The position numbers and the translations under genes were made by a program. A DNA stretch of 64,000 nucleotides from Candidatus Woesebacteria bacterium (lineage in GTDB: Bacteria; Patescibacteriota; Microgenomatia; UBA8517), in assembly GCA_963716475.1 (NCBI GenBank), contig OY970314.1, positions 237,226-301,225 of the forward strand, written 5' to 3'. Each line of letters starts with the position of its first letter. Within the stretch, counting starts at the first letter, position 1. The notes below the pieces were generated by a model. The model made no database searches. It worked only from the letters and a program-made list of their open reading frames with translations, and was not told the DNA's origin. Positions 1 through 64,000 of this stretch are shown piece by piece.

Positions 1-14
1 GATGCCTTCGGAAC

Positions 15-242
15 TTGGCCAAAACTGCACCCTGGGTAATATTTATTGATGACGCAACCGATTTTGTTAAATCGGCGGTGGATTCAAAGATCGACAATTT
101 AGTGGCGATAAACATTCCGCAAGGAGTAGTTATGCCGAATTTTCGGCACGAACAGCTTATTGTGATCAAAAGATACCCTGAGAATATTCAGGCAATGTAC
201 CCTTTAATGTTTGCCGTTGATAAAGCCGTAGACGGATGCTAA
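15..242 (+). CDS. hypothetical protein, probably 5'-partial (ORF opens at window edge with TTG)
   Basis: 75-aa ORF from six-frame track; no recognisable motif; may continue upstream of the window. Confidence 0.25.
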   Translation: MAKTAPWVIFIDDATDFVKSAVDSKIDNLVAINIPQGVVMPNFRHEQLIVIKRYPENIQAMYPLMFAVDKAVDGC

Positions 243-278
243 ATTAAATAGTTAGTCGCACAATCATGGGACTCTGCC

Positions 279-1223
279 CTACTCCGGTATTGGTGTATAT
301 TTTGACAGATTGTTTTCATTAAGCATTTCTTCCGGATAACCCATTGACTGGTATTCTATTTTGGGAAAATATTTGTGTTTTACTTTATCGGATATTGAAG
401 AAATATTATCCATAGTTTGCTCACCTTGTGAAACCGGGTGTGTGAGTTCCCTAACCGATTTATATCCCAACTCTTCAAGGTAATTCTCTATGGAAGCTTT
501 AGCCCAATCTAATTCCACATCGATACCTTTTATTTCGGGAAAGACAAGAGTCGCAGCATAATCAACAATGGGTTCACTTAGAGCGTGGTGTGGTAGTAAA
601 CCTTTAGGATATAAAAAGTGTGTCAGTTCGTGAGCCATGAATCTTTTGAATGCCAGTTTGGGAAAATTTTTTTGACTGACCCCCTGTTTTTCAATATATT
701 CCCTGTCGGATTTACATTTTTCTCTAAGTAAATCCATGGAGTTAGGAACCATCATAATACCCAGCTTGCCATAAGTGACCGCGTGTGCAATAAGAATCGA
801 CCCGGCTTCAGTTGAACCCCTGGTGTCTATCATCCGCGCCGCGGGATTTCTCCAGTATTTGTCGGGATTCTCCCCCGGTTGTTCAAACAAATATAAAAAG
901 GCTGTAATCGTATCGGTACCGGTAAATATTATTCTATTCTTTATATTATGCTGATTTACTCCTTCCCTGTCGGGCGGACCAAGTAAATTAACCAGCCGGT
1001 TATACGCCGTCGAAATAATTTCATCCGAATCAATCCACACGGGTTTGGCTTCAATCTCAGTTTTTAAGGCTAAACATGTTTCGTCGTCCCACGTTTGATA
1101 AAAAGCTTCCCTATCAATTACTTTTTCCCGGTTCCTTTTAAATACTTTCGAAAGGATATTTTTCGCTTTTTCCGCAAAATATATTTTTTCCTCTGTTGGT
1201 GCCAAATCCGGATTTTGAGCCAT
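279..1223 (-). CDS. hypothetical protein with HExxH motif (putative zinc metallopeptidase-like)
   Basis: 314-aa ORF; motif MAHELTHF (HExxH) near the middle; lies divergent to the xer-type gene. Confidence 0.5.
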   Translation of the reverse strand: MAQNPDLAPTEEKIYFAEKAKNILSKVFKRNREKVIDREAFYQTWDDETCLALKTEIEAKPVWIDSDEIISTAYNRLVNLLGPPDREGVNQHNIKNRIIFTGTDTITAFLYLFEQPGENPDKYWRNPAARMIDTRGSTEAGSILIAHAVTYGKLGIMMVPNSMDLLREKCKSDREYIEKQGVSQKNFPKLAFKRFMAHELTHFLYPKGLLPHHALSEPIVDYAATLVFPEIKGIDVELDWAKASIENYLEELGYKSVRELTHPVSQGEQTMDNISSISDKVKHKYFPKIEYQSMGYPEEMLNENNLSKYTPIPE

Positions 1224-1325
1224 AACCTAAGTATAGCAAAGCAACGCTCAACCTACTAATGTCGCACAATCTTATTGACACAATCCTCAATCTATCTTAG
1301 TATCAAAGTGTTGAGTCTCTTATAA

Positions 1326-2279
1326 ATGGCTGATGCTGTCCAAAATCAGTCCGAAATAGCTTCGAAAGTAAACCAATTTTTGGAATATCTTCAGGTGGAA
1401 CGGGGCTGCTCTCCCCTAACGATCAGAAATTACCGCCACTACCTTAGTCGTTTTATCTTATGGATGGATTCACAGGGAATTAGGGAGAACCTGACTGATA
1501 TTAACCCCGATGTGATCAGAAGCTTCAGAGTGTATCTTTCTAATTTGCCTGGTGAAAATAAAGCCCTGTTAAGTAGACGCACACAGGGTTATCACGTAAT
1601 TGCCATGAGAAGTTTTCTTAAATGGCTTCTAAAAAATGATTATGCGGTTATGGCACCTGATAAAATTGAACTTCCCAAGGTAGAAGAGAGACAGGTAAAG
1701 TTTTTAAACGGAGAGCAGGTGGACAGGCTCCTTAATGCACCGAGTCAGTCTACTATTCAGGGCAAGCGTGACAAAGCAATTTTGGAAGTCCTTTTTTCCA
1801 CAGGGCTTCGTGTTTCGGAGTTAACAAAACTTGACCGCGATAAAATCGATCTGGACCGGCGCGAGTTTGGAATTATCGGAAAAGGCGGAAAAGCCAGGGT
1901 CGTGTTTTTGTCGCAAAGAGCAGCCGACTGGCTTATTAAATACTTAAACGAACGTGACGATCATTTCAAACCTCTTTTTATTCATCACAAGGGAAAGGTC
2001 GAACCGACCACAAGCGGAGAAAAAATGCGCCTCACTCCGAGGTCTGTTCAAAGAATGGTAAAAAAGTATTCTCACAAAATGAAACTTCCGGTTGAAGTTA
2101 CGCCCCATGTCATGCGCCACAGCTTCGCTACGGATTTACTGATGGCGGGGGCTGATATCAGGAGTGTTCAGGAAATGCTGGGACACAAAAATATTTCAAC
2201 AACTCAGATTTACACCCACGTAACCAATAAGCAGCTAAGGGATATTCACGCGGCATTTCATGGTAAAGGGGGAAATTAG
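1326..2279 (+). CDS. site-specific tyrosine recombinase XerC/XerD family
   Basis: N-terminal core-binding region (LEYLQVERGCSPLTIRNYRHYL); C-terminal catalytic box HVMRHSFATDLL...LGHKNISTTQIYTHV with R-H-R-Y residues. Confidence 0.85.
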   Translation: MADAVQNQSEIASKVNQFLEYLQVERGCSPLTIRNYRHYLSRFILWMDSQGIRENLTDINPDVIRSFRVYLSNLPGENKALLSRRTQGYHVIAMRSFLKWLLKNDYAVMAPDKIELPKVEERQVKFLNGEQVDRLLNAPSQSTIQGKRDKAILEVLFSTGLRVSELTKLDRDKIDLDRREFGIIGKGGKARVVFLSQRAADWLIKYLNERDDHFKPLFIHHKGKVEPTTSGEKMRLTPRSVQRMVKKYSHKMKLPVEVTPHVMRHSFATDLLMAGADIRSVQEMLGHKNISTTQIYTHVTNKQLRDIHAAFHGKGGN

Positions 2280-2281
2280 AG

Positions 2282-3292
2282 TTAGATCATATTTTTGTGA
2301 TTTTCAATTATTCTTGCCCCAATAATCTCTGTTGTTTTTGCAACCTCATGAAATATTGCCCGTTTAAGTTCACTCTTTCTTTGTGTATCGGTGGTCATTT
2401 CAACCTCGTTGGTAATCGGTTTAACAGTATTTTCAATTGCTATTAATTCTTCAAAGGCGGTTTGCACCTCCTCGGGACTCATGGCTCTTGAAATTTTACC
2501 AGCGTATTCCTCTCTTTTTGTATCAGGTTCGGATAGAAGAGCTGCTTTGAGGGGAAATGATTCTACAAAATTTCTGACATAATCCTTTTCGGATATTTTT
2601 CCGAAAATACCCCTTCGTAATATAGGAAAAACGAACTCTTTTACACCATTACCATTGGCAAAAGTTCTTGAGCTATTAATTTCCGGGTAATTTTTTTTGA
2701 AGTAGTGGTAGACGATAGAGTGCCCGGACCCTCCTTGTATAATTGCGAATTTCTTTTGATTGTTTTCAGGTTGACCTATGTACTTTTTGATTTGTTCTGT
2801 GACAGTGTCATTACGAAATTTAAGTTCTGCTGTCATTAGCTGTGTTCTTTTTTTTCGCAGTTCGAAAGAATCTTTTATTTTTCCCTCGTAGAATAATTCG
2901 TAAGACTTTAGGCGCAGATTTTCGGTGTCTGTAATTCCTTCCCCTGTGTCCTCTTCTTGGGATGAATCGATAAAATGAAATTCCTTATTCTCTGAAATAA
3001 CTTTTCTAACAATTGGCATTATGAAATCATGCCCGAGAAAATATTTATTGCAGTCTGCAATTGCGCGGTCTTTCGCTGCTGAATCGCTGGAGGACGAAGC
3101 CAGATTAATTTCTTTCTCCATGTCTTTGCGTGTCGAATCCGACTCTCCATGAAACTCCATTAGAATAACGTCCGCATTCTCACATTCCTGCCAAACCCGG
3201 TTAACATTTTCGGGTATGTGCGTAATATTTAGGAATTTTAAATCGATACTTGGTTTAGCCGGTTCACATTCCGCCACTTCAGATGATTCCAT
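2282..3292 (-). CDS. hypothetical protein
   Basis: 336-aa ORF; coding-like composition; no family recognised. Confidence 0.45.
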   Translation of the reverse strand: MESSEVAECEPAKPSIDLKFLNITHIPENVNRVWQECENADVILMEFHGESDSTRKDMEKEINLASSSSDSAAKDRAIADCNKYFLGHDFIMPIVRKVISENKEFHFIDSSQEEDTGEGITDTENLRLKSYELFYEGKIKDSFELRKKRTQLMTAELKFRNDTVTEQIKKYIGQPENNQKKFAIIQGGSGHSIVYHYFKKNYPEINSSRTFANGNGVKEFVFPILRRGIFGKISEKDYVRNFVESFPLKAALLSEPDTKREEYAGKISRAMSPEEVQTAFEELIAIENTVKPITNEVEMTTDTQRKSELKRAIFHEVAKTTEIIGARIIENHKNMI

Positions 3293-3312
3293 AAGGCTAT
3301 TATTAAGTATAG

Positions 3313-4374
3313 CTACTTCTCAATTTTTTCCCAGGGAAATCCCGGGCGGCCGAAGTGGCCGTAGGAGGCGGTAGCCAGATAGATCGGGGTTTGCAAGTTA
3401 AGTCTTTCGATAATTGAGCGTGGTCTGAAATCATATTTTTTGGCTACGTATTTGGACAGATCTTTCCCTTTTTCGTCTAAGGCGCGAAGCATCAGAGGCT
3501 CAGCCTTACCGATTGCATAGGCGACGGAGACCAGGCAGTCCTTGGCCAGTCCATTTCCTACTATGTTTTTGGCAACAAAACGGCACATATAGGCCCCACT
3601 TCTGTCAACTTTGGTTGGATCCTTTCCTGAAAAACATCCCCCTCCGTGTGGAATAAGTCCGCCATAGGTATCAACCATAATTTTCCGGCCGGTTAAACCC
3701 GTATCGCCCATGAATCCTCCGACTTCAAACCTTCCTGTTGGGTTAACAAGAATATCAATACCTTTGGTATCCCCCACTACTTTCTTAATTAATTTATTTG
3801 TAATTTCGCGTCTTATGGTTTCGATCGGAACTCCTTTTTTATGCTGAGTTGAGACCAGAACAGTTTTAATTTTCCCGTTCTGCATAGTGATCTGGGCTTT
3901 TCCGTCGGGATGGAGCCACTTAATCTTTTTGCTTCTGCGTAAATCCTCCAAACCTCTGGTAAGTTTATGGACCATGGCAACCGCCTTAGGAAGATACTCG
4001 GGAGTTTCGTCTGTCGCAAATCCGTACATGATTCCCTGATCGCCTGCGCCTCCGGTATCAACCCCCATGGCAATATCCGGAGATTGCCTCACGATATTTG
4101 TAATAATTTTAAGCTTGTCCGTGTGCCCGATATCCCTGTAAACTTTTCTTGCGATTTTGGCTGCATCAAATTTTGCGTGTGTTGTAACTTCGCCACCGAC
4201 AATGAAGAGACCGTGACTTCCGAATGACTCTACCGCAACCCGGCTTTTGGGGTCCTCGGTCAGACAGGCATCAAGAACTGCATCGGAAACCTGATCACAA
4301 ATTTTATCTGGGTGCCCGCTGGTCACGGATTCAACTGTGTAATTTTTGAAGGAATCTAAGAAAACATTACTCAT
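3313..4374 (-). CDS. metK: S-adenosylmethionine synthetase
   Basis: GHPDKICDQVSDAVLD, GGGCFSGKDPTKVDRSGAY and other MetK hallmark blocks; likely true start is the internal M (MSNVFLDSF) near 4374 rather than the ORF-track start at 4416. Confidence 0.9.
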   Translation of the reverse strand: MSNVFLDSFKNYTVESVTSGHPDKICDQVSDAVLDACLTEDPKSRVAVESFGSHGLFIVGGEVTTHAKFDAAKIARKVYRDIGHTDKLKIITNIVRQSPDIAMGVDTGGAGDQGIMYGFATDETPEYLPKAVAMVHKLTRGLEDLRRSKKIKWLHPDGKAQITMQNGKIKTVLVSTQHKKGVPIETIRREITNKLIKKVVGDTKGIDILVNPTGRFEVGGFMGDTGLTGRKIMVDTYGGLIPHGGGCFSGKDPTKVDRSGAYMCRFVAKNIVGNGLAKDCLVSVAYAIGKAEPLMLRALDEKGKDLSKYVAKKYDFRPRSIIERLNLQTPIYLATASYGHFGRPGFPWEKIEK

Positions 4375-4391
4375 ATCGGTTTTCCCCCTTC

Positions 4392-4492
4392 CGGAGGACA
4401 AGTCTAGCTTTGGCACCTTCTGAAGCCTTTACTCCAGAGGTTGTCGGCGGATCTTCAGGCTAGCTCCCTCCCCGCACTCTTGATATATGGAT
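4392..4492 (-). promoter_or_regulatory. SAM-I (S-box) riboswitch in metK leader
   Basis: Leader RNA (reverse complement) reads AUCAAGAGUGCGGGGAGGGAGCUAGCCUGAAGAUCCGCCGACAACC...GGUGCCAAAGCUAGAC, matching the conserved SAM-I core (CAAGAG, GAGGGA, GCCxGAxGA, CCGxCAACC, GGUGCCAA); CCUCC just 5' of the GGGGGA RBS suggests SD sequestration. Confidence 0.7.
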
Positions 4493-4494
4493 TC

Positions 4495-4522
4495 ATTCTA
4501 GCTCAGGGCTATCCCATGTCAA
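4495..4522 (-). promoter_or_regulatory. putative sigma70 promoter of metK (TTGACA-16-TAGAAT)
   Basis: Reverse complement reads TTGACAtgggatagccctgagcTAGAAT immediately 5' of the riboswitch. Confidence 0.4.
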
Positions 4523-4546
4523 GTAGAAAAAGGGTATAATTACGTT

Positions 4547-5059
4547 GTGGTTACCATAATTCTACCCGGATATTCAGTCAAAAATAAAGAATGGTTGGAA
4601 GAAACGGCTGAGAAAATTAATTCCAGTAACGAAATTATGCCAATTTATTGGGATCATTGGGTAGATACAGGGAATAAATTCAACCCCGAAGCAAAAGCTC
4701 AGCTTATCAGCGGTGTTGTCGGTATGCGGATATCTGATATTATTGCCAAGTCGATAGGAACACTCGTTGCGGCGTACCTGATTCAGCAAAGTCCTGAAAA
4801 AATCAATAAAGTAATCCTTAACGGGATTTGTCTCAACGACTTGGGCGAGGACGATAAAGAAATAATAAAAGCGGCTTTAAAATTAATTCCTCCCGAAAAC
4901 ATTATTTGTTATCAGAATGAAGATGATCCGCATGGAAATTTAGAACAGGCCAAGAATTTTCTCTCCGGAATAGACTCTGAAATAGTTATAATCTCTAAAG
5001 ACAGAGACGATCACGAATATCCCTATTTTGAAGAATTCCACGATTTTCTCTTAGGTTAG
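4547..5059 (+). CDS. hypothetical protein (possible alpha/beta-hydrolase-fold), GTG start
   Basis: 170-aa ORF; weak resemblance to small serine hydrolases; no clear catalytic motif. Confidence 0.45.
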   Translation: MVTIILPGYSVKNKEWLEETAEKINSSNEIMPIYWDHWVDTGNKFNPEAKAQLISGVVGMRISDIIAKSIGTLVAAYLIQQSPEKINKVILNGICLNDLGEDDKEIIKAALKLIPPENIICYQNEDDPHGNLEQAKNFLSGIDSEIVIISKDRDDHEYPYFEEFHDFLLG

Positions 5060-5060
5060 A

Positions 5061-5840
5061 CTAACGGACTTCGTACGAAAGAGAAACGGTAACGTCTATT
5101 TCGGTGGTTCCTGGTTGAACATTCGGCTGGGTAACCGATTTTTCGGTAACCACACTTCCGGCGCTGGGAGCCATAAGGGGTCGTATGTTAGAAGGAGTTT
5201 CCTCAGACACGTTGATTATTTTCCCGAGAGTTATTCCTGCTGCTTTGGCCAGGCCTTCTGCTTTAGTTTTTGCTTCGGCAACCGCCTGATCCCTGGCGTC
5301 CTGTAGAGTTTTATTTTTAAGGTTGTCGCTTAAATCAAAATTAACTCCGCCAATGGTATTGGCGCCGAAACTTGTGGCGGAAGCGAGCAGATCGTTAATT
5401 TTTGTAAAGTCGCGGATTGTAATTTCATATGAAGTCGAAACCTGATAACCTGTTATTCTTTGGGTAGGAGTCGTGTAGTCATACTGCGGGTAAACATAAT
5501 AGGAAATTGTTTTGATGTCTTTATCCGCGATTCCGGTCTTTTTGATTTGAGCAACCAAATCCTGGGATTTTTTATTGACAGAATCCTGAACGGTTTTAAG
5601 GTTGGTACCCGATTCCTGAATTCCTAAATCAACCTTGGCGATATCGGGAGCAACGGTAGAAGTACCGGTTCCCTGAACGATAAAGGGTTCACCCTTCGTT
5701 TGCGTTACCGAACTAAAGTTAATCGGAGGCCCCCATTTGGCAAAAATGAAAAGAAGAATAAAAAAGATTATTACTGTACCAACTGTTCTGGCGGATGCCG
5801 GGACTTTGTAATCGTCATTCACAAAACAAATATAACACAT
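5061..5840 (-). CDS. SIMPL-domain (DUF541) secreted/membrane-anchored protein
   Basis: N-terminal TM (VGTVIIFFILLFIFAKW) then a SIMPL-like region with VNKKSQDL...TGYQVSTSYEITIRDF...ARDQAVAEAKTKAEGLAKAAG; ORF-track start at 5909 is probably an upstream extension. Confidence 0.65.
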   Translation of the reverse strand: MCYICFVNDDYKVPASARTVGTVIIFFILLFIFAKWGPPINFSSVTQTKGEPFIVQGTGTSTVAPDIAKVDLGIQESGTNLKTVQDSVNKKSQDLVAQIKKTGIADKDIKTISYYVYPQYDYTTPTQRITGYQVSTSYEITIRDFTKINDLLASATSFGANTIGGVNFDLSDNLKNKTLQDARDQAVAEAKTKAEGLAKAAGITLGKIINVSEETPSNIRPLMAPSAGSVVTEKSVTQPNVQPGTTEIDVTVSLSYEVR

Positions 5841-5882
5841 TTTAGTTTGACAGAAAAGCATTTTGTAGAGTAAACTCGCGCT

Positions 5883-6161
5883 ATGACAAAAGAATATGAG
5901 GTATCCCAATTAAACAGAGATGTTATTGAGGGGAATATTGGTATGGTAATTGAACATTTGGCCGACGCCCGCCTCACGCCGACTGAAATTAAAATATTAT
6001 TGGCGACAGCAATACGTTCCAGAGCCAGAGTTAAGGAGTTGGAAGCAAACGCAATTGATGATTCTTTTGGAGATCTGGAACATTCCGGTGGCAAAAGTTC
6101 GTTTGAGAGAAGACGGGCCGAAAACTTACGGGAACTTGCCGAGCAAGTTGAAAAATTTTAA
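5883..6161 (+). CDS. small hypothetical protein (92 aa)
   Basis: Helical charged sequence; fills the gap between convergent genes; uncertain. Confidence 0.3.
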   Translation: MTKEYEVSQLNRDVIEGNIGMVIEHLADARLTPTEIKILLATAIRSRARVKELEANAIDDSFGDLEHSGGKSSFERRRAENLRELAEQVEKF

Positions 6162-6164
6162 GTA

Positions 6165-8807
6165 TTAAATTTCCCCTTCTTCCCCGCCTTTTTCAAGAAC
6201 TGCAGCGGCGGCCACATTATCGCTTTTATCTGCAAAGCGCATAAGAATTACTCCTTGGGTGGCACGCCCAAGTTCAGGAATATTTTTAAGAGGTAATTTA
6301 ATTACCTGTCCCATCTTGCTGGTAATTATCACCTGATCAAAATTTTGTGTAACCATTATTGCCGTTTTAAGATTTCCGGTTTTGGGATTAACTACGGAAG
6401 CCTTAACTCCTTTGCCTGCTCTTTTTTGAACCGGGAAGAGATGTATTGGGGTACGTTTCCCAAGTCCCTTTTCGGCTATCGTCAGGATATCCCTGAAAAA
6501 CTTCTTTCTTTTGTCGGCCGGAACCGTTTCTTTTCCGGGGAAGACCTCCATGCCGATAACTTCATCATCCTTTTCCAATTTTATTCCGGTGACTCCGGTG
6601 GTGGCTCGTCCCATTGGTCTGACATTTGCCTCCGGGAATCTTATTGATTTTGCACCCTTAGTTAGAATAATGATGTGGTCATCCCCCGTCGTAGGATGTA
6701 CCGAAACCAGTTGATCATCAGTACGAAGTTTTATTGCAATAAGTCCCGATGCCCTCAGGTTTTCAAATTCGGATAAAGACGTCTTTTTAATAATCCCTGT
6801 TTTGGTCGCCATGATCAAATGCTTAATTCCCAACTCTTTGGTAAGCGGCACCATGGATTTAATTTCCTCCCCCTGCTCAAGGTTTAACAAATTAACTAAG
6901 GCTTGTCCTTTTGCCTGACGCGAACTTTCGGGAATTTCCCAAGCTTTCAGACCGAAAACACGGCCTTTGTTGGTAAAGAAAAGAATTGTGTCGTGAGTGG
7001 TGGCGTCGATCATGTGCTCTATTTCATCTTCCTCTTTAGTTGCCATCCCGATAACTCCCTTGCCCCCTCTTCTTTGGGCTCTGTATGCTCCTGCCGAAAG
7101 ACGTTTGATGTAACCGGTCCTGGTTACCGTGATCAGGGTTTCTTCTTTGGCAACCAAGTCTTCTTCGCTGAATTCTCCCACAGCGTGTTTATAAATTTTG
7201 GTGCGTCTGGCGTCGCCGTATTTGGCCTTAAGTTCGGCAAGTTCGGTAACTATGATATCGAGAACCCTCTTGGGATCTTTCAAAATAGCGGTCAGAGCAT
7301 CAATCAGTTTCTTTATTTCCGCATATTCCGTTTCAATCTTCTCGCGTTCCAAGGCGGCAAGGCGCCTAAGCTGCATGTCAAGGATTGCAGTTGCCTGAAT
7401 ATCGCTCAAACCAAACCGGGAAATTAAATTTTTCTTGGCATCTTCCTGGGTTCTGCTTTCCCTGATGGTTTTAATAACGGCGTCAAGATTATCGAGAGCA
7501 ATCTTAAGCCCTTCCAAAATGTGGGCTCTCTTTTTGGCTTCGGTTAAATCAAAAATGGTTCTTCTCGTCACCACTCTTTGTCTGTGTTTTACATACTCGA
7601 CCAAAATTTGCTTGAGGTTAAGGGTATGGGGAGTGCCGTCAACCAGGGCCACGAAATTTGCGGAGAATGAACTTTGTAGTTTTGTGTGTTTGAAAAGATT
7701 ATTCAGGACCGATTTTGGTTTTGCATCACGCTTTAGGTCTACCGCAACTCTCATTCCGTCCTTGTCGCTTTCGTCCCTGAGATCGGCGATACCGATAACT
7801 TTTTTGTCTTTAACAAGTTCGGCAATTTTGGCCACAAGTTCGGCCTTATTTACCTGATAAGGAAGTTCGGTAATAATAATTTGCTGTTTGCCTTTGGCAC
7901 CTTCGACTATTTCGGCAATTCCACGGACAACAATGCGTCCCCTACCTGTGGCGTAAACTTCGTTAAGAGAAGCAGCGTCATAAATTACGCCACCTGTCGG
8001 AAAATCCGGACCGGGAACTATTTTTACCAAATCTTCTATAGAAATATCGCTTTCAAAACTGATTTCGCTTGGAGTGACTTCTTCCTGTGTTAACGCCTTT
8101 TCGGCACCGCTGGCAACAAGGTTAATCTTTTTAATAATAAAATCCGTATGGGTTTCCTGGTCTTTTATTTCAGGTACCTCAAAATTGGATTTAATTACAC
8201 GGCCTTTCTTAATTATTTCGGATATGGCGTCTACAAGTTCGCTTAAGTTGTGGGGCGGAATTTTGGTGGCCATCCCGACCGCGATTCCCTCGCTGCCCAT
8301 CAGAAGTAAATTGGGTAAAAGTGCCGGAAGATAAACCGGTTCTTTAAGGGTGGCGTCAAAATTGTCTATAAAGTCCACAGTTTCTTTCTCCATATCTACG
8401 AGAATACTGTCCGCAATTTTGGCAAGTTTTACCTCGGTGTAACGCATGGCAGCCGGCGGATCCCCGTCTACCGAGCCGAAGTTTCCCTGCCCGTGAACCA
8501 GGGGGTAGCGCATGGAAAAAGTCTGGGCAAGACGTACCATAGCGTCGTAAACCGCCATATCCCCGTGCGGATGGTATTTACCTAAAACTTCTCCGACCAC
8601 CTTGGCGCTTTTGGTGGTGCCTGATTGGGAAAAGTGAAGACCCATAAGGTGCATGGCATATAGGATGCGTCTGTGGACCGGCTTGAGGCCGTCCCTGACG
8701 TCCGGAAGGGCGCGGGCGACGATAACACTCATTGCATAATCAAGATAAGATGTAGATAACTCTGAAGTTATTTCAGTTGAGAGAACTTTACCGATATCAG
8801 TGGACAT
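6165..8807 (-). CDS. gyrA: DNA gyrase subunit A
   Basis: [34 protein letters not shown], and C-terminal beta-pinwheel repeats. Confidence 0.95.
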
Positions 8808-8867
8808 AATAATGAGGCTACTTCAGCCTCGACACATTTTATACTTTTGGGGGTTAAGAAGCAATGA

Positions 8868-9254
8868 CTAAACCGTGTCCTCAGGGGGTTTTTGATCTTC
8901 CTCTTTAGTTTCTTCTTCGGCTTTGGGTTCCTCCGGTTTTGGCTGATCCTCTGTCGGGGATTGATTATTTTTCTTACCGGATCGGAAGATAACGTAGCCG
9001 ATAACTGCAATCACCACCAAAACTCCAAGGCTAATCTTTTTGTGCGTCATTATCCACTGAATGGTGCTTTGTGGTGCCGGAGTTGCGGTAACCGGTGTGA
9101 TTGTTGGTTCAATAGTCGGTGCGATAGTTGCAACCGCTGTCGGTTCAACAGTGGCTTTGGCCGCGGCGGCCAAAACAGTAAATGGAACGGCAAGTGAACC
9201 AAGAAGGACAGCGGAGGTTACTGCAGCTGCGATAGTCTTTTGAAAAATCTTCAT
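8868..9254 (-). CDS. small Pro/Thr-rich surface protein with C-terminal THK-TM-FR-KK anchor
   Basis: Signal peptide, PT-rich linker (TVEPTAVATIAPTIEPTITPVTATPAP), then WIMTHKKISLGVLVVIAVIGYVIFRSGKK; this anchor resembles the C-terminus of the 10844..11752 protein. Confidence 0.55.
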   Translation of the reverse strand: MKIFQKTIAAAVTSAVLLGSLAVPFTVLAAAAKATVEPTAVATIAPTIEPTITPVTATPAPQSTIQWIMTHKKISLGVLVVIAVIGYVIFRSGKKNNQSPTEDQPKPEEPKAEEETKEEDQKPPEDTV

Positions 9255-9261
9255 GTTTCTT

Positions 9262-9302
9262 TCAGCTAACTTGCATTATACATAGAGAAATGTATCTGTC
9301 AA
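9262..9302 (-). promoter_or_regulatory. sigma70-type promoter (TTGACA-16-TATAAT) for the 8868..9254 gene
   Basis: Reverse complement reads cTTGACAgatacatttctctatgTATAATgc, 20 nt before the ATG. Confidence 0.45.
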
Positions 9303-9880
9303 GTCGTCAGTCTGGCCTTAATTACGGCACGCTGACCATCAAAGAGTCCCCAGCATGTGTAAATAGTTAATTCTTCAGCGTTGGTTGGAGAAACAAGGTC
9401 TACCCTATCCGGCCCTACGAAATATTTTTGATCTGCAACGTAGTTATATATTTTGCCGCTTTTGGTCTTAATAATAATTTTTTGACCCAGACTAAGGTAT
9501 GGCAGGTTACCAAAAATGATCTTTTTATTGTGTCCGTAGATGACGGTATTTCCCCCACTCCCCGGGGCGGCCGATGTGTTTAAAAATGTTGCAACAGAGT
9601 CGGAAATGAGCCAAACACCGTTCTTAATTTGTCCGGGTTCAACTTTAAGATCAATTTGAATCGAGGGAATAATAATTTCGGCCGGAATATCCATATTCGC
9701 TGTCGAGGTTGCCACAGCTTCGGGAACCTTTGAGAATGAGAGAATTCTGACACGGTAATAATTTACCGCGCCAAAAGAAAAAATGAGTAAACCGGCGAGA
9801 ATTAAAAATAACGGAGCTCTGTTATTTCTTTGAAGCTTTTTTGAGACCTTTGAGACCGAATGCTGAGAGTGTTGCACCAA
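9299..9880 (-). CDS. sortase-family transpeptidase
   Basis: N-terminal TM; His in VIYGHNKK; catalytic Cys in LTIYTCWG; downstream Arg (RAVIKARL), consistent with the sortase His-Cys-Arg triad. Confidence 0.7.
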   Translation of the reverse strand: MVQHSQHSVSKVSKKLQRNNRAPLFLILAGLLIFSFGAVNYYRVRILSFSKVPEAVATSTANMDIPAEIIIPSIQIDLKVEPGQIKNGVWLISDSVATFLNTSAAPGSGGNTVIYGHNKKIIFGNLPYLSLGQKIIIKTKSGKIYNYVADQKYFVGPDRVDLVSPTNAEELTIYTCWGLFDGQRAVIKARLTT

Positions 9881-10781
9881 TACCCATTATAGCCTGATAG
9901 AAGACCTCTGCAAAGGATCCTGTTCCTGCCATTGTTGAGGCACCTAAAACCTGTCCGCCTGTTCCTGTTCCTGCAGGGGTTCCGGGATCTCCTGGCATAC
10001 AATCGTTAACTGCATTGACTGCAAAGTGGTAACCGACTCCGGGCGTAAGACCGTTGATAGTATATGAAGTGACATTTCCTGTGTTGGCTACACCGTACTG
10101 ATAACCGGGGGCACTTCCGTAAACGATTGAGTAATATGTTGCATTAGCAACAGCGCTCCAGGTTAGTATTTCGCTATTTCCTGTACGGACTGCTGAAAGA
10201 ATAGTAGGTGTTCCGGGCTTTGTGGCATTGCATACTGAGGGACCCGCTTGGCTGGACGAATTTCCACCTTCGTTTGAAGGACCGGGTGTGGCTTCGGGTG
10301 TAGGACTAGGTGTAGCATTTGGCTCACAATCTACGATCGGAGCGTCGTTGCAAGCGACTGTCTGTGTATCAGCGGGCACAGTTTTCTGACAACTATTCCC
10401 TACATGGGTATAATCAGCAGGACAACCTGTTGGAGCGGTATGTTCGGGATTAATATCGTTATTGTTTCTGTGGCAACGCTCGTTCCAATTTCCATTATTT
10501 TGCCAATGATAACCGATTGGACAAATACCGTCTGCGTATTCGGTATGGCTTGTTGAACACTCATCATCACTTCCGTTATGATGTTCACAAATCTGGGTCT
10601 TGGTTCCTACACTCGAACCACATTGGGTTGCAACACAATCGGAGGTATCAACCCACCTATTATCAGTATGAGACGTGCCGGCTGAGACTGAGGTTAGGGA
10701 TTTTCCAAGAAGAAAAGCGGCTACAGCCAATACGGCTGTCAGGGCTAAAACTGAAGCTTTACCTGGATTAAATTTGCTCAT
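9822..10781 (-). CDS. Cys-rich secreted surface protein with fibronectin type III domain and C-terminal sorting signal
   Basis: Signal peptide; Cys/His/Trp-rich region; FN3-like TILSAVRTGNSEILTWSAVANATYYSIVYG...GLTPGVGYHFAVNAVN; C-terminus GQVLGASTMAGTGS + hydrophobic stretch + KKASKK. Confidence 0.65.
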   Translation of the reverse strand: MSKFNPGKASVLALTAVLAVAAFLLGKSLTSVSAGTSHTDNRWVDTSDCVATQCGSSVGTKTQICEHHNGSDDECSTSHTEYADGICPIGYHWQNNGNWNERCHRNNNDINPEHTAPTGCPADYTHVGNSCQKTVPADTQTVACNDAPIVDCEPNATPSPTPEATPGPSNEGGNSSSQAGPSVCNATKPGTPTILSAVRTGNSEILTWSAVANATYYSIVYGSAPGYQYGVANTGNVTSYTINGLTPGVGYHFAVNAVNDCMPGDPGTPAGTGTGGQVLGASTMAGTGSFAEVFYQAIMGIGATLSAFGLKGLKKASKK

Positions 10782-10843
10782 ATTTTTATGAACTGGGCTA
10801 TGATATCAGCGATTTCTCAGCTTGTCAAGTACTAACCTATAGG

Positions 10844-11752
10844 TTACGTACTTTTCTTTCTGAAGAGCAGGTAGCCGATTACTATAAGAACCAATACGAC
10901 TCCGAAAGAAATTAATTTGTGTGTCGAAATCCAGTTGCCAAACCCGGAACTTGTGGCCGTGGCGGATACGCCCGTGGCTATTGGGGAAGCTGTTGCGCTT
11001 GGGGTCGGGGTAACTTTGGTTCCTAATACGGATCCTGTTCCTTTCTCTTTAGGAAGGACTGTTACTTTGCCGGAAACAGGTGCGCTTGATGCGCCAAGAA
11101 CCTGAACTGTTGCTCCTGTGTCCCCAACCAGGCCCGACGAGTTGCCTGCGTGATCAATTGCTCTGATGTTGTAGTAATACTCTACGGTAGGATCAAGACC
11201 ATTGTCGTCCCACGTCATTGTATCTCCGGGGTTTCCGCCTGCTTCTACAAGCCTGTGGGAATCATCCGCGTTGAACCCGGCTACCGTACCTCTATATATA
11301 ATTACTTTTGTGTAATCGCTATCCAGCGGGTTTTTCCAGTGAATTTTATAGGTAGTTCCGCCTGCCATTCTGTCCTTTCCGAAGTCAGAAACAGACCCCG
11401 GAGCGGTTGTATCCAAGGTTACCGCCGTTTCACTTGATACTCCGTCTACAATGACCTCAAACCAGAATTTTCCTTCCGATCCAAACTGATACCCGTTTAC
11501 CTGAACCAGACACTGGTTTACCGTCAAATTAATGGCCGGTCCAAAGGCGACGTAGCTTCCTCCATCTTTCTTCGAATAAAACTGTGCGTTGGTTCCGTTG
11601 GAAGTACAGGAAAGTTTAAAATCCGTATAGTTGATATACCCCGGCAATGTTTGGATTTGGACAATAGTTGCAGCATGAGCAGAGCTTACAAATAAAGCCA
11701 AGCCTACCAAACCGCCAAGTAACGAAACAACTATTTTGTTAATTTTTTGCAT
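10844..11752 (-). CDS. secreted FN3-like surface protein with sorting signal and THK-TM anchor
   Basis: Signal peptide (AHA cleavage); FN3-like (YKIHWKNP...EYYYNIRAIDHAGNSSG); VQVLGASS...LPKEKGTGS; C-terminal ISTHKLISFGVVLVLIVIGYLLFRKKST. Confidence 0.65.
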   Translation of the reverse strand: MQKINKIVVSLLGGLVGLALFVSSAHAATIVQIQTLPGYINYTDFKLSCTSNGTNAQFYSKKDGGSYVAFGPAINLTVNQCLVQVNGYQFGSEGKFWFEVIVDGVSSETAVTLDTTAPGSVSDFGKDRMAGGTTYKIHWKNPLDSDYTKVIIYRGTVAGFNADDSHRLVEAGGNPGDTMTWDDNGLDPTVEYYYNIRAIDHAGNSSGLVGDTGATVQVLGASSAPVSGKVTVLPKEKGTGSVLGTKVTPTPSATASPIATGVSATATSSGFGNWISTHKLISFGVVLVLIVIGYLLFRKKST

Positions 11753-14700
11753 GTTTTTTGGTTCCTTTCTTTAGGCTGTACCCCCTCATAAAAAGTCCGA
11801 TTCCCAACGCGCTTAAAGCGAACATGAGTACTTCAGTCGGGCTTCCAGTTCCCGGAAGTTCTGTGGATGCGCCCAATACCTGTCCCTGCAAGTTTCCGCC
11901 GTAGCTATTGCCGTTGCCGATCGTAACGGTAGAATTAGCTTGGGAACAATCTTCGGTGAGACTGGTGTTGTATGTTGCTGTACAGCCTGCGAAGTTTTGA
12001 TAACTTCCGTTCGAAAGAGACGAATCGGTTGTAACCCTGTATGAAAGCGCAACTACCGCACCCGCAGCAAGCGGTCCGAAGTTCCATGTTAATCTGGATC
12101 CGTTTACTGTCGGATCCGTGCCTGTTACGCCTGATGTGGAATTTGTGATGTAAGTAAACCCGCCGGGCAAGATATCGGTAATCTGCACATTACTGAAGTT
12201 AACGTTTCCGTTATTTGTGATTGTCAAAGTATAGGTCACTTGATTTCCTGCATTGATTCCGCCACCGGAATTATTGGACTTTGCAATAGTAATGCTGGGA
12301 TTTTGCCAGGTGTTGGTTATGGTACAAGTCGCACTTTCCCCATTTCCTACCTCTAGCTCTGTACAGTTGTCGTATGAGGCTAGATAACTATCCACTGCCG
12401 GTTCTGTAACAGTATATGTTCCCACATTAACCAGGGATTCGTTTTGCCCGTCAGCCGGATCAAAAGTTATCGCGGTGCCTCCGTTTATCCGGAATGAGAA
12501 ATCGTCAAATGTTGCGTCTCCTCCACTGATTACTTTTTTGACAATTAGCGTTCCAGGCTGGTCATCATTGGTAATGGTGCAGGTCCTGGTTTCTCCTATG
12601 GTGATTGTTCCGGAACAATCTGTTCCGAGTGTCTTGGTATAACCGGCAAAATCTTCCTCGTTAACGGAGTAGTCTCCTGCGTCCAGGGTTACTGTCGTTC
12701 CGGGGTTTTCGGCTCCTGCGAAAGACGGGTCGGAAACATTTGTCCCTGTGACGTTCATCGTGAAGTCCCCGGCCAGTGCCTGCCCGCCGTTATCAGTAAT
12801 TACATGCTTGATGACGGTTAATTGCGGAGATACATCGTTATTGGTAATTGTGCAGGTTTTGGAATCGGCAAGAGTTAAGGTTATTGAACCGTTAGCTGTA
12901 CAATCCCCTCCCCAGTCGGAAGCTGAATAGCCGGGCAAGTTTATTTCACTCGCGTTATGGGCACCTATTGTGAATGGATTAAAATCACCGCTGGTAACTG
13001 TTGTGCTGTCAACTTTAAGGACAAAATCAGCTACGTTTTTGGTACCACCATGGTCATTATTAACTGTTTTGACAAGTTTAAGTTGGGGAGCAATTGCGGT
13101 ATTCGTTATGGTGCAGGTCTTTGTTTCGCCCAAAGCTATGGTTCCGGAACAACCCGCCGAGTCCGACTGAGTGTAGCCTGAAGGGCCGGATTCCGTAACA
13201 TTATATGTTCCAACTGTTGTCAGGGTTTTATTCACTCCACTTTCGCTTCCTGCAAAGGAGTTTCCACCGATTGCAGTTACTCCGCCGATTGTCATGGTAA
13301 AGTCGGCGGCCGTATTTATCGATGCGGTTACTCCATTATTAACGTGCTTAATAACAATTAAATGAGCTGCCTGATCGCTATTGCTTATTGTACAAATGGC
13401 ATTTTGAGCGAGCCCCAAGGTTATAGTACTGCCGGACAAATTACCGATATCGCAGGACCAACTTCCGTCTTGGGCATATCCTGCCAGGTTTGATTCGGAC
13501 AATGTGTATCCAACCCCCGCCGTTACCGCATGGAACGTAGCGGAATCGCCGGTATCAGTGAAGCCGTTAGCATCACCCGTTGCAGTTAAATTCCAATTTG
13601 CCGGTACGGCGCCTCCGCCGTAATTGTTTGCAACTACCTTAACCAATTTTAAAGTTGGGGCAATGTCATCGTTTGTGATAGTGCAAGTTGCTTCCTGGTT
13701 AATTCCGAGAGTAATATTGGAACCGTTTTGTGTCCCTCCCGCACAGACCCAATTACCTGCCGTATAACCGCCGGGATTTGTTTCACTTAAAGCGAAAGTA
13801 TCGGCTTTTAGTGTCGCACCCGAATCAACCGGGCTTGTCCCACTTAGGTCATTTGATCCTGTACCGTTTGCGGTAAGTGTGAAGTTAGCAACCGTGGCAG
13901 CTCCCCCGTTATTATTTACAACAATTTTTCGGAGGTGAAGTATTGGGGCAATATCGTTATTTGTTATGGTGCAGGTGGCAGATTCACCTAACCCGAGGGT
14001 TATATCATTTCCAAATTGATATCCTCCAACGCAGACCCAAGAGCTCGCGTTGTAGCCGCCGGGACCTGATTCAGATAATGCGTATGTACCGGTAGAGAAG
14101 GTGTCACCGCTATCAACAGGAGTTGTGCCACTTAATGGTGTTGCACCTGCAGCCGATAAAGTCCAAGCTGTTGCTGGCGCTGTACCACCATTATCATTAA
14201 CGATAACTTTTCGGAGCTGAAGAGCCGGTGCATTGTCGTTATTTGTTATAGTGCAGGTTGCCGTTCCGCCGTTCGCGATTACAACACCCGAGCAATTGTC
14301 ATACGAAGTTGTATAGCCGGTAAAAGGAGCTTCCGTAACATTATATGTCCCTGCATTTACAGTTAAATCATTTTCTGCATGGAGGTTATCGGTACTCTGG
14401 CTAAAAGTAATTGGATTCCCTCCGTTGACCGAAAAAGTAAAGTCGTTAGCATTTTCGCCCCCACCGTTATTGTTAATCACTACTTTCTTAACTTTCAAGG
14501 TTGCGGTCTTATCGTTGTTGTTAATAGTACAAGTTGCGCTGTCGCCCCCGGCGAGAGTGATTGAGCTTCCGGTTACGGCTTGCCCTCCATTTTTAACACA
14601 ACTCCAATCTCCGGCTGTGTAGCCTGCGGGAGTTGCCGATTCTGAAAGAGTATAAGTTCCAATTCCAACTGAGGCGTTTGTGACATTCGTGCTTCCGGTA

Positions 14701-16409
14701 GCCCCGGAAATTGTATTTGGACCGGTTGCTGTAAGTGTCCAATCTGTTGCAGCTGCCGCTCCCCCATTATCATTTGTTATTGTTTTGACAAGTGTTAAGT
14801 GTGCATTTTGAACAGTGTTGGTGATTGTGCAAAGAATATCTTGGTCGAATGCGGCATTTAGGGTCCAGGGATTTGTTCCTGTTACTGAAACTGGTGTTTG
14901 TGTTTCACTAATTACGCAGGAGACAGCCGACGTATAGTTACTTAGGGAAGTATCTGTTCCAGACGTTTCCCCGATGGAATTTGAACCAGCCGTGACCCCG
15001 ATTTTTCCTGTATCTCCACCATTCCCAATGTTTGTTGCCTTTGTGTTCCCATTCACCTGCAAATTAAATAATCCAGAATCACTTGAAGGAGAAAGAGTTT
15101 TGACTATCTCAATCGATGATGGTGGAACGGGAATGTCTACGGTAAAACCATCTTGGCAATTGCATTTAGATTTCGTCCCAGGGACGGCATCATTTGGCGA
15201 GCTGCATGCACCATCGTTTTGTTGCCAGCTAGTACAATAAGGGAGTTTTAGAAAGCCACTGCTATCTGGATTGCAAGTTGCAGTCATTGTTATGGAGATT
15301 GTCCCGGTTCCGGCACTGCTTATGTCTCCACAAGAATCAGTACCACTTTCTGTAAAAGGTGCAGGAGTACTCGGTAAAATTGTACCCGAGCATAACCCAT
15401 GCAATGCGCTTGTTTGACCATTTGTTGCAAACCAAAGGCCTACATTATAGCGATCACTTGCATTTGAGTGTATTTGCCAATTGGCTGTAAAATTTACGGT
15501 GTCGCCGGGAAATCTACATCCATGACCGTTAATTACAATTCCTGAGACGGAAGCAAGCGAGATGTCGTCAGCTGTGCAAACGAGTCCACTTGGAGATTTG
15601 GTTTGGTCTTGTACACACGCAATATTACTTAAAGTTGTGGCTGATGCACTATCATTAAATGTTGTTGTGGCTACAACTCTCTCCAAATCCTTAATCTCAA
15701 CTTGATAATTTGGCCTGTAGTTGCTGTCAAGTTGGTAGGAATAAACTATCTCGCCTTTATCATTTGCGGTTACGGAACCGGTAAAATTAACAGCCGGGGC
15801 ATCGGAAGAAGTTATATTAATAGTGTAGGTTTTCCCCGTGATGAACCCTACCCCTGTGATTAAGACTGAATCTGTGGGTGCGTAATCAAGCTTATCTGTG
15901 GCTATCGTGGCACTTCCGTCTGTTTGGTATGTAATATCGAATTGATCAATTGTGGAGGTGTCTACTGCGGTGTTTTGTAAAATAGTGGCTGATATATGGC
16001 CATTTTCAACCGGAGCCTCGGAAGTTAATATCGGGCTGGAGATTGGCTGATCCGAGGCAGGAGGACCCTGGACCGTTGGATTGCTCTCAGGTGCCTGGGT
16101 TACTACCGGTTGGTCGGAAGGAGTTGGTGTTACCATATCCGTTGCGGCGGGTGTATCTTCAGGGGTAGGGGTTGCAATCTCTGCGGGCGTAGCATCGGGT
16201 ACAGCCGTGGGAGTGGAGGTGTCGGTTGGCGCAATTGTGGTTTGATTAGCCGATGCATCTGTGTCTATCGGTTGGACAGTCGCTTCAGGAACCGGAGTGG
16301 GAGTTGCTTCCTGGGCTAAAACGGTAAGAGGTGCAGCAAGGGAATTAAAAAGAAGCGCACTAGTGGCGATCACCGACAGGATTTTATTGAAATTAAGCTT
16401 AAATTTCAC
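11739..16409 (-). CDS. giant (1556 aa) LPxTG-type cell-wall-anchored repeat adhesin
   Basis: Signal peptide; about 12 tandem ~100-110 aa repeats (L.L.K.V.NDNGG...W.L.A.G...Y.LSE...GY...W.C...ATCTITN.D); C-terminal DUF11-like block (VTYTLTITNNGNVNFSNVQITDILPGGFTY); C-terminus QVLGASTELPGTGSP + hydrophobic + KKGTKKHAKN. Confidence 0.8.
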   Translation of the reverse strand: MKFKLNFNKILSVIATSALLFNSLAAPLTVLAQEATPTPVPEATVQPIDTDASANQTTIAPTDTSTPTAVPDATPAEIATPTPEDTPAATDMVTPTPSDQPVVTQAPESNPTVQGPPASDQPISSPILTSEAPVENGHISATILQNTAVDTSTIDQFDITYQTDGSATIATDKLDYAPTDSVLITGVGFITGKTYTINITSSDAPAVNFTGSVTANDKGEIVYSYQLDSNYRPNYQVEIKDLERVVATTTFNDSASATTLSNIACVQDQTKSPSGLVCTADDISLASVSGIVINGHGCRFPGDTVNFTANWQIHSNASDRYNVGLWFATNGQTSALHGLCSGTILPSTPAPFTESGTDSCGDISSAGTGTISITMTATCNPDSSGFLKLPYCTSWQQNDGACSSPNDAVPGTKSKCNCQDGFTVDIPVPPSSIEIVKTLSPSSDSGLFNLQVNGNTKATNIGNGGDTGKIGVTAGSNSIGETSGTDTSLSNYTSAVSCVISETQTPVSVTGTNPWTLNAAFDQDILCTITNTVQNAHLTLVKTITNDNGGAAAATDWTLTATGPNTISGATGSTNVTNASVGIGTYTLSESATPAGYTAGDWSCVKNGGQAVTGSSITLAGGDSATCTINNNDKTATLKVKKVVINNNGGGENANDFTFSVNGGNPITFSQSTDNLHAENDLTVNAGTYNVTEAPFTGYTTSYDNCSGVVIANGGTATCTITNNDNAPALQLRKVIVNDNGGTAPATAWTLSAAGATPLSGTTPVDSGDTFSTGTYALSESGPGGYNASSWVCVGGYQFGNDITLGLGESATCTITNNDIAPILHLRKIVVNNNGGAATVANFTLTANGTGSNDLSGTSPVDSGATLKADTFALSETNPGGYTAGNWVCAGGTQNGSNITLGINQEATCTITNDDIAPTLKLVKVVANNYGGGAVPANWNLTATGDANGFTDTGDSATFHAVTAGVGYTLSESNLAGYAQDGSWSCDIGNLSGSTITLGLAQNAICTISNSDQAAHLIVIKHVNNGVTASINTAADFTMTIGGVTAIGGNSFAGSESGVNKTLTTVGTYNVTESGPSGYTQSDSAGCSGTIALGETKTCTITNTAIAPQLKLVKTVNNDHGGTKNVADFVLKVDSTTVTSGDFNPFTIGAHNASEINLPGYSASDWGGDCTANGSITLTLADSKTCTITNNDVSPQLTVIKHVITDNGGQALAGDFTMNVTGTNVSDPSFAGAENPGTTVTLDAGDYSVNEEDFAGYTKTLGTDCSGTITIGETRTCTITNDDQPGTLIVKKVISGGDATFDDFSFRINGGTAITFDPADGQNESLVNVGTYTVTEPAVDSYLASYDNCTELEVGNGESATCTITNTWQNPSITIAKSNNSGGGINAGNQVTYTLTITNNGNVNFSNVQITDILPGGFTYITNSTSGVTGTDPTVNGSRLTWNFGPLAAGAVVALSYRVTTDSSLSNGSYQNFAGCTATYNTSLTEDCSQANSTVTIGNGNSYGGNLQGQVLGASTELPGTGSPTEVLMFALSALGIGLFMRGYSLKKGTKKHAKN

Positions 16410-16532
16410 TTTAATCTGGACAGATACCCGAGATTATACTATCAGATGTATCAATGTCAAGTTTTGCCTTGTAAAGTATTTACTATAAGGGTTCTGGGAA
16501 ATTTTTATAAATATCCTAAATACTTCAACTAC

Positions 16533-16562
16533 AATATAGGTTGTGTAAAAACTGTTGTCAAT
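16533..16562 (-). promoter_or_regulatory. putative promoter (TTGACA-17-TATATT) upstream of giant adhesin gene
   Basis: Reverse complement reads TTGACAacagtttttacacaaccTATATT; near-identical to the promoter at 24711..24739. Confidence 0.4.
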
Positions 16563-16611
16563 GCATTAAATTACATCAAAAAGCAGGATTTGTTTAAACC
16601 GTTATAATTAG

Positions 16612-17511
16612 GTGCCGACCATGAAAAAATATTTACTGCCTTTTTTAGCCTTGTCCGTTGTGGCGTTAATCGTATTTGTTATTTTCTTTTCGTCCAGGAC
16701 GGGAACCCAACCCTCCTCCGTAAACTCCTCGGTTCCTAAATTTGACCACATTGTAGTGATAGTTATGGAAAACAAGACCGAACAAAATATCATCGGAAAT
16801 AAAGACGCGCCTTACATTAATTCTTTGGCCGGAGCTGGTGCTTTAGCTGCCAACTACTCTGCGGTAGGAAGCCCCAGTTTGCCCAATTATTTGGCTCTTT
16901 TGGGGGGAAGCACTTTTGGAGTTACCAGTGATTGCACAGATTGTTTTCAAAATTCCGCCAATTTGGTAGACCAACTGGAACAAAACCATAGAACTTGGAA
17001 AGCCTATATGGAATCTATGCCATCGCCCTGTTTTCTCGGAGACTCAAATCCATATGCCCAAAAGCATAACCCTTTCATATATTTCGACGATATTAAAAAT
17101 AATAGTGACCGTTGCAATAATATTGTCCCAATGGACGGGCTTACTTCCGACCTGGCCACGACTTCCTTTACCCCGGATTTTATTTGGATTAGCCCGAATC
17201 TGTGTAATGATATGCACGACTGCCCTGTCCCGCAGGGCGATACCTGGCTCTCGCAGCAAATTCCGGGAATATTGGAATCCCCCGCTTTTAAACTTCAGAA
17301 ATCGTTATTGGTCCTGACTTGGGATGAGGGGAATTCCTCGGATAAAAAAGTAGCTACGATTTTGGTTGGCGCAGGCGTTAAAGGGGGGTTTGTCTCAAAC
17401 ACTTCATACACCCATTATTCGCTTTTGAAAACAATTGAAGCATCCTGGAATCTTTTGCCCTTAACAGCCAATGATCAAAAGGCCATCCCCCTGTCCGACT
17501 TTTTCCAATAA
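16612..17511 (+). CDS. phosphoesterase-family protein (acid phosphatase / phospholipase C-like), secreted
   Basis: N-terminal TM/signal; HIVVIVMENKT, SLPNYLALLGG and DMHDCPV motifs typical of the PF04185 phosphoesterase family; likely ATG start at about 16621. Confidence 0.65.
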   Translation: MPTMKKYLLPFLALSVVALIVFVIFFSSRTGTQPSSVNSSVPKFDHIVVIVMENKTEQNIIGNKDAPYINSLAGAGALAANYSAVGSPSLPNYLALLGGSTFGVTSDCTDCFQNSANLVDQLEQNHRTWKAYMESMPSPCFLGDSNPYAQKHNPFIYFDDIKNNSDRCNNIVPMDGLTSDLATTSFTPDFIWISPNLCNDMHDCPVPQGDTWLSQQIPGILESPAFKLQKSLLVLTWDEGNSSDKKVATILVGAGVKGGFVSNTSYTHYSLLKTIEASWNLLPLTANDQKAIPLSDFFQ

Positions 17512-17515
17512 GTTT

Positions 17516-17546
17516 TACCAAAAAAGCGGGGCAGACCCGAAGCTGG
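17516..17546 (+). repeat. intergenic A6-GC(A/G)GGGG motif, copy a
   Basis: taccaaaaaagcggggcagacccgaagctgg; between convergent genes; reverse strand gives a GGG..CCC hairpin + T6. Confidence 0.4.
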
Positions 17547-17562
17547 AGATAGTCATAAGGTT

Positions 17563-17805
17563 TTAGCCCAAATCAATTTCTTTCGAACCGGATCTGAATG
17601 GCTGACCCTCGAGAATGTGTTTTCGATTACTCTCTAAATACATTGCGCTTTTTGTTAGGACAAATTCTATTCTTTCCGAGTAATCTATGAGATCCCTTGG
17701 TAAAACAAATCCCGTGTTTGCCTTCTCGGATAGTTCCCTGACGATAGCGACGGCAACATCAACCCGTTCGGTCTTTTTCCACTTCGAGCTCGGATTTAAA
17801 TTCAT
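17563..17805 (-). CDS. hypothetical small protein (80 aa)
   Basis: ORF only; position is consistent with a terminator-like element just downstream. Confidence 0.25.
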   Translation of the reverse strand: MNLNPSSKWKKTERVDVAVAIVRELSEKANTGFVLPRDLIDYSERIEFVLTKSAMYLESNRKHILEGQPFRSGSKEIDLG

Positions 17806-17832
17806 GCCCGTATTCTACCAAAAGAACGACTA

Positions 17833-18543
17833 ATGTCAAAGCTCCCGCAAATTTTGACTTTGTGCCTATGCGGGTATACACTCTCGGGCAAGATGGGAAA
17901 AGAACAAGCTAGAGAAATCTTTAGGCAACAACTTGCAGCCCTTGGAGGAAACGGGGAAGCCGAGGCTGAAAAGTTAAAAAAGAAGAATGATGAGATTGTG
18001 CGTCTGGCCTCCAAATTCGATAAAGAAACGGAAAAATCTCTAATCGAAGCAGAAGAGCGTTTTTTGAAGGAAACAGAACCGGTCGCCTCAGTAGCAGGTA
18101 TTCTCGAAGAAGCTTGCAAAACTATTGAAAAAAGGGAAAGGAAAGAACCCGGGTCAATAAAACAGAGTAAGATTTTTAGAGTAGATATTCTTGGTGATCA
18201 TGGTACTGACAGTTATCCGGAGTATTACAACCAGGTAGACTTTGTAAAGGCCGTAGAGGATGGAAAATCTATCGATAGTTCAATAAGCGGGGTTATCCTG
18301 GCTTATACAGGAAACACCGAAGCAAGCTCGAACTGTGTACATTTGTGGGTAAAGATGGAAAAAGATGAAAAATCACTCATTTTTCCCAGAATCGCCTGGT
18401 ACATAGGAGAAAAGAACGGCGTGGTCGAAATCGGGAATCTTGATGTAACTCCATTTGCAACTCTGGTAGCAGAAAAGGTAGCCAATAGAGACTTCTATAA
18501 AAAGGTAGAGTACCCCGGTTGGGGTGATTGGAGTTTAAATTAA
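17833..18543 (+). CDS. hypothetical protein
   Basis: 236-aa ORF (probable start MGKEQ at about 17893); charged helical N-terminal region then a globular part; the overlapping antisense ORF 17802..18119 looks spurious. Confidence 0.45.
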   Translation: MSKLPQILTLCLCGYTLSGKMGKEQAREIFRQQLAALGGNGEAEAEKLKKKNDEIVRLASKFDKETEKSLIEAEERFLKETEPVASVAGILEEACKTIEKRERKEPGSIKQSKIFRVDILGDHGTDSYPEYYNQVDFVKAVEDGKSIDSSISGVILAYTGNTEASSNCVHLWVKMEKDEKSLIFPRIAWYIGEKNGVVEIGNLDVTPFATLVAEKVANRDFYKKVEYPGWGDWSLN

Positions 18544-18561
18544 TTCCTCCTTATTTGAACT

Positions 18562-18584
18562 GTAAAAAAGCAGGGTGCTTTCAG
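18562..18584 (+). repeat. intergenic A6-GCAGGG motif, copy b
   Basis: gtaaaaaagcagggtgctttcag; overlaps the stop of the minus-strand acyltransferase gene. Confidence 0.4.
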
Positions 18585-19366
18585 TTTCTATACACACCCC
18601 TCATCTCCGGAGGCAGCATATCTGCAAGCCTTTGCATATGAACATCCGCGAGATACTGAGCCCTTTCTTTTGGATCTTTCGGTAGTGAACTCTTTTCGAG
18701 ATTCATTTCTCCCAAACTTAAGGGTTTTCCTACCTCGATTTTTGGGTGATTGGAAAACTTCCCGTAAACAATTGCTACGGGCAGATAACGCAATTTGTCA
18801 GCCTGGTCATATGCCTCAAGATATCCAATACCCTTTTTTGCAGGCAATAGTGCCCCGTTATCACTTCTGGTTCCTTCCGGAGCGATTCCATAAACCGAAC
18901 CGGGAAGTTTCATTACGTTTTCTGTAATTATTCTTAAGTTGGCACTCATTCGTTGGCTTCTTTTATCACTATATATATTTGCATTTGTACTATCTTTATC
19001 CTCAGGTTGGACAATGGGTAAAATTTGGATACCGAGAGGTTTTAAGGCCCTGAGAAGCATGGCGCTTTTGAAATCACGGGCGGGATCATAATGTTTCATT
19101 GCAGCAGGACCAATAATCCTTTTTGCATTTGTCAGAAAATTAAATACCATAGGAACGGCCAATTCGGCATCCGTCATGGATGTATGGCTTATATAGAAGA
19201 CTACGGAATTTTCTTTAAGAAGTTCATTTGCCGATAGAATGTTTTGCCGGCTTTCTTCGGAAAACTCAAGATTCAAACGGCGCAAAAGCCCTTCCCACAC
19301 TTTCCCCGCCGCAGCACGACGAAATTCCCGAAGGGATCCTCCCAACCCGGCTTCATTTTCCCGCAT
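18581..19366 (-). CDS. lysophospholipid (1-acyl-sn-glycerol-3-phosphate) acyltransferase family
   Basis: HxxxxD box (ISHTSMTD) and APEGTRS box characteristic of PlsC-type acyltransferases. Confidence 0.65.
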   Translation of the reverse strand: MRENEAGLGGSLREFRRAAAGKVWEGLLRRLNLEFSEESRQNILSANELLKENSVVFYISHTSMTDAELAVPMVFNFLTNAKRIIGPAAMKHYDPARDFKSAMLLRALKPLGIQILPIVQPEDKDSTNANIYSDKRSQRMSANLRIITENVMKLPGSVYGIAPEGTRSDNGALLPAKKGIGYLEAYDQADKLRYLPVAIVYGKFSNHPKIEVGKPLSLGEMNLEKSSLPKDPKERAQYLADVHMQRLADMLPPEMRGVYRN

Positions 19367-19393
19367 GAAAGTGATTATAACAAATTCAGTTTG

Positions 19394-19417
19394 CCCAAAA
19401 AAAGAGGGGTGCTTTTC
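19394..19417 (+). repeat. intergenic A7-GAGGGG motif, copy c
   Basis: cccaaaaaaagaggggtgcttttc. Confidence 0.35.
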
Positions 19418-19461
19418 TCCCTGTTTACACTAACCTTTATATTTATTAAACTGACTACCGT

Positions 19462-19974
19462 ATGGCTGATGTGACCAACATAGAAGGAACGGTTGCAAAA
19501 TCAATTGACACGGTTGTTACTAAAGAAGTTCCCCGGGAAAATTTAATGATGCGCTGGGCCGACGGGGGTGATCCGGCCACGTTATATTTATCAAAACGTC
19601 AGGCAGAATACACTCTTGATGCCCGTACGGGAATAAGAAACGCCAAAAACCCGGACGCTCCGGTTACTCCGGAATTCACCGAACCTATGCCGGAAGGATC
19701 AATTATAGACCTCGGAGAAGGCCAAACATTTTTGGTTTCACCCTCATCCAATAGGGCGATACAAAATCAGTTTCCGGAATCCGTTTTTGTAAAAAGAATT
19801 CCTACGGAGGATAAGGTTGACGAAAACGGAAAAAATATTGAGGGGTTTGCCGGTTTAAATCAAAGATTCCAGGCGGAAGGAAAAACATATATGGTCTATT
19901 CAAAAGAAAACGGTAATATTCCCCTTTCCAAAAAAACCGTAAACGATCTTCAGGGAACAAAGTTACAGATATAG
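19462..19974 (+). CDS. hypothetical protein
   Basis: 170-aa ORF; no family recognised. Confidence 0.45.
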   Translation: MADVTNIEGTVAKSIDTVVTKEVPRENLMMRWADGGDPATLYLSKRQAEYTLDARTGIRNAKNPDAPVTPEFTEPMPEGSIIDLGEGQTFLVSPSSNRAIQNQFPESVFVKRIPTEDKVDENGKNIEGFAGLNQRFQAEGKTYMVYSKENGNIPLSKKTVNDLQGTKLQI

Positions 19975-19978
19975 TTTT

Positions 19979-20007
19979 TACCAAAAAAAAGCAGGGGGTG
20001 GCTTCAC
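19979..20007 (+). repeat. intergenic A8-GCAGGGGG motif, copy d
   Basis: taccaaaaaaaagcagggggtggcttcac; followed by TTGACT-17-TAGGAT. Confidence 0.4.
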
Positions 20008-20060
20008 TCTTCAGGAAAGTACTTGACTTAAAAAGTATTCAGACTTAGGATGCAAGCACC

Positions 20061-20462
20061 ATGAATGAAAAAGACGAAGGCGCGCTCAGGAACCGGCTTC
20101 TGACTGAGGAATTTGGAAGAGATAGAGAAGTATTTAACTACGCCTATGATGCACTTCCCCACTTAATGACATATCCGGATTCTCATGCCGATGTGAGGAA
20201 GGTAATTGCTAAGGAATTGGACTATAACAAACTGCCTTTTGACGAAGAAAATGAATTATATAAAGGCATTGCTCTCAAAGATCAGGTCGGTATCGTAAAA
20301 GCCAATCAAGGAAGACGGCCTCTTTGTGAGGCTCTCGATATGCTTCCCTGTAAAAAAGAGGCATGTCCTATTTACATCGCGCCTGGAGCAAAAGATTATG
20401 AGGGTAAGGTTATTACTAAAGTTCCACTTTGCCGTGAGTTTAAAATAGCCTTCAAAAAGTAA
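20061..20462 (+). CDS. hypothetical protein
   Basis: 133-aa ORF preceded by a TTGACT-17-TAGGAT promoter-like sequence. Confidence 0.45.
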   Translation: MNEKDEGALRNRLLTEEFGRDREVFNYAYDALPHLMTYPDSHADVRKVIAKELDYNKLPFDEENELYKGIALKDQVGIVKANQGRRPLCEALDMLPCKKEACPIYIAPGAKDYEGKVITKVPLCREFKIAFKK

Positions 20463-20468
20463 GGAACT

Positions 20469-20494
20469 CCACAAAAAACAGAGGGGTCCTTTAC
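20469..20494 (+). repeat. intergenic A6-CAGAGGGG motif, copy e
   Basis: ccacaaaaaacagaggggtcctttac. Confidence 0.35.
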
Positions 20495-20517
20495 CTCAAT
20501 GATATATAATAAGACTG

Positions 20518-20607
20518 ATGAGCTCTAAATTAATCGGCTTGCTGGCACTGCTTATTTTTGGAGTCGGAATATTTGCTGTTATTTTTTGGTCTATATTAAG
20601 TCATTAA
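20518..20607 (+). CDS. unannotated 29-aa single-TM peptide (MSSKLIGLLALLIFGVGIFAVIFWSILSH)
   Basis: Not in ORF track (under 60 aa); TATATAAT box 8 nt upstream; strongly hydrophobic. Confidence 0.3.
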   Translation: MSSKLIGLLALLIFGVGIFAVIFWSILSH

Positions 20608-20619
20608 AGGGTTGTAATT

Positions 20620-20895
20620 CTAGCAAGGTTTGCCGTCGTTATCTTTAGTTTCCTCGTACCAAACAAACAAATCCGCTGCAGCTTTATCTATTTTTTTAAG
20701 GTTACCTAAAACCACATCTCTGATCTGAAGAGAAGTAACTTTTATAAGAGAGTTGGACTTTATCCATTCCGTAACATATATCGCAACGGTTTGCGCGTGT
20801 ACGCCATCAAGCCCGGCAGCCTCCGCTACCCTGACGATCTTGGTTTCGTCATAAACTTCCAGAGTTCCGTCCCTTTTAACAACATTAACGTTCAT
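20620..20895 (-). CDS. ATP-cone domain protein
   Basis: MNVNVVKRDGTLEVYDETKIVRV... resembles the ATP-cone regulatory domain of NrdR or ribonucleotide reductases. Confidence 0.5.
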   Translation of the reverse strand: MNVNVVKRDGTLEVYDETKIVRVAEAAGLDGVHAQTVAIYVTEWIKSNSLIKVTSLQIRDVVLGNLKKIDKAAADLFVWYEETKDNDGKPC

Positions 20896-20927
20896 CAGTC
20901 TATTTTATCAAAATATTTGAGATTTTT

Positions 20928-20957
20928 TACCACAAAAAAGCAGGGGGTGGTTTCAGG
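20928..20957 (+). repeat. intergenic A6-GCAGGGGG motif, copy f
   Basis: accacaaaaaagcagggggtggtttcagg. Confidence 0.4.
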
Positions 20958-20965
20958 ATCTATAT

Positions 20966-21439
20966 TTACAGCCACGGGAGCTTTACTTTACTGCAGTAGT
21001 TGTCCCAAGCGGTACCAAAAGTTTTTGATAATATTTCTTCTTCTTTGGGTGAATATATTCTGGATCCAATATATAAGACAATACCAATTAGAAGTCCTAA
21101 CCAGGAGTTAAGTAAAAAACCAATTAGCGGCAGCACAAGCAAAGACACACTCGTATATATAGGGTGCTTAACTAAAGAATAAGGGCCGCTTGTTATCAGT
21201 TCTTTTCGAGGCACTTTTATTAAAATTAAGACTACTGACCAAAGCCAAATAATAACTCCGGGAATTAATAAAATAACAGAAGCCGCTTTTAAGGTGAATG
21301 ACGATCCCCCAACATTAAAAAAAGATGGAAATATATTAGTCAGGATCAAACCGATTACCAGAAACGGCAACGTAAAAAGCATTATTTTATCTCCGCTTCC
21401 AATAAGTTCTTTTAATTTCATAATCATATCGTACCACAA
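20966..21439 (-). CDS. isoprenylcysteine carboxyl methyltransferase (ICMT/PEMT) family membrane protein
   Basis: Multi-TM; C-terminal GPYSLVKHPIYTSV...EEEILSKTFGTAWDNY matches the ICMT-family signature. Confidence 0.65.
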   Translation of the reverse strand: MWYDMIMKLKELIGSGDKIMLFTLPFLVIGLILTNIFPSFFNVGGSSFTLKAASVILLIPGVIIWLWSVVLILIKVPRKELITSGPYSLVKHPIYTSVSLLVLPLIGFLLNSWLGLLIGIVLYIGSRIYSPKEEEILSKTFGTAWDNYCSKVKLPWL

Positions 21440-21458
21440 TAAGCAGGGGGGATTTTAC
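21433..21458 (+). repeat. intergenic motif, copy g (A-run interrupted)
   Basis: accacaataagcaggggggattttac. Confidence 0.35.
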
Positions 21459-21480
21459 ACCAATATGTTAAACTGAGAAT

Positions 21481-21849
21481 ATGAAGGTTCGCATGTGGAT
21501 CGTTATCCTATTGGGTCTTGCCGGTGCAGCTTTGGAACTTTTAGCAAAGGGCGCATTTATATCCGACGATTTAAGATCAAATTCCGGTTTATTGGCCGTG
21601 ATTGGTTTAGCTCTTTGTGTATGGTATTTAATCTCATTCCTGATGGGTAAAGTCTCGTTGAATGCCAGAAATATTTCACTTTTACTTCTGGGGTTTTTCC
21701 TAAACGGAGCCGTTTTCTTTCTGATGAAAGATGGATTATTTATATTTATTTTATTCCCATTTATCGTAATCTTTGTTGTGATTTTGAGATTAATTTTTAA
21801 TTTTGCACACTATATCTCCGACCAATTTATCAAATCAAAAAATCGATAA
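21481..21849 (+). CDS. hypothetical integral membrane protein
   Basis: 122 aa with 3-4 predicted TM helices. Confidence 0.45.
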   Translation: MKVRMWIVILLGLAGAALELLAKGAFISDDLRSNSGLLAVIGLALCVWYLISFLMGKVSLNARNISLLLLGFFLNGAVFFLMKDGLFIFILFPFIVIFVVILRLIFNFAHYISDQFIKSKNR

Positions 21850-21862
21850 GATTTATTCTTAT

Positions 21863-21888
21863 ACCACAAAAATGCAGGGGCGATTCAC
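21863..21888 (+). repeat. intergenic motif, copy h
   Basis: accacaaaaatgcaggggcgattcac. Confidence 0.35.
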
Positions 21889-21902
21889 CTATGCGAGCGT
21901 TT

Positions 21903-24695
21903 TTATGGAGTATTCCAGAAAGAAATATTAGCGTAACTTTGGGAGGTCTTGGGCGTAGCGCTACCAACATTTGGTATAGTAAGCGTGTCACCACTATTGT
22001 TGTAAGAATCTAGCGCGCTGATAAATGGTTGTATTCCTAACCCTGACGAATAAGCTGCGTCTGCCTGTGAAATTATAAGTTGAATATTTGACGGACACCC
22101 AAAGGCTGCGCAATTAAGTTTGGCTGCAACGAGCTGTTGAAGCAAAGTCATTCTGGATTGATCTACGGAATTTCTTTTGGCACCGGTGGATGTTTTAGGA
22201 ATGCTAGAATAAAAGGCTCCAAACAGTTGGCTGAGTCCTGCAGATGGTGTGTTGGTGATAGTTCCTTTATGTATATTAGTTGCTGGTGAAAGATTCACAC
22301 CGATATAAAACGGATGCTCATTAAATATGAATGAGGTGAAGCTGGTATGTGTTTGCCAGAAACCGAGAGTTCTTGAGGGACTTAGTTTCTTGTTGGCAAA
22401 GGTACAAGTGATGTTTTTACCTGCGGTCAAATTTATAGTTGCGCTAAGCGTGGAATATGTGGTATTTGCATAAGATAGTGAAGTATCGTTGTCGATACAC
22501 GAGATTCCATTCGGTACCCAGAACACATTTGGCTCTGTTTCACCGATTGTAAAGGATCCCGGGAGCAGTTTATTGAAAACTTTGGTATTTAGGCTGCTGC
22601 CGTCATCGATAAGAGAAAAAGGTCCCAACGCCCCACCGCTAAATGAAAAACTCTCTATATCATTCGGTTGTGCATCTTTGATGATAGTAATGCTTCCGTA
22701 TCTGGTATTTGTAATGGTGCATGATTTTGCGTCTCCGGCGATTAATGTTACTGAACCATCTGATGCGCAATCCCCTGCTATAGTCGGACTGTAATTAGAT
22801 AAAGCCGTATTTGTCCCTGCTACCTCTCCAGCGGCATGCTTACCTGCGGTCACAATTACTGCGCCGGTTGTTCCCCTATCTGATACATCAGTAATTTTTG
22901 TAGAACCGTCTATCTGTAGGTCAAAAAGGCCGCCATCGGTACTCGGAAGTAAAACCTTATTTACTGTTAGTGTGGTTAAACTAAAAGGCTCGCACGCAGA
23001 GTCGCCGGCCGTATAATTGTTATCCCCAACATAGTGAGCGATAAAGGAGAATAAACCGTTTGATAAAGGACCTTCGGAACTGGATATTGCAGTTCCAGGA
23101 TCTTTGTTATCCAAGGGAATACTCCCGGCAGACGAACCTGTTGGGGTACATGCTCCATTAGTAAAGAAGGAAAAGTCAACATTTCCACTGGGCTCAAGCC
23201 CTGTTACTCCAATCCCTGCAACAGTTGCCTTATCGTAAACAGTCGAAGTAGAAGCATCTGTCGTTATGATACTGTTATCAAAATTATGAAGTTCTGTGCT
23301 AATTGTCGGAGTAGCTTGGTTCACTGTCAAATTTTCGCACGAGCTGTCGCCAGATAAATAATTTATGTCACCGTTATAGTGAGCCTTGAATGAATATGAA
23401 CCCGTGGAAAGTGGACCCCTACTGTTTGATGGATGGGCAATCCCGCTAGAAAGAACAACAGTCCCCGCAGAAGTATTTCCGGTTGAACAATCGCCACTTG
23501 TGTAGAAAGTAAAATCAACACTTCCGGTTGGAATTCCAAAAGCCCCGGAAGATGTGGCTTGGTCATGAACTGTGGACCCTAATGCAACAGGACCACTTAC
23601 TATACTTTCATTAGCCAAATGAATTTGTGTAGAAATATCTGGTGTAATTTGGTTTACCGTTAACAATTCACACAAGCTATCAGCGGGATTATTATTATCG
23701 TTACCTTCATAATGAGCGATAAATGAATATGTTCCCGCATTCAGTGGTCCTTCGCTATCGGACGGATGAGCTGTTCCGTCTGACAAAGTTACAATTCCTG
23801 CCGAACTTCCCGCATCTTCTGTACAACTACTATTTGGGTAGAAAGTAAAATCAACATTTCCGGTCGGATTATACCCTCCGGATATTGTGGCGCTGTCGTG
23901 AACGGTGGACCCGGCGTCAACTGATGTAATGGGGTTGTGTTCTGGATCATGAATGGTGGTGGAAAGAGTTGGAGACGCTTTATCGATAGTAACTGCTTCG
24001 TTACTGCAATTATCCGTAACAGGGTTATTGTTTGAATCTCCGTTATATGTTGCAATCCAGTGGTAGGTACCCGCCATTAGCGTGGTGTAGCCAGCTGAAG
24101 TTGAAGAACCATTTATTAGAGGCACCTCCACGTCTGTAAATACCGGCGTGTTTGAACAAGTCGAATCATTTGTATCATAAAGATTGAAAGTTACGGTTCC
24201 CGAAGGATCAGATCCCCCGCTAACAGTGGCGGTATCATAGATTTGTATACCCACCACTCCGCCGGCTGAAGGAGTAGTATAAATAGTCGGACTGGCTTTT
24301 TCAGTACCTGTACAATACAAACTTGCGGATTTTGTTTCGAAATTCGAATCAACTCTGTAGTGTGGCCCCCCTGTCCAGGTTGCTAGATCTAGGGTGTAAC
24401 TTGCAGGACTTGTTGACCCAAAAGGGATAGTTTTAAATATTAGGGGATCTGCCGGTACGAATTGGGTTCCATTTCCACCATGTTTATCGTAGAGAGTCAA
24501 AACAATTCCATCGTCCGGAATGATCCCGGTAAAGGTAACTTGTCCTGTTCCGTTACAATCTGCGCTAATGCCGGTAATTGCAAAAGTTGGCGTTTGTGCA
24601 AATGTTGTACTTTGCCTAAAAATACCTAGACGTGTCGTGACGAATCCCAGGAAGAAGACCAAACAAGCAGTGGCAGTCAATAACTTTTTAAACAT
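21903..24695 (-). CDS. large secreted protein (930 aa) with tandem Ig-like repeats and DUF11/prealbumin-like domain
   Basis: Signal peptide; about four ~110-aa repeats (..STVHDQATSSG..TGSVDFTFY..G.C......AGTV.LS.G.AHPS.S.GPL..G.YSF.AHY.GD.NY...S.CE.LTVNQ); then LTVNKVLLPSTDGGLFDLQIDGSTK...SCTITNTRYGSITIIK; no C-terminal sorting signal. Confidence 0.8.
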   Translation of the reverse strand: MFKKLLTATACLVFFLGFVTTRLGIFRQSTTFAQTPTFAITGISADCNGTGQVTFTGIIPDDGIVLTLYDKHGGNGTQFVPADPLIFKTIPFGSTSPASYTLDLATWTGGPHYRVDSNFETKSASLYCTGTEKASPTIYTTPSAGGVVGIQIYDTATVSGGSDPSGTVTFNLYDTNDSTCSNTPVFTDVEVPLINGSSTSAGYTTLMAGTYHWIATYNGDSNNNPVTDNCSNEAVTIDKASPTLSTTIHDPEHNPITSVDAGSTVHDSATISGGYNPTGNVDFTFYPNSSCTEDAGSSAGIVTLSDGTAHPSDSEGPLNAGTYSFIAHYEGNDNNNPADSLCELLTVNQITPDISTQIHLANESIVSGPVALGSTVHDQATSSGAFGIPTGSVDFTFYTSGDCSTGNTSAGTVVLSSGIAHPSNSRGPLSTGSYSFKAHYNGDINYLSGDSSCENLTVNQATPTISTELHNFDNSIITTDASTSTVYDKATVAGIGVTGLEPSGNVDFSFFTNGACTPTGSSAGSIPLDNKDPGTAISSSEGPLSNGLFSFIAHYVGDNNYTAGDSACEPFSLTTLTVNKVLLPSTDGGLFDLQIDGSTKITDVSDRGTTGAVIVTAGKHAAGEVAGTNTALSNYSPTIAGDCASDGSVTLIAGDAKSCTITNTRYGSITIIKDAQPNDIESFSFSGGALGPFSLIDDGSSLNTKVFNKLLPGSFTIGETEPNVFWVPNGISCIDNDTSLSYANTTYSTLSATINLTAGKNITCTFANKKLSPSRTLGFWQTHTSFTSFIFNEHPFYIGVNLSPATNIHKGTITNTPSAGLSQLFGAFYSSIPKTSTGAKRNSVDQSRMTLLQQLVAAKLNCAAFGCPSNIQLIISQADAAYSSGLGIQPFISALDSYNNSGDTLTIPNVGSATPKTSQSYANISFWNTP

Positions 24696-24710
24696 CCTTT
24701 GCTTAGAACA

Positions 24711-24739
24711 TATATAGGTTGTGTAAGATGTTCTGTCAA
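24711..24739 (-). promoter_or_regulatory. strong sigma70-type promoter (TTGACA-17-TATATA) of the 930-aa protein gene
   Basis: Reverse complement reads TTGACAgaacatcttacacaaccTATATAtgttctaagcaaaggATG; shares the spacer core TTACACAACCTATA with the 16533..16562 promoter. Confidence 0.5.
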
Positions 24740-24808
24740 TATCTCAAAATATATCGTTTTTGTCCTATTACCATTCATGATATATATCCTCTGAGCGTAA
24801 ATTATGAG

Positions 24809-24843
24809 TATCAAAAAAGCAGGTAGTCTTTCGTCTCCCTGCA
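24809..24843 (+). repeat. intergenic motif, copy i (doubles as minus-strand intrinsic-terminator-like hairpin)
   Basis: atcaaaaaagcaggtagtctttcgtctccctgcag: GCAGG..CCTGC stem; reverse strand gives stem + T6 right after the sipW-like stop. Confidence 0.45.
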
Positions 24844-24845
24844 GT

Positions 24846-25901
24846 TTAATTTCCCGGGGTTGTGGTAGGTTCTTGAGGCGGGGTTTCAGTCGGCGTAGGG
24901 CTTGGCGTTGGTGTTGGAGGCACTGTTGGTTCTATGGTTGGTAACACTACTGACTCACCGGCAACCTGTGGTTCTGGAGATTTGCATGGTCCCACATAAT
25001 CTTCTTCGTGTCCTGCTTTTGGAGTTCCGTTTTCGTCAAAATGTCCATTTAATGCTTGGGGTGGAATTTCTAGGGTAATATAATTCGCCGGCTCATCTTT
25101 TCTTCCGGCAACATGGCATATTGTGATTTTTTCTGATGGTGTTGGTTCCCAGTTACCGGCAGTAAACGAATTACCTAAACTTAAATCGTGATCAGTAAAG
25201 TACGATGAAGATACTCCAGCTAAAACAAAAAATATTGCAAATATGGGAATTACCATTGAGACTTTGTTTGTGCCATTATCCTCTTCCGAAACTTTTATTT
25301 TTTTTAATAAAAAACCAATTCGCTTTATTGATTCTTTCTTTAGATATTTTAGCTCTTCATATACAATAATAGTTGCTGGAACGATCACCAGAAGTATAAA
25401 TATTTTTGGATCTTTAGCGGAATTTGCCGCATACCCCAAAAACGGTATACCGATTATTACTTTGCCAACTATCTGACTAGGTTTTATTTGCGCACCATCA
25501 ATAGCGGAATTTGCATCGCCTCTTGTTGTATAACTCCCCATTATCACAGAAACTATTCTGTGAGTTATAAAGGATTCTGAGTCTGCGGAATTTTTAAATG
25601 TAACAACGTCGCCAGTTTTGTAATTTTTAAGAGGTGATGAAAAGACAATAGATCCGGTTTGAATTGTCGGTTGCATGGAACCTGACGTAACAATATAAAC
25701 ACTTGGAATACCGGCAATATTTTTAATATCTAAAGATGAAAGATATAAATGATTTTTTACCAAAAATATCCCGACTAAAGCGCCAGTTTCCAATAAGACC
25801 AGCAACAAAAGAGAGGCCAAAATTATATCGTAGATTTTTTTAGACATTTGCCCAATAGATTGCGCGAATACAACCGCGATAACAATCGTATCCGTGTTCA
25901 C
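24846..25901 (-). CDS. SipW-like type I signal peptidase (S26) with C-terminal TM/Pro-Thr-rich extension
   Basis: SGSMQPTIQTGSIVF (Ser box) and downstream His region; N-terminal TM; extra C-terminal TM segments and PTPTPSPTPTETPPQEPTTTPGN tail; GTG start. Confidence 0.65.
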   Translation of the reverse strand: MNTDTIVIAVVFAQSIGQMSKKIYDIILASLLLLVLLETGALVGIFLVKNHLYLSSLDIKNIAGIPSVYIVTSGSMQPTIQTGSIVFSSPLKNYKTGDVVTFKNSADSESFITHRIVSVIMGSYTTRGDANSAIDGAQIKPSQIVGKVIIGIPFLGYAANSAKDPKIFILLVIVPATIIVYEELKYLKKESIKRIGFLLKKIKVSEEDNGTNKVSMVIPIFAIFFVLAGVSSSYFTDHDLSLGNSFTAGNWEPTPSEKITICHVAGRKDEPANYITLEIPPQALNGHFDENGTPKAGHEEDYVGPCKSPEPQVAGESVVLPTIEPTVPPTPTPSPTPTETPPQEPTTTPGN

Positions 25902-25932
25902 GCAATCTCAGGACAAACAATTCGTATCAACA

Positions 25933-26691
25933 TCAATTCTGATGCCCGATTTGTATGTTCATCCAATCAACGATAGCTGACGGCGCAGCAATCGAAATTT
26001 GCGAATCACCAGTGTCTAAACTTGTTAATGCGTCAGCACTTATCTGTGTCGATTTAACGTTAAACGTTAAATCCAAACTTTTACCCTGTAAGGTATTATC
26101 AGCGTTTGGATCCATTGCTAATTGGATACTTAATCTGTATTTATATCCAGGTTTTAATGCACCTGTAAATACTCCACCGCCTGTTCCCATCATATTGTTT
26201 TCAACAATAGAGTTCCAAGTTGTTAGAGATATTTTTCCTGTTGTATCACTTGCAGCCAATGCAGTGTAATAAGCACCATACGTTCCACTACCAGTCCCAT
26301 CAGTTATAAACGGATCTGTGACTTCCCAAGTAGATGTACCATCTGGTTTGAGAAATTCCATTTGGGCCGTTTTTATATACATGTGGTCAGCCATTACACT
26401 TTCACCAGTCCAGCTAAAATAACCAAACCACCCAAGATTTATTGAACCTTCGTTTGTCATCTGAATAGTGGCAAGAGTGGTAGCATCACCTGGTCTTAGA
26501 TTAGTCGTAGTTCCTAAATCATATGTAAATGTGTTACTGGGTGAATCGGCATTAACGTCCATTGCTAGAGTACCGGAGGTCAAAGTGTTTGCATATGAAA
26601 CATCAGTATCATTAAAAAAAGCCCCTGTGGCCTTGACGGCAACTACAGTAACAAGTGCTATTGTTGCAACACTTATTAATATTTTTTTCAT
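25933..26691 (-). CDS. TasA/camelysin-like secreted protein with SipW-cognate-class signal peptide
   Basis: N-terminus MKKILISVATIALVTVVAVKATGAFFNDTDVSYANTLTSGTL matches the A(Y/F)F(S/N)D...N.(L/F)..G.L signal class; beta-rich body; directly downstream of the SipW-like peptidase. Confidence 0.65.
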   Translation of the reverse strand: MKKILISVATIALVTVVAVKATGAFFNDTDVSYANTLTSGTLAMDVNADSPSNTFTYDLGTTTNLRPGDATTLATIQMTNEGSINLGWFGYFSWTGESVMADHMYIKTAQMEFLKPDGTSTWEVTDPFITDGTGSGTYGAYYTALAASDTTGKISLTTWNSIVENNMMGTGGGVFTGALKPGYKYRLSIQLAMDPNADNTLQGKSLDLTFNVKSTQISADALTSLDTGDSQISIAAPSAIVDWMNIQIGHQN

Positions 26692-26919
26692 AAAATTTTC
26701 ACCCCCTTTCCCGTCCCATACTGCGTGGGGACGACACGCATATCAAAATGAAATTTTTCAAAAATACGAGAAGCTACCAATGTAGTCGTTGACTGAAGAG
26801 CCACGTCGAACTTTGTACTATTCATCGTATCGACGAAACCAAGAACTAACCCGTGAGGCAGTTAGGGGTTAATAATTCGAATATGAGACTTTGTTGTAAA
26901 AAGTCAATATATCAAACAT

Positions 26920-26945
26920 ACACAAAAAGGAGGGGGCGCTTTTAG
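26920..26945 (+). repeat. intergenic motif, copy j
   Basis: acacaaaaaggagggggcgcttttag; overlaps the stop of the second sortase gene. Confidence 0.35.
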
Positions 26946-27544
26946 TAGACTTGGTTTGCAATGACGATGAGGCGGTCGAGGGTGGTGCCCGGGGGGTAAC
27001 AGGTTTGCATAGTAAGAGTGTTTTTATCCGGGTTTCCGGTCAGATATTGACTATCATTTGGGGCTACCACTTTTACCTGATCGACTAAATATTTATATTT
27101 TGTGCCTTGATAGTAAATAAATACTTCATCCCCTTTTGTAAGTTTTCCGAGAAGGTAAAAAACGGCATTATAAGTATTGACGTTATAAAAGGCATCCGTC
27201 GAGTGGGCAAAGATATAAACATTTCCCTTACTTCCCGGCAGTGCAGTCCCTTTTGCCTGGGCTACCCCGCGCTTTAAGGCTTTCAGATATTCGGTTTTAT
27301 TTTGTGAATCGACATTGGCAACGACGGGGGCTACGGCGTCAATTTTGGGGATGATTATGGAAAAATCCGTATTAGGGGGTGTCAGGACTTTTGCAGGAGT
27401 GACTGTTTGTTCATCCGCGATTATGAATTTATTGCCGACAGCTTGGTTATAGTTATATTTGATTTCTTCCTTGGCAACGGGCCAGAAAATTGCAACCAAA
27501 ACGACAAGAGCAACAGCAATTAAAATGGTACCGGCGATCTTCAT
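26942..27544 (-). CDS. sortase-family transpeptidase (second copy)
   Basis: N-terminal TM; NVYIFAHS (His); LTMQTCYPPG (catalytic Cys); TLDRLIV (Arg). Confidence 0.7.
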   Translation of the reverse strand: MKIAGTILIAVALVVLVAIFWPVAKEEIKYNYNQAVGNKFIIADEQTVTPAKVLTPPNTDFSIIIPKIDAVAPVVANVDSQNKTEYLKALKRGVAQAKGTALPGSKGNVYIFAHSTDAFYNVNTYNAVFYLLGKLTKGDEVFIYYQGTKYKYLVDQVKVVAPNDSQYLTGNPDKNTLTMQTCYPPGTTLDRLIVIANQVY

Positions 27545-27593
27545 TAATTGATTATATCAGGCAATCACCTTTTGGGAACGGACGGCCGGTGAA

Positions 27594-28859
27594 TTATATA
27601 GGCTTGAGGGTTTTAAATAACAATTTTTGTATTTTGAAAATAAAAGTCTCAGTCCGGCGTTTTAAAATCACAGTTATGGGGCTTCCGTCCGGCGGATTTG
27701 TTATTCCTGCGGGGTAGTATCCGTCTGCGCTGATATTGGCCTTAACACCGGGTGTATCGTAAGGAAGATAAAATTGTCCGGAGCTTCCGGAAATTACGGT
27801 ATTATCTTGACTGACAATAGTTGCTCCGGAAATCCCCCGGCCTGCCTCGTTAATAAGCACTCCTTTCAAAACACTTGGCGTAAAGAAGTTTTTAAGTACA
27901 GCCGCTCCTTGTCTTCCCGTTCCGTTATCATTCCAAATTTGAGTAGTGCCGCCGAACCCTGTCCAATAATTGATACCGATAAGATTATGGTTATTTGCAA
28001 GTAGGGTTAAGGCGGAATTAATCCAATCCGCCTGTTGGGCTTCCGTTAAATTACCCTGTATTGAAGGAATCGGAACGCCGAATTCTCCTAAAACTACCTT
28101 GCCTCCGGAGGAGGTTGCAATATCCGTAATTCCCTGGTTAAGCTGCCCGGGTGTGGGAACGTAATGGTCAATAACTACTACTCCCCCAAGAGCCTGGGTT
28201 GTGGCCGGGTCCATCACAAGGCGGGCAACATCCGCGTTCATTGGAAAATAATTTGTAGTTACGTTCTTGCCGATCTGAGCCATTGCATCCCTGGAAATCT
28301 GGTACTCGTCTATTAAAAATTGCCTGTGTCCTGCCACATCTCCTGTTTGCCTGGGGTCCCCCGGACCTCCGTTTTCGCATTCAGTGCAGGCCGTAAAAAT
28401 ATCTCCGTCGGCAAATAGATTTCCGTTATCCAGAATAAATTGCTTGAGCATAGTCTCATGCAGGGTCCTTGTTATTGGAGGGTAATTAAACCATCCTTCC
28501 CAGCCTGCGAAGTTGCCCCTGAACCAGACATTGAGGTTATATTTACGGGCCGCGTCCACCCACCTTTTTAAAAACGGAATAAATTCGGAGTCATAAGGAG
28601 TTCCGATTGCAATGTAGTTGGCACCGGTTCCCGCGATGGCTTTGACCTGGGTGTCGATGGTTGCGTCGAAAACAGGGTCTCCCGCGTACTGTCTGGCCAG
28701 GTCGCGGCTAAATTTAACGGTATCAACCGACTGCACCTGCCAAAAATGCGCAGGGTAATCGCCGGGAACCACAGGGTTCTTTTTAAAGACGATAACGGTA
28801 CCAATAATTATTATCAGTACAATACAAATGACGGTTAGTATGATGTTAGTTTTTCGCAT
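27594..28859 (-). CDS. membrane-anchored putative glycoside hydrolase (TIM-barrel, GH5/GH113-like) with C-terminal CarboxypepD_reg-like domain
   Basis: N-terminal TM; candidate acid/base and nucleophile Glu (TECENGG, VVLGEFG); C-terminal beta-sandwich-like region GVLINEAGRGISGATIVSQDNTVISGSSGQFYL. Confidence 0.5.
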   Translation of the reverse strand: MRKTNIILTVICIVLIIIIGTVIVFKKNPVVPGDYPAHFWQVQSVDTVKFSRDLARQYAGDPVFDATIDTQVKAIAGTGANYIAIGTPYDSEFIPFLKRWVDAARKYNLNVWFRGNFAGWEGWFNYPPITRTLHETMLKQFILDNGNLFADGDIFTACTECENGGPGDPRQTGDVAGHRQFLIDEYQISRDAMAQIGKNVTTNYFPMNADVARLVMDPATTQALGGVVVIDHYVPTPGQLNQGITDIATSSGGKVVLGEFGVPIPSIQGNLTEAQQADWINSALTLLANNHNLIGINYWTGFGGTTQIWNDNGTGRQGAAVLKNFFTPSVLKGVLINEAGRGISGATIVSQDNTVISGSSGQFYLPYDTPGVKANISADGYYPAGITNPPDGSPITVILKRRTETFIFKIQKLLFKTLKPI

Positions 28860-28876
28860 ATTTCATTTTGGTAGGA

Positions 28877-30511
28877 CTATTTCTGTTTTCCGAGAACGGG
28901 AGTGTAATTAAGGCCTGAAAGGTACTGCGGGTCAATTTCATAAACGTCTGCAAAGGGATAACTTGACACCAGATGGTATTTGGCAAATCCCGGGGCGTTA
29001 GCGATTGCTTTATATGTTAAATCGTTATTATCATAAGTTCTCATCACGATCCAGCGTGCCCATTTGTCCGGCCGGGCAAGTGCGTTTGTCCAGTATAGCC
29101 CCGTTCCTTCATGAATAAACCTGCTCATGGGTAGACCTGAGGAGAATATGATAGCGTCATGACTGGCAACGGAGATTAATATAAAGCCCGGCTGATTCCC
29201 TGCGGCCTGGTTTAGATATCCGGCTACCTGACTGACGTTTTTCTGGGAGCTGCCCACCCTGGCGTCATCAATTGTAACGGCGTCGCCGTTTCTAAAAGCA
29301 AAGAACATTATGAATGCGTAAAGTCCTATTAAAACCCAACGCAGGTTTTTGACTCTTCCTATCAGGTAGCCGATAAATACCGCAAAAGCCGGCATCATCA
29401 TAATTCCGTAGCGGATGTTAAACCAGGTGTTACCGGAAATCCCCTGGACAAAAAGAACTGAAAAGCCCATAACCAGGGCCAATATATTAAAAACAAGGGG
29501 GGCCGCAAGAGATACCGTAGCAAGGCGCGTTGACCCTTTAATATTCTTGTCGGACCAAAGTAAGATTCCGGCAATAAATCCCAATCCCGCCACAAAAGTA
29601 ATACAGTTATAGAGAATTGCATACAAATAAATTTGACCGGACAGGAGAAGGTTGCCTTTAGTCGGCAGATTGCCGGCCGCCAGAAGCTGCATCTGCTGGG
29701 CATGTGCGGAAAAAGGACCCAGTACAAAATAAAGCGGATCTTTAAAAATGGCTGCGTTCCAGCCAAACCAGAGAACGATTCCGACTGCCCCCATGGTAAG
29801 AAAAAGAATCGTAAGCCCTTCGGCTACTTTATAACCCCGGTTTTTCCAGGTTGAAATTGCCACAATTGCTGTTGCAAAGAGAAGAAGAAACCAGCCGTCG
29901 TAACGCACGAGAGTGGAAAGCATAATCCAGAGAGAGGTCTTCATTAAATTAAGTAAGGATTTATCCTCCGCCCAGCAAATCAGGTAATAACAGCCGGCCG
30001 TCATGGTTGCGAGGAGTAAAAGCTCCGTCATTGCAGTGGATTGCAGGTATAAAATGTTGAGGTTGAGGGCAAAGACGGCAACTCCGGCAATACGGCCCAG
30101 TATATTTACATTCAGTTTCTCCAATATCTTATAGATGATGAGTCCGGTGGCAACAAAACTGATCATGTTCCAGATTGCTCCGGCAAACCCCGAGTGCCAG
30201 GCCCAATTATTCCAGACAAGAGGAATCATCAAAATATGATTAAGGGGCAGCCAGACGCTTCCGAGCTGGGCCAATCCCGGCTTGAGATTCTCTACAACCC
30301 TTCTGCCGATATCCAAGTGACTCCTTGCGTCGTTATAACTTAATCCCAAACCGTTTTGCAGAAATACATAGAAATAAGATATGGATAAGACACTTAAAAT
30401 CGCCGCAATCATCCAGAATATATTTCGTTTCAAAAATGAACGTAACTCAATAATCTGTTTTTTGGGAATCGCGAAATCAATAGATTTCTCGGTTGAATAT
30501 ATAGTTTTCAT
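28877..30511 (-). CDS. GT-C fold membrane glycosyltransferase (ArnT/PMT-like)
   Basis: 544 aa, about 11-13 TM helices; first extracytoplasmic loop carries an acidic/Arg motif (YNDARSHLDIGRRV) as in GT-C enzymes; large C-terminal soluble domain. Confidence 0.5.
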   Translation of the reverse strand: MKTIYSTEKSIDFAIPKKQIIELRSFLKRNIFWMIAAILSVLSISYFYVFLQNGLGLSYNDARSHLDIGRRVVENLKPGLAQLGSVWLPLNHILMIPLVWNNWAWHSGFAGAIWNMISFVATGLIIYKILEKLNVNILGRIAGVAVFALNLNILYLQSTAMTELLLLATMTAGCYYLICWAEDKSLLNLMKTSLWIMLSTLVRYDGWFLLLFATAIVAISTWKNRGYKVAEGLTILFLTMGAVGIVLWFGWNAAIFKDPLYFVLGPFSAHAQQMQLLAAGNLPTKGNLLLSGQIYLYAILYNCITFVAGLGFIAGILLWSDKNIKGSTRLATVSLAAPLVFNILALVMGFSVLFVQGISGNTWFNIRYGIMMMPAFAVFIGYLIGRVKNLRWVLIGLYAFIMFFAFRNGDAVTIDDARVGSSQKNVSQVAGYLNQAAGNQPGFILISVASHDAIIFSSGLPMSRFIHEGTGLYWTNALARPDKWARWIVMRTYDNNDLTYKAIANAPGFAKYHLVSSYPFADVYEIDPQYLSGLNYTPVLGKQK

Positions 30512-32043
30512 AGGTTTTTCGGATTTTTTCTTAAGGGAGTTAAGACGAGAGACAAACAGGCAATAATTATTGCTCCGGTAATAATTTCGTAATATTGGTA
30601 AGAAGTAAGAAATTTACTTAGGTAAGATTCATAAATAAATGATTTTGAAACACCCTGCCGCAGCTCGTAAATATTTCGGTCAAACGAATATCGTTGTACC
30701 TGCCCCGAGATTTGTTCGAGATTGGCAGCCTCAACCTGCGGTGGATTTGCACTCGAGGTAAGCGCCCCGGCCGTATTTACGATGACAGAGTAACCGAATA
30801 AGACCGAAAATATAATTAGCCGGAGACTGCTTGTCCGCCATTTATCAAGAAATGCCGCTATACAAATACCCCCCAGGCCGTAAAGCGGAATCAAATATCG
30901 TGAGCCAAAAGCCCAGCCTCCCCAGGGATCTCCCCAAAGTGCATAGAGGATAAGAGTTATCAGCATGACCGCTATTATTACGGAACCTATTTGGCGGTTT
31001 TTTCTGTAAATTACCCAGGCTCCGAGGATGCTTAAAAGTATCACCGGGGTAAATACGATAATTCCCCGATCCGGGCTGATAAGTTCCAGATAGAGACCGT
31101 TTACCAGATAACGTGATTGGAAGAAAGAGAGTGCCGATTTCGCAGGAGGTGTGTCAAAAGTTTTTTCAAGATCTGCGGTTACCGGCCGGGAATTTGCAGG
31201 ATTCCCGTTAGCGTCTATGTTTTTTACGGACTCTACCGTACCCGAAAATTGTAAAGGATTTTGATAGGATTTCAGGTTGAACCAGAGGAAAAATGCAAGC
31301 GGGACCAGAACCGTCAGAAAGCTAAATAAATGCCAAAGCTTTATTTTTAAATGGTAAGTCTTTGAAGTTTGTGTAAGGGTAAAATAATTCGCTAATGCCC
31401 AAATACCGATGGGGGCCATCAAAATGAGATTCGGATAGTCCAAAGGGATAGACATTGCGCACAGAAACCAGACCAGGGCGAGTGACCAGATCTTTTTGGA
31501 ACCGAGAAGTAAATAGAGACTAAGTAAAATCAGGAAAGTGGAGACGTGGTGCTGATAAAGAGTTACGGCATAATTAAATGCCGGTGTCGCAAACAGAAAC
31601 GTTAATGCACCAAGTGTAGACGCTACGGGATGAAAACCAAGTTTAACGGCAATTTGCCTGATTAGAAATACATTCAAGAGAGCAAAGATTGATATAACGG
31701 CATATGCTCCGAGCTGTGAACTTCCCAGAAGCTTACCGATTACATATCCCGGCATGACAATATAAGAAAGTCCCGGGGCGAATAGAGATACATAGTGGCC
31801 GTTAATATAACCAAGGTCAGGAATGGAGAACTGTGCGAGCGGAATAGAAAAGAAAAAGGATTTATTTTCCAGCAACGAATAGACCAACGCGAATCTCCCG
31901 CGCTCCGGTGAAAGTTCAAACGGACCATCACTTGTCCAGTAATTGGTATTAAGCGTATCCGGTGTGGGCGTTCCGATGTGTCCGCGCAAACTGAATAGTA
32001 GTATAACTGCCGCAAATATGAGGTATAGGTATTTGTTTTTCAT
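30508..32043 (-). CDS. GT-C fold membrane glycosyltransferase (paralog)
   Basis: 511 aa, polytopic; loop motif TSDGPFELSPERGRF after TM1; 4-nt overlap with the downstream gene suggests translational coupling. Confidence 0.5.
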   Translation of the reverse strand: MKNKYLYLIFAAVILLFSLRGHIGTPTPDTLNTNYWTSDGPFELSPERGRFALVYSLLENKSFFFSIPLAQFSIPDLGYINGHYVSLFAPGLSYIVMPGYVIGKLLGSSQLGAYAVISIFALLNVFLIRQIAVKLGFHPVASTLGALTFLFATPAFNYAVTLYQHHVSTFLILLSLYLLLGSKKIWSLALVWFLCAMSIPLDYPNLILMAPIGIWALANYFTLTQTSKTYHLKIKLWHLFSFLTVLVPLAFFLWFNLKSYQNPLQFSGTVESVKNIDANGNPANSRPVTADLEKTFDTPPAKSALSFFQSRYLVNGLYLELISPDRGIIVFTPVILLSILGAWVIYRKNRQIGSVIIAVMLITLILYALWGDPWGGWAFGSRYLIPLYGLGGICIAAFLDKWRTSSLRLIIFSVLFGYSVIVNTAGALTSSANPPQVEAANLEQISGQVQRYSFDRNIYELRQGVSKSFIYESYLSKFLTSYQYYEIITGAIIIACLSLVLTPLRKNPKNL

Positions 32044-32843
32044 ATTGAAATTCTGAGATTATTAATAGCGAAGCTGCGTAATTTTATTGCCAGGGTCGAG
32101 GATAATGCTTTAAATTCTATAAAGTCGAGTGTACGTGTTGTTCCGATTCTGGGAACATTTAACCGGTTAATCTTCGTATCCAATATTTTTTCATCCATGG
32201 AAAAACCAAGTGCGTAACCGCTTTTATCAACCAGTTGCAATATATCATTATTATATTTCCCCTTTGGATATGAAAAATAGCGTATAGGAATTTTTAGACG
32301 ATTCTCGAGCGCCAGCTTGCTGCCGCCGATTTCGCGGATCATTTGTTTCCGGTTACAGGTAGTTAAAATTGTGTGAGTAGCACCATGGCTACCGATTTCC
32401 CATCCGTCATTATGCAGGGAAAGTATCTGACTGTCCGACAGGAGCTTCTTCTGATTGCCTAGTTGGCTTCTGTCGGCATGCTCGACGTATGACAAAACGA
32501 ACAGAATCGGTTTAACACGATATTGCCTGAATAATTCTTTTGCCTGAAAAATATCGGCATAGCCGTCATCAAATGTTATTAGAAACTTGGGCTTAATCCA
32601 TCTTTTTTTGCCCTTTAAGTATGCTTCAAGATCCTGCGCGGTTGCCGGTTCAAAGTTTTTAGACATGTATTCAATCTGACGCCCGAGTGTTTCAAGGCTG
32701 ATACCGAATTTCCAGTTATCGTCCCCGACGCTATGGAAACATAAAACCACAAAATCGGGCCTCGTCAACCCCAGTAAACTATTCACGGCGTAGATGCACC
32801 TATTGATAACCTTACGGATAGTAATGAGCATATTTGTTTTCAT
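32040..32843 (-). CDS. polysaccharide deacetylase (NodB homology domain)
   Basis: FLITFDDGYADIF motif, HSVGDD and HGATHTIL His boxes. Confidence 0.75.
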   Translation of the reverse strand: MKTNMLITIRKVINRCIYAVNSLLGLTRPDFVVLCFHSVGDDNWKFGISLETLGRQIEYMSKNFEPATAQDLEAYLKGKKRWIKPKFLITFDDGYADIFQAKELFRQYRVKPILFVLSYVEHADRSQLGNQKKLLSDSQILSLHNDGWEIGSHGATHTILTTCNRKQMIREIGGSKLALENRLKIPIRYFSYPKGKYNNDILQLVDKSGYALGFSMDEKILDTKINRLNVPRIGTTRTLDFIEFKALSSTLAIKLRSFAINNLRISI

Positions 32844-32845
32844 AA

Positions 32846-33751
32846 TTATTTTGACGATCCCGCCAGTTCCCAGGTATTACCGATAACCGCTTTCTGATTA
32901 GAAACGGCAAATGTGTATAGAAATACAAACGGATAACAAATGGCGGCAAGAGGTGCTTTTATAAACATTTTTAGCCCCTCGGTTATGCAGAGAGCGGCGG
33001 GCCAGGCGTTTTGGTTTTGGACAAAGCCGGTTCCGAAGAAATCTTTCATAATTTTTACGGAATGTAAGTAGCGTACGCTTTGTTTTCTATTGTCCCCTAG
33101 AGTTGCCGGAATCCGGTAAAATATTTCGGTGTTTTTTACAAACGCGTATTTAAACCCGTTTTTAATTGCATAAAGGTAGGAAAACATATCCTCGCCATAA
33201 CTGAAAGGAAAATTTATCGATTTATATAGCCGTTTGGAAAAAGCCCTGGCTTGTCCGTGGCAGGTATATAAGTTCATACCCTTTTTGTATTTTTCAAAGA
33301 CACCGGACCGGTAAACGGCACCGAGGGTAAGCACTCTACTTACAAAATTCGAATTGTATAATTCGGACACCTTGCATGAAGTCAGATCAGATTCCCCGTC
33401 TATAATAGGTTTAGCCAATTTTATAAGGAAATCTTTGTTCCTGATCGATATATCGCCGTTCAGGACTATTAGAATATCGGACCCGGTCTTATGAGTAATT
33501 TGGTTCAGACCCCGGGCTATTCCCATCCGCTTTTTATTTTTTATTACGTGTATTAACGGACTTTTTATGGCCCGGATGGTTCCGACCGTATTATCAGTTG
33601 ATCCGTCGGACGAAACAATAATCCTATCTATCTTGATACCATCCTTATCCTGCTTAAGAAGCGCTCTTAAGAGCCGGCCTATGTTTTTTTCTTCATTAAA
33701 TGCAGGTATGCCGACGGTTAGCGTTTTTAAATGTTTGGATTTTTTTGGCAT
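32846..33751 (-). CDS. glycosyltransferase family 2
   Basis: VGIPAFNEEKNIGRLLRALLKQ...IIVSSDGSTDNT, the GT2 DxD/rossmann N-terminus. Confidence 0.8.
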   Translation of the reverse strand: MPKKSKHLKTLTVGIPAFNEEKNIGRLLRALLKQDKDGIKIDRIIVSSDGSTDNTVGTIRAIKSPLIHVIKNKKRMGIARGLNQITHKTGSDILIVLNGDISIRNKDFLIKLAKPIIDGESDLTSCKVSELYNSNFVSRVLTLGAVYRSGVFEKYKKGMNLYTCHGQARAFSKRLYKSINFPFSYGEDMFSYLYAIKNGFKYAFVKNTEIFYRIPATLGDNRKQSVRYLHSVKIMKDFFGTGFVQNQNAWPAALCITEGLKMFIKAPLAAICYPFVFLYTFAVSNQKAVIGNTWELAGSSK

Positions 33752-33752
33752 A

Positions 33753-34661
33753 TTAATCTTTTGTTGAGTTAATGCTGGCCCAGGTACCGTTTATAAGTTT
33801 TGGAGGATTGACATATTTTACTACACGTAAAATAACCTGAATCAGAAGTGCCGTGGGAAGTAGTACCGGAAAGCGGATAAAAGTTTTGAGTATCCCCATA
33901 ATTTTTCTGGATAGGGGCACTTTAAATTCCGGGTTTAAGTCCTCGGTAAAATATTCCTGCACAAGTTTCTTACCGCTGATGAAGCGTACGTTCTGTTTTA
34001 GATAATCCTTAAAATTACCGGCAAGCCTGGTGTAGACAATAGCTTTTGAAGCAAATTTAAATTTGATTTTTTCTTTCCTGGCCAGAAAATATAAATATTT
34101 TGCATCGACGATTAAGCCTTGCGGAAAGTAAACCGTATCGGCAAAATTTTTACGGAGTGCCAAAGCAAGTCCGTTACAATTGTGAACGGAATCACCGCCG
34201 TTCAGATCTTTTCGTGTTTCATACCAAAACTCCTGTGTAACTTCCGTGATTTGTTCGAAGAAACTACGTGGAGGAAAAATCGCATCCCTTCCGCTAGTCA
34301 ACCCCACTGCCCCATTTTTAAACTCTGCCACAAGTTGGTCCAATACATGGTTATCCGATAACATACAGTCTGCATCGAAGGTAACGACAATATCGCTTTT
34401 ATTGATTCTAAAGAGCTGGTTAAGACGGTTAGCTTTACCGACAGAAGTTTCCCCAATCAGACATTCAATTTTTTTGTACCGCTCTCCCATTTTCTTGACA
34501 ATTTGGGGAGTTGCATCCGTACATCCGTCGCAAATCACCAAAATCTTATCCAGCACAAAATTATCCTGTTTTTGAGTAACTATTGACCGTAAAAGAGATT
34601 CGATGTTTTTTGCTTCATTTTTTGCCGGAATCCCTATGGTTACTTTTAATTTTTTAGACAT
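33753..34661 (-). CDS. glycosyltransferase family 2
   Basis: IGIPAKNEAKNIESLLRSIVTQ...ILVICDGCTDAT; paralog of the upstream GT2. Confidence 0.8.
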   Translation of the reverse strand: MSKKLKVTIGIPAKNEAKNIESLLRSIVTQKQDNFVLDKILVICDGCTDATPQIVKKMGERYKKIECLIGETSVGKANRLNQLFRINKSDIVVTFDADCMLSDNHVLDQLVAEFKNGAVGLTSGRDAIFPPRSFFEQITEVTQEFWYETRKDLNGGDSVHNCNGLALALRKNFADTVYFPQGLIVDAKYLYFLARKEKIKFKFASKAIVYTRLAGNFKDYLKQNVRFISGKKLVQEYFTEDLNPEFKVPLSRKIMGILKTFIRFPVLLPTALLIQVILRVVKYVNPPKLINGTWASINSTKD

Positions 34662-35577
34662 ATATTTTGTTCATAAGCTGATTTTTTATTCCGGGGTTTC
34701 TCAAATTGAAAAAGGCCTGACGCAGTGCGATATAGGTTTGCAAATGCTTATTTATTTGCTTTTTAGACACTTTATTAATTGAACGCATCCAAAAATCTTT
34801 TGATTGTGTAACGGCAAGATAATTTAAATCAAAATTGGGAAACGTGGTACCGGCTTCTTCCCAGTCGATTAGCCAAATTTTTCCATTTGTATTGATAATA
34901 TTGTCGGGCGATAGGTCTCCATGCATAAAGACTTTTTTAATACTCCGGTTTTTGTAAAACCAAAGCCAGGAGGCCGCTGCCGTCTTTATAATTTCCTTCG
35001 ATTTTTTTGGCTCATTAATGCAAAGTATTAGCGTATAAAACGGCAATGAAAGTATAGGGCTAACGCCTGCAGCTTTTATTGATTTATCGCGGCTTATGAA
35101 GTTTGACCAGTATCCGACTGAGCCGATTACTTTTTCCATGACCCTTTTTTGAACAGCCTTGTTATAAGAAGTTAAGCGTCGGCCCTTGATGTAAGGGTAG
35201 AAAACCGCAAACAAATTATTTTGCTCGATAGTATCGTGAATGTACGGAATGAATATTTCCTGCTTCCTTTTACTGAATATTTTACTTTTTAACATTTCAA
35301 TAACACGGGACTCATTTTTTAGGTTGTAGTAGTTAATATCTAAAATTTTTCCACGCCATACTTTTGCGAAATAATCTGATTTTCCGTCACTATAAATACC
35401 AAAAGAGAAATTTTCACTCTCTTTCAAATTCTTCTCCAGTTTGTATTTGCCAAGTCTATGAGGCAGCCGGGGGATTTTATTGTCGACTATCCTGTTTATC
35501 AATAGAGCCATATACAGCCATAAAGTAAAATAGGGGTATTTTTTTTGCATATTATGTAGCTCCTTTAAATAGTTCAA
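34654..35577 (-). CDS. protein-kinase-like fold phosphotransferase (APH/CotS/sugar-kinase-like)
   Basis: Catalytic loop HGDLSPDNIIN and DWE motif (Mg-binding Asp) typical of the aminoglycoside/choline-kinase superfamily. Confidence 0.5.
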   Translation of the reverse strand: MNYLKELHNMQKKYPYFTLWLYMALLINRIVDNKIPRLPHRLGKYKLEKNLKESENFSFGIYSDGKSDYFAKVWRGKILDINYYNLKNESRVIEMLKSKIFSKRKQEIFIPYIHDTIEQNNLFAVFYPYIKGRRLTSYNKAVQKRVMEKVIGSVGYWSNFISRDKSIKAAGVSPILSLPFYTLILCINEPKKSKEIIKTAAASWLWFYKNRSIKKVFMHGDLSPDNIINTNGKIWLIDWEEAGTTFPNFDLNYLAVTQSKDFWMRSINKVSKKQINKHLQTYIALRQAFFNLRNPGIKNQLMNKIYV

Positions 35578-38500
35578 GCGTTTGCGACGCGCTTTTATCC
35601 CAGTCGAAATTTCCCGACCACCTGACGGATTCCTTAGACATTTTTCTCCTCAAACCCGGATTTTCGAGAAGCCGCAGGATATTTCTTGTAAATTCGTCAA
35701 CGTCTCCGTATGAAACAAGAAATCCGCTGTGCGGATTATGAACAGCATCTCTTAGGCCCGCGACGTTACTGGCAATTACGGGAGTTCCGCAGGCATTTGC
35801 TTCAATTGTGGTAATTCCCCAACCTTCAATAAGCGACGGATTAACAAACACCCAGGCTTTTTGGTAGAGATTAACTTTCTCTTTTTCGCTAACTTTTCCT
35901 GTAAAAGTAATCTTGTGATCAAGGTGGAGTTTTTTGGTAAGTTTCATAAGGTTTCTCTTTTCGTCGCCGTCGCCTGCAATTACAAATTCAACCGTCGGCA
36001 TTCTTCTTAATATCTTTTTGGCACTTTTAATGAATATAGGAATACTTTTTTGCGGACTGAGCCTGCCTAGGTATAAAACCATGGGACTGACTGATTTCCT
36101 GCCGGGTTTATATATATTTGAGTCAACGCCGTTGTAAACCACATAAGGCTCGTTTTGTGAGATGTTGTGCTCCAAAATATCGGCTTTAGATGACGGTGAC
36201 ACAGTCATTACCTGCGTGTTTCTGTATACCGCCGGCATAGCATATTTTTCAAGAATCATTCCGATCCATGAGAGCGGCGGCTTTAGCCTGATGCGGAAAA
36301 CGTCCTGATGAACATGGTGAATTAAAAGGAATATTTTTTCTTTCGCATAAAGAGGCGTGAAAAAAGGAATTCCGTTTTCCGAATCTATAATTAAATCAAA
36401 ACGGCCTCTGAATTTGAATACATAATATAGAAATGCCCAGATAAATACTGTATAGAATCCTCCGCGGCGGATTATATTTATTCCGTCAATCTGTTCGTTT
36501 CTGGGTGACTTGTGGTCGTCCCCGCAGAATAGTGTGACTTCATGACCCTGCCTTACCCAGCGTTTGGCCAATTCGTGAACATAGACTTCCGCCCCGCCGC
36601 TCCAGACGTGTTTTGTATCGCGCCAGTTGAAGACTAAAATATTGAGTTTATTTTTATTGATAGCCGTAAGAGGCGCCGGCGCCGGTGTAAAAAGTCCCAG
36701 TAGGTCTAGCGTATTTCTGGAAACAGATTGCAGTTTTCGGTAGTTAATATGAACGGAAAGCATCGCAGCAAAGTAAGCAATTCCTCCGATAAACATGACA
36801 TCCACAATTTCGGAAATATTTGCATGGAAGACAAACATTCCTATTATTTGAAGCAATGAAAACATAAATCCAAAATACGGCAACATATGTTCGCCTTTGG
36901 ATTGGTGGTAAAGAATTATGCTAAGGGCTGATGTTTGGAATACCATGGCCAGTGAATAAAGAGGCAGAAAAGGTGTAACCGAGAGAATTTTGGGACCAAA
37001 AAGTATTGGCGCAGTAAACTTTCCAAATACTCCGATACCTATAAACGCAATAAGCGATGATATGACTGTCGCTGTCAGAAGTTTATAAAAAGTAGATTCG
37101 GACTTTTCCCCTTTACCCTCATGCCTGCTAATTAGCGGGATTATAAAGGGTGTAAACTGCGACCCGAAGAAATAAATCATTTTTCCCGTCAGTGAAAGGA
37201 GCGTATAGCGGCCCGCGTCTGCCGGGCTCAGGAAAAGTTTTGCAAGAATTACGTCGAATGTTAAAAATGCTATAACCGACAGATTATTAACGAATGTCGA
37301 AGTGAAAAATCTCTTTGGGAACGTTTCAGGTACGGCCAGCTGAACGCCCTCTTCCCTACTCTTTATGTGACTGGCGAAATACCAGCCTACTATGAAAGAA
37401 ATGAGCAGTGATGCCGGAATTGCCAGATAAACCAAATCATGTAATCCTATTTCTACAAAGAAAATTGAAAGTGATAGCTTAGTTAATGCGACAATTACCC
37501 CCATGAACCCGAAAACAATAAAAAGAAGATTCCCGTTGATGAATCCGGAATCAACCGCATTGGCGAGGCCGATGACCCAAATGGGAACAAAAATTATAAA
37601 AGGAACAATAGTATCGGATTTGAATACGTGTTGAAGAACGGGAGTTAGTAGCAGCCAGACTGTTGCCAGAACGATAGAAACTTTAATACCGTCTTTTCTG
37701 GTTTTTGCCCAAAATCTTTTGGCGGGTGTATCGTTCTTGCCGAGAAGGAAAGCGCTCTTATGAGTAACGGAGTTTGATAAGGCGCTAAAAGGAACCGTTG
37801 CCAGGTATAGGAAGCTTCCAACGAGACCCACCATTCCGAAATCTTCAAGGCTAAGTTTGCGGCCAAGATAGGCGTTATATAAAAAATTTAAAGCATTCTC
37901 AAACATCGTCGCCCCGATCAGAAATGCCCCTGAGAAATATTCTGATTTCACCAGAGTCTTTATTCTTGCGATTCCGGGTATTCTGAGATTTTTAATAAAA
38001 TTGAACTCAAAACTTTTTGCTACTTCTTCTTTAACTTTTACCCTGTCCAGTCCATGGATTGTCTTTTCCCAAAAATGAGGTTTGACGAGCAACTGGTAGA
38101 ATGCAACAAACGCCCCGATACTAGTTAGGAGCCAGTAAAACGGAACCAGGAAAACATATTTTATTATGCTCCACTCTTCTCTCTTGGCTGCGCCGATCAT
38201 GTAGTAGTAGAGGTAAAGAAAATTGCCGAAAACTGCAGAAAACACGGCCATATAAAATATCGAAGGCGGATATAAAGCCTCGATCTGGGGACCGACAAAT
38301 TTATAAAGCAGAAAGTAAGCTGCGGTCATAGCCCACAGAAAAGGATTTATCAGCATAAAACCTACTCTAAGACCCGAAACCAGCTGGAAGATTAAAGAGT
38401 GCACCCGTTTTTCCTTGGCGAAGCTTAGGGGATTTCGCATCTGGACAAAATATGTTTGCATGTAGCCCTTGAGCCACCTACTCCTTTGGCGTATCCAGTT

Positions 38501-40183
38501 TTTGAGATTACTGTTGGCTTCTTCCAAGGTTAACGAATCAATAATTGCGGTTTTATAGCCAGCCCTGAAAAGTCTGGCACCAAGATCCGCATCTTCAGTA
38601 ACATTAAACGGGTCCCAGCCTTCGATCTTCTTTAAACCTGCTGTTCTGAAGTGGTTACTAGTGCCGCCTAAAGGAATTGATGTTCCAATTGTTTGGAGTC
38701 CGGGGAGGACAACATCAAACCACAAAGAATATTCGGCTGTAAAAAGCCTGGTCAGAATATTTTGATGGGGATTATAGTAATTAAGTTTTGCCTGCAGGCA
38801 AATTACGTCTCTCCGTGAATTACGGAATCCTAAGTAAGCCTTTTTAAGTTGTTCCGGCTCAGGTTGATCTTCAGCGTCATAAATAACAATAAAATCCCCT
38901 TTTGCGTGATTCAACCCGTAATTACAGGCTTTGGGTTTGGTTTTTGGCTGTGAATCCGGAACTATTAAGATTCTGAAATAACCGGGAAGATCCATCTTGC
39001 GGGCGGCTTTGATTGTTTCTTTATCGTCATTTTCAAGAAGTAGCAATACGTCGAGTTTGTCCTTAGGCCAATCAAGTTTTTTAATATTTTCCACGAACTG
39101 AGGTAAAACCTCGGTCTCTCTGTAAAGAGGGCAAAGAATGGAGTAAACCGGAAGGCTCCCGTCGGCAATTCCTCTGAGCCGGCTCTCATCAAAGCTAATT
39201 TCAGGAGGACTATGCAAACTTTTAAGAACTAATAACCCGCCGAAAAGTACGTCCAAAAAGTACACAAAGGACAGGAGCGCAAGAAATATTATTGCAGTTA
39301 ACTGGGGACTAAAGACAAGTCCTAAGATAAATATAGCCAGCGCCAGGGATAAAACTAACTTTTGGATGGGTGTAAAGGTTACGATTGCGGATTTTGTCTG
39401 GTGAAGGGTTGTGTGGGTTATAAATCTCCGGTTTTTGTAGAATACACCGGCTCCAAGCATCGAATTTTTTAATTTAGGTTTTAGACGATAAATCTTACCC
39501 GGCGAGAGTCTTAGAGCTATCGCAGTACTAACGATTTGCCAGGAAGTTTTGATAAGGTTAACTTTAGATTTACCGCTTTCTCTTTTCTGAAAGTCAATGT
39601 TAATTGACCCGATTTTCATACCCAGCTGCTTTGCGGTGTGGATAAGATGTAAATCGAAAGCCCAGGGTTTGATATCTTTTGTCTCGAGATGGTAAATTAT
39701 CTCTCTTTTGAAAAGCTTCAAACCAGATTGGGTGTCCAGATCCGTTCCGAGAAGGAATTTGGCATAAATCATATGCCCGGCCTTCGATATAAACCGTCTT
39801 AAACGACCCTCTTTATGGATTTTCCTATTTCCGATTACTATCCCCAAATTGTCTTTTTCTGCTTTTTTCAGCATCTCGGGGATGTATTCAGGTGCATACT
39901 GCAAGTCGCCGTCTATCATGGCGATGTATTCAGCATCTGAATGCTCCGAACCTTCCAAAATCGAGTAGCCTTTTCCGACTCTACCCTGCTTTAATAAAAT
40001 CGTTACAGGGTACTTCCCTGACAGACTTCTGAGAGCTCCGCCGATGTTATCGCTGGAGTGGTCGTCGATAATGATAATACCGTAGGGGATTTTTAACCTG
40101 CCCAGGCTTTTCCCGATTCTGGAGGTTAATTTATAAAGACTTGCGCTTTCATTTAAGACCGGAATAACGACATCAATCTTATT
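35552..40183 (-). CDS. giant multidomain polysaccharide synthase: GT2(Dpm1-like)-TM-GT2(processive, QxxRW)-Wzx-like flippase-GT4 fusion
   Basis: Continuous 1568-codon ORF (track start is TTG at 40258; probable ATG MNKIDVVIPVLNES at about 40183). Domains: VVIPVLNESASL...IIIIDDHSSD...DGDLQ (GT2); DAEDQPE...TEDADLG...QRSRWLKG (cellulose-synthase-like GT2); about 12-TM polysaccharide-biosynthesis/flippase-like segment; C-terminal GT4 (GGAEVYVHELAKRW...EGWGITTIEANACGTPVIAS). Confidence 0.8.
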   Translation of the reverse strand, partial: NKIDVVIPVLNESASLYKLTSRIGKSLGRLKIPYGIIIIDDHSSDNIGGALRSLSGKYPVTILLKQGRVGKGYSILEGSEHSDAEYIAMIDGDLQYAPEYIPEMLKKAEKDNLGIVIGNRKIHKEGRLRRFISKAGHMIYAKFLLGTDLDTQSGLKLFKREIIYHLETKDIKPWAFDLHLIHTAKQLGMKIGSINIDFQKRESGKSKVNLIKTSWQIVSTAIALRLSPGKIYRLKPKLKNSMLGAGVFYKNRRFITHTTLHQTKSAIVTFTPIQKLVLSLALAIFILGLVFSPQLTAIIFLALLSFVYFLDVLFGGLLVLKSLHSPPEISFDESRLRGIADGSLPVYSILCPLYRETEVLPQFVENIKKLDWPKDKLDVLLLLENDDKETIKAARKMDLPGYFRILIVPDSQPKTKPKACNYGLNHAKGDFIVIYDAEDQPEPEQLKKAYLGFRNSRRDVICLQAKLNYYNPHQNILTRLFTAEYSLWFDVVLPGLQTIGTSIPLGGTSNHFRTAGLKKIEGWDPFNVTEDADLGARLFRAGYKTAIIDSLTLEEANSNLKNWIRQRSRWLKGYMQTYFVQMRNPLSFAKEKRVHSLIFQLVSGLRVGFMLINPFLWAMTAAYFLLYKFVGPQIEALYPPSIFYMAVFSAVFGNFLYLYYYMIGAAKREEWSIIKYVFLVPFYWLLTSIGAFVAFYQLLVKPHFWEKTIHGLDRVKVKEEVAKSFEFNFIKNLRIPGIARIKTLVKSEYFSGAFLIGATMFENALNFLYNAYLGRKLSLEDFGMVGLVGSFLYLATVPFSALSNSVTHKSAFLLGKNDTPAKRFWAKTRKDGIKVSIVLATVWLLLTPVLQHVFKSDTIVPFIIFVPIWVIGLANAVDSGFINGNLLFIVFGFMGVIVALTKLSLSIFFVEIGLHDLVYLAIPASLLISFIVGWYFASHIKSREEGVQLAVPETFPKRFFTSTFVNNLSVIAFLTFDVILAKLFLSPADAGRYTLLSLTGKMIYFFGSQFTPFIIPLISRHEGKGEKSESTFYKLLTATVISSLIAFIGIGVFGKFTAPILFGPKILSVTPFLPLYSLAMVFQTSALSIILYHQSKGEHMLPYFGFMFSLLQIIGMFVFHANISEIVDVMFIGGIAYFAAMLSVHINYRKLQSVSRNTLDLLGLFTPAPAPLTAINKNKLNILVFNWRDTKHVWSGGAEVYVHELAKRWVRQGHEVTLFCGDDHKSPRNEQIDGINIIRRGGFYTVFIWAFLYYVFKFRGRFDLIIDSENGIPFFTPLYAKEKIFLLIHHVHQDVFRIRLKPPLSWIGMILEKYAMPAVYRNTQVMTVSPSSKADILEHNISQNEPYVVYNGVDSNIYKPGRKSVSPMVLYLGRLSPQKSIPIFIKSAKKILRRMPTVEFVIAGDGDEKRNLMKLTKKLHLDHKITFTGKVSEKEKVNLYQKAWVFVNPSLIEGWGITTIEANACGTPVIASNVAGLRDAVHNPHSGFLVSYGDVDEFTRNILRLLENPGLRRKMSKESVRWSGNFDWDKSASQTLELFKGAT

Positions 40184-40320
40184 CATATTTTTGCTGACCC
40201 CATATCCTAAGTGAAGGAATCCCCCTCTCGTTATGGGGTTATGAGAACTTGTTGGCAATTATGCAATAAAATGCTGAATAATTGCTGAAATATATAGCTA
40301 AGATTTTATAAGAATGACGG

Positions 40321-42426
40321 TTAAGCTGCGGCTTTTTGGGAGCGGACGATGGAGTAAATCACAATTCCAAGACCAACTATTACAATCAGCCAATAGACGG
40401 GACTGCCTCCCTTGATTGTAATTATAACCGGGGCAATAAGAAGCGCAATCAAATTCATAACTTTAATTAACGGATTTAAAGCCGGACCCGAAGTATCTTT
40501 TAAAGGATCTCCTACGGTATCCCCCACAACTGCCGCCTTATGTTCGTCGCTCCCTTTTCCTCCGGCCGCTCCGGCCTCAATCATTTTCTTGGCATTATCC
40601 CAGGCCCCTCCGGTATTGCTCATAAATACGGCCAAAAGCTGGCCGGTCAAAATAGCTCCGGCAAGATACCCGCCGAGAGCTTCTGCGTGGAGTGTGACCC
40701 CGACCAAAATCGGGACGGTAATTGCGATAAGAGCCGGAGAAGCCAAAGCCGAAATGGCTGCCTTGGTGGTCAAATCTACAACTTTTGCGTAATCCGGCTT
40801 TTGGGTTCCCTTCATGATGCCGGGCATTTCCCTGAACTGTCGCCTGACTTCTTTTATAACTGCAAAGCAGGAATCGGAAACTGCCTTGATTGTCAGACTG
40901 GAGAAGAGGAAGGGTAAAGCCCCTCCGATCAGAAATCCGACAAAGACCAGAGGCTGGGCAATGTTTATTCCGGTTAAGTGTGAACTTTCAAGGTAACTTT
41001 CAAATAGAGAAACTGCAGCAATAACGGCAGAGGCGATGGCGAAACCTTTGGTTGTGGCCTTTGTCGTATTACCGATTGAATCGAGTTTATTTAGGATGCC
41101 CAAGGCTTTACCCTTCATTGCAGCCAACTCGGAAATTCCCTGGGCGTTATCGGAAATGGGACCGTAAGAATCCATCGAAACAATAAGACCTGTGGTTGTC
41201 AGCATTCCCATACCTGCAAGGGCTACTCCATAGGCGGCCATCAGGGGGTTACTGAAAAGCACAAATGAAACCAGGATTGTGGCCCCGATTGCCAGAATTG
41301 CCCAGACGGTTGAGGAAAATCCGCTTGTCAGCCCGGATAAAATTACTGTTGCCGGGCCGGTTTGGGCCTGTTTGACGATTTCTTTAACCGGCTTATGATC
41401 TCCTGTTGCATAGTCGGTAAGAAGGAATATGCCGACCGAAAGGATAATCCCCAAGGTTGTGGCAACTGCCAATTTCCAGTCATGGGTAAAGTAGTTTGAA
41501 AGGTAGAAAAATCCGGCGATGGAAACAACCGCCGCAATTCCAAATCCTTTCAGGATTGAGTTCATACCGTCCTTTATTGAATTTTTGTTTTTGGGATTGA
41601 TACTGAAAATACCGAGCATTGATGTCCCGATTCCGAGGGCCCTGACGGCTAAGGGAAACAAAACTCCGGCAACTCCGAAAGTTGCTGCTCCCAAAATCAT
41701 TGCGGCAACTAAAGTTACTTCATAAGACTCAAAAATATCGGCTGCCATTCCGGCACAATCCCCGACGTTGTCCCCCACCTGATCTGCAATTACTGCGGCA
41801 TTTCTCGGGTCATCCTCGGGAATATCCTTTTCAACTTTTCCGACAAGATCAGCCCCGACGTCCGCCGCCTTAGTGTAGATTCCTCCCCCGACCCTCATGA
41901 ATAGAGCTATAAGGCTTCCCCCGAAACCAAATCCTACCAAAACCTCCGTGGCCAGTGCCCCGTAGTGCCAGTATATGAGCGTAGCCCCGAGAAGCCCTAA
42001 GCCGACCGTTAACATTCCGGTTGTTGCCCCGGCCTTAAGGGCCAAAGAAAGTGCGTCTCCGAAGCTTTTGGTGGCCGCCTGGGCGACTTTAACATTTGAA
42101 CGTGTGGCTATATTCATCCCAAAAGTGCCGATAGCTGCCGAAAATACCGATCCCAAAAGAAACGCCAATGTCCGTCCCAGTGCTGGAGAACCTGCCGGAG
42201 CGCTTATATAAATGAAGACTGCCAAAATGACGATAATCGGAGCTATAGTTTTAAACTGTCTTTTGAGATAGGCGTTGGCACCTGTCTGGACAGCTTTACT
42301 TACTTCCTCCATTTTATCGTTACCCTTTTCCTGCTTTATAGCGTACCAGGCCAGGGCAACGGCGACAAAGATTGCGGCGATTGCGGTTGACAAAATTATT
42401 GTCAGGAACGAATTGGTTGCAAACAT
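40321..42426 (-). CDS. hppA: membrane-bound proton-translocating pyrophosphatase (H+-PPase)
   Basis: GDNVGDCAGMAADIFESY, DNAKK and other V-PPase signature blocks; about 16 TM. Confidence 0.9.
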   Translation of the reverse strand: MFATNSFLTIILSTAIAAIFVAVALAWYAIKQEKGNDKMEEVSKAVQTGANAYLKRQFKTIAPIIVILAVFIYISAPAGSPALGRTLAFLLGSVFSAAIGTFGMNIATRSNVKVAQAATKSFGDALSLALKAGATTGMLTVGLGLLGATLIYWHYGALATEVLVGFGFGGSLIALFMRVGGGIYTKAADVGADLVGKVEKDIPEDDPRNAAVIADQVGDNVGDCAGMAADIFESYEVTLVAAMILGAATFGVAGVLFPLAVRALGIGTSMLGIFSINPKNKNSIKDGMNSILKGFGIAAVVSIAGFFYLSNYFTHDWKLAVATTLGIILSVGIFLLTDYATGDHKPVKEIVKQAQTGPATVILSGLTSGFSSTVWAILAIGATILVSFVLFSNPLMAAYGVALAGMGMLTTTGLIVSMDSYGPISDNAQGISELAAMKGKALGILNKLDSIGNTTKATTKGFAIASAVIAAVSLFESYLESSHLTGINIAQPLVFVGFLIGGALPFLFSSLTIKAVSDSCFAVIKEVRRQFREMPGIMKGTQKPDYAKVVDLTTKAAISALASPALIAITVPILVGVTLHAEALGGYLAGAILTGQLLAVFMSNTGGAWDNAKKMIEAGAAGGKGSDEHKAAVVGDTVGDPLKDTSGPALNPLIKVMNLIALLIAPVIITIKGGSPVYWLIVIVGLGIVIYSIVRSQKAAA

Positions 42427-42591
42427 ACTATATATAGATAATAAAAGGACTCGGTTTTCCTGAGTCCTAAGGCTATTTTAAGAAATCCAGTTTATTTGTC
42501 AATGCCCACGTTGGCCGGTTTACAATACCACTTGACATGAAGTTTGGAATAACACAATACTGGTATATACAGAAATTGGGGGTGAGAAGTA

Positions 42592-42744
42592 ATGGCTAAA
42601 AGAAAAAGTCCAAAGAGAACCGGAAGATCCAAGGGCGTAGTTCGTGGAATTACCGACAACAGAAATTTAAGTGTTCTCGTCGTCGTACTCGCTCTCCTTT
42701 TGTTTGTTTTTTCGGCAGTTTATATGAGTAGGGGCGGAATATAA
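42592..42744 (+). CDS. unannotated 50-aa small basic/TM protein (MAKRKSPKRTGRSKGVVRGITDNRNLSVLVVVLALLLFVFSAVYMSRGGI)
   Basis: Not in ORF track; RBS GGGGGTGAG 5 nt upstream of the ATG; basic N-terminus plus one TM helix. Confidence 0.35.
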   Translation: MAKRKSPKRTGRSKGVVRGITDNRNLSVLVVVLALLLFVFSAVYMSRGGI

Positions 42745-42823
42745 AAACCTTTTATTTGTATATCCGGATTGGAGAGTTTGGTCTTTCGGCTTTGCTTAGG
42801 ACTTCGTTAGCTGAAGTTTATGG

Positions 42824-44764
<1,941 letters not shown>

Positions 44765-44799
44765 CTAACGTATATATTTTTAGCTTTCGTAAAGGGGAT

Positions 44800-45426
44800 C
44801 TAAACAAGGCTGACGACCATGTTTGTAAGATTAAGGGCAACATTTCCGTTAGCTCTAAGATAACTTAGGGTCTGGCTTAAGGTTTCCAGATTTTTAGCGG
44901 TTTCGGGGAAACCGGTCTTTTGTAAATGAAGATTCCCGTGAAGAAAATTGACCAAATTTTCGGCAAATTCTATAGCTTTTTCTCGGTTTTTAATTTTGTC
45001 TACATAAGCAAGTTTTTCCCCCGTTGACAATTTAATAAATAGTTTTGCTTCGCCACTTTCATCTTGTGCCACCTGCCCTTTAACCCTGATTACCTGGCAT
45101 CTTGAAACAATAGTCGGTATTACTTTTCGCGTCGAGGGAGCAGTTAAGGCAAAGTAAATATTTTCCTGCGGTTCCTCCAAATTTTTGAGAAAGGCATTTA
45201 AAGCCTCCTCCCCCGCTTTGTGTATATTCGTAGAGACGACAAGCGTCGGTTCATTAAAACTGAGACGGATTAAACTGTTCAGACTTCTGACGTCATCAAT
45301 TTTAACTAAGGAGAACTCCATCACTTTTGCATGAAGTTTTTTGGCCAGCTTTTCCACTTCAGCATTTAACATTTCAGTATTCGTTCCGATTAGAAGATAT
45401 GCATGCATGGTTTTGACAATTAACAA
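44800..45426 (-). CDS. DNA polymerase III delta'-like subunit (short, P-loop-less)
   Basis: NAFLKNLEEP...TIVSRCQVIRV matches the clamp-loader delta'/tau sensor region; no GxxGxGK Walker A; 208 aa. Confidence 0.6.
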   Translation of the reverse strand: MLIVKTMHAYLLIGTNTEMLNAEVEKLAKKLHAKVMEFSLVKIDDVRSLNSLIRLSFNEPTLVVSTNIHKAGEEALNAFLKNLEEPQENIYFALTAPSTRKVIPTIVSRCQVIRVKGQVAQDESGEAKLFIKLSTGEKLAYVDKIKNREKAIEFAENLVNFLHGNLHLQKTGFPETAKNLETLSQTLSYLRANGNVALNLTNMVVSLV

Positions 45427-45534
45427 TTAGCATTTAACGGTTTAGATTACAAGTTTTTGATCAGTTTGTGTAAATACTGAATGACATGCCTCTAAGGTAC
45501 AACAAATCGGCGTTCAATTCACCCTTGCAACACA

Positions 45535-45596
45535 TTGCAGGGTTTTCTTGAATGCTGTTATAATGAATCAGCAGTTAAAAGTTAATTTGTTAACTG
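45535..45596 (+). promoter_or_regulatory. pilB promoter (TTGCAG-18-TATAAT) with overlapping imperfect palindrome CAGCAGTTAAAAGTTAATTTGTTAACTGTTAGCTG
   Basis: -10 TATAAT at about 45559-45564; about 35-bp dyad (AGTTAA/TTAACT half-sites flanked by CAGC/GCTG) between the -10 and the start codon. Confidence 0.4.
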
Positions 45597-45603
45597 TTAG
45601 CTG

Positions 45604-47349
45604 TTGTTTATCATGCCCACTGCCAAACCTATTCCAATTACGGAGGATAACGGAACCGAAACTCTAGCTGACGTTTTGGTAAAACTCGGAGTTCTTGATG
45701 CGACGCGTGCCAAACAGATAAAACTTGCGGAGATTCAAAGCGGATCGACTCAAGAGGATATTCTCAGACAGGGTAATATGGTGCCTGAGGGAAAATTGGT
45801 CCAGGCAAAAGCTCAACTTTATAATATTCAGTTTATAGATCTGACTGCAATCCCCATAGCTCCGGCTGCCCTTTCGGCACTTCCCGCAGAAGTAGCGGAG
45901 CGTTTCAAAGTTTTTCCTGTAGGAATCGACAGAAAAGACAAAAGCTTAATTCTGGCGATGGCAGACCCCCTGGACCTCTCCGCAATAGAGTTTATCGAGC
46001 AAAAAACAGGTTTTCATATCAGACCACGTGCGGCTCTTGCATCACAGATAGAAGATTTTGTTCAGAACCGCTACACGTCTTCTCTTACCCAGGAGGTATC
46101 GGCGGCGCTTAAGGAAGTCGAGCCCGAGAAGGAAAAAATGGCGGCTCTTCAGAATTCCACAGGGGGGTTCATACGCGAGGAAAAAATTGCCCAGATTGTG
46201 TCGCAAATATTGGAATTTGCCATTAAGAGCAGGGCCAGCGACGTTCATATAGAACCTCAGGAAAAATCCACCAGAGTCCGCTATCGAATCGATGGAATTT
46301 TGCAGGAAAAGCTTTCAATCCCAAGGGAACTCCATGATTCTTTAATTTCGAGAATAAAGATATTAAGCGGAATGAAAATTGATGAGAAAAGAATCCCCCA
46401 GGACGGCAGATTTAATTTTAAAGGCAGTGAGGAGGAGGTCGATCTTCGTATTTCATCTCTTCCGACAACCTGGGGAGAAAAAATTGTCATGAGGCTTCTC
46501 AAAAAATCAGGCGGTGTACCCGACCTTCCCGAACTGGGACTTAGGGGCCGGGGTTTAAAGAATTTACAGGATGCAATCCTCCGGCCTCACGGAATAATTC
46601 TTATCTGCGGACCGACGGGATCCGGTAAAACAACAACACTTTATTCGGTTATATCCAAGCTGAATACTACAAAGGTCAATATTGTTACTTTGGAAGACCC
46701 TATCGAGTATAAAATACCCGGTGTAAATCAGGTGCAGATTAACCCTGCGGTAGGACTGACTTTTGCATCCGGCTTGAGGTCATTCCTTCGTCAGGACCCG
46801 AATATTATTCTGGTCGGGGAAATTAGGGATCGCGAAACTGCCGATTTGGCCGTTCAGGCTTCACTTACGGGGCATTTGGTATTTTCAACTTTGCATACGA
46901 ATGATGCTTCGGGCGCCCTCCCCCGCCTTCTTGATATGGGTGCCGAGCCGTATCTTCTGGCATCGTCAATTACCTGTATTGTGGCTCAGCGTGTGGTTAG
47001 GGAAGTTCACCAAGCCTGCAAAGAGGCCTACTCACCCGATCCTAAAGTTTTGTCTGATATTCAGAAGGAACTGGGTAATCTTTGGCACCCGACGGGGGAA
47101 GTCAAATTTTATAAGGGTAAGGGCGATCCCGATTGCGCCAACTCGGGTTATTACGGCAGGATTGGTATTTTTGAAGTTATTCCCGCTTCGGAAATGATCG
47201 GAAAACTGATTTTGGAAAGGGCTTCCTCGACCGATATAGAGAAAATGGCAAGACAAGAGGGAATGATATCTCTCAAACAGGACGGGTACTTGAAAGTTAC
47301 CGAAGGAATTACTACAGTAGAAGAGGTACTAAGGGTAGCACAGGAATAA
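45604..47349 (+). CDS. pilB: type IV pilus assembly ATPase PilB (GspE family)
   Basis: N-terminal GSPII_E_N domain; Walker A GPTGSGKTTTLYS; Asp box, Walker B and His box. Confidence 0.9.
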   Translation: MFIMPTAKPIPITEDNGTETLADVLVKLGVLDATRAKQIKLAEIQSGSTQEDILRQGNMVPEGKLVQAKAQLYNIQFIDLTAIPIAPAALSALPAEVAERFKVFPVGIDRKDKSLILAMADPLDLSAIEFIEQKTGFHIRPRAALASQIEDFVQNRYTSSLTQEVSAALKEVEPEKEKMAALQNSTGGFIREEKIAQIVSQILEFAIKSRASDVHIEPQEKSTRVRYRIDGILQEKLSIPRELHDSLISRIKILSGMKIDEKRIPQDGRFNFKGSEEEVDLRISSLPTTWGEKIVMRLLKKSGGVPDLPELGLRGRGLKNLQDAILRPHGIILICGPTGSGKTTTLYSVISKLNTTKVNIVTLEDPIEYKIPGVNQVQINPAVGLTFASGLRSFLRQDPNIILVGEIRDRETADLAVQASLTGHLVFSTLHTNDASGALPRLLDMGAEPYLLASSITCIVAQRVVREVHQACKEAYSPDPKVLSDIQKELGNLWHPTGEVKFYKGKGDPDCANSGYYGRIGIFEVIPASEMIGKLILERASSTDIEKMARQEGMISLKQDGYLKVTEGITTVEEVLRVAQE

Positions 47350-47350
47350 C

Positions 47351-48409
47351 ATGAACGTTAAACAATTACTGCAATCCGTGATAGATGCTGAGGCAAGCGA
47401 TTTACATCTTGTAACGGGTATTCCGCCGACTCTGCGTAAAGACGGGGAGCTTATGCCGATTCCCTCTACCGGTGTTCTTACTCCGGATAATATCGGGGAT
47501 CTTCTTAAGGAGATATTGACCAGCGAACAAATCGAGAGACTGGCCGTTAATAAAGAATTGGATTTTTCTCTGTCATTTTCCGAAAAAGGAAGGTTCAGAG
47601 TCAACGCTTATACGCAGAAAGGCTCACTGGCCGCTGCTTTCAGGTTAATTCCTTTAGTAATTCCTTCAATTGAAAATTTGGGACTTCCCTCGATCTTGCA
47701 TTCATTTACCAGTTTGCGTCAGGGTTTTGTTCTGGTAACCGGTCCTACCGGACACGGAAAGTCTACAACACTGGCAGCGATGATTCAGGAAATTAATCAG
47801 ACCCGCCCGGTTCATATTGTGACAATCGAAGATCCGGTCGAGTTTGTTTTTAACCCGGTAAAGGCAATTATTTCCCAAAGAGAAATGCGAAGTGACACTC
47901 ATTCGTGGGAAATTGCTCTCCGCTCGGCTCTTAGGGAGGACCCCGACGTTGTATTTATAGGTGAAATGAGAGATTACGAAACCATTGCGGCGGCTCTGAC
48001 TGTTGCCGAAACCGGGCATCTGGTTTTTGCAACCCTGCATACCAATAATGCGGCGCAGTCAATCGACAGAATTGTGGATGTTTTTCCCGAGGAGCAGCAG
48101 CAGCAGATACGTTTACAACTGAGTAATGTCATCGAGGCAGTCTTTTCTCAAAGACTTATCCAAAGTGCCACCAAAGGCAGAGTGGTCACATATGAAGTAA
48201 TGTTGGGAAGTAGCGCCATCCGGACCACCATCCGCGAGGGCAAGACTCATCAGATTGAGAGCATTATTGAAACTTCCCACGAGGTTGGTATGAGTACTCT
48301 GGAAAGGTCTCTTGCCGATTTGGTCAAAAGAGGCGTGGTTACGCTTGAGGTGGCAGAAAGTTGGTCCCTTCGTCCGGAAGAACTGACACGTCTGATCCGT
48401 ACCACTTAA
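47351..48409 (+). CDS. pilT: twitching-motility/retraction ATPase PilT
   Basis: GPTGHGKSTTLAAMI Walker A; PilT-like length (352 aa) and C-terminal AIRNLIRE-like block (AIRTTIREGK). Confidence 0.85.
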   Translation: MNVKQLLQSVIDAEASDLHLVTGIPPTLRKDGELMPIPSTGVLTPDNIGDLLKEILTSEQIERLAVNKELDFSLSFSEKGRFRVNAYTQKGSLAAAFRLIPLVIPSIENLGLPSILHSFTSLRQGFVLVTGPTGHGKSTTLAAMIQEINQTRPVHIVTIEDPVEFVFNPVKAIISQREMRSDTHSWEIALRSALREDPDVVFIGEMRDYETIAAALTVAETGHLVFATLHTNNAAQSIDRIVDVFPEEQQQQIRLQLSNVIEAVFSQRLIQSATKGRVVTYEVMLGSSAIRTTIREGKTHQIESIIETSHEVGMSTLERSLADLVKRGVVTLEVAESWSLRPEELTRLIRTT

Positions 48410-48435
48410 TATGGTAAGTAAAGGAAACTTCAGTA

Positions 48436-49644
48436 ATGAAAAGGTTTAATTACAAAGCCAAAGACAAGTTAGGGAATCTTGTTACGGGGGAAGTAGAGGC
48501 ATTCACTCCAAATGCGGCTGCAAGGCTGGTTAAGGGCAGAGGTCTTTATGTTATTTCCATAACGCCTAAAATGGACTCCCCCTTTGCCGTTATAAGAAGA
48601 TACAGGGACAGGGTTACCGTTGGTGATGTTGCAACTTTTACACGCCAACTTTCAACGATGATCAACGCGGGTCTCCCCATTACGGAGGCGATTTTAATTT
48701 TGAGATCACAGTCGAAAGGATCGATGCAAAAAATTGTCGCCCAGATTCTTGCGGATATTGAGGCGGGAGATTCTTTTTCCGACTCACTAAGTAAGCACCC
48801 TAAAGTATTCTCCCGTACGTATATTGCCCTCGTCCGGTCGGGGGAGGTCGGCGGAGTAATGGATGCGGTACTTCTCCGGTTGGCCGATAATATGGAGAAA
48901 CAGGAAGAATTCGGCAGCCGCGTGAGAGGGGCAATGATTTACCCGGCAATCATTATTGTAGGAATGGTAGTAGTCAGTTTCGTGATGATGATTTTTGTTA
49001 TCCCTAAGTTAACTTCTCTTTATACGGATTTTGGTGCCACACTCCCCGTCCCGACACAGATACTTATGGGAGTTTCTAGTTTCTTTGTCCGTTTTTGGTA
49101 CATAATGATCCTCCTCGTGGGTGGGGTGCTTTACGCTTACAGAATATATGTTTCAACACCCAAAGGGCGCAGGAATATGGACGCCTTTATATTCAAAATT
49201 CCCGTATATGGTGAGCTGCAGCGTCAGATTATTTTAACGGAATTGACACGTACTCTTTCTCTCATGGTCGGAGCAGGCGTTCCCATTCTTGAGGCTCTGA
49301 CTATTACTTCCGAGGTTGTGACCAATACTATAATTTCAGAAGCCTTGCGGGATGCGGCAACACAGGTTGAAAGAGGATTTCCTATAGCCTTTTCGTTTTC
49401 GCGTCATCCCGAGGCCTTCCCGTATTTATTAAGCCAGATGATAGCAGTGGGAGAAGAAACGGGGAAAATGGATGAAGTTTTGACTAAAATCAGCCACATT
49501 TTCGAAGTGGAAAGCGATGAAAAAGTCAAAGGTCTAACTGCGGCGATTGAACCGCTTGTGATGATAGTTTTGGGTATCGGGGTCGGATTTTTGGTTATTG
49601 CCGTAATACTTCCGATTTATAATTTGACCAGTCAAATTCAATAA
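48436..49644 (+). CDS. pilC: type IV pilus platform protein PilC (GspF family)
   Basis: Two GspF repeats with 3 TM; typical cytoplasmic-domain motifs. Confidence 0.85.
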   Translation: MKRFNYKAKDKLGNLVTGEVEAFTPNAAARLVKGRGLYVISITPKMDSPFAVIRRYRDRVTVGDVATFTRQLSTMINAGLPITEAILILRSQSKGSMQKIVAQILADIEAGDSFSDSLSKHPKVFSRTYIALVRSGEVGGVMDAVLLRLADNMEKQEEFGSRVRGAMIYPAIIIVGMVVVSFVMMIFVIPKLTSLYTDFGATLPVPTQILMGVSSFFVRFWYIMILLVGGVLYAYRIYVSTPKGRRNMDAFIFKIPVYGELQRQIILTELTRTLSLMVGAGVPILEALTITSEVVTNTIISEALRDAATQVERGFPIAFSFSRHPEAFPYLLSQMIAVGEETGKMDEVLTKISHIFEVESDEKVKGLTAAIEPLVMIVLGIGVGFLVIAVILPIYNLTSQIQ

Positions 49645-49702
49645 AATTAGCTTCGGAATAGTACTTGACAAGCAAATTTAGATAGTTAATACTGAATATG
49701 TA

Positions 49703-50287
49703 ATGAAAAGAACACTTGCCCAAGGCTTCACGCTGATTGAACTCCTGATCGTTATCGCAGTCCTCGGAATTTTGGCGGTTGCCGTTCTTTCTGCAATTAA
49801 CCCGATCGAACAGATTGACAGAAGCAGGGATACGGGAAGCCGGTCCGATGCCGAACAGCTTATAGGAGCTGTTGACAGGTTTTATGCTACTCAGGGTTAT
49901 TATCCCTGGAGATCAAGTCCGACTCTCGGTGCAGACGCATATGCCTTTAAGAGGATTACGGCTTTGACTGATTGGCAGGACAATACTGGTGTAAATGTGT
50001 TGGATAAGCTTTCGGGTGTTGGCGTCGGTGCGGCCGGCGAGGTAAAGTTGTCTTTTGTTCAGAGAATAATTGGAGCGGGATATAATTATATGTTTGTTTA
50101 TAACAGAGGAACCTCGGGTGATAGTACTTATGTATGTTTCAGCGGAAAGTCTAAGGCTTTTCAGAAAGAGGCTACGGATCGTTGTGCAGGTACCAATGGA
50201 GCTATACCGGATGATTTAGATAGAGCTTCTGTGTGTAATGTAACTGTGGATGGCGTTGCCGGCAAGAGTATGACGTGTCTTCCTTAG
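49703..50287 (+). CDS. type IV major pilin candidate (PilA-like)
   Basis: Class III signal and N-methylation motif AQGFTLIELLIVIAVLGILAVAVLSAI; first pilin, right after pilC; followed by a T-rich tract. Confidence 0.8.
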   Translation: MKRTLAQGFTLIELLIVIAVLGILAVAVLSAINPIEQIDRSRDTGSRSDAEQLIGAVDRFYATQGYYPWRSSPTLGADAYAFKRITALTDWQDNTGVNVLDKLSGVGVGAAGEVKLSFVQRIIGAGYNYMFVYNRGTSGDSTYVCFSGKSKAFQKEATDRCAGTNGAIPDDLDRASVCNVTVDGVAGKSMTCLP

Positions 50288-51008
50288 TGTCTTTTTTTTT
50301 ATTTTTCTTCTAGGACTTGTTTTTGGTTCGTTTATTTCGGCACTGACGTGGCGCTACCCCCTTGGCATCTCGGTTAATAAAGGAAGAAGTATTTGTCCGA
50401 ACTGTAAGAGTCAAATTTCCTGGAAAGATAATATTCCCCTGCTCTCCTTTATTCTTCTCGGAGGCAGATGCCGGAATTGCAAAAAGCCGATCTCATGGCG
50501 TTATCCTGCGATTGAGCTTGCGACCGGAATCGGTTTTATGCTAATAGGTTATCAAGTTTTGTGGTTAGTAGTCTTTTGTATCCTGGAAGCAATATTTATT
50601 ATTGATCTGGAGCATAGAATTATTCCCGACACATTTGTATTTACAGGAATTCTTTTACTTAGCTTATTCTTTATGTTTAGCGGCTATACGCTACTCCTGC
50701 CCGCTCTTTTGGGTGGTTTTCTTGCGGCAACATTCCTGGTTCTTATTCACTTATTTACCAAAGGGCGCGGTATGGGCCTCGGGGATGTTAAATTTGCCGT
50801 TTTGGGAGGAGTCTTGGTCGGACTGAAACTAACCCCGGTGTGGCTATTTTTGGCTTTCTTGACAGGCGCGGCGGTAGGAAGCATACTGATTTTGGGTAAG
50901 CGCGCACACCTTAAAAGCCAGATAGCTTTTGGACCTTTTTTGGTAGCCGCTATCCCTTTAGCTTTATTTTATGGAGAAAAAATACTTCTCTGGCTTAAGT
51001 TTTATTGA
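50287..51008 (+). CDS. pilD: prepilin peptidase PilD (A24 family); N-terminus lacks an in-frame canonical start (possible frameshift or slippage at T9 tract)
   Basis: Reading frame ..FFFIFLLGLVFGSFISALTWRYP..CPNCKSQISW..CRNCKKPISWRYP (Zn-finger CxxC..CxxC) continues into the track ORF 50538..51008 (A24 TM core with GMGLGDVKF); in this frame a TGA lies just upstream and no ATG/GTG/TTG occurs before the conserved N-terminus; a GTG overlapping the pilin stop is in the +1 frame before a T9 run. Confidence 0.65.
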
Positions 51009-51585
51009 GGTTATGGTCGCCGTAAGTGTTATTGCCATTTTGACCCTGCTTGTAATAAATACTTATCTCGGTCAGACTTTTAAAGGATATGATGCGAAAC
51101 GCAAGGGAGACCTCGATAGAATTAAAGTGGCCACGGAAGAGTACGAAAAGGACAATAATTGCTACCCTCCCGCCGCTCTTGTTAAATGTGAGAATGGAGG
51201 TGCCGGACTTAAACCTTACTTAAACACAATTCCCTGTGACCCGAAAACCCATGAATCGTATGCTTATGAACCGGATCCCGAGGGTTGCCCCATATGGTTT
51301 CGGGCTTATGCCAAATTGGAAAATCTGGGCGACAAGTCAGCAATACCGGGAATTGGCCCGGGCGGAGCCTATAATTATTATGTGTCAAGTCCGAACGCAC
51401 CCCTTCTTGGTGGATTTGCCAGTGAGGTCCCGACCTCTCATTGGGGTTGTTTTAGCGGAATCTGTAAGCCTTTAAAAGAGAATCCTCCGGGAAACCCTGT
51501 TTGCGGCCCTTCCAGTACGACATCCGATTGTTATAGTCTTAACCATTGTATTCCTGAGGGTGCTCAGGATTGGGAGTGTAAATGA
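50971..51585 (+). CDS. pilin-like protein (minor pilin/pseudopilin)
   Basis: N-terminus FSGLSFIEVMVAVSVIAILTLLV (Gly at -1, Glu at +5); Cys-rich C-terminal region; overlaps the pilD 3' end. Confidence 0.6.
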   Translation: MEKKYFSGLSFIEVMVAVSVIAILTLLVINTYLGQTFKGYDAKRKGDLDRIKVATEEYEKDNNCYPPAALVKCENGGAGLKPYLNTIPCDPKTHESYAYEPDPEGCPIWFRAYAKLENLGDKSAIPGIGPGGAYNYYVSSPNAPLLGGFASEVPTSHWGCFSGICKPLKENPPGNPVCGPSSTTSDCYSLNHCIPEGAQDWECK

Positions 51586-52163
51586 AGAAATTTTCCAAAA
51601 CCGAGCTGATTTCAATATTTGTCATTTTTTTTATTTTGATAGCTGTTTCTGTTCCTAATTTTGTTATAAGTATAAGGAGAGCCCGCGATCAGGTAAGGAG
51701 GGACGATATGGGGACATTGGTTCATGCACTGGATCAGTATATGACCGATTTTAAAACGTTTCCGTCTGCTTCTCCTGACGGACGCATGATGGATTGTCTC
51801 AAGCCCGGAGATAAACCGGTTAAAGATAATAAAGGAAATTGGACGTTTAGCCCGATCCCCTGCGACTGGGGGAAAGATTCTTTTGCCAACCTTATAAACG
51901 GTAATATTTATATATCTGTGCTTCCCCGCGACCCGGATTATCAAAAAGGAGCAAAGTATTTGTATTTTAGTGACGGAGACAGATATCAAATCTATGCCGC
52001 AATGGAGGGGTCGGATGAAGCGGAAGTTGATCCAAAAATAGTTGCCAGGGGTCTTTTGTGCGGAACCAGAGTTTGCAATATTGGCCGCTCTTATAATGTT
52101 CCTACTGATATTTCTATCGAGGAATATGATAAATTATTAATAGTACCCAATGTTAAAAAATAA
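51582..52163 (+). CDS. atypical pilin-like protein lacking the conserved Gly before the hydrophobic segment
   Basis: MKKFSKTELISIFVIFFILIAVSV... then RRARDQVRRDDMGTLVHALDQYMTDF (pilin-like alpha1 pattern) and conserved YP..LPRDP block shared with neighbouring pilins. Confidence 0.5.
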   Translation: MKKFSKTELISIFVIFFILIAVSVPNFVISIRRARDQVRRDDMGTLVHALDQYMTDFKTFPSASPDGRMMDCLKPGDKPVKDNKGNWTFSPIPCDWGKDSFANLINGNIYISVLPRDPDYQKGAKYLYFSDGDRYQIYAAMEGSDEAEVDPKIVARGLLCGTRVCNIGRSYNVPTDISIEEYDKLLIVPNVKK

Positions 52164-52710
52164 TCGGAAATTATCTAAAGGTTTTACTCTAATCGAGATT
52201 TTGGTGGTAATGGTAATTTTGGGAATTTTGGTTACCATCGGTCTCGCTTCGTTTGTGTCTGCACAGGCAAGAAGCCGTGATGTCAGGCGTAAAAGTGACC
52301 TTAAGCAAATTGCAACGTCTCTGGATCTTTACTATTCCGATTATGAGGTCTACCCTACGGGTTCGGTTGACGGAAAAATCAAGGGTTGCCCATCCGGTAC
52401 GGGAGTGGCTTGTGTTTGGGGAGGAACTCCGTCGGAATTTAAGGATGGGAAAACTACTTATATGAAAATAGTTCCGGCTGATCCTTTACTGGGGTATAAC
52501 TACTATTATCGGACTATTACCGTTAACTCTTCGGTGGTCGGTTTTCAACTTTATGCACATTTGGAAAACACCAAGGACATCAATTGTCTACCCGATGCAA
52601 CGGGTGTAGCCAACTGCAGTAACCCTGTAATTCCCGCCGGTGTAACATGCGGCGGATCTTCAAAATGTAATTTTTCTTTAACAAGTTCTAACGTAACACC
52701 GACTCAGTAG
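52150..52710 (+). CDS. type IV pilin-like protein
   Basis: KGFTLIEILVVMVILGIL...RSRDVRRKSDLKQIATSLDLYYSDYEVYP...VPADP. Confidence 0.7.
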   Translation: MLKNNRKLSKGFTLIEILVVMVILGILVTIGLASFVSAQARSRDVRRKSDLKQIATSLDLYYSDYEVYPTGSVDGKIKGCPSGTGVACVWGGTPSEFKDGKTTYMKIVPADPLLGYNYYYRTITVNSSVVGFQLYAHLENTKDINCLPDATGVANCSNPVIPAGVTCGGSSKCNFSLTSSNVTPTQ

Positions 52711-52751
52711 TGGTCTTAGAAAACTTTTCGTAGTATCATTTATACAGGAAT

Positions 52752-53252
52752 ATGTCTGCCCGATTTATAAAACTTGGCTTCACACTAATCGAACTTCTGG
52801 TGGTTATTTCTATAATCGGGATTTTGGCAACTCTTGTTGTTGCAAACTTAAATTCCGCAAGATCTCGTGCCCGCGACGCTGCGAGAAAGTCGGATCTTGG
52901 GAATATTTCCACAGCTCTTAGAATTTATTATAACGATAGAAACGTTTATCCGGCCAAAGACGCCTCATATCAGATTGTAGGCTGCAGTTCATACACTACC
53001 CCAGCTACTTGTGCCTGGGGGACCGAATGGTCAGTAGGCTCCGATCCCAATAAGATTACATATATGGCAACGGTTCCGAAAGACCCTCTCCCTTCACAGT
53101 CATACAGGTATGAGCCCGGTGCGACGGGTGATACATTTATCCTGACGGCTTGTTTGGAAAACGGCAGTGACGCTCAAGGCGTAACCACAGTCAGTACAGC
53201 CTACGATACTTTCTGTTCATCGTCCCATTGGATGTTCCAGTTAAAGCAATGA
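52752..53252 (+). CDS. type IV pilin-like protein
   Basis: LGFTLIELLVVISIIGILA...RSRARDAARKSDLGNISTALRIYYNDRNVYP...VPKDP. Confidence 0.7.
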   Translation: MSARFIKLGFTLIELLVVISIIGILATLVVANLNSARSRARDAARKSDLGNISTALRIYYNDRNVYPAKDASYQIVGCSSYTTPATCAWGTEWSVGSDPNKITYMATVPKDPLPSQSYRYEPGATGDTFILTACLENGSDAQGVTTVSTAYDTFCSSSHWMFQLKQ

Positions 53253-53740
53253 AAATTATAAAAAACGGCTTCACACTGATTGAACTTTTGGTAGTTATTT
53301 CTATAATCGGGATTTTGGCTGCAATGGCCACCTTATCCTTCACCTCGGCTCAGAGACAGGCGAGGGACGTCACCAGAAAATCTGATTTAGCGCAATACCG
53401 CACTGCATTGGAAATGTTTGCCAATAAAAATAACGGTTTGTATCCAACTTCTTCTGCGACCTCCGTGTCACGCATCGATCCTAAAAATCTTTGTACTACA
53501 CTGGAACTTGGCACGAACTGTCCTGCCGATCCGAAGACAAGTGACTCTAATTATTATTATAGCTATATAACTGATGTTGCAGCCGCCCCGCTTTTCTCTG
53601 CGCAAGCGACACAGTATGTTCTGTGGGCAAAACTCGAAAACGTTACAACATCACCCACCTACTGGGTACTTTGCTCGGGCGGTAAAAGCGGGGTCCTAGC
53701 TACCGGTGTCACTCCGTCAACCGGAGCGTGTCCTATCTGA
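53228..53740 (+). CDS. type IV pilin-like protein
   Basis: NGFTLIELLVVISIIGILAAMA...RQARDVTRKSDLAQYRTALEMF; probable start MKIIKNGF at about 53249. Confidence 0.7.
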   Translation: MDVPVKAMKIIKNGFTLIELLVVISIIGILAAMATLSFTSAQRQARDVTRKSDLAQYRTALEMFANKNNGLYPTSSATSVSRIDPKNLCTTLELGTNCPADPKTSDSNYYYSYITDVAAAPLFSAQATQYVLWAKLENVTTSPTYWVLCSGGKSGVLATGVTPSTGACPI

Positions 53741-54213
53741 TGAAATTACAAATCCCAAATTCCAAAATACAAACTCTGGCTCGGGGTTTCACTTTGATCG
53801 AACTTCTGGTGGTTATTTCCATTATTGGAATACTTCTGGGGCTTTCGGTTTTTGGCCTGCAGGGGGCAAGGTTGTCTGCCAGGGATGCCCGACGTAAGTC
53901 TGATTTGGAAGCTATTCGGAGCGGACTTGAAATGTATAAGGCGGATTGTAATAGCTACCCTCTTACTGCTCAAGTAGCCGGTGGGACGGCGCTTGTCGGC
54001 GCTGCGGGACTGGCCGGATGTACCGGAAATACTTATATTTCACTGATACCGATGGATCCAGTTTCTCCGGCCCGATCCTATGCGTACGTATCCGCCGGCA
54101 CGACTTATACTTTGTGTGCTGCGTTGGAACAGGCACCATCCCCCGCAATGGCACCGAACCCCGCCTGTGGTAGCTGTACGGTTGGATGTAATTATCGGGT
54201 TATAAATCCATGA
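53728..54213 (+). CDS. type IV pilin-like protein
   Basis: RGFTLIELLVVISIIGILLGL...ARDARRKSDLEAIRSGLEMYKADCNSYP...IPMDP. Confidence 0.7.
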   Translation: MSYLMKLQIPNSKIQTLARGFTLIELLVVISIIGILLGLSVFGLQGARLSARDARRKSDLEAIRSGLEMYKADCNSYPLTAQVAGGTALVGAAGLAGCTGNTYISLIPMDPVSPARSYAYVSAGTTYTLCAALEQAPSPAMAPNPACGSCTVGCNYRVINP

Positions 54214-54220
54214 CCATGAA

Positions 54221-54775
54221 ATGGAAACATCAAATTACAAAAAACAAATACCAAATAAAAAAGGTGGTTATGGGTACACCCCAATAAGAACCATTCGAAA
54301 GAACCCTGTCAGTGTGTATGCCTACACCCTGATTGAAATTCTGGTAACCCTGACAATCATAGGACTTCTTTTTGGCTTCGGATACGCCAATTTTAGGGAT
54401 TTTTCGAGACGGCAGGTACTCAGCGATGCCGTAAAGACGATACAAGGAGACTTGAGGTTTACCCAGGCTAATGCAATAACAGGCCAGAAGCCGACAGGTT
54501 GTGATTTAACCAAAACGCTTGACAGTTATAGCTTCAAAGTTGTTTCTGAAACTGAATACACAATTTTAGCAAACTGCGGAAGTACGACAGTTACAGTAAA
54601 GGATGTAAATATAGCTCCGGGTATTACTATTGCGCCTATTCCCATAACTCTGAATTTTAAAATTTTAGGTCAAGGGACAGACGTGGGCAGTTCCGATTGG
54701 ACACTGACTCTGGTGCAAGACGGAACGGCAAACACGGGAACCGTGACTGTGACGTCGGGAGGAGAAATAAAATGA
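54221..54775 (+). CDS. pseudopilin-like protein (non-canonical AYTLIE leader)
   Basis: Long basic leader then AYTLIEILVTLTIIGLLFGFGYANF; beta-rich C-terminus. Confidence 0.5.
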   Translation: METSNYKKQIPNKKGGYGYTPIRTIRKNPVSVYAYTLIEILVTLTIIGLLFGFGYANFRDFSRRQVLSDAVKTIQGDLRFTQANAITGQKPTGCDLTKTLDSYSFKVVSETEYTILANCGSTTVTVKDVNIAPGITIAPIPITLNFKILGQGTDVGSSDWTLTLVQDGTANTGTVTVTSGGEIK

Positions 54776-55215
54776 AATCACAATCCGGGCAGTCGCTTTT
54801 TGAGCTTGTGGTTGCAATTGCGATTAGCGCTCTGATGATTGTTGCCATGGTTTCCCTGGCGGTAAACTCCATCCAAAATGCAAATTTTGCCAAAAATAAG
54901 GCCCTGGCCTCAACTTATGCCCAGCAGGCGATGGAGTGGCTCAGAGGACAAAGGGATAGCGGAATAGATACCTTTATCGATAATGTAACAATGGCTACCG
55001 GTTCGAGTAGATGTTTAAACGATTTAGCTTGGACAGTTGCTCCCTGCGGTTCGGGTGCAACCATCACGGGGACCCCTTTTATACGTCAAGTAACTTTTAG
55101 CGTAACGACCCAAAACACTAAAAAAGTTGTTAAGGCAGATGTTACGGTTTCCTGGAAGGACTCGCAAGGAACCCATCAAGTAGAAAGTGCCACGAATTTG
55201 GCAGATTTGAGATAG
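54772..55215 (+). CDS. pseudopilin-like protein
   Basis: MKSQSGQSLFELVVAIAISALMIVAMVSLAVN; the track ORF 54697 start is an upstream extension. Confidence 0.55.
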   Translation: MKSQSGQSLFELVVAIAISALMIVAMVSLAVNSIQNANFAKNKALASTYAQQAMEWLRGQRDSGIDTFIDNVTMATGSSRCLNDLAWTVAPCGSGATITGTPFIRQVTFSVTTQNTKKVVKADVTVSWKDSQGTHQVESATNLADLR

Positions 55216-55224
55216 TGTTTAAAA

Positions 55225-55740
55225 ATGACAAATAGTAAATTACGAATCACAAAAGTTGCGGGAAAGGGTATGAGTCTGGTCGAAATTCTTGTTGTGATTA
55301 CAATTTTTGCGGTACTCGGTATTTTGATTACACAATCCGTTATCCTGACTTTGCAGGGTTCTCAAAAGAGTGAATCGATTGTGCGTGCAAGGGAAAACCT
55401 GGATTATTCTCTGAATATAATCGAACGGCAACTCAGAAATGCCGACTCTGTCATATCATGTCCAGACCCCTATACAATTAATTATCTGGACCAAAGCGGT
55501 GTTTCCACTTCATTTTCGTGTCAACAAATGGGGTCAAACGATTCTTATATTGCGTCAGGTTCTGCCAGATTGACGACAGACACGGTTAAAATAACAGGCT
55601 GTACTTTTACCTGTACTCCGGCGACTATGACCAATCCTGCATTGGTTAAAGTAGACCTTATTGTGCAGGAAGATTTTAAATCGGGGGCGCAAAGCGCCAG
55701 TATATCGGCCTCAACGCAGATTTATCTCAGGAATTATTAA
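55225..55740 (+). CDS. pseudopilin-like protein
   Basis: GKGMSLVEILVVITIFAVLGILITQSVILTL. Confidence 0.55.
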   Translation: MTNSKLRITKVAGKGMSLVEILVVITIFAVLGILITQSVILTLQGSQKSESIVRARENLDYSLNIIERQLRNADSVISCPDPYTINYLDQSGVSTSFSCQQMGSNDSYIASGSARLTTDTVKITGCTFTCTPATMTNPALVKVDLIVQEDFKSGAQSASISASTQIYLRNY

Positions 55741-55754
55741 CATTTTCCGGTATT

Positions 55755-57581
55755 TTAGACAACAATTACATTCGTAAATCTACGGTCTTTGTTAAGGAAT
55801 CTTTCAAGATTTTTCTCGTCTTTGCGTGAAAGATTTTCAACGACCATTCTCCAAGTAAAAATTCCATTATGGGTCCGGTTTTCCTGGGGATTAATATTTC
55901 CTCCAAGGGCATCTATTTTGGAAGAAACCAAGGATGTGATGCCGTGTGCATCCGGTCCCTCGATCAAGATTGATGTCAGCCCAAGATGCTCTTTTGTTAT
56001 TTCTGCGTCGTCTAAGTGTTTTTCCAGATCAGCCGTGTCCATCACACCCGCACCGATTTTGTAATAGAGATCTTCGACCAAATTTTTAGTTCCTAATATA
56101 AACAATAAATGCTCGAGATTACCCTTACATTTGTCAATTTTAGACAAATCGGCGAGATCGATTAGACCCCTTTTGGCAATAATATTTCCGATCGCCTCTT
56201 TGCCCTTGATTTTAAGAATCGATCTCTCCTCATCGGACAACATTTCGTCTATTATTTTTATTGTAGCCGGTAAACTATATTCTTTTGATTCTTTTTCCGG
56301 AGCAATTCTTGGTTCTCCCAACTCTATTCTTATACGGGCACCGTTTGGCAAAACCGTTGATATGGGAAATCTTTCACCGTCGATAAAAACATATTTGGCT
56401 CTTGCCCCCATTTGATGGCTGTTTGCAAAAGCAAAATCATAACCGGTAGCTTTTAACTTTAAGAACTTGGCCTCATCAGTCTCAGTGAACACCAGTTTAA
56501 GAGCATGCTTCGATAGATCCGTATCCCCTTTTCTTATGAGACTTACTACCCCCCATCTATTGAAGTCCTCTTTTTCACTGCTCGTGATTGCAATTTCCGT
56601 TGAACCTTGTTGAAAATCCAGAGTCAGTTGTATAGCGCTATAATCGTTGTCTCTTGGTTTGAAGTAAAAGTCGTCAAAACGTTTGTCATCCTCAATTTCT
56701 GCAAAATTTTGTCTGACTGCACCGAGCATTTTATAGACATTGTTTCTTGTATCGGCACTTTCGGCGCCTGGGACTATCACCCTGAAACTTATTAAATCAT
56801 TTATTTTATGGGGAAGATCTTTGCCCATTTTATTTTTTAATTTGGGTAAGCTGATCATTCTGGTTTCGACATTTGCGTCAATCGAGGCGTCTGCGGCGAT
56901 GAATTCCAGGGTTGATTTCAACCAGGCTTTGAATTTTTCCTCAGTCCTGGGATCTGCATTGAGGGTACGTGAGTATTTTTCGAAGTCTTCGGGACAGGAA
57001 TATTCCATAGAAAGATCTTCAAGCTCTCTCATAACCTTCCACATTCCAAGAGATTCCGCCATTTTTGCATAGCTTTTTGTTTCATTGGCTTTTGCAATTT
57101 GCTTATCAACCGGCATAAAACCAAGAGTTCTCATGTTATGTAAACGGTCAGCAAGTTTAAGTACACCAACATTCGGGTCTATAAGGTTCTTACTGAAGAT
57201 TTTTCTTACTGTTTCCCTATCATTTTCAATTTTACTTACACCATTTTGTTTTTCTGATCGAAGTTGGGAAACGCCATCTACCAGGAATGCCACATTTGGT
57301 CCGAATTCGTTTTCGATATCATTTAGTGTTAGTGTCGTATCTTCGATAGTATCGTGAAGTAGTGCCGCTATTCTAAGATCGGGCGAACTGATACCCCATT
57401 CGCTGCTGATTATTTTTTCAACTGCCTTACAGTGCGTGATATATGGGGTGCCTTCTGCCCGGAGGCGTCCTTCGTGGGCCCTTTCGGCCATAGTGTAGGC
57501 AGTAGAATAAATACCCGAATATTCGGGTATATTTTCCAAATGATCTTGGTTTGGGGCACCTCTTTCCATATTGAATTGCAA
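55755..57581 (-). CDS. bifunctional (p)ppGpp synthetase/hydrolase Rel/SpoT homolog
   Basis: HD hydrolase motif (LLHDTIEDT); synthetase block YFKPRDNDYSAIQLTLDF...TEIAITS; TGS-like KYVFIDGERFPISTVLPNGARIRI. Confidence 0.8.
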   Translation of the reverse strand: MQFNMERGAPNQDHLENIPEYSGIYSTAYTMAERAHEGRLRAEGTPYITHCKAVEKIISSEWGISSPDLRIAALLHDTIEDTTLTLNDIENEFGPNVAFLVDGVSQLRSEKQNGVSKIENDRETVRKIFSKNLIDPNVGVLKLADRLHNMRTLGFMPVDKQIAKANETKSYAKMAESLGMWKVMRELEDLSMEYSCPEDFEKYSRTLNADPRTEEKFKAWLKSTLEFIAADASIDANVETRMISLPKLKNKMGKDLPHKINDLISFRVIVPGAESADTRNNVYKMLGAVRQNFAEIEDDKRFDDFYFKPRDNDYSAIQLTLDFQQGSTEIAITSSEKEDFNRWGVVSLIRKGDTDLSKHALKLVFTETDEAKFLKLKATGYDFAFANSHQMGARAKYVFIDGERFPISTVLPNGARIRIELGEPRIAPEKESKEYSLPATIKIIDEMLSDEERSILKIKGKEAIGNIIAKRGLIDLADLSKIDKCKGNLEHLLFILGTKNLVEDLYYKIGAGVMDTADLEKHLDDAEITKEHLGLTSILIEGPDAHGITSLVSSKIDALGGNINPQENRTHNGIFTWRMVVENLSRKDEKNLERFLNKDRRFTNVIVV

Positions 57582-57613
57582 TTATACCACCCACTTGCTA
57601 AACTGGATTTACC

Positions 57614-58519
57614 ATGCAAAAAGATGACTCCGGCCAGGCTTTAGTACTGGTACTTCTTTCGCTTTCTGTTGTTCTAACTTTGATCTTATATATATTGTCC
57701 CGTTCGGTTACCGACGTTGCAGTTTCTTCAAGACAGGAAGAAGCCGTGCGGGCTTTTTCTGCAGCCGAGGCCGGGATCGAACGCTCGCTTGTGGTTGGTA
57801 CAGGATTTCCCGAGACGGGTATCGGAAATGCAAGCTACACAACTTCGGTAACAAGCTTTGCCTCGGGGAGTGGCGAGTTGTCTTTTCCATCCCCGGTTTC
57901 ATATGGAGATGTCGTAACGGTTTGGTTCGTTTCTCATGATAATAGTGGAAAGTTGGTGTGTAACCCTCCCCCGTTGCCTTGTTACTTTGGAACTCAAATG
58001 AAGGTATGTTGGGGTAATCCGGGTACCCCAAGAGATTCACTAACCACTCCTGCGGTTGAGTTGAGTGTGTATTATGAATCCCCTGCCAACAGTGGTTTTG
58101 CCAACCTAAATGTTGGGCGGGTTCTTGTAGATCCCAATTCAGGAAGGAGCGCGGGTAACGCTTTTATTATTTCGCCCGATTGGTCAGCGGGAACGTGTCA
58201 AATCGGGAATCAAACATACGCCTTTCAGAAGACAATAAACTTTTCCGACATGAAGATACCTGCAGGTTCCTATGGGGCCGTGAATGGTATGCAGCTAGCA
58301 CAAATAAGAATGCTCTATAACAGTGATGTTTCTCAGGCAGTTGGCGTTGGTGTTACCGGTAGTACTTTACCGTCTCAGGGGAAAGTAATTGATTCAAGTG
58401 GTTTTGCCGGCGATATTAATAACAGGAGTAACCGTAGGATTATAGTCTATCAGAGTTGGCCGGAATTTCCTTTTACTTCAAGTACAATTATCTCTCCTGT
58501 CGGAATTATAAAGAATTAA
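57614..58519 (+). CDS. PilX-N-like minor pilin/pilus-associated protein
   Basis: N-terminus DSGQALVLVLLSLSVVLTLILYILS resembles the PilX_N class (no Glu+5); beta-rich body. Confidence 0.45.
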   Translation: MQKDDSGQALVLVLLSLSVVLTLILYILSRSVTDVAVSSRQEEAVRAFSAAEAGIERSLVVGTGFPETGIGNASYTTSVTSFASGSGELSFPSPVSYGDVVTVWFVSHDNSGKLVCNPPPLPCYFGTQMKVCWGNPGTPRDSLTTPAVELSVYYESPANSGFANLNVGRVLVDPNSGRSAGNAFIISPDWSAGTCQIGNQTYAFQKTINFSDMKIPAGSYGAVNGMQLAQIRMLYNSDVSQAVGVGVTGSTLPSQGKVIDSSGFAGDINNRSNRRIIVYQSWPEFPFTSSTIISPVGIIKN

Positions 58520-59934
58520 GGCGCCACTTCCTGCCAGCTCATAGTGCGGGCCCCAAGTGAGCCGGGGAATAAAAGAACCTGGTCGGGGGCGAATTCAAAA
58601 AACTCTGCCGGTGTTGTAGAATTTGCCGCTTCAAGATCTCTTTGAAGACCCATACCTCTATAAGTTGCTATTGATCCGCGTACCCGAAGCTGAAGGTCGG
58701 AACTCGTGCTTTTTGTACCTGTTCGGTACTCTCCATCGGCGATAAATATTCCCTCAAGATTGGGGGGCGTATTTTCATTAACGACCGCCGGGTCAAACCC
58801 GACTGTCGGGCTCACTATAATATTCCCCTTTGTTCCGCTGCCGTTGTCTCCGGCAACCAGTAGGAAAAATCCGGCACCTTTGTTCAGATTAATATTTCCT
58901 GTTATGGTAACGTTAGAACCTTTAACGATTATAACCACCTTATTATTACCCAAAGACGTACCTCCGGGATTATTTATTATCAAATCGGATCCCCCGTTTG
59001 ACGCCGGATCATATTCCCACCAATAGATACCGGTTGCCGTATCTTTTTGTGCAGATCCGTTAAAAAGAGAAGCTACGTTTATTGAGGCCGATGAAGAGTT
59101 TATGGTTGTGCCTTCAGGTACTGCATTCAGGAAATAAGCCGAATTGTATGTCTTTGCAGCATTATAGCCCGATTGGGCCAACCAGCCCGTTTCAGAAACA
59201 TTTGCCTGATTAAGGTTGGTATTGCCCTTATGTGCCGGGATACCCGGATATCCACCTCCACCCGTAAGGTCAAAATACTGACTTGATCCTGGGGGAGGAG
59301 GGGTGGGAGTTGGGGCCGGTGTGGGAGTGGCGCATGATGCGGTAGCCGGGCAGGATTTTGTCGTACAGCCACAACTGCCATTCACACCGCCGTCATTTAC
59401 TGTTCCGCCGCCGTAGCCACAACCCGACGGGCAAGGCTGATTGCTGCACCCCGCCTGTGCCGGAGTACAATCGTCAAAACAGGAAGAACAACCATTCCAA
59501 CCGTCGCGGACGCACTGTCCCGCTACAGAGTAACAACTACCGCTTGTCACACAAGACCCAGGAATACAACCACCGACCCATGTGCAGCTTTGAGCGACGG
59601 GATTACAATGGTAAAGACACGAATTCCCCGCCGTGGCATTTTGGCATGAGGCTTGATCTGTATAGGCGCTGCAAGGCAATCCTCCCAGCGAGGTATTGCA
59701 AACAGTACCGCAATTCCAACTACAAGTACCTAATCCGGCAGCGCAATTACCGCCCGCGTTATAACATACTGTAGAATGTGAGAGGCTACAATAACAACCG
59801 GACACATCTTGACCACAAAATATAGTTCCCTGGCAACCTGCATATACTTGTTTTGTTAAGCCGCCGGTACACGCGATAATAATTCCCGAAACAAAAATTA
59901 ATTTAAAAAGCCAATTACTGAAGAATTGTCTCAC
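58516..59934 (-). CDS. secreted Cys-rich protein with Pro/Thr linker and C-terminal beta-rich domain
   Basis: Signal peptide; about 45 Cys in the first ~200 aa; PTPAPTPTPPPP linker; Gly/Asn/Thr-rich C-terminal domain. Confidence 0.55.
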   Translation of the reverse strand: MRQFFSNWLFKLIFVSGIIIACTGGLTKQVYAGCQGTIFCGQDVSGCYCSLSHSTVCYNAGGNCAAGLGTCSWNCGTVCNTSLGGLPCSAYTDQASCQNATAGNSCLYHCNPVAQSCTWVGGCIPGSCVTSGSCYSVAGQCVRDGWNGCSSCFDDCTPAQAGCSNQPCPSGCGYGGGTVNDGGVNGSCGCTTKSCPATASCATPTPAPTPTPPPPGSSQYFDLTGGGGYPGIPAHKGNTNLNQANVSETGWLAQSGYNAAKTYNSAYFLNAVPEGTTINSSSASINVASLFNGSAQKDTATGIYWWEYDPASNGGSDLIINNPGGTSLGNNKVVIIVKGSNVTITGNINLNKGAGFFLLVAGDNGSGTKGNIIVSPTVGFDPAVVNENTPPNLEGIFIADGEYRTGTKSTSSDLQLRVRGSIATYRGMGLQRDLEAANSTTPAEFFEFAPDQVLLFPGSLGARTMSWQEVAP

Positions 59935-59955
59935 ACTTTTACAATATCACCTTGT

Positions 59956-60981
59956 TTAGGGTTTTTCCAGTCCGAAAGGAGGTTGAAAAGCATTCTTGGC
60001 TATCATTTCATTCGTCTGCGCAATTAATAGCTGCCACCAATCATCATCACGCTCGGAAGAACCCTGAAGAGCCCCGCATGTCTGTAAGATGGAACCATGT
60101 TCCAGGCAACGGTTTTCTATATAGCCAAAGGAGCTTAAAATTGCAAAATTTTCATAAACAAATGCGTAATCTTTAACATTTACCCCATCTATAAAAGAGT
60201 CACCGCTCCTTTCATAAGCAAAAAAGGTGTTGGCTGTAAACAATAGCCTCCCATGTCCATCCACGCCAAAAAACATATTGTTTCCAAGGCTGTATGACAT
60301 ACTATATCTTGGATCAAGTTTATCGGATATAAGCATGGAAAAACCCTGTCTTGGATCTATCATTGCCTCTCTTCGGGTAACGCCGTTGTTATCCAGTATC
60401 ATTAAATCAACTTCTCCGCCAGAAGGCTTTTCAAGAAGCTCAAGATACTGCTCGTAGGTCACGTTATTACCCATGACTTTGGTGTAACGGTAATAGGCCG
60501 CCCGTAAAAACATATCTGCCACGTCATTGGTTCCTTCCTGAGTCATCCACACACCGGTAATCGAGTTATTTGGTTGGATATTATCGTGCACCACATCATC
60601 AGAAAGCCCGATGATAATGGGAATATCTAAGGTGCTACCGTTCTCAAGCGTGACTGTGCCGTTCCACTCCTTATGCCATTCTGCAGGAAAGAGGGGCGAG
60701 AATTCAAGACTTGGGCCATGTTCAAGCGGAATTTGCGTTAGTGTCGGTGTTTCAACGAGCGTAGACGTTTCAGTGGAAGTTGGCATTTCACTTGGTGCCG
60801 GTGTTTCGGTGGGGGTAAAAGTCTCCGGAGTTGCGGGGCCGATTGTAATTTCTGTCGGGGCAACTTTTGTTGAGCTAGGGCTGGTTAAATCGGGAGTACC
60901 CGTGGAACTTGGTAATACTTCACATCCGGAGAGCCCCATGGCAACAACAAGTGTTAGGTTTACAATGTCTCTCTTGGACAT
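59956..60981 (-). CDS. putative lipoprotein, function unknown
   Basis: Lipobox VAMGLSGC after an n/h region (likely start MSKRDIVNLTLVV); Thr/Pro-rich spacer then a globular domain. Confidence 0.5.
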   Translation of the reverse strand: MSKRDIVNLTLVVAMGLSGCEVLPSSTGTPDLTSPSSTKVAPTEITIGPATPETFTPTETPAPSEMPTSTETSTLVETPTLTQIPLEHGPSLEFSPLFPAEWHKEWNGTVTLENGSTLDIPIIIGLSDDVVHDNIQPNNSITGVWMTQEGTNDVADMFLRAAYYRYTKVMGNNVTYEQYLELLEKPSGGEVDLMILDNNGVTRREAMIDPRQGFSMLISDKLDPRYSMSYSLGNNMFFGVDGHGRLLFTANTFFAYERSGDSFIDGVNVKDYAFVYENFAILSSFGYIENRCLEHGSILQTCGALQGSSERDDDWWQLLIAQTNEMIAKNAFQPPFGLEKP

Positions 60982-61159
60982 GTTTGCACGCACGCTGCTA
61001 AACATTCCGTCAAGATTGGCCTCAAGTGGATTACTGAATTCAGGCGGATTGATTTCATTTTTCATAGGTTTCGTCGGGATAGCGCTCAATTATAGGCTAT
61101 ATAGTCAAGCAATTCAAATTACGCTAAAGTGTTAGCAATTGTTGTGAGGGAGTTGAAGC

Positions 61160-64000
61160 TTAAGGAACATCACTATTTAGGTCTCCGTTCGTGGATACAT
61201 CCGCGTCTTTAACCTGCCACCAACCGGAGTGGTAAATAACCGTAACGTTCGAACTACCTGAACATTTTGAAACTCCGTTATAAATTGCCGAGGCAGTAAG
61301 AGTTGCACCCGGGGGAGAAAGTGGTGTTGCCCAGGTTGTATAACCGTCAGAAGAATTGTTATCAGAACCAGGACTTACAGTGATAGAGCCTGTATCGCTT
61401 GAGCTAAAAGACACACTGTCGGGGGTAATGTTAGTTAGAGTTGCCGTGAATGGCCAGGCAGGATCTCCCATTACCATGGTTTTTGGGTTAGGTGTTAAGG
61501 TAACGGTGCATGGAGGGACTGTAACAACCGCCGTGTTGCTGCATATTGTTCCTGTGTTCATGGTTGCCCTTGCAGTTATAGTGGAAGTTCCGGCGGAAAT
61601 ACCCGTGGCGATTGTTGTATATGGAGAAGAACCAACACTGCCGGGACTTACGGTAGCTACACCGGTTGTACCTGAGGTAAAAGTGACATTTGAAATGGTT
61701 CCGTTTATCGGAGTAACGGTTGCGGTAAGAGTTGCAGTTTCTCCGATCTTGATGGTGGCAGGAGTTAGGCTAACAGTGCAGGAAGAAGCGGAATATTTGA
61801 AATAAATATCTGCCCAGTCCCCGTTTGAAGGCAAAGTAACCGTAACGGAATTACCGGCAGTATAACTATTTACAGGAGGTGAGGTATCGATGGTATTGGG
61901 AGTATGTGAAATTGTGTAACCGGAGAGGTTGGTGGCAGTAACGGTATATGTACCTGTGGGCAGGGAATTGAAAAGAAAGTAAGGAGAATCGGCAGAACTG
62001 GTGTTAACCGGCCCGGTTATGGTTACGTTTTGGCCGGGAATTACCAGATCCACTCCACTGGTATTAACATGATGTCCCTGGATCATAACGGTAGCGGGTA
62101 GAACCGTGACAACTGCCGTATTGTTGCATGTTGTTCCGGTATTCATGGTGGCCGTTGCAGTTATTGTGGAAGTTCCTACAGCAACACCTGTGGCTATGGT
62201 TGTATATGCAACGGTAGTATCGCTGGCAGGACTAACTGTAGCCTTAGAGGGTGAGCCTGAGGTAAAGGAAACACTGGAAATAGTACCGTTTGTGGGTGTG
62301 ACGGTTGCGGTAAGACCGGCAGTTTCTCCAACATGAACAGTCGCAGGTGTGAGAGTAAGATTGCATGACGGAATGGGGGTATATTTGAAATAAATATCTG
62401 CCCAGTCCCCGTTTGAAGGCAGTGTAACAGTTACTGAATTACCGTTGGTGTAACTATTCGCTGGAGGGGATGTGTCAATAGTATTGGGAGTATGTGAGGT
62501 CGTGTAACCGGCAATATTATTGGCAGTGACGGTATATGTTCCTGTAGGCAGGGAACTAAAATTCCAGTAGGGAGAGGCGGAAGAACTGGTGTTAACCGGC
62601 CCGGTTATGGTTACTCCTTGACCCGGAATTACCAGGTCAACTCCGCTGGTATTAACGTGATGTCCCTGGATCATAACGGTAGCAGGAAGAACAGTAATCG
62701 TTGAGGTACCTGTATTTGTTGCTCCCGTACTCGTATTGCACCTTGCAGTGATGGTAGAAGTTCCGGCGGAAACACCCGTAACAACGGTTGTATATGCAAC
62801 GGTGGTATCACTGGCAGGGTTTACTGTAGCAACGCCGGTTGTACCCGAGACAAAACCTACACTGGAAATAGTATCACCCCATACTGTGGTGTTTCCGGTA
62901 ATGGTTGCAGTATCACCAACCGTAATGGTCGCAGAACCGGGAGTAACGGTGCATGACGGAATGGGGGTATATTTGAAATAAATATCTGCCCAGTCCCCGT
63001 TTGAAGGCAGTGTAACAGTTACGGAATTACCGGCGGTATAACTATTTACAGGAGGTGACGTGTCGATGGTATTGGGAGTATGTGAAATTGTGTAACGGGA
63101 GGGGTCGGGGTTGGTAGCAGTGACGGTATATGTTCCTGTAGGCAGGGAACTAAAATTCCAGTAGGGAGAGGCGGAAGAACTGGTATTGGTAGGTCCGGTG
63201 ATAGTTACGTTTTGGCCGGGAATTACCAGATCCGCTCCGCTTGTATTAACATGATGTCCCTGAATCATGACTGCCGATTGAAGGACTGTCACTACGGCAG
63301 TATTGAAACATGTCGTTCCCGTATTCATAGTGGCCGTTGCAGTTATTGTGGAAGTTCCTACGGCAACACCTGTGGCCACGGTTGTGTATGGAGAAGCATT
63401 GACGGTGCCGGGACTTACTGTAGCTTTAGACGGTGAACCTGAGGTAAAACTGACGCTCGAGATGGTACCGTTTACCGGTGAAACATTTGCGGTAAGGTTT
63501 GCGGTTCCTCCCACATATACGTTTGTGGAAGAAAGAGTGAGACTACAGGAAGGAATGGGAGTGAATTTGAAATAAATATCTGCCCAGTCCCCGTTTGAAG
63601 GCAGAGTAACCGTTACGGAATTACCGGCGGTATAGCCACATGCTGTGGGAGGCGATGTATTAATACAGGAAGTGTGCGAAATTGTGTAATTGGTGGGGTC
63701 GGGATTAGTAGCAGTGATCGTATACGTACCGGTGGGCAGGGAATTAAAAAACCAGGTGGGGGTGTTGGTATTAACAGGCTGCCCTGTAACCGTTACTGCC
63801 TGGCCGGGAATTACTAACGGATTACCGTTAACATCAACATAGCGACCCTCAATCGTGACGGTGGCCTGTGCTATCGTAACAACCGAGGTATTGGTACAGG
63901 TTGTTGTGCCATCATTCATAGTGGCCGTTGCAGTTATTGTGGAAGTTCCTACAGCAACACCCGTGGCTATGGTTGTATATGCAACGGTAGTATCGCTGGC
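61160..64000 (-). CDS. giant repetitive surface protein, 5'-partial (continues beyond window end), with alternating Big_2-like Ig domains
   Basis: At least 919 aa in window; ~195-aa protein repeats (VSFTSGSPSKATVSP...TTVATGVAVGTSTITATATMNTGTTC + QGHHVNTSGVDLVIPGQNVTITGP...GDWADIYFKYTPIPSC); 61790..64000 carries near-identical ~590-bp DNA tandem copies; the M at 63919 is internal because the repeat pattern continues to position 64000. Confidence 0.75.
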   Translation of the reverse strand, partial: ASDTTVAYTTIATGVAVGTSTITATATMNDGTTTCTNTSVVTIAQATVTIEGRYVDVNGNPLVIPGQAVTVTGQPVNTNTPTWFFNSLPTGTYTITATNPDPTNYTISHTSCINTSPPTACGYTAGNSVTVTLPSNGDWADIYFKFTPIPSCSLTLSSTNVYVGGTANLTANVSPVNGTISSVSFTSGSPSKATVSPGTVNASPYTTVATGVAVGTSTITATATMNTGTTCFNTAVVTVLQSAVMIQGHHVNTSGADLVIPGQNVTITGPTNTSSSASPYWNFSSLPTGTYTVTATNPDPSRYTISHTPNTIDTSPPVNSYTAGNSVTVTLPSNGDWADIYFKYTPIPSCTVTPGSATITVGDTATITGNTTVWGDTISSVGFVSGTTGVATVNPASDTTVAYTTVVTGVSAGTSTITARCNTSTGATNTGTSTITVLPATVMIQGHHVNTSGVDLVIPGQGVTITGPVNTSSSASPYWNFSSLPTGTYTVTANNIAGYTTSHTPNTIDTSPPANSYTNGNSVTVTLPSNGDWADIYFKYTPIPSCNLTLTPATVHVGETAGLTATVTPTNGTISSVSFTSGSPSKATVSPASDTTVAYTTIATGVAVGTSTITATATMNTGTTCNNTAVVTVLPATVMIQGHHVNTSGVDLVIPGQNVTITGPVNTSSADSPYFLFNSLPTGTYTVTATNLSGYTISHTPNTIDTSPPVNSYTAGNSVTVTLPSNGDWADIYFKYSASSCTVSLTPATIKIGETATLTATVTPINGTISNVTFTSGTTGVATVSPGSVGSSPYTTIATGISAGTSTITARATMNTGTICSNTAVVTVPPCTVTLTPNPKTMVMGDPAWPFTATLTNITPDSVSFSSSDTGSITVSPGSDNNSSDGYTTWATPLSPPGATLTASAIYNGVSKCSGSSNVTVIYHSGWWQVKDADVSTNGDLNSDVP
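61790..64000. repeat. tandem ~585-597-bp near-identical DNA repeats inside the giant surface protein gene
   Basis: Landmark string tttgaaataaatatctgcccagtccccgtttgaaggca recurs at about 61797, 62385, 62970 and 63567; long identical blocks between copies. Confidence 0.7.

Follow-up and report, generated by a model that had tools for sequence, protein, structure and literature searches.

The cassette described here was analysed within a 64-kb window, the whole stretch of DNA under study, from a candidate-phyla (Patescibacteria) bacterium, and the minus strand carries all three open reading frames (ORFs), in the 5′ to 3′ order of sortase, 250-bp gap, 252-aa protein and 351-aa peptidase. The genes and their features are given below in window coordinates.

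26942-27544, minus strand: sortase gene (200 aa), neighbour of the cassette (PF04203, E 1.4e-26; TIGR01076, 60.3 bits against a cut-off of 39.35)
25933-26691, minus strand: gene of the 252-aa TasA/camelysin-like fibre subunit (T), from PF12389, AF2, Foldseek and a family profile
26620-26691, minus strand: predicted signal peptide of the 252-aa protein, residues 1-24, from its sequence and alignment to mature TasA
26566-26619, minus strand: donor-strand-type motif of the 252-aa protein, FFNDTDVSYANTLTSGTL, residues 25-42, from a motif match and TasA equivalence
24846-25901, minus strand: 351-aa ORF, SipW-type signal peptidase fused to a passenger that has the donor-strand motif only (PEP::D)
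25758-25835, minus strand: TM1 of the peptidase, N-terminal membrane anchor, residues 23-48, a hydrophobic stretch within AF2 helix 3-51
25407-25724, minus strand: catalytic S26 domain, residues ~60-165, from TIGR02228, conservation and AF2
25674-25685, minus strand: Ser box SGSM, within the S26 domain
25557-25565, minus strand: THR with His114, within the S26 domain
25497-25520, minus strand: GDANSAID, within the S26 domain
25359-25403, minus strand: TM2, usual C-terminal helix of SipW-type peptidases, residues 167-181, from a conserved segment and the SipW model
25257-25358, minus strand: basic loop, residues 182-215, predicted to be cytoplasmic from its charge count
25203-25256, minus strand: TM3, putative internal signal peptide, residues 216-233, ending in S231-S232-S233, from conservation, AF2 and profile alignment
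25149-25202, minus strand: second donor-strand-type motif, YFTDHDLSLGNSFTAGNW, residues 234-251, from a motif match, family HMM and conservation
24984-25127, minus strand: 48-aa Cys/His module, ITICHVAGRKDEPANYITL...GHFDENGTPKAGHEEDYVGPC, residues 259-306, head of the passenger
24849-24983, minus strand: Pro/Thr-rich C-terminal tail, residues 307-351, from sequence and a pLDDT below 50
21903-24695, minus strand: 930-aa surface protein (Big_3_5 x4, SpaA_4), downstream of the cassette

The original prediction had delimited the three ORFs correctly (sortase 26942-27544, 252-aa protein 25933-26691, peptidase 24846-25901) and had misread their order, with the 252-aa gene downstream of the peptidase and the sortase after it. 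Since every gene is encoded on the minus strand, it is the peptidase that follows the 252-aa gene, which is thus upstream, and the sortase is the first gene, 250 bp before the 252-aa gene. The true start of the peptidase may be the ATG at 25847 (M19). As a separate observation, three filament systems are encoded in the 64-kb window alone.

By sequence comparison, the catalytic part of the 351-aa protein is a signal peptidase I of the ER/archaeal type (S26B; SipW/Sec11 type). It scores 86.7 bits against TIGR02228 (archaeal-type signal peptidase I; cut-off 51.85) and 28.3 bits against the bacterial LepB model TIGR02227, below the cut-off of 47, and it groups with the SEC11 and archaeal enzymes rather than with housekeeping LepB, the grouping that had been named as a refutation of the prediction. 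The closest PDB relatives of the catalytic domain are SEC11C and SEC11A (SEC11C 7p2q, E 8.9e-13), and these two are the only PDB matches of the peptidase family profile at E <= 0.01. The predicted Ser box SGSMQPT is indeed present, at residues 73-79; in the alignment, Ser75 of SGSM and His114 of THR fall on the motifs SGSMEP and HR of SEC11C and would form the catalytic pair, of the Ser-His and not the Ser-Lys kind. Ten residues (G74, S75, M76, P78, T113, H114, R115, G128, D129 and D135) are invariant in 56 homologues, and the invariance of Ser75, His114, Asp129 and Asp135, together with an AF2 pLDDT >90 for the S26 domain, indicates that the enzyme part is intact. With 80.8 bits against the SipW equivalog model NF046067, below its cut-off of 190, the peptidase is judged from its sequence to be the same type of enzyme as SipW and not its equivalog. 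The SipW model alignment reaches residue 202, and the TM2 segment, [VI]PATI[IV][VI]YE, is kept in every relative; of the additional transmembrane helices that had been claimed, one is truly extra (residues 216-233), while the other is the usual second helix of SipW-type enzymes.

The TasA/camelysin-like identity proposed for the 252-aa protein is borne out by both family models and predicted structure. PF12389 (Peptidase_M73) matches its N-terminal part, residues 2-85 only, with 33.7 bits against a gathering score of 22.5, and the AF2 model (pLDDT 91.7, pTM 0.81) finds the TasA fibre 8aur_A as its best Foldseek match (E 9.6e-8, probability 1.00, TM-score 0.43-0.46), followed by the archaeal donor-strand filaments AbpA (7ueg) and the Sulfolobus thread (7pnb). 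The family profile aligns over most of its length with the TasA chains 8aur (E 3.1e-9) and 5of1 (E 1.7e-8), and the protein scores 17 bits against the NCBIfam TasA equivalog NF046066, below the cut-off of 450. The modelled subunit has the TasA jelly-roll fold. Its signal peptide is predicted to be cleaved as T-G-A24/F25-F26, aligned to the mature TasA start A28-F29-N30-D31, and among close homologues F26 is invariant and A24 and D28 are nearly so. The motif that follows is unstructured in the AF2 monomer (pLDDT 51-78), so that the N-terminal strand is free, at low confidence; residues 28-38 of TasA, which correspond to it, are that protein's donor strand (PMC9674648). The 252-aa subunit would accordingly be both a strand donor and a strand acceptor.

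The segment KATGAFFNDTDVSYANTLTSGTL, residues 20-42 of the 252-aa protein, had been assigned to the SipW-cognate signal class, and a TasA-type motif search of the six-frame translation of the 64-kb window gave only two matches, one at this N-terminus and one in the interior of the peptidase. TIGR04088, the model of this signal class, is the best specific match for both segments and in both cases lies below its trusted cut-off of 19 bits: on the 252-aa N-terminus, where it is the only functionally related NCBIfam match, it gives 11.5 bits, and on the peptidase-internal segment, where it is the only specific one, 14.7 bits. Two homologues of the 252-aa protein bear the TIGR04088 label in JGI naming.

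The interior match lies in what had been described as a C-terminal extension rich in transmembrane and Pro/Thr sequence; the third helix and the Pro/Thr tail are there, and a TasA-type motif and the 48-aa Cys/His module had been overlooked. The loop behind TM2 has 8 K/R against 4 D/E in residues 186-215 and is expected to be cytoplasmic by the positive-inside rule. TM3, a helix of residues 214-236 in the AF2 model, aligns with the signal peptide of the TasA-like family profile, which matches peptidase residues ~217-250 with E 4.9e-5, and the predicted internal cleavage site lies between S233 and Y234, i.e. between S-S-S and YFTDHDLSLGNSFTAGNW. In the 56 fused homologues, position -3 is S/T/A in 56/56 and position -1 is S/A/G in 56/56, and the motif behind the site keeps Phe at P2′ in 53, Asp at P4′ in 54 and Asn at P11′ in 52, F235, D237 and N244 being nearly invariant. 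In TasA, a Phe at P2′ is the feature linked to SipW rather than LepB (PMC10269814). Judged from these alignments, the internal segment shares homology with a signal peptide of the SipW type and its donor strand, and the site looks like one selected for cleavage, which itself we infer. In the AF2 peptidase model the motif and the passenger have a pLDDT of about 40-57, and the internal site is not docked into the active site. Besides TIGR04088, no Pfam or NCBIfam family matches the passenger, and the Cys/His module belongs to no Pfam family; it recurs at 54-68% identity in further surface proteins, of which some carry an LPXTG signal (P0072, P0096).

The pairing of a SipW-type peptidase with a TasA-like subunit, as originally predicted, is the core that is conserved across some 50 related Patescibacteria loci. 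The TasA-like gene lies directly upstream of the peptidase in the window and, by our count, in about 44/51 related loci. In more than 50 homologues (26-46% identity) the reading frame runs on without a break, as it does here. In the sister clade of Patescibacteria the peptidase is unfused (182-233 aa), and a separate gene just downstream, often overlapping the peptidase stop codon, encodes a signal peptide, the motif and then directly a lamin-tail domain, with no jelly-roll. Fused and unfused forms thus stand, by sequence, in a Rosetta-stone relationship. That the two parts are separate, overlapping genes in related genomes could also be expected if a frameshift or an assembly error had joined two adjacent genes here; however, the identical 351-aa ORF occurs in an independent assembly, the continuous frame recurs in those >50 homologues, and the fused forms all fall into one clade of the neighbour-joining tree of catalytic domains, so that an artefact is practically negligible.

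Beyond the motif, the passengers differ widely. They range from 19 to 321 residues, and those of only 19-46 residues still hold the motif, while the distal parts are highly variable (lamin-tail domains, PT linkers, the Cys/His module). The lamin-tail domain PF00932 was found in at least 32 of 120 homologues among the matches listed, directly after the motif in those examined (e.g. P0002); unlike in most fused relatives, Pfam did not find it in the window's passenger. An acceptor-only TasA-like gene, present in most of the related loci and placed after the peptidase in 22/~29 fused ones, was likewise not found in the window, and because both are absent, the window copy may be a reduced version. 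This acceptor-only partner has C-terminal membrane helices in 9 unfused loci and has lost them in the fused clade, and several related loci carry two or three subunit paralogues. The passenger motif co-varies with the donor motif of the TasA-like protein of its own locus (over all loci, 8.67/17 identities against 7.13 +/- 0.20 after shuffling, a value reached in 0/10,000 shuffles; for the fused loci taken alone, 2/10,000), in a procedure that ignores shared ancestry between loci. Both window motifs have Asp at P6′, where the 56 fused homologues have Glu in 38 and Asp in only 2.

Based on these findings, we propose, as the probable though by no means certain reading, that the two genes of the cassette form an operon for a TasA-type surface fibre built by donor-strand exchange, in which the peptidase is fused to its own donor-only substrate that primes assembly. 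The comparisons above establish to which families the proteins belong, that peptidase and passenger are fused, that site and motif are conserved and that unfused orthologous arrangements exist; internal cleavage, complementation of the subunit by the passenger strand and fibre formation are what we infer. First, the upstream gene would provide the major subunit, with signal peptide, N-terminal donor strand and strand-accepting jelly-roll body, and the second gene the ER/archaeal-type (SipW-like) peptidase with its substrate at its C-terminus. Behind TM2 and the basic cytoplasmic loop, the third helix could serve as an internal signal peptide that exposes the small-x-small site S231-S-S233/Y234-F235 on the outer face of the membrane, beside Ser75/His114, and the passenger would be freed by cleavage in cis or by a neighbouring molecule. 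Upon release, the passenger, which has the same donor-strand motif as the subunit at its start and, in place of a jelly-roll, only the 48-aa Cys/His module and Pro/Thr tail, could complement the first subunit with its strand, in the manner of Bacillus TapA; the first subunit's own strand would thereby be freed, polymerisation primed and the passenger left at one fibre end. In its sequence, the N-terminus of the passenger resembles and co-varies with the cognate subunit motif, and, given the conserved site, it may be processed by the same peptidase.

The fusion could also act without internal cleavage, with TM3 as a permanent anchor whose displayed motif captures the first TasA-like subunit, so that the peptidase tethers the fibre base. 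Through the fusion, a membrane protein does come to carry a donor strand, membrane association has been reported for TapA (PMC10151520), and the acceptor-only partner of the fused clade has lost its membrane helices, so that the anchoring role could have shifted to the peptidase end. However, an anchor does not need the small residues at -3 and -1 that are conserved in 56/56, the segment derives from, or equals, the cleavable N-terminal signal peptide of the unfused relatives, and the TM3 site lies on the same membrane face as the active enzyme, which makes cleavage the default expectation. We therefore regard a permanent anchor as unlikely, though still worth weighing. It is improbable, in our view, that the tail has nothing to do with fibre priming and is instead a regulatory or blocking pseudo-substrate, or a surface module fused by happenstance to a processing enzyme. 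The variable distal parts and the spread of passenger lengths would suit such a role, and the C-terminal region of B. subtilis SipW reportedly (Terra and colleagues, in 2012) has a second, non-catalytic role in surface biofilms; yet the conserved part is exactly the donor-strand motif, which co-varies with that of the neighbouring subunit, and its retention in the shortest passengers is expected if the functional part is the strand itself.

The original prediction had further coupled the module to a dedicated sortase and to giant adhesins as one system, in which the sortase would attach or polymerise the fibre. The sortase, which holds a TMQTC motif, is encoded on the same strand 250 bp upstream, a sortase lies within 7 kb in 7/51 non-redundant related loci, which exceeds a rough estimate of ~3% for a 1-Mb genome with two sortases, and in one related locus (L040) the peptidase is fused to a TasA-like domain of the acceptor type that has LPITG and then a hydrophobic helix at its end. 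Yet a C-terminal LPXTG signal was found in none of the 252-aa protein, the passenger and the 930-aa protein, and among the cassette proteins of related loci (TasA-like, donor-only and acceptor-only) only the L040 fusion has an LPXTG-like motif. Promoter-like sites part the sortase from the cassette, the sortase having its own site and the 252-aa gene lying behind the 250-bp gap; moreover, in two of the related loci with a nearby sortase (L032 and L055) it adjoins an LPXTG gene, both being encoded on the strand opposite to that of the cassette. Of the supposed giant adhesins, the ORF of 1568 aa encodes a glycosyltransferase with several domains, and the only LPGTG protein of the window (1556 aa, SpaA_2 x9) adjoins a second sortase at 9299-9880, 10 kb away. 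The sortase, which is not conserved across the related loci, is therefore a neighbour whose membership in the cassette is not supported, and a joint system is very improbable. The 930-aa gene is probably also transcribed separately, as it is parted from the cassette by a 150-bp gap with a hairpin and T-run and a TTGACA-17-TATATA site (read by eye), and its product has a homologue at the equivalent position in one related locus only (L006).

The self-priming operon that we favour would bear on a wider question, as TasA-type fibres are a model for the building of matrix and surface filaments in monoderm bacteria and archaea, and their start, end and anchoring are still debated. To our knowledge, a signal peptidase with its own cleavable internal signal peptide would be an unusual enzyme architecture. 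That a peptidase is naturally fused with a protein offering the donor strand only gives independent genomic (Rosetta-stone) evidence for their tight coupling, at which the tapA-sipW overlap of Bacillus had only hinted, and suggests that SipW and a TapA-like initiator act together at the membrane, while the acceptor-only relative of the subunit in related loci suggests that the fibres have defined ends. More tentatively, and with slightly more doubt than trust, we suggest a four-part donor-strand fibre system of Patescibacteria, in which the major subunit and its dedicated SipW-type peptidase are complemented by an initiator that only donates a strand and has a variable head, and by a terminator or anchor that only accepts one. 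In one large Microgenomates clade the initiator would be fused to the peptidase, and a single self-cut would yield exactly one fibre primer per molecule; if true, a self-processing signal peptidase would set the number of fibres. Surface filaments are probably central to the way in which the ultra-small, episymbiotic Patescibacteria attach to their hosts.

Among known systems, chaperone-usher pili (Fim/Pap) are likewise strand-complementation polymers with special end subunits, to which the donor-only and acceptor-only relatives encoded here may correspond, but neither chaperone nor usher is present here, and the polarity would be opposite to that of Fim, with a donor-only initiator here and an acceptor-only FimH there. 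Sec11 of eukaryotes and archaea is the nearest solved relative of the catalytic domain, with conserved Ser and His, whereas the present enzyme is a single-chain bacterial protein with a fused substrate, and no subunits of a signal peptidase complex were seen. The AbpA/AbpB system of Pyrobaculum calidifontis shares a TasA-like subunit, AbpA assembling by donor-strand exchange as is presumed here, and a second protein, AbpB, proposed to act as initiator, giving the first strand, and as distal tip adhesin; however, no dedicated peptidase lies near the ABP operon (PMC9245690), whereas here it is fused to the proposed initiator. B. cereus sipW-calY1-calY2 and Clostridium perfringens sipW-bsaA also encode SipW with at least one camelysin/TasA-like subunit, and the abstracts and passages on them mention no peptidase-substrate fusion. 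Closest is the tapA-sipW-tasA operon of B. subtilis, with an ER/archaeal-type peptidase gene beside a TasA-fold subunit with an N-terminal donor strand, and with an accessory protein, TapA, whose N-terminus resembles the TasA donor strand and nucleates fibres (PMC9674648), as the passenger may do here. The accessory protein is genetically coupled to the peptidase in both, by overlapping stop and start codons of tapA and sipW there, which the authors read as a hint of association (PMC10151520), and by covalent fusion to the peptidase C-terminus behind an internal signal peptide here. The gene order differs, being subunit and then peptidase with accessory protein here, and in place of the Ig-like core of TapA there is the Cys/His module, or a lamin-tail domain in relatives. 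Pfam/NCBIfam and profile searches did not match the passenger to the TapA family or structure, and its likeness to TapA is by analogy one of function alone, in that its N-terminal strand is similar to the subunit's. The cassette is a variant of the known SipW/TasA system, its new element being the fusion of the peptidase with a proposed substrate of its own that has the donor strand only.

The sortase, TasA-like, peptidase and surface-protein genes of the window run head to tail on the minus strand:

27544..26942, minus strand, sortase, 200 aa
26691..25933, minus strand, TasA-like protein, 252 aa
25901..24846, minus strand, SipW-type peptidase, 351 aa
24695..21903, minus strand, surface protein, 930 aa

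The original prediction placed the 252-aa gene downstream of the peptidase, but it precedes the peptidase in reading direction. The sortase is the first of the four, and 250 bp with promoter-like hexamers lie before the 252-aa gene, which has a good ribosome-binding site (GGGGGTG). A spacer of 31 nt separates its end from the GTG start codon of the peptidase; an alternative peptidase start, an ATG (Met19), lies 54 nt inside the GTG. Read by eye, the peptidase stop is followed on its 3′ side by a 5-bp hairpin and then six T, and a TTGACA-17-TATATA site lies 5′ of the 930-aa gene. An automated promoter and terminator scan gave no excess over the shuffled expectation (18 versus 17.6 and 6 versus 7.3), and therefore the operon limits rest on the gaps and the sites read by eye, which suggest the boundaries of the cassette (the 252-aa and 351-aa genes) as drawn.

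The 252-aa protein is a TasA/camelysin-type subunit. PF12389 matches its N-terminal 85 residues with 33.7 bits (gathering score 22.5), and its AlphaFold model (84-sequence alignment; pLDDT 91.7, pTM 0.81) has the cryo-EM TasA fibre 8aur_A as best solved structure match (E 9.6e-8, probability 1.00), the TasA fold that had been put forward for this protein. The next matches are the archaeal bundling pilin AbpA, the Sulfolobus thread subunit, cannulae and chaperone-usher pilins, and all of these are donor-strand polymers. The family profile matches TasA in sequence too (E 3.1e-9). A word-indexed search returned only 13 relatives, two of which carry the JGI label 'predicted ribosomally synthesized peptide with SipW-like signal peptide', and the family profile found 9018 clusters at E ≤ 0.001 among 1.8 billion representatives; therefore, the protein is a divergent branch of a very large family. 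Residues 22-43 (FFNDTDVSYANTLTSGTL) are unstructured and of lower confidence in the monomer model, as would be expected of a strand meant for the neighbouring subunit.

The peptidase is of the ER/archaeal type. It scores 86.7 bits with TIGR02228 (cut-off 51.85), and it does not group with LepB, since it fails the LepB model TIGR02227 (28.3 versus 47) and, among solved structures, only SEC11C and SEC11A are related to it at E ≤ 0.01. Ser75, His114, Asp129 and Asp135 are invariant across 56 peptidase homologues. The cut-off of the Bacillus SipW equivalog is not reached (80.8 versus 190 bits), and the SipW model alignment stops at about residue 202. The C-terminal part of the peptidase comprises:

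Residues 182-215, basic loop, with 8 K/R versus 4 D/E in residues 186-215
Residues 216-233, third hydrophobic helix (TM3)
Residues 231-251, S-S-S-YFTDHDLSLGNSFTAGNW
Residues 259-306, 48-aa Cys/His module
Residues 307-351, Pro/Thr-rich tail

The stretch after TM3 is a second copy of the donor-strand-type motif found behind the signal peptide in the 252-aa protein. A loose motif pattern, run over six frames of the 64-kb window, hit those two places only, and the TasA-like family HMM matches peptidase residues ~217-250 (E 4.9e-5), in an alignment that covers the signal-peptide and donor-strand positions of the family. TIGR04088, the SipW-cognate signal model, is the only specific NCBIfam match of this internal segment and gives it a better score than the true N-terminus of the TasA-like subunit (14.7 versus 11.5 bits, cut-off 19). 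This model, whose use had been proposed, is the best specific match for both segments, but both fall below its cut-off, so that we rely on PF12389, the profile searches and the predicted fold. On PF12389, the fold and the ER/archaeal type of the peptidase, the SipW/TasA reading of the original prediction holds. It had also noted the unusual membrane-helix and Pro/Thr-rich extension, which is present, but missed the internal signal peptide, the second TasA-type motif and the passenger (motif, Cys/His module and tail), and it thereby overlooked the most interesting feature, the clade-conserved fusion of a signal peptidase with a donor-strand substrate of its own.

By the positive-inside rule, the N-terminus would lie inside, followed by TM1, the catalytic domain outside, TM2, the basic loop inside, TM3 and the motif outside, and with this topology the motif would emerge on the membrane face of the active site. 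AF2 of the whole 351-aa protein gives the passenger at a confidence too low to judge docking of the internal site in the active site, and Pfam and NCBIfam scans of the passenger alone leave the Cys/His module without a family. This module of ~50 aa, (V/I)T(I/L)CHxxG...PANYI...GHFxENGTPxAGHExD...C (window 24984-25127, minus strand; without a Pfam family), is found again, with 54-68% identity, close to the N-terminus in proline-rich surface proteins (homologues P0056, P0067, P0071, P0072, P0086 and P0096), some of which bear an LPXTG signal; P0056 has two copies of the module. The module could be a metal binder or a disulphide-stabilised head domain.

The peptidase has 122 homologues at E ≤ 0.001; lengths among the closer ones run from 300 to 570 aa, and a lamin-tail domain (PF00932) is present in at least 32. 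TM2, basic loop, TM3 and motif are kept in all 56 aligned long homologues, and the distal part varies among them (lamin-tail domains, PT linkers and others). The cleavage site was placed through alignment to mature TasA, which starts A28-F29-N30-D31, and is predicted at A24/F25 in the 252-aa protein and at S233/Y234 in the peptidase.

Conservation around the predicted internal cleavage site in the 56 aligned homologues
Position -3, S/T/A, 56/56
Position -1, S/A/G, 56/56
P1′, Y/F, 52/56
P2′, F, 53/56
P4′, D, 54/56
P6′, E, 38/56
P11′, N, 52/56
P13′, F/L, 53/56

The predicted site thus has the form of a canonical small-x-small signal-peptidase site directly before a TasA-type strand. According to PMC10269814, the P2′ Phe of TasA is poorly tolerated by LepB and handled by SipW. 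The main rival explanation is that the internal site stays uncut and the peptidase itself tethers the fibre, against which stands that -3 and -1 are occupied by small residues without exception; we consider that the internal site is probably cleaved.

A genome scan for related loci, with one genome per species and a profile from 18 sequences, gave 53 loci, which together with loci from other searches make 51 non-redundant places. The loci with informative records belong to Patescibacteria (among them Woese-, Ames-, Chisholm-, Beckwith-, Berkel-, Moran- and Parcubacteria), and several automated 'Gammaproteobacteria' labels look wrong. By tabulated count, about 44 of the 51 loci have between one and three TasA-like genes immediately upstream of the peptidase gene. 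In a neighbour-joining tree of the catalytic domains, the loci fall into two clades. All complete peptidases of the first are fused, and the window lies here, next to locus L006; the motifs are divergent in L026 and L027, and in L033 the contig end truncates the peptidase. In the second, unfused clade the peptidase has 182-233 aa, except in L040 (480 aa), and at least 13 of 22 loci have a following gene whose start lies -13 to +100 nt from the peptidase stop, often overlapping it. The product of this following gene has a signal peptide and the same motif, to which a lamin-tail domain is joined with no jelly-roll between, as in the donor-only gene at L053 7519-8163 (lamin-tail domain at residues 45-159) and likewise in L034, L043 and L046. 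Thus, the passenger in the fused enzymes corresponds to a separate SipW substrate, and TM3 to the signal peptide of that substrate. We regard the peptidase as a classical Rosetta-stone fusion, which apparently happened once and has been kept throughout a diverse clade. The fusion of peptidase and substrate is almost certainly real. Proteins identical to the 351-, 252- and 200-aa products are recorded on a 982,852-bp contig, the 252-aa and 351-aa gene pair is also present in an independent read-set assembly, and a frameshift artefact as the source of the 351-aa ORF is rejected in view of this assembly, the homologues and the catalytic-domain tree.

The window passenger ends in ...TTTPGN (24849-24869, minus strand), comparable with the ...TPG(A/N/Y) ends of lamin-tail proteins in L003, L046 and L053, which may mark the remnant of a lost lamin-tail domain or be a coincidence. 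In L040 (7007-8449) an internal signal peptide links the peptidase to a TasA-like body of the acceptor type instead of a donor-only passenger, and at the end of this body come LPITG, a hydrophobic helix, WRK and an acidic tail; therefore, peptidase fusions arose more than once. No other TasA-related ORF among those inspected bears a sortase-like signal, and a sortase could anchor the fibre in that genome. Additionally, P0088 and P0099, Arg/Ala/Gly-rich, actinobacteria-like SipW-type peptidases of 299-349 aa, have an extra hydrophobic segment, a TasA-like motif (e.g. TSAAFTAATANTGNGFQAASAL) and then a further domain, so that similar fusions may occur outside Patescibacteria.

The 17-residue passenger motif was compared with the motif of the adjacent TasA-like gene, with pairings shuffled between loci.

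Motif identities between passenger and adjacent TasA-like gene (shuffled values are mean ± SD; the statistics include shared ancestry between loci)
All, 36 loci: observed 8.67, shuffled 7.13 ± 0.20, observed value reached in 0/10,000
Fused only, 27 loci: observed 8.63, shuffled 8.06 ± 0.16, observed value reached in 2/10,000
Unfused only, 9 loci: observed 8.78, shuffled 6.50 ± 0.53, observed value reached in 0/10,000

Both window motifs have Asp at P6′, a residue found there in only 2 of the 56 fused homologues, with Glu in 38. This co-variation fits two strands that would both have to suit the peptidase cleft and the acceptor groove as partners.

A single family (alignment A5) accounts for the gene that follows the peptidase in 22 of about 29 fused loci, with an N-terminal signal or anchor and a body with TasA hallmarks (NxxPGD ... 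AGNEYQ ... FDL); profile-profile comparison relates it to the TasA-like family at 99% probability (E 6.3e-18). The F-x-D ... N-x-F strand motif is absent from this family, which can apparently only accept a strand. The equivalent gene in nine unfused, Berkelbacteria-type loci (L039, L042, L044, L047, L048, L050, L053, L054 and L056; e.g. L054 7910-8959) encodes a protein whose C-terminus is a block of membrane helices that includes a conserved CFWW motif; this block could anchor the end of the fibre in the membrane. Therefore, the related loci encode four parts: a major subunit that is both strand donor and acceptor, a donor-only protein, an apparent acceptor-only protein and the peptidase. 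The window holds the subunit and the peptidase-donor fusion, and an acceptor-only gene was looked for there and not found; in L006, its closest relative, the four parts are complete and are joined by a 711-aa homologue of the 930-aa protein.

The sortase of the window (26942-27544) is a real one (Pfam E 1.4e-26; TIGR01076, 60.3 bits, cut-off 39.35; TMQTC motif) that reaches none of the class-specific cut-offs. It had been taken as dedicated to the cassette. LPXTG scans of the window and 59 loci found the L040 peptidase fusion as the only cassette protein with an LPXTG-like signal, and a sortase lies within 7 kb of the cassette in 7 of 51 loci, in two of which (L032 and L055) it adjoins an LPXTG gene and shares with it the strand opposite to that of the cassette. 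The sole LPXTG protein of the window, a 1556-aa protein with nine SpaA_2 domains (11739-16409), adjoins a second sortase (9299-9880). Therefore, sortase coupling is rejected for the window cassette. The 1556-aa protein, whose signal reads LPGTG, also has a DUF11 domain and, with a 302-aa protein, a 319-aa protein (fn3) and the second sortase, forms a sortase-pilin unit (9299-16409, minus strand), to which this sole LPXTG substrate of the window probably belongs.

Membership of the 930-aa protein in the module was rejected, as its homologue accompanies the cassette in L006 only and its gene looks separately transcribed. This protein (21903-24695, minus strand) and the 711-aa homologue (L006 3194-5329) have in common a signal peptide and a ~200-aa C-terminal region (RT.GFWQTH ... 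LLQQLV.AKLNCAAFGCP ... SQSYANI.FW.TP) with no Pfam match in the scans run and no sorting signal. The 1568-aa ORF (35552-40258, minus strand) is a multi-domain glycosyltransferase with two GT2-type domains and a GT4/GT1 domain, and not a giant adhesin of the sort invoked in the original prediction. The same block contains PMT-like membrane proteins and a polysaccharide deacetylase (28877-34661) and looks like a large glycan-synthesis region beside surface-protein genes. A complete type IV pilus cluster (45604-55740, plus strand) includes about nine consecutive small genes with an N-terminal methylation motif and the following:

45604-47349, plus strand, PilB-like ATPase
47351-48409, plus strand, second T2SSE ATPase
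48436-49644, plus strand, PilC/T2SSF protein
50538-51008, plus strand, prepilin peptidase A24

The window thus holds three surface-filament systems: type IV pilus, sortase pilin and TasA-like cassette. Elsewhere (3313-4489), a SAM riboswitch (RF00162, 45.6 bits, 4370-4489, minus strand) lies upstream of the S-adenosylmethionine synthetase gene and overlaps its listed GTG start (4416), so that the true start of this ORF is probably further downstream.

Taken together, the observation behind the original prediction is real and partly misdescribed. PF12389 homologues in Patescibacteria have been noted before, and an initiator-plus-adhesin role was proposed for an archaeal TapA counterpart (Wang et al. 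2022, PMC9245690). Our literature search, incomplete in coverage, returned no SipW-substrate fusion, no internal SipW-type signal peptide and no lamin-tail domain linked to TasA systems; with no such fusion found, we place the cassette as a SipW/TasA member with a new architecture. As described in two reports (PMC9674648; PMC10151520), the N-terminal strand of each TasA subunit (residues 28-38) completes the sheet of the next, a subunit extends its strand only once it is itself complemented, and the N-terminus of TapA resembles the TasA strand and nucleates fibres. By analogy, the peptidase would insert with three helices and be cut at S233/Y234 by the same or a neighbouring peptidase molecule, the strand of the freed passenger would go to the first processed 252-aa subunit, and polymerisation would start with the Cys/His head staying at one fibre end, while the acceptor-only protein of relatives would cap or anchor the opposite end. 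We put the chance that the passenger primes the fibre in this manner at about even. The fusion would keep enzyme and primer together in place and at a one-to-one ratio, which echoes Bacillus, where, according to PMC10151520, TapA and SipW are of low and similar abundance and their genes overlap.

Follow-up and report, generated by a model that had tools for sequence, protein, structure and literature searches.

Eight minus-strand ORFs occupy exactly positions 27594-40258 of the window (the whole 64,000-nt stretch of DNA that was analysed), where the earlier note had placed eight genes. The host is an uncultivated, ultra-small Microgenomates/CPR bacterium with a GC content of about 43%; an actinobacterial host was ruled out. 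From the upstream end the operon reads as follows, its first ORF (35552-40258) encoding a 1,568-aa fusion protein.

39179..40186, minus strand: fusion module 1, DPMS/ArnC/GtrB-like GT2 plus TM hairpin (aa 25-360 of the 35552-40258 ORF)
38009..39178, minus strand: fusion module 2, synthase-type GT2 (PgaC/cellulose synthase/NodC-like) with its own TM helices (aa 361-750)
36674..38008, minus strand: fusion module 3, about 10-12 TM helices by hydropathy (aa 751-1195)
35552..36673, minus strand: fusion module 4, GT4 (GT-B) glycosyltransferase (aa 1196-1568)
34654..35577, minus strand: cytoplasmic APH/choline-kinase-fold phosphotransferase (PF01636, E 2.3e-8)
33753..34661, minus strand: GT2 glycosyltransferase, 302 aa (PF00535, E 9e-21)
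32846..33751, minus strand: GT2 glycosyltransferase, 301 aa (PF00535, E 1.2e-20)
32040..32843, minus strand: NodB/CE4-type de-N-acetylase (PF01522, E 5e-20)
30508..32043, minus strand: GT-C-fold glycosyltransferase, 511-aa family, ArnT/ALG12-like, no Pfam family
28877..30511, minus strand: GT-C-fold glycosyltransferase of the 544-aa family, outside any Pfam family; its C-terminal alpha/beta domain is extracytoplasmic
27594..28859, minus strand: 421-aa protein with N-terminal membrane anchor, extracytoplasmic domain and CarboxypepD_reg beta-sandwich

These matches bore out earlier calls of a NodB deacetylase, two GT2s (both E about 1e-20) and a kinase-fold phosphotransferase (APH/choline-kinase fold, E 2e-8). 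The 4-26-nt overlaps that had been claimed between the genes were found at four junctions (4, 4, 8, and 26 nt), measured from longest-ORF starts; the other three are gaps (1, 2, and 17 nt). M25 (nt 40186) is more likely to be the start of the fusion gene than the longest-ORF start.

Domain profiles resolved the fusion protein into GT2, GT2, and GT4 parts. Module 1 matched PF00535 and, over nearly its full length, NCBIfam ArnC (1.8e-22) and PgfS (5.9e-20); its PDB matches were the P. furiosus Dol-P-Man synthase (5mlz, E 6e-17) and ArnC (9hwj, E 5e-12), in agreement with the previous description of this N-terminal module as resembling polyprenyl-phosphate-sugar synthases. A hydrophobic segment lies at about aa 320-338. 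Module 1 is predicted to be a polyprenyl-phosphate glycosyltransferase. Module 2 matched PF13641 and PF13632, as well as NCBIfam PgaC_IcaA (2.2e-27, spanning 38-393 of 407), and carries DAED, TED ('NVTEDADLG'), and QxxRW ('RQRSRW') motifs, the D,D,D,QxxRW signature. A PF13506 match was also recorded; QxxRW-type GT2s also comprise non-polymerising lipid glycosyltransferases. Module 3 is probably a Wzx/MOP-type flippase: the window protein aligned collinearly with PF01943 Polysacc_synt over 6-246 of 274 at a sub-cutoff E of 0.002-0.003, and among 21 orthologous blocks four matched Polysacc_synt (best 1.4e-6), two Polysacc_synt_3 (8.8e-12), and one MatE. Module 4 matched PF00534 (E 5e-41) and PF13439 (E 9e-19), and its PDB matches were MshA, PimA, TarM, and BshA.

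The APH-fold kinase matched choline kinases in the PDB (4r77 and 3c5i, E about 1e-3). The 302-aa GT2, whose C-terminal segment is weakly hydrophobic by hydropathy, matched 6yv7 (E 4e-7) and, weakly, ArnC/DPMS. The NodB protein carries the motifs 'TFDDG' and 'SHGATH', and no N-terminal hydrophobic signal or signal peptide was found in it; its best NCBIfam matches were PgaB and IcaB. Its gene overlaps the 511-aa GT-C gene by 4 nt, as that gene in turn overlaps the 544-aa GT-C gene. We compared the operon with 83 related loci in Microgenomates genomes (smaller denominators, 74, 61, 59, and 49, apply per comparison). The APH kinase and NodB form one protein without a TM segment in loci L010, L053, L059, and L066; in L015, L020, and L081, one protein contains APH, NodB, and a 511-family GT-C, with NodB directly before TM1. 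Because the kinase needs ATP and is fused to NodB, we infer that NodB is cytoplasmic and functionally tied to the 511-aa GT-C.

These fusions point to cytoplasmic deacetylation and an ArnC/ArnD/ArnT-like relay. The Gram-negative Arn pathway comprises ArnC (GT2), ArnD (NodB-family deformylase), the ArnE/F flippase, and ArnT (GT-C) (PMC12690121). The present locus is similar in its polyprenyl-phosphate GT2, with ArnC among the best matches of module 1, in its cytoplasmic NodB-family de-N-acylase before flipping, and in having a flippase. However, it has no ArnA/ArnB sugar-nucleotide chemistry, its flippase resembles MOP and not ArnE/F (SMR) proteins, it contains one more GT-C as well as a synthase-type GT2 and a GT4, and none of its proteins reaches an Arn equivalog threshold. 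The acceptor also differs, since lipid A cannot serve as such in a monoderm-type CPR cell. About two thirds of the loci encode a de-N-acetylase, NodB or PIG-L; NodB itself is missing from more than half. With no deacetylase at all in about one third, the Arn-like branch is not a feature of every locus.

Module 2 and NodB also bear on the least probable of the readings weighed here, namely that the locus simply makes a synthase-dependent exopolysaccharide resembling PNAG or chitin. Polymerisation and export would fall to the PgaC-like GT2, NodB would partly deacetylate, and the 421-aa protein would trim, the GT-Cs and sortase pair being unrelated neighbours held by genome streamlining. As in the PNAG systems (PgaABCD, IcaADBC), module 2 aligned nearly full-length with PgaC/IcaA and NodB matched PgaB/IcaB-type proteins best; gyrA is an example of an unrelated gene that is syntenic here. 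However, all scores were far below equivalog cutoffs, and the locus has no PgaA, PgaD, or IcaD homologues. NodB is cytoplasmic, not exported: without a signal peptide, and fused elsewhere to an ATP-dependent kinase and the cytoplasmic N-terminus of a GT-C, it could not act on an exported polymer. Its absence from so many loci, the 4-nt overlaps that link it to both GT-C genes, and the constancy of the GT-Cs, which exceeds that of all other genes in the locus, make this reading very unlikely.

Both polytopic proteins were confirmed to have the GT-C fold. In the AF2 model of the 544-aa protein (pLDDT 77, pTM 0.73), the loop holding the proposed catalytic Asp (residues 56-73) had pLDDT below 50. 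In a Foldseek search with this model all top 45 matches were GT-C proteins; they included ALG12 (E 2.4e-6), STT3 (TMq up to 0.57), DPY19, ArnT, and AftA. The 544-aa family has an invariant Y59-N-D61-A-R-S-H65 directly C-terminal to TM1, and both GT-Cs have invariant acidic and basic residues within the first extracytoplasmic loop. The 544-aa GT-C is the most conserved protein of the locus (median identity 61% over 83 loci). Comparison of the 511-aa and 544-aa proteins gave a BLASTP E of 0.23 and an hhalign probability of 1.2%. Of the earlier claim of two paralogous GT-Cs, the fold was thus upheld and the paralogy was not; by sequence, they are two separate families, not detectable paralogues.

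No match was obtained when both GT-Cs were searched with PMT, PMT_2, YfhO, and STT3 profiles. The overall reading in the earlier note had been modelled on actinobacterial Ppm1/Pmt, which performs protein O-mannosylation (PMC5882110). The locus shares with that system a DPMS-like GT2 and an extracytoplasmic GT-C, and PT-rich linkers are typical targets; however, its GT-Cs are not GT39 and have no PMT Pfam match, its host is not an actinobacterium, and Ppm1 and Pmt lie outside any multi-GT operon. Membership in the Ppm1/Pmt family is therefore not supported. The lipid-carrier GT2/GT-C core was retained, as sequence and fold evidence agree on a GT2 predicted to make polyprenyl-phosphate sugar and outer-face GT-Cs that would use such donors.

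Haloarchaeal Agl N-glycosylation employs AglJ/AglD, AglG/I/E, AglR, AglB, and AglS, onto which the genes here presumably map one-to-one (GT2 to AglJ/AglD, other GTs to AglG/I/E, MOP block to AglR, and GT-Cs to AglB and AglS). In such en-bloc glycosylation on polyprenyl monophosphate, the DPMS-like GT2 would prime, the GT4 and variable GT2s would extend in the cytoplasm, the MOP block would flip, the 544-aa GT-C would be an oligosaccharyltransferase of a new family, and the 511-aa GT-C would add a final sugar outside, like AglS. This mapping is consistent with a monophosphate carrier, since no phosphoglycosyl transferase is present, and with the strain-variable cytoplasmic GTs, which must act before flipping; in Agl, too, the GT complement differs from strain to strain. 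In structure comparisons with the 544-aa model, STT3 and AglB ranked among the best matches, the GT4 matched NCBIfam Agl16 (5e-29), and the GT2s matched AglJ weakly. However, neither an STT3 Pfam match nor an STT3/AglB signature was obtained, the C-terminal domain of the 544-aa GT-C shows no WWDYG-type motif, and the single-sugar enzymes ALG12 and ArnT match equally well or better. Of the GT-C enzymes, only STT3-family members are known to transfer glycans en bloc, and nothing found here indicates protein N-glycosylation. We consider this reading improbable.

The 421-aa protein has a TM segment at aa 6-24 and a conserved extracytoplasmic domain at aa about 40-320, with the family invariants C158-x-E-C-E-N-G-G, D231-H-Y, and G258-E-F-G. 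It had previously been called a glycoside hydrolase, a call that could not be confirmed: searches for GH profiles and PDB sequences gave no match, and only the C-terminal CarboxypepD_reg was recognisable, which 28 of the 30 family members share (SusC N-terminal domain 9hfj, E 5e-4). It is possibly a GH-A-like hydrolase or transglycosylase.

Across the 83 loci, the order kept was fusion enzyme, variable GTs, 511-aa GT-C, 544-aa GT-C, 421-aa protein, LAxTG substrate, and sortase. The 511-aa GT-C gene lay directly upstream of the 544-aa GT-C gene in 65/74 loci, and the 421-aa gene directly downstream of it in 58/74 (within 6 kb in 70/74); the fusion enzyme was ≤10 kb upstream in 46/61. The two GT-Cs were the most constant genes. 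The outer flanks vary, with gyrA in 4 loci and H+-PPase in none. The segment between fusion enzyme and GT-Cs showed 21 gene-content patterns in 49 loci (GT2, GT4, NodB, PIG-L, DegT aminotransferase, epimerase, methyl- and acetyltransferases), varying like a surface-glycan locus. No phosphoglycosyl transferase, Wzy-type polymerase, chain-length regulator, ABC exporter, or LCP ligase was found in the locus; the classical wall-polysaccharide route is therefore incomplete within it.

We give about an even chance to the reading that these genes form the core of an envelope-glycan assembly module spread across the Microgenomates lineage, a lipid-carrier relay whose main acceptor would be a surface glycopolymer or lipoglycan made by the module itself; the low-complexity linkers of the co-encoded LAxTG proteins may serve as a further acceptor. 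A synthase-type GT2, a flippase-like block, and strain-variable cytoplasmic GTs are a combination typical of glycopolymer loci, and a cell-wall glycopolymer, which the earlier note gave as its alternative, appears at least as likely as adhesin glycosylation. Judging from the encoded proteins, the module would charge a lipid carrier with sugars inside the cell, and the two GT-Cs would attach these outside the membrane. The ArnC-like GT2, NodB, and the 511-aa GT-C would form one ArnC-ArnD-ArnT-like branch, to which gene fusions tie the kinase: HexNAc-P-polyprenol would be made, de-N-acetylated inside the cell, perhaps phosphorylated, and flipped, and the amino sugar would be transferred outside by the 511-aa GT-C. 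The strain-variable cytoplasmic GTs and the GT4 would build a variable lipid-linked or membrane-anchored glycan for export by the MOP block. The 544-aa GT-C would carry out a conserved extracytoplasmic transfer step on the exported glycan, and the 421-aa protein may process or attach the product.

Mycobacterial PIM/LM/LAM and arabinogalactan depend on PimA/PimB (GT4), Ppm1 (GT2), and the GT-Cs PimE, Mpt, Emb, and Aft. The proposed relay is similar in its cytoplasmic-face GT4, flipping, and subsequent elongation by several GT-Cs from polyprenyl-P-sugar donors, and structure/PDB matches of the locus proteins include PimA, PimB, PimE, Emb, AftA, AftB, and AftD. However, these proteins have no sequence-level family membership, inositol-lipid and decaprenyl-arabinose genes are lacking, and all functions are packed here into a single operon. 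The MOP match of the window protein, being below Pfam thresholds, counts against the favoured reading, as do the existence of non-polymerising QxxRW-type GT2s, the incomplete wall-polysaccharide route, the loci that have no deacetylase, and the low model confidence around the proposed catalytic Asp of the 544-aa GT-C.

A sortase follows in 45/59 testable loci, with an ORF between it and the 421-aa gene in 43/45. A LAxTG-like sorting signal behind a low-complexity linker was present in 43 of 50 intervening ORFs, 41 of these 43 signals reading LA[S/T/A/N/F/G/Y]TG ahead of a TM segment and basic tail. The linkers have a median S/T/P/G/N/D fraction of 0.62 and are strongly Ser/Thr-rich in several genomes; their median Ser+Thr is 0.25 vs 0.20 in the protein bodies, a mild enrichment. 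The sortase/LAxTG pair is easier to explain with protein acceptors, which counts against the glycopolymer reading.

Protein O-glycosylation is a possible explanation, to which we lean less. The ArnC/DPMS-like GT2 would make the donor, and the GT-Cs would move polyprenyl-P-sugar onto Ser/Thr of low-complexity or PT-rich linkers in sortase substrates and further exported proteins, as in Ppm1/Pmt, GtrB/PgtC2, and S. mutans Pgf. Streptococcal Pgf (PgfS, PgfE, PgfM1, PgfM2) and GtrB/PgtC2 perform protein O-glycosylation (PMC12041528; PMC5856776), and genes for wall-anchored adhesins that have Ser/Thr-rich regions lie in the Pgf cluster as well (PMC12041528). One Und-P-sugar-making GT-A/GT2 plus two GT-Cs per operon is exactly the Pgf gene content (PMC12041528), PgfS is among the matches of module 1, and both clusters adjoin genes for sortase-anchored proteins with low-complexity linkers, a linkage far more constant here than that of gyrA or PPase. 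PT-rich segments also occur on several exported window proteins. However, PgfM1, PgfM2, and PgtC2 are YfhO-family proteins, and neither GT-C here matched YfhO, PMT, PMT_2, or STT3. The Pgf cluster lacks a synthase-type GT2, a GT4, a flippase block, a kinase, a deacetylase, and a variable GT set, and no GT2/GT-C system for protein O-glycosylation is known to require a synthase-type GT2, a GT4, a flippase block, or 1-5 variable cytoplasmic GTs. The Ser+Thr enrichment of the linkers is small, PT-rich segments are secretome-wide and not operon-clustered, and the conserved substrate and sortase pair lies 17 kb away in the window, where the following neighbours were identified.

26942..27544, minus strand: sortase, 200 aa (PF04203, E 1.4e-26), 49 nt downstream of the operon
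25933-26691, minus strand: TasA/camelysin-like protein (PF12389)
24846-25901, minus strand: SipW-like signal peptidase I of archaeal type, its C-terminal 40 aa forming a PT-rich tail (TIGR02228)
11739..16409, minus strand: SpaA_2-repeat surface protein, 1,556 aa (PF19403 x8; LPGTG + TM + basic tail)
9299..10781, minus strand: conserved substrate and sortase pair, displaced about 17 kb in this genome
9822-10781, minus strand: fn3-containing secreted protein of this pair, ending ...GQVLGASTMAGTG + TM + KK tail
9299-9880, minus strand: module-type sortase of this pair, 67% identical to the L002 sortase

PT-rich sortase substrates had been described as lying directly beside the operon. The PT-rich LPGTG protein, the SpaA_2-repeat protein with its PT-rich N-terminal region (aa about 33-130), is 11 kb off, and the immediate neighbours are the 200-aa sortase, the TasA-like protein, the SipW-like peptidase, and a Big_3_5 protein without LPXTG. 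The 200-aa sortase reached none of the NCBIfam sortase classes; its type occurs in only 3 other loci and differs from that normally accompanying the module. The SipW-like peptidase (TIGR02228, 86.7 bits vs a cutoff of 51.85) is not a sortase substrate; its tail is 73% P+T and is absent from homologues. This peptidase and the TasA-like protein adjoin the operon without being conserved components of the module. In L002, the sortase directly follows the module, and the order substrate, sortase, gyrA, SIMPL is common to L002 and the window.

Eight minus-strand ORFs at 27594-40258, which an earlier note had described as a translationally coupled glycosylation operon, were found in the window at exactly these coordinates. 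The genes most relevant here are as follows.

35552-40258, minus strand: fusion enzyme of 1,568 aa with four modules
32040-32843, minus strand: NodB deacetylase
30508-32043, minus strand: 511-aa GT-C
28877-30511, minus strand: 544-aa GT-C
27594-28859, minus strand: 421-aa protein

Pfam confirmed the NodB deacetylase, two GT2s, an APH/choline-kinase-fold protein, and the 1,568-aa GT2+GT2+GT4 protein. The 421-, 544-, and 511-aa proteins belonged to no Pfam family, except for a weak CarboxypepD_reg match at the C-terminus of the first. Overlaps of 4-26 nt had been noted throughout the operon; with spacing computed from longest-ORF starts, four junctions overlap (4, 4, 8, and 26 nt) and the others are gaps of 1, 2, and 17 nt. 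For the fusion-enzyme gene, M25 (nt 40186) is a more probable start than that of the longest ORF. A promoter/terminator scan gave the same signal as shuffled sequence and left the operon ends undefined. GC content of the window is ~43%.

Between about 1,400 and 2,200 homologues were found for each of the three unannotated proteins. Because the named homologues all came from Candidatus Woesebacteria, Levybacteria, Gottesmanbacteria, Roizmanbacteria, Amesbacteria, and other Patescibacteria, the host is a Microgenomates-type CPR bacterium, not an actinobacterium. Many MAG records with the conserved genes (loci L005, L007, L010, L030, L035, L075, and others) bear non-Microgenomates titles ('uncultured Gammaproteobacteria', 'Pseudomonadales', 'Bdellovibrionales', 'Eisenbacteria', 'Bathyarchaeia') that are probably wrong or placeholders.

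Gene order was mapped with local HMMs in three related contigs and in 80 loci of species-representative genomes. At least 321 species-level genomes contain a relative of the 544-aa GT-C, and with it the module.

Linkage of module genes in related loci
511-aa GT-C immediately upstream of 544-aa GT-C: 65 of 74 loci
421-aa gene immediately downstream of 544-aa GT-C: 58 of 74 loci
421-aa gene at most 6 kb downstream of 544-aa GT-C: 70 of 74 loci
Fusion enzyme at most 10 kb upstream of 544-aa GT-C: 46 of 61 loci
Sortase at most 3 kb past the 421-aa gene: 45 of 59 loci
ORF between 421-aa gene and sortase: 43 of 45 loci with sortase

gyrA was downstream in only 4 loci and the window's H+-PPase in none; since the sortase linkage is frequent and these two are not, the module spans fusion enzyme to sortase. 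Between the fusion enzyme and the GT-Cs lies a segment of 1.8-6.7 kb, with 21 gene contents in 49 loci.

Gene families in the variable segment
GT2: 44 loci
GT4: 31 loci
NodB: 22 loci, plus 3 with NodB fused to GT-C
PIG-L deacetylase: 11 loci
DegT aminotransferase: 9 loci
Epimerase: 9 loci
Kinase: 7 or more loci
Methyl- and acetyltransferases: a few loci

One variable segment (L029:3457-4896) contains a third GT-C-like ORF of 479 aa with a weak PMT_2 match (E 0.0017). Of the families that mark teichoic-acid or Wzx/Wzy-type wall-polysaccharide loci, Pfam detected no TagO/WecA or WbaP-type phosphoglycosyl transferase, TagF-type polymerase or Wzy, ABC exporter or chain-length regulator, or LCP ligase in the eight genes and three fully annotated related loci; this result covers these loci, and other parts of the genome could hold such genes.

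Module 1 of the fusion enzyme (aa 25-360) matched the Pyrococcus Dol-P-Man synthase 5mlz (E 6e-17) and ArnC (E 5e-12), in line with the resemblance to polyprenyl-phosphate-sugar synthases originally suggested for the N-terminus. Its alignments to NCBIfam ArnC and PgfS were nearly full-length and scored below the equivalog cutoffs. A DPMS/ArnC-like GT-A GT2 domain followed by a C-terminal TM hairpin was taken as diagnostic of a polyprenyl-phosphate GT2; module 1 ends in such a hairpin (TM segment ~aa 320-338), and its predicted activity is of the DPMS/ArnC/GtrB type. Module 2 (aa 361-750) aligned over nearly full length with PgaC_IcaA (PgaC/IcaA; E 2.2e-27). Processive GT2 synthases (PgaC, BcsA, NodC, HAS) were recognized by D, D, D, Q(Q/R)xRW and integral TM helices; the corresponding motifs DAED, TED, and QRSRW can be read between about aa 470 and 595, TM segments flank them, and module 2 has a putative polymer-forming role. 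Module 3 (aa 751-1195) has ~10-12 TM helices and a weak collinear match to Polysacc_synt (Wzx; E 0.002-0.003, below cutoff); no PDB sequence matched this block. MOP/Wzx proteins were defined by a Polysacc_synt, Polysacc_synt_3, or MatE match over ~12 TM helices, and 7 of 21 orthologous blocks matched MOP-superfamily profiles (best E 8.8e-12). Module 3 is a probable flippase, which the earlier note had not noticed. Module 4 is a GT4. The 1,556-aa ORF at 11739-16409 was considered as a homologue of the fusion enzyme and rejected; it encodes a SpaA_2-repeat adhesin.

PDB sequence and profile searches with both GT-Cs gave no match, and fold prediction was therefore used instead. AlphaFold models built on 30-sequence alignments were good for the 511-aa GT-C (pLDDT 88, pTM 0.90) and fair for the 544-aa GT-C (AF2; pLDDT 77, pTM 0.73). 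The 511-aa protein was assessed for a multi-TM GT-C fold and a long first extracytoplasmic loop with conserved acidic residues. In its family this loop has invariant R48, R50, and D76 and nearly invariant E43 and E47, and the protein belongs to the GT-C superfamily. For the 544-aa protein, a multi-TM GT-C fold and a conserved Asp directly after TM1 were sought. The first extramembrane loop of its family, modelled at low confidence, has an invariant N60-D61-x-R63-x-H65. Foldseek returned ALG12 as the best match of the model (E 2.4e-6); the top 45 matches were all GT-C, and others included many STT3 chains (TMq up to 0.57), DPY19, ArnT, AftA, and AglB. Judged from its model, this protein is likewise a GT-C superfamily member. 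The two proteins had been regarded as paralogues; comparison revealed no detectable relationship between them (BLASTP E 0.23, hhalign probability 1.2%).

Neither protein was assigned to a known family. The profiles PMT and PMT_2, against which the earlier note had proposed to classify them, matched no window protein and none of 60 relatives; DUF2142 and AftA, proposed there too, were likewise absent from every list of profile matches. GT39 (Pmt) membership was assessed by the PMT (PF02366) and PMT_4TMC profiles and MIR domains; neither profile matched window proteins at E≤0.01 or 30 members per family at E≤1. There was no match to PMT_2 (PF13231; GT83) in the window GT-Cs or 30 relatives of each; by structure, ArnT was the best or second-best match. 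An orthologue of the 511-aa family at locus L081 reached 22.2 bits against PMT_2 (E 1.8e-4), short of the cutoff of 26.1. The YfhO profile (PgfM1, PgfM2, PgtC2, CsbB partner) matched no window protein and none of 30 relatives each. With regard to STT3/PglB/AglB, no STT3 Pfam match was found and WWDYG was absent from the conserved C-terminal motifs; the likeness of the 544-aa model to STT3 is at fold level only, and an Agl-like en-bloc route is very improbable. Sporadic weak matches to ALG9-like and Dol-P-Man mannosyltransferases occurred, and both GT-Cs also bear a weak resemblance to the uncharacterised Leptospira LA_3751/LA_3752 family. The GT-Cs are two unclassified families outside every Pfam model. 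Median identity of the 544-aa GT-C was 61%, the highest of the module; conservation at the level of a housekeeping protein was considered and discarded, since in genome pairs where GyrA is 77-85% identical, this GT-C reaches 61-76%. Two loci (L057 and L067) carry the 511-family GT-C in two copies.

The window NodB scored 72.1 bits against PF01522 (cutoff 23.1) and contains 'TFDDG' and 'SHGATH', corresponding to the TFDD and HxxxH metal/catalytic motifs by which, together with PF01522 above cutoff, CE4/NodB enzymes were recognized; it is a predicted CE4 de-N-acetylase. In four loci (L010, L053, L059, L066) an APH-fold kinase and NodB form a double fusion with no TM segment. In three others, kinase and NodB are fused N-terminal to the 511-family GT-C, immediately before TM1.

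Triple fusions kinase-NodB-GT-C (1,111-1,129 aa)
L015:6616-9999
L020:6615-10004
L081:6558-9893

Because the kinase requires ATP and NodB is fused to it, the deacetylase is cytoplasmic, which agrees with the missing signal peptide in the window NodB. Judging from these fusions, the kinase, NodB, and 511-family GT-C would share one pathway, with a testable reaction order: kinase and deacetylase inside the cell, GT-C afterwards outside. The same order is found in the Arn relay, in which loading of the carrier by ArnC is followed by deformylation by ArnD, flipping by ArnE/F, and transfer by ArnT (PMC12690121).

The 421-aa protein consists of an N-terminal membrane anchor, a conserved ~280-aa domain, and a CarboxypepD_reg domain. 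The earlier note read it as a glycoside hydrolase, a call that would take a match to a GH family profile or else a GH fold, (beta/alpha)8 or another, with the catalytic acids in place; the call stays unverified. No GH family of Pfam or NCBIfam matched the protein or 30 relatives, and the N-terminal/central domain had no PDB match by sequence or profile. Motifs E-x-E-N, D-H-Y, and G-E-F-G are invariant in the family; they may resemble clan GH-A signatures.

ORFs between the 421-aa gene and the sortase encode secreted proteins. Sortase substrates were defined by an LPXTG-like motif, a hydrophobic segment, and a basic C-terminal tail. An LAxTG-like signal was found in 43 of 50; 41 of these 43 read LA[S/T/A/N/F/G/Y]TG (LASTG 14, LATTG 13, LAATG 7), followed by a TM segment and basic tail. 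A low-complexity Ser/Thr/Gly/Asn/Asp linker precedes LAxTG, with DGRSDGRS repeats in some genomes. The 'DGRSDG(R/K)SDG' repeats of six loci (L031, L032, L043, L054, L064, L066) are reminiscent of staphylococcal Ser-Asp repeats, the glycosylation targets of SdgA and SdgB. In many substrates the sorting signal reads VLG-LAxTG. A 'G-Q-V-L-G-A-S' motif is conserved ahead of the signal in the 1,556-, 302-, and 319-aa proteins (window 9822-16409) and in many module-adjacent substrates (small ORFs, L002-L082). The sortases reached no curated class model, and assignment to class E from the LAxTG motif was dropped for this reason.

Of the window's sorting motifs, LPGTG belongs to the 1,556-aa protein and MAGTG to the fn3 protein, the substrate in the substrate-sortase pair.

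9822-10781: fn3 protein (…GQVLGASTMAGTG…), substrate
9299-9880: sortase

The pair is followed by gyrA and SIMPL, just as in the related locus L002, where the whole order is 421-aa gene, substrate, sortase, gyrA, SIMPL. Relative to L002, ~17 kb (window ~10800-27550) is inserted between the 421-aa gene/operon and the pair. The surface part of this insert comprises a second sortase, a TasA/SipW pair, a Big_3_5 protein, the SpaA_2 LPGTG adhesin, and the 302-aa protein; unrelated genes occupy both strands at ~16600-21850.

PT-rich segments in five window proteins
11739-16409: N-terminus of the LPGTG adhesin
24846-25901: C-terminal tail of the SipW-like peptidase
58516-63919: three proteins

PT-rich proteins had been regarded as a feature of the operon's surroundings; they are spread through the secretome and not concentrated at the operon. 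The tail of the SipW-like peptidase (40 aa, 73% Pro+Thr) was rejected as a conserved glycosylation target, as it is missing from homologues. At 58516-63919 (minus strand), 472- and 377-aa PT-rich proteins without Pfam family adjoin a 919-aa Big_2/SdrD_B-like surface protein.

These findings establish that a predicted polyprenyl-phosphate GT2, putative cytoplasmic tailoring enzymes, a probable flippase, and two extracytoplasmic transferases of modelled GT-C type are conserved as one module. A general lipid-carrier relay is highly probable. In such a relay, an Arn-like amino-sugar branch would supply the 511-aa GT-C, a strain-variable glycan would be assembled in the cytoplasm and then exported, and the 544-aa GT-C would carry out a conserved step outside. 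Features that speak for a glycopolymer or lipoglycan acceptor are the GT2 of synthase type, the GT4, the flippase block, and the hypervariable GTs; as the main acceptor, a glycopolymer has slightly less than an even chance. Protein O-glycosylation as the main function, with protein linkers as acceptor, is rather unlikely. The constant pairing of LAxTG substrate and sortase points toward it, and a precedent exists in the S. mutans Pgf cluster, where a GT-A enzyme and two enzymes of GT-C type are encoded next to wall-anchored adhesins (PMC12041528).

An improbable alternative, drawn by analogy, is that module, LAxTG protein, and sortase act as a GPI-anchoring-like unit. The GT4, de-N-acetylase, DPMS-like GT2, flippase, and GT-Cs would build a membrane- or wall-bound glycan bearing a free amino sugar or kinase-derived phospho-amine, to which the sortase would join the LAxTG protein; GPI transamidase and sortase are both Cys transpeptidases. 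Alternatively, the 544-aa GT-C might put a strain-variable oligosaccharide on the protein en bloc. The product would be a sortase-anchored proteoglycan that stands in for teichoic acids or LCP-linked polymers in Microgenomates.

The logic of a lipid-carrier relay is already known from Arn, Pgf with GtrB/PgtC2, Ppm1/Pmt, and LM/LAM assembly. No description of the CPR cluster was found in the literature searched, which was covered incompletely. New features are the two GT-C families outside all curated profiles; the fusion enzyme, unusual in that its four modules bring carrier loading, synthesis, and flipping together; the fusions among kinase, NodB, and GT-C; and the link, seen across the lineage, with an LAxTG substrate and its sortase. 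The CPR/Patescibacteria envelope is biochemically almost unknown because most lineages, including Microgenomates, are uncultivated. In this module a conserved core adjoins a hypervariable glycosyltransferase segment, a pattern to be expected of the main surface glycan, which hosts, phages, and neighbouring cells would see. The constant substrate-sortase link provides a concrete candidate acceptor, which would permit the first glycoconjugate biochemistry in the lineage via heterologous reconstitution.

Several other loci of the window were noted. At 24846-26691 (minus strand), a SipW-like archaeal-type signal peptidase I (TIGR02228, above cutoff) lies beside a TasA/camelysin-like protein. The two have the look of a sipW-tasA fibre pair, here in a CPR genome, and SipW or TasA homologues occur near the module in L019, L038, L039, L046, and L061. 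A SAM riboswitch (RF00162, 45.6 bits; 4370-4489, minus strand) lies upstream of the S-adenosylmethionine synthetase gene. The longest ORF (3313-4416) overlaps the riboswitch by its first 47 nt, so the real metK start lies further downstream. At 45604-55740 (plus strand) is a type IV pilus block. It holds genes for PilB-like and PilT-like ATPases, an ORF of 402 aa, and some ten small ORFs (156-204 aa) that probably encode pilins or minor pilins.

Follow-up and report, generated by a model that had tools for sequence, protein, structure and literature searches.

The window, that is, the whole 64,000-nucleotide stretch of DNA that was analysed, carries on its minus strand an open reading frame (35552..40258) whose translation is free of interruptions. 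The frame is open up to TTG 40258, which is merely the first possible start. The initial annotation had recognized this uninterrupted frame but gave its product 1,568 aa, whereas the probable start codon is ATG 40186 (MNKIDVV...). A length of 1,544 aa is most likely because a G-rich Shine-Dalgarno-like stretch lies 5' of this ATG, the N-termini of homologues agree with it, and a database entry (P0001) of 1,544 aa is 100% identical and shares the same N-terminus. The motifs quoted in that annotation (VVIPVLNES, DGDLQ, DAEDQPE, TEDADLG, QRSRWLKG and EGWGITTIEANACGTPVIAS) all occur in the translation. Its division of the protein into four modules is also correct, with Pfam identifying GT2a, GT2b and GT4 and with AF2 and Foldseek identifying the MOP domain. 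The gene and its parts are as follows:

35552..40186, minus strand: whole coding sequence of the GT2a-GT2b-MOP-GT4 fusion, 1,544 aa (stop codon TAA, 35552-35554)
39467..40186, minus strand: module 1 (GT2a), aa 1-240, predicted GT-A fold GT2 of the DPMS/ArnC/GtrB-like polyprenyl-phosphate-sugar synthase type (Pfam, PDB, NCBIfam)
39209..39466, minus strand: linker and predicted two-helix transmembrane (TM) hairpin, aa 241-326 (alignment A3, AF2 helices, hydropathy)
38417..39208, minus strand: module 2 (GT2b), catalytic part, aa 327-590, processive-type GT2 (Pfam PF13641, PF13632; AF2)
38081..38416, minus strand: module 2, C-terminal membrane part, aa 591-702 (AF2 secondary structure, hydropathy, loop charge)
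36692..37942, minus strand: module 3, predicted 12-helix domain of the MOP superfamily (Wzx/PST-like), aa 749-1165 (AF2, Foldseek)
35555..36640, minus strand: module 4, predicted GT-B fold GT4 of the retaining type, aa 1183-1544 (Pfam PF13439, PF00534; PDB; NCBIfam)

A frame of this kind could be an artefact, either an assembly chimera or separate genes read through by sequencing error. Split versions do exist elsewhere (L015, L016, L019, L036), so some gene boundaries coincide with module junctions. Against this, an identical 1,544-aa protein is encoded on a 983-kb contig, and in a 48-sequence alignment (alignment A3) the linkers can be lined up and no catalytic motif varies in any of the four modules. 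Moreover, the same architecture recurs over its full length in more than 120 clusters, independent at 90% identity (coverage 99-100%), and in about 20 fetched genome loci that hold all four modules in one ORF; a chimera or frameshifted pseudogene is therefore ruled out, and an artefact of any sort deserves next to no credence.

Module 1 matches Pfam Glycos_transf_2 (PF00535) over aa 6-164 (E 4e-37) and, among PDB sequences, DPMS (5mlz, 6.5e-18), ArnC (about 1e-12) and GtrB (5ekp, 3e-8). Its NCBIfam matches are ArnC, PgfS and AglJ (4e-14), all far below the equivalog cut-offs. By its GT-A domain, its DxD motif (D92xD94, invariant in alignment A3) and these similarities, it is classed as a GT2 of the DPMS/GtrB/ArnC type and a putative polyprenyl-monophosphate transferase. 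The following linker contains the motif FITHTTLxHxxSA, in which T257, H258, S266 and A267 are invariant in the same alignment, and leads into a hairpin that bridges the two cytoplasmic GT2 domains and whose helices AF2 places at aa 273-292 and 294-325.

Module 2 is matched by Pfam Glyco_tranf_2_3 and Glyco_trans_2_3 over aa 348-626 (E 3e-24 and 1e-21), and D437-A-E-D440, T530-E-D532 and Q567-R-S-R-W571 are invariant in the 48 sequences. Mean identity is 71% in its catalytic part, the highest of the modules, and 67% in its C-terminal membrane part. Three or four predicted transmembrane or interface helices come after GT2b and represent a putative synthase channel, so the membrane topology is provisional. 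The AF2 model (pLDDT 87), matched by Foldseek to BcsA (E 2e-15, TM 0.56-0.61), HAS and Chs1/2, has the GT domain packed on the TM channel, a predicted fold like that of BcsA and HAS. Module 2 is not a member of the named equivalogs CelA, PgaC/IcaA or NodC, with NCBIfam scores far below the cut-offs (70.6 bits vs 699 for CelA, 59.6 vs 422 for PgaC), and on these scores it is placed in a family distinct from all three. QxxRW-type GT2 enzymes also include non-processive lipid glycosyltransferases, so polymer synthesis by module 2 is putative.

For module 3, the window copy stays below the Pfam Polysacc_synt threshold (PF01943; 17.4 bits, cut-off 28.2) and has no match in NCBIfam; precomputed PF01943 matches occur in 13 homologues, among the matches listed. 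The AF2 model of aa 730-1185 (pLDDT 90, pTM 0.88) is matched by Foldseek to the MATE protein 6gwh, WzxE 9g95 and MurJ 6nc9 (probability 1.0, TM 0.63-0.73). The model thus has the 12-TM, two-lobe MOP fold, and the module is a putative flippase for a polyprenyl-linked sugar. Its subfamily comprises 139 clusters at E<=1e-30, mostly fused to GT4 or inside the giant protein. In module 4, Pfam finds Glyco_transf_4 at aa 1197-1356 and Glycos_transf_1 at aa 1362-1520 (E 5e-41), and E1454 and E1462 of the EX7E motif are invariant in alignment A3. MshA, TarM, PimA and BshA were matched in the PDB, with the PimA/PimB structures at E of about 1e-15, while NCBIfam returned Agl16 over the full length (5e-29) and the alpha-monoglucosyl-diacylglycerol synthase model, both below equivalog cut-offs. 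Two Rossmann-like domains together with EX7E assign this module, at the level of sequence, to the retaining GT-B enzymes of family GT4.

The fusion gene probably heads a tight nine-gene, 12.6-kb operon for a cell-surface polysaccharide, in which the following genes were assigned:

34654..35550, minus strand: APH/choline-kinase-like phosphotransferase gene, with its ATG 2 nt past the fusion stop codon
33753..34661, minus strand: soluble glycosyltransferase of family GT2, encoded in the operon's variable section (Pfam/NCBIfam scan, locus comparison)
32846..33751, minus strand: another soluble GT2 enzyme, likewise from the variable section (locus comparison)
32040..32843, minus strand: CE4 polysaccharide deacetylase of the PgaB/IcaB/NodB kind; about 20 of the fetched loci have one, so it is not universal
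30508..32043, minus strand: 'GT-C 1', conserved 511-aa polytopic membrane protein (orthologues, synteny)
28877..30511, minus strand: 'GT-C 2', conserved 544-aa membrane protein (orthologues, fusions, alignment A5)
27594..28859, minus strand: conserved 421-aa protein, last conserved gene of the operon (orthologue domains, synteny)

Across loci, the giant gene comes first and is followed by variable glycosyltransferase and modification genes, and the 3' part is constant, consisting of the membrane proteins of about 510 and 540 aa plus the protein of about 420 aa. In the relatives P0066, P0071, P0073, P0076 and P0116 (1,818-1,876 aa), the APH/choline-kinase-like protein (PF01636) is fused to the C-terminus of the giant protein itself. 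Pfam matches neither the 511-aa nor the 544-aa protein of the window, and HMM profiles of their families found nothing among PDB sequences. Their assignment as GT-C enzymes is drawn from orthologue matches to PMT_2 (7 of 47 for 'GT-C 1', best 5e-6; 17 of 52 for 'GT-C 2', best 4.6e-8) and from a sub-threshold match of 'GT-C 1' to NCBIfam NF047440 (7e-16); accordingly, the 511-aa protein is probably a PMT_2-like GT-C glycosyltransferase. 'GT-C 2' has an invariant Asp in its N-terminal YNDARSHLD loop (alignment A5) and is orthologous to the PMT_2 modules fused to GT2b in locus L078 (32% identity over 512 aa, E 4e-67) and in L074. Orthologues of the 421-aa protein carry CarboxypepD_reg (15 of 32) or Glyco_hydro_cc (4 of 32) and have conserved Glu columns, which points weakly to a beta-sandwich of the CarboxypepD_reg type accompanying what is probably a glycoside hydrolase core resembling clan GH-A.

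Both the window and locus L001 encode numerous pilins as well as giant surface proteins with SpaA repeats. It could be imagined that module 1, the flippase and the PMT_2-like GT-Cs modify secreted or surface proteins, such as pilins and SpaA-repeat adhesins, by O-glycosylation, as in actinobacterial Ppm1/Pmt, with the other modules building the glycan. PMT/PMT_2 is the protein O-mannosyltransferase family, and candidate acceptors are at hand in both places. However, PMT_2 also includes ArnT-like enzymes with lipid or glycan acceptors, the genes for the surface proteins do not keep their place beside the operon from locus to locus, and a GT-C-fused synthase, a CE4 deacetylase and a glycoside-hydrolase-like partner indicate a polysaccharide acceptor, which makes protein O-glycosylation a quite improbable function.

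The markers of a Wzx/Wzy-dependent repeat-unit pathway, an initiating phosphoglycosyltransferase and a Wzy polymerase, were not found among the operon genes scanned: a Pfam scan of the fusion and these genes detected no PF02397, PF00953 or Wzy_C. The initial annotation had taken the fusion for an entire line of lipid-linked glycan assembly and translocation housed in a single polypeptide. This is overstated on three grounds: neither of these two enzymes was found in the protein or the scanned operon genes; the second GT2 is of the BcsA/HAS type, a self-exporting class, and not a lipid-linked repeat-unit step; and the conserved partners, two probable GT-C transferases and the hydrolase-like protein, are separate genes, so the fusion does not suffice by itself.

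Homologues that span the full length number more than 120 (49-74% identity) and stem from Microgenomates/Patescibacteria assemblies made independently of one another; a relative is encoded by at least 593 species genomes. Widely conserved, the fusion is standard equipment of Microgenomates, which are candidate-phyla-radiation bacteria. A literature search found no description of this four-module architecture, yet its earlier characterization as highly unusual holds only in part: standard across Microgenomates, it represents one arrangement within a mosaic, the same modules being also found split, partly fused or joined to other partners. The universal core across loci is the synthase GT2b plus one GT-C, the 'GT-C 2' orthologue. 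In the Chloroflexota loci L073, L074, L080 and L081, GT2b is fused to an orthologue of the 544-aa protein. A 1,534-aa ORF in L078, also from Chloroflexota, combines GT2a, GT2b and PMT_2 (34.7 bits, above the Pfam cut-off) and is followed by a GtrA_DPMS_TM flippase gene (E 6e-21), so that L078 is the classical GtrB/GtrA/GT-C triad wrapped round the synthase. No GtrA family was detected by Pfam in the fusion and operon genes of the window, in contrast to L078. Elsewhere, a GH113 gene adjoins the Chloroflexia fusion, and an actinobacterial orthologue (50% identity) bears two MshEN c-di-GMP receptor domains; like the CE4 deacetylase of the window operon, these neighbours speak for a synthase-type system.

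These fusions also bear on the possibility of a lipid-primed synthase working with a ligase, likened to synthase-dependent O-antigen assembly. Module 1 would then make a polyprenyl-phosphate-sugar primer, module 2 would carry out processive elongation and export, and a GT-C would move the finished chain to wall, lipid or protein. Such a scheme draws on the direct fusion of GT2b to a GT-C in Chloroflexota, on the minimal universal core of this same pair, and on the position of GT2a, always directly N-terminal to GT2b via the conserved linker and two-helix hairpin. Yet GT2b and GT-C occur in many genomes without a nearby GT2a, and a lipid-linked chain exported by the synthase would leave roleless the flippase that nevertheless accompanies it, as the GtrA gene in L078 or as the MOP module. 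PMT_2/ArnT-type GT-C enzymes, moreover, are known for transferring individual sugars from polyprenyl monophosphate rather than entire chains. On balance, priming by lipid is judged unlikely.

The MOP and GT4 modules are themselves paired in two-domain ORFs at about nine loci and in many representatives of 720-900 aa; in some loci GT2a, GT2b and GT4 are present and MOP was not detected, which counts against the reading favoured below. Co-occurrence of MOP and GT4 as a unit would suit a lipoglycan line of the mycobacterial LM/LAM type, in which GT4 would glycosylate a membrane lipid anchor on the cytoplasmic side (cf. PimA), MOP would flip it, module 1 would supply polyprenyl-phosphate sugar as the donor (cf. 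Ppm1) and the GT-Cs would polymerise outside, leaving module 2 to a separate or auxiliary glycan. The similarity of GT4 to PimA/PimB structures and to the alpha-monoglucosyl-diacylglycerol synthase model fits this, as does the presence of two GT-C paralogues and a Dpm1-like GT2. It gives no role to GT2b, the best-conserved module (71% identity), however, leaves the GT2b-GT-C fusions unexplained, and is at odds with minimal systems that have neither GT4 nor MOP. This line, too, is doubtful, to the same degree as lipid priming.

The reading favoured here, with about an even chance of being right, is that the fusion is a synthase-dependent surface glycan machine in which a three-component decoration system using polyprenyl-phosphate sugar has been welded onto the synthase. 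This coupling of synthesis to decoration is drawn from the intact conserved modules, the conserved operon partners, the alternative fusions elsewhere and the pairing of MOP with GT4. Module 2 would polymerise a beta-linked hexose/HexNAc backbone from a nucleotide sugar and extrude it via its own channel. Module 1 would load a sugar on polyprenyl phosphate at the cytoplasmic face, and the MOP/Wzx-like module would flip the lipid-linked sugar, so that a MOP domain takes the flippase role in Microgenomates. GacI/GacK/GacL (bioRxiv 10.1101/180810) is an earlier example of a triad of this kind whose flippase belongs to the Wzx family. As a guess, the adjacent GT4 module may extend the lipid-linked sugar before flipping. 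The two probable GT-C (PMT_2-like) proteins encoded downstream would draw on the flipped donor, on the outer side of the membrane, to decorate the polymer or lengthen it as it emerges, the variable operon genes (extra GT2/GT4, CE4 deacetylase, kinase-like protein) would diversify the product, and the conserved hydrolase-like protein would trim or release it. In a cell whose genome is very small, fusion would fix a 1:1 stoichiometry and hold the lipid donor near the synthase.

More tentatively, and with a lower likelihood, the GT2b and GT-C pair, with optional Dpm1-like GT2, flippase and GT4, may constitute an unrecognised and widespread envelope-glycan route in Patescibacteria and Chloroflexota, coupling a cellulose-synthase-like exporter to an extracytoplasmic transferase dependent on polyprenyl-phosphate sugar. 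The Microgenomates megaprotein would then be its most integrated form and, if this is true, would make a polymer that is a major constituent of the surface of these bacteria. Genomes of Microgenomates and other candidate-phyla-radiation bacteria are about 1 Mb, yet the 4.6-kb gene and the 12.6-kb operon are kept, so the product likely matters for the envelope or for attachment to hosts. None of these bacteria has been isolated from groundwater (PMC12114108). As a Rosetta stone, the natural fusions tie a BcsA-like synthase to a GT-C, a Dpm1-like lipid-sugar synthase and a flippase, and thereby yield a testable prediction of how synthase-made polymers get decorated on leaving the membrane. A single polypeptide for donor synthesis, flipping and polymerisation would suit cryo-EM and glycoengineering, and would offer a way to approach how polyprenyl-phosphate sugars are flipped, a poorly defined process.

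Compared with known synthases (BcsA, PgaC/IcaA, hyaluronan and chitin synthases), module 2 shares the D, DxD, TED and QxxRW motifs, the N- and C-terminal TM helices and the predicted fold, and it aligns to nearly the whole NCBIfam PgaC model. The fusion operon also resembles the pga, ica and bcs operons in containing a CE4 deacetylase and a hydrolase-like gene. Unlike BcsA and PgaC systems, the fusion lacks a PilZ domain and any partner resembling BcsB or PgaD, and module 2 shares its polypeptide with a Dpm1-like GT2, a MOP domain and a GT4 and has probable GT-C partners. With its DPMS/GtrB/ArnC-like GT2, candidate flippase and probable GT-C partners, the fusion system resembles the three-component systems GtrB/GtrA/GtrC, CsbB/GtcA/YfhO, GacI/GacK/GacL and ArnC/ArnEF/ArnT, but here the components are covalently fused together and to a polymer synthase, the probable GT-C paralogues number two, and a GT4 is attached to the flippase. 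Module 3 resembles WzxE, MurJ and AglR of the MOP superfamily in its 12 predicted helices and two lobes, with homologues matching PF01943/PF13440; it differs from Wzx/PST flippases in being a small dedicated subfamily, in an operon where no Wzy or initiating phosphoglycosyltransferase was found among the genes scanned. Finally, the mycobacterial Ppm1/PimA/GT-C and archaeal AglJ/AglR/Agl16/AglS sets share with the fusion and its partners the classes Dpm1-like GT2, GT4, candidate MOP flippase and probable GT-C, whereas these mycobacterial and archaeal dolichol-phosphate N-glycan pathways have no BcsA-like synthase and keep their components as separate proteins.

The initial annotation had described one uninterrupted reading frame, and a minus-strand frame of the window is indeed open from end to end (35552..40258), with all of the motifs quoted for it present in the translation. 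Although the earliest possible start is a TTG (40258), a G-rich, RBS-like stretch lies 5' of the ATG at 40186, and the N-terminus read from this ATG (MNKIDVV...) is common to the homologues. A database protein of 1,544 aa, carried on a 983-kb contig, is 100% identical. Searching with the fusion retrieved 1,597 proteins at E<=1e-10, of which the best 120 are nearly all 1,513-1,599 aa long (coverage 99-100%, identity 49-74%) and come from NCBI, JGI, ENA and Logan assemblies labeled Woesebacteria, Gottesmanbacteria, Microgenomates or Patescibacteria. With each GTDB species represented by one genome, at least 593 genomes encode a relative. The fusion is neither an artefact nor rare, and public annotations call its homologues merely "glycosyltransferase" or "cellulose synthase/PNAG synthase-like".

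The proposed division into four modules was borne out by domain and fold searches: both GT2 modules and the GT4 were found via Pfam, and the third module was settled by fold search alone.

Modules of the giant protein (35552..40186, minus strand), with identity to the window protein averaged over 47 homologues, region by region
aa 1-240, GT2a: Pfam Glycos_transf_2 (E 4e-37); 46%
aa ~273-702, GT2b: two-helix hairpin, then GT-A domain (Pfam Glyco_tranf_2_3 / Glyco_trans_2_3), then 3 or 4 helices; 71% (catalytic part), 67% (membrane helices)
aa ~749-1165, MOP: AF2 model and fold search; 44%
aa 1183-1544, GT4: Pfam Glyco_transf_4 and Glycos_transf_1; 60%
aa 703-748 and 1166-1182, linkers after GT2b; 22-36%

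Constraint acts on every module and is strongest on the synthase, GT2b. Judged by sequence, GT2a is a putative polyprenyl-phosphate-sugar synthase: its best solved relatives are the Pyrococcus dolichol-phosphate-mannose synthase (5mlz, 6.5e-18), ArnC and GtrB, its NCBIfam matches are ArnC, PgfS and AglJ, and D92xD94 is invariant in the homologue alignment. The motifs D437AED, T530ED and Q567RSRW are likewise invariant in GT2b. AF2 models cover sub-regions of the fusion (GT2b and MOP), and that of GT2b (pLDDT 87) matches the fold of E. coli and Rhodobacter BcsA and also resembles chitin synthases of fungi and hyaluronan synthases of viral and Xenopus origin (overall, lowest E 2e-15 and highest TM 0.61). 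CelA and PgaC/IcaA rank highest for GT2b in NCBIfam, both far below their cut-offs, so GT2b forms a separate family within the synthase class. The window copy of the third module scores 17.4 bits against Polysacc_synt, under the Pfam cut-off, and this region gave no match in the PDB sequence search or in NCBIfam; several homologues match PF01943 or PF13440. Its model (pLDDT 90, pTM 0.88) is predicted to have the MOP-superfamily fold, with matches to MATE 6gwh, WzxE 9g95 and MurJ 6nc9 (probability 1.0, TM 0.63-0.73). GT4 has MshA, TarM, PimA and BshA as solved relatives, matches the Agl16 model end to end (5e-29) and has invariant EX7E glutamates.

The fusion belongs to a probable operon of nine tightly packed genes, from 40186 down to 27594, in which the next ATG lies 2 nt past the fusion TAA and the remaining neighbors overlap by 4-8 nt or are separated by short gaps. 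It is followed by an APH/choline-kinase-like protein, two soluble GT2 proteins, a CE4 polysaccharide deacetylase, two membrane proteins of 511 and 544 aa (30508..32043 and 28877..30511) and a 421-aa protein (27594..28859). An H+-pyrophosphatase gene and gyrB lie 5' of the operon. A promoter and terminator consensus scan of the operon gave counts at chance level and was uninformative. The operon showed neither an initiating transferase nor a polymerase, and on that ground a Wzx/Wzy-type pathway was rejected.

The 511-aa and 544-aa proteins appear GT-C-like. Profiles of both families had no match among PDB sequences, so the assignment was drawn from member-by-member Pfam scans and from fused relatives. 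Among orthologues of the 544-aa protein, 17 of 52 match PMT_2 (best 4.6e-8), as do 7 of 47 for the 511-aa protein (best 5e-6); a few orthologues match PMT or TMEM260-like, and the window copies have just a sub-threshold NCBIfam match to "LA_3751/LA_3752 putative glycosyltransferase". One Asp, inside an N-terminal YNDARSHLD loop, is invariant throughout the 544-aa family. Protein O-glycosylation, in which the sugar would be passed to protein, is an unlikely alternative. The 421-aa protein is probably a hydrolase, its family having conserved glutamates, a CarboxypepD_reg domain in 15/32 members and weak Glyco_hydro_cc matches in 4/32.

By tblastn, 83 related loci were mapped for the four modules and for the proteins of the operon. 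At Microgenomates loci the giant gene stands first, the middle genes vary (GT2, GT4, CE4, kinase-like, methyltransferase, sugar aminotransferase, sugar epimerase), and the trio of ~510, ~540 and ~420 aa is kept at the operon end. The universal core among the 83 loci consists of GT2b and the 544-aa GT-C. These two form a single ORF of ~1,000 aa in Chloroflexota (L073, L074, L080, L081), and the 544-aa window protein matches the L074 fusion with E 3e-40. A Ktedonobacterales locus (L078) has a 1,534-aa ORF joining GT2a, GT2b and PMT_2 (34.7 bits, over the cut-off), whose fused module shares 32% identity with the 544-aa protein over 512 aa (E 4e-67); the gene directly after it encodes GtrA_DPMS_TM (E 6e-21). 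Many contigs bearing this Patescibacteria-type operon (L007, L008, L010, L012, L018, L023 and others) carry the titles 'uncultured Gammaproteobacteria', 'Bdellovibrionales' or 'Pseudomonadales', which are probably wrong automatic MAG taxon labels, not true occurrence in those groups.

The fused form is common among relatives, and split and partly fused states also exist. Six loci (L019, L036, L039, L043, L048, L056) have two ORFs, GT2a+GT2b followed by MOP+GT4; GT2a is its own gene in L015 and L016; in L037 and L044 a GT2a+GT2b+GT4 ORF is followed by a MOP gene; and further states, GT2b+MOP among them, were mapped. In L044, a Saccharimonadales MAG, several paralogous copies occupy one locus (152-17594): one strand bears another GT2b-like ORF besides two GT2a+GT2b genes that each have a GT-C gene, and the other strand bears a near-full fusion and a separate MOP gene; the system appears locally expanded. 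When the MOP module was searched against 1.84 billion representative proteins, only 139 clusters matched at E<=1e-30, with lengths of ~410-470 aa (stand-alone), 720-900 aa (MOP then GT4) and 1,400-1,611 aa (MOP mid-protein). Five homologues of 1,818-1,876 aa (P0066, P0071, P0073, P0076, P0116) have a fifth module, an APH/choline-kinase-like C-terminus corresponding to the separate downstream window gene at 34654-35550; P0089 (1,859 aa) has a similar extension without a precomputed Pfam match. This fusion suggests that a phosphotransferase step, e.g. glycan or sugar phosphorylation, may be part of the pathway.

Other features of the window include several surface proteins.

11739-16409, minus strand: second giant ORF, 1,556 aa, eight SpaA_2 prealbumin-fold repeats plus DUF11/DUF7507
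21903-24695 and 61160-63919, both minus strand: large, probably surface-located proteins carrying bacterial Ig-like repeats
45604-55740, plus strand: type IV pilus cluster
45604-47349, plus strand: PilB-like T2SSE ATPase with N-terminal MshEN (c-di-GMP receptor)
50538-51008, in the pilus cluster: prepilin peptidase
55755-57581, minus strand: RelA/SpoT-family protein (HD_4, RelA_SpoT), directly after the pilin array

Kinship of the second giant ORF to the fusion was rejected, as it is a SpaA_2/DUF11 surface protein that looks like a sortase-type adhesin or pilin; at L001 a similar 2,189-aa VWA and SpaA protein and a sortase lie just upstream of the fusion gene. One Ig-like-repeat protein matches Big_3_5, the other Big_2 with weaker, sub-threshold SdrD_B, SpaA and CBM27 matches. 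Two further genes of the pilus cluster extend to 49644. The cluster also has about nine genes of 160-200 aa in tandem, with N-terminal methylation (pilin) motifs in 3 of the 4 scanned.

Judged by sequence, gene association and predicted structure, the best fit among known schemes is a synthase-dependent polymer combined with a three-component extracytoplasmic glycosylation system. GT2b would make the polymer, and the decorating part would combine a flippase and a GT-C with a GtrB-like GT2, a triad that L078 displays around the synthase. A lipid-primed synthase with a GT-C ligase would call on the same synthase and GT-C enzymes, and we consider it unlikely. Under the decorated-polymer scheme, the MOP domain of Microgenomates would take the flippase position, as has been proposed in group A Streptococcus for GacK, a Wzx-family protein that would serve GacI and GacL (bioRxiv 10.1101/180810). 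GT4 would extend the lipid-linked donor, or make a glycolipid, ahead of flipping, as its tight pairing with MOP suggests; this role is the weakest link of the mechanism. An LM/LAM-like lipoglycan line seems similarly improbable to the lipid-primed synthase.

MOP and GT-C proteins normally begin in the cytoplasm, so both kinds of fusion imply a cytoplasmic GT2b C-terminus, with which the K/R-rich linker (11 K/R in aa 701-748) fits; hydropathy and loop charge gave no fixed helix count for the transmembrane parity after GT2b. The synthase module has an actinobacterial orthologue (L083:9065-11326, Paraconexibacter sp. AEG42_29, NZ_CP114014.1; 50% identity) with two N-terminal MshEN c-di-GMP receptor domains, which predict c-di-GMP control of the family outside Patescibacteria. 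Its record is that of a complete chromosome and bears no MAG label, so this organism may be the most tractable for polymer identity. In L074, a Chloroflexia MAG, a gene (8246-9295) for GH113, a beta-mannanase family, lies directly upstream of the GT2b-GT-C fusion (9794-12784). These MshEN domains, the GH113 neighbor and the CE4 and hydrolase-like operon partners fit an exopolysaccharide-type synthase. The L074 GH113 hints at a beta-mannan-like, not GlcNAc, backbone. A HexNAc polymer is suggested by the CE4 deacetylase and by the resemblance to PgaC; however, the GH113 neighbor and PcManGT, the best PDB sequence match, point to mannan, in conflict with these clues.

Literature searches returned no paper describing the four-module architecture, and NCBIfam gave no named equivalog match for the modules. 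Each module falls in a known class, and the logic of the whole resembles known systems; two features are new, namely that four functions are joined covalently and that a BcsA-like synthase is repeatedly coupled to GT-C enzymes.
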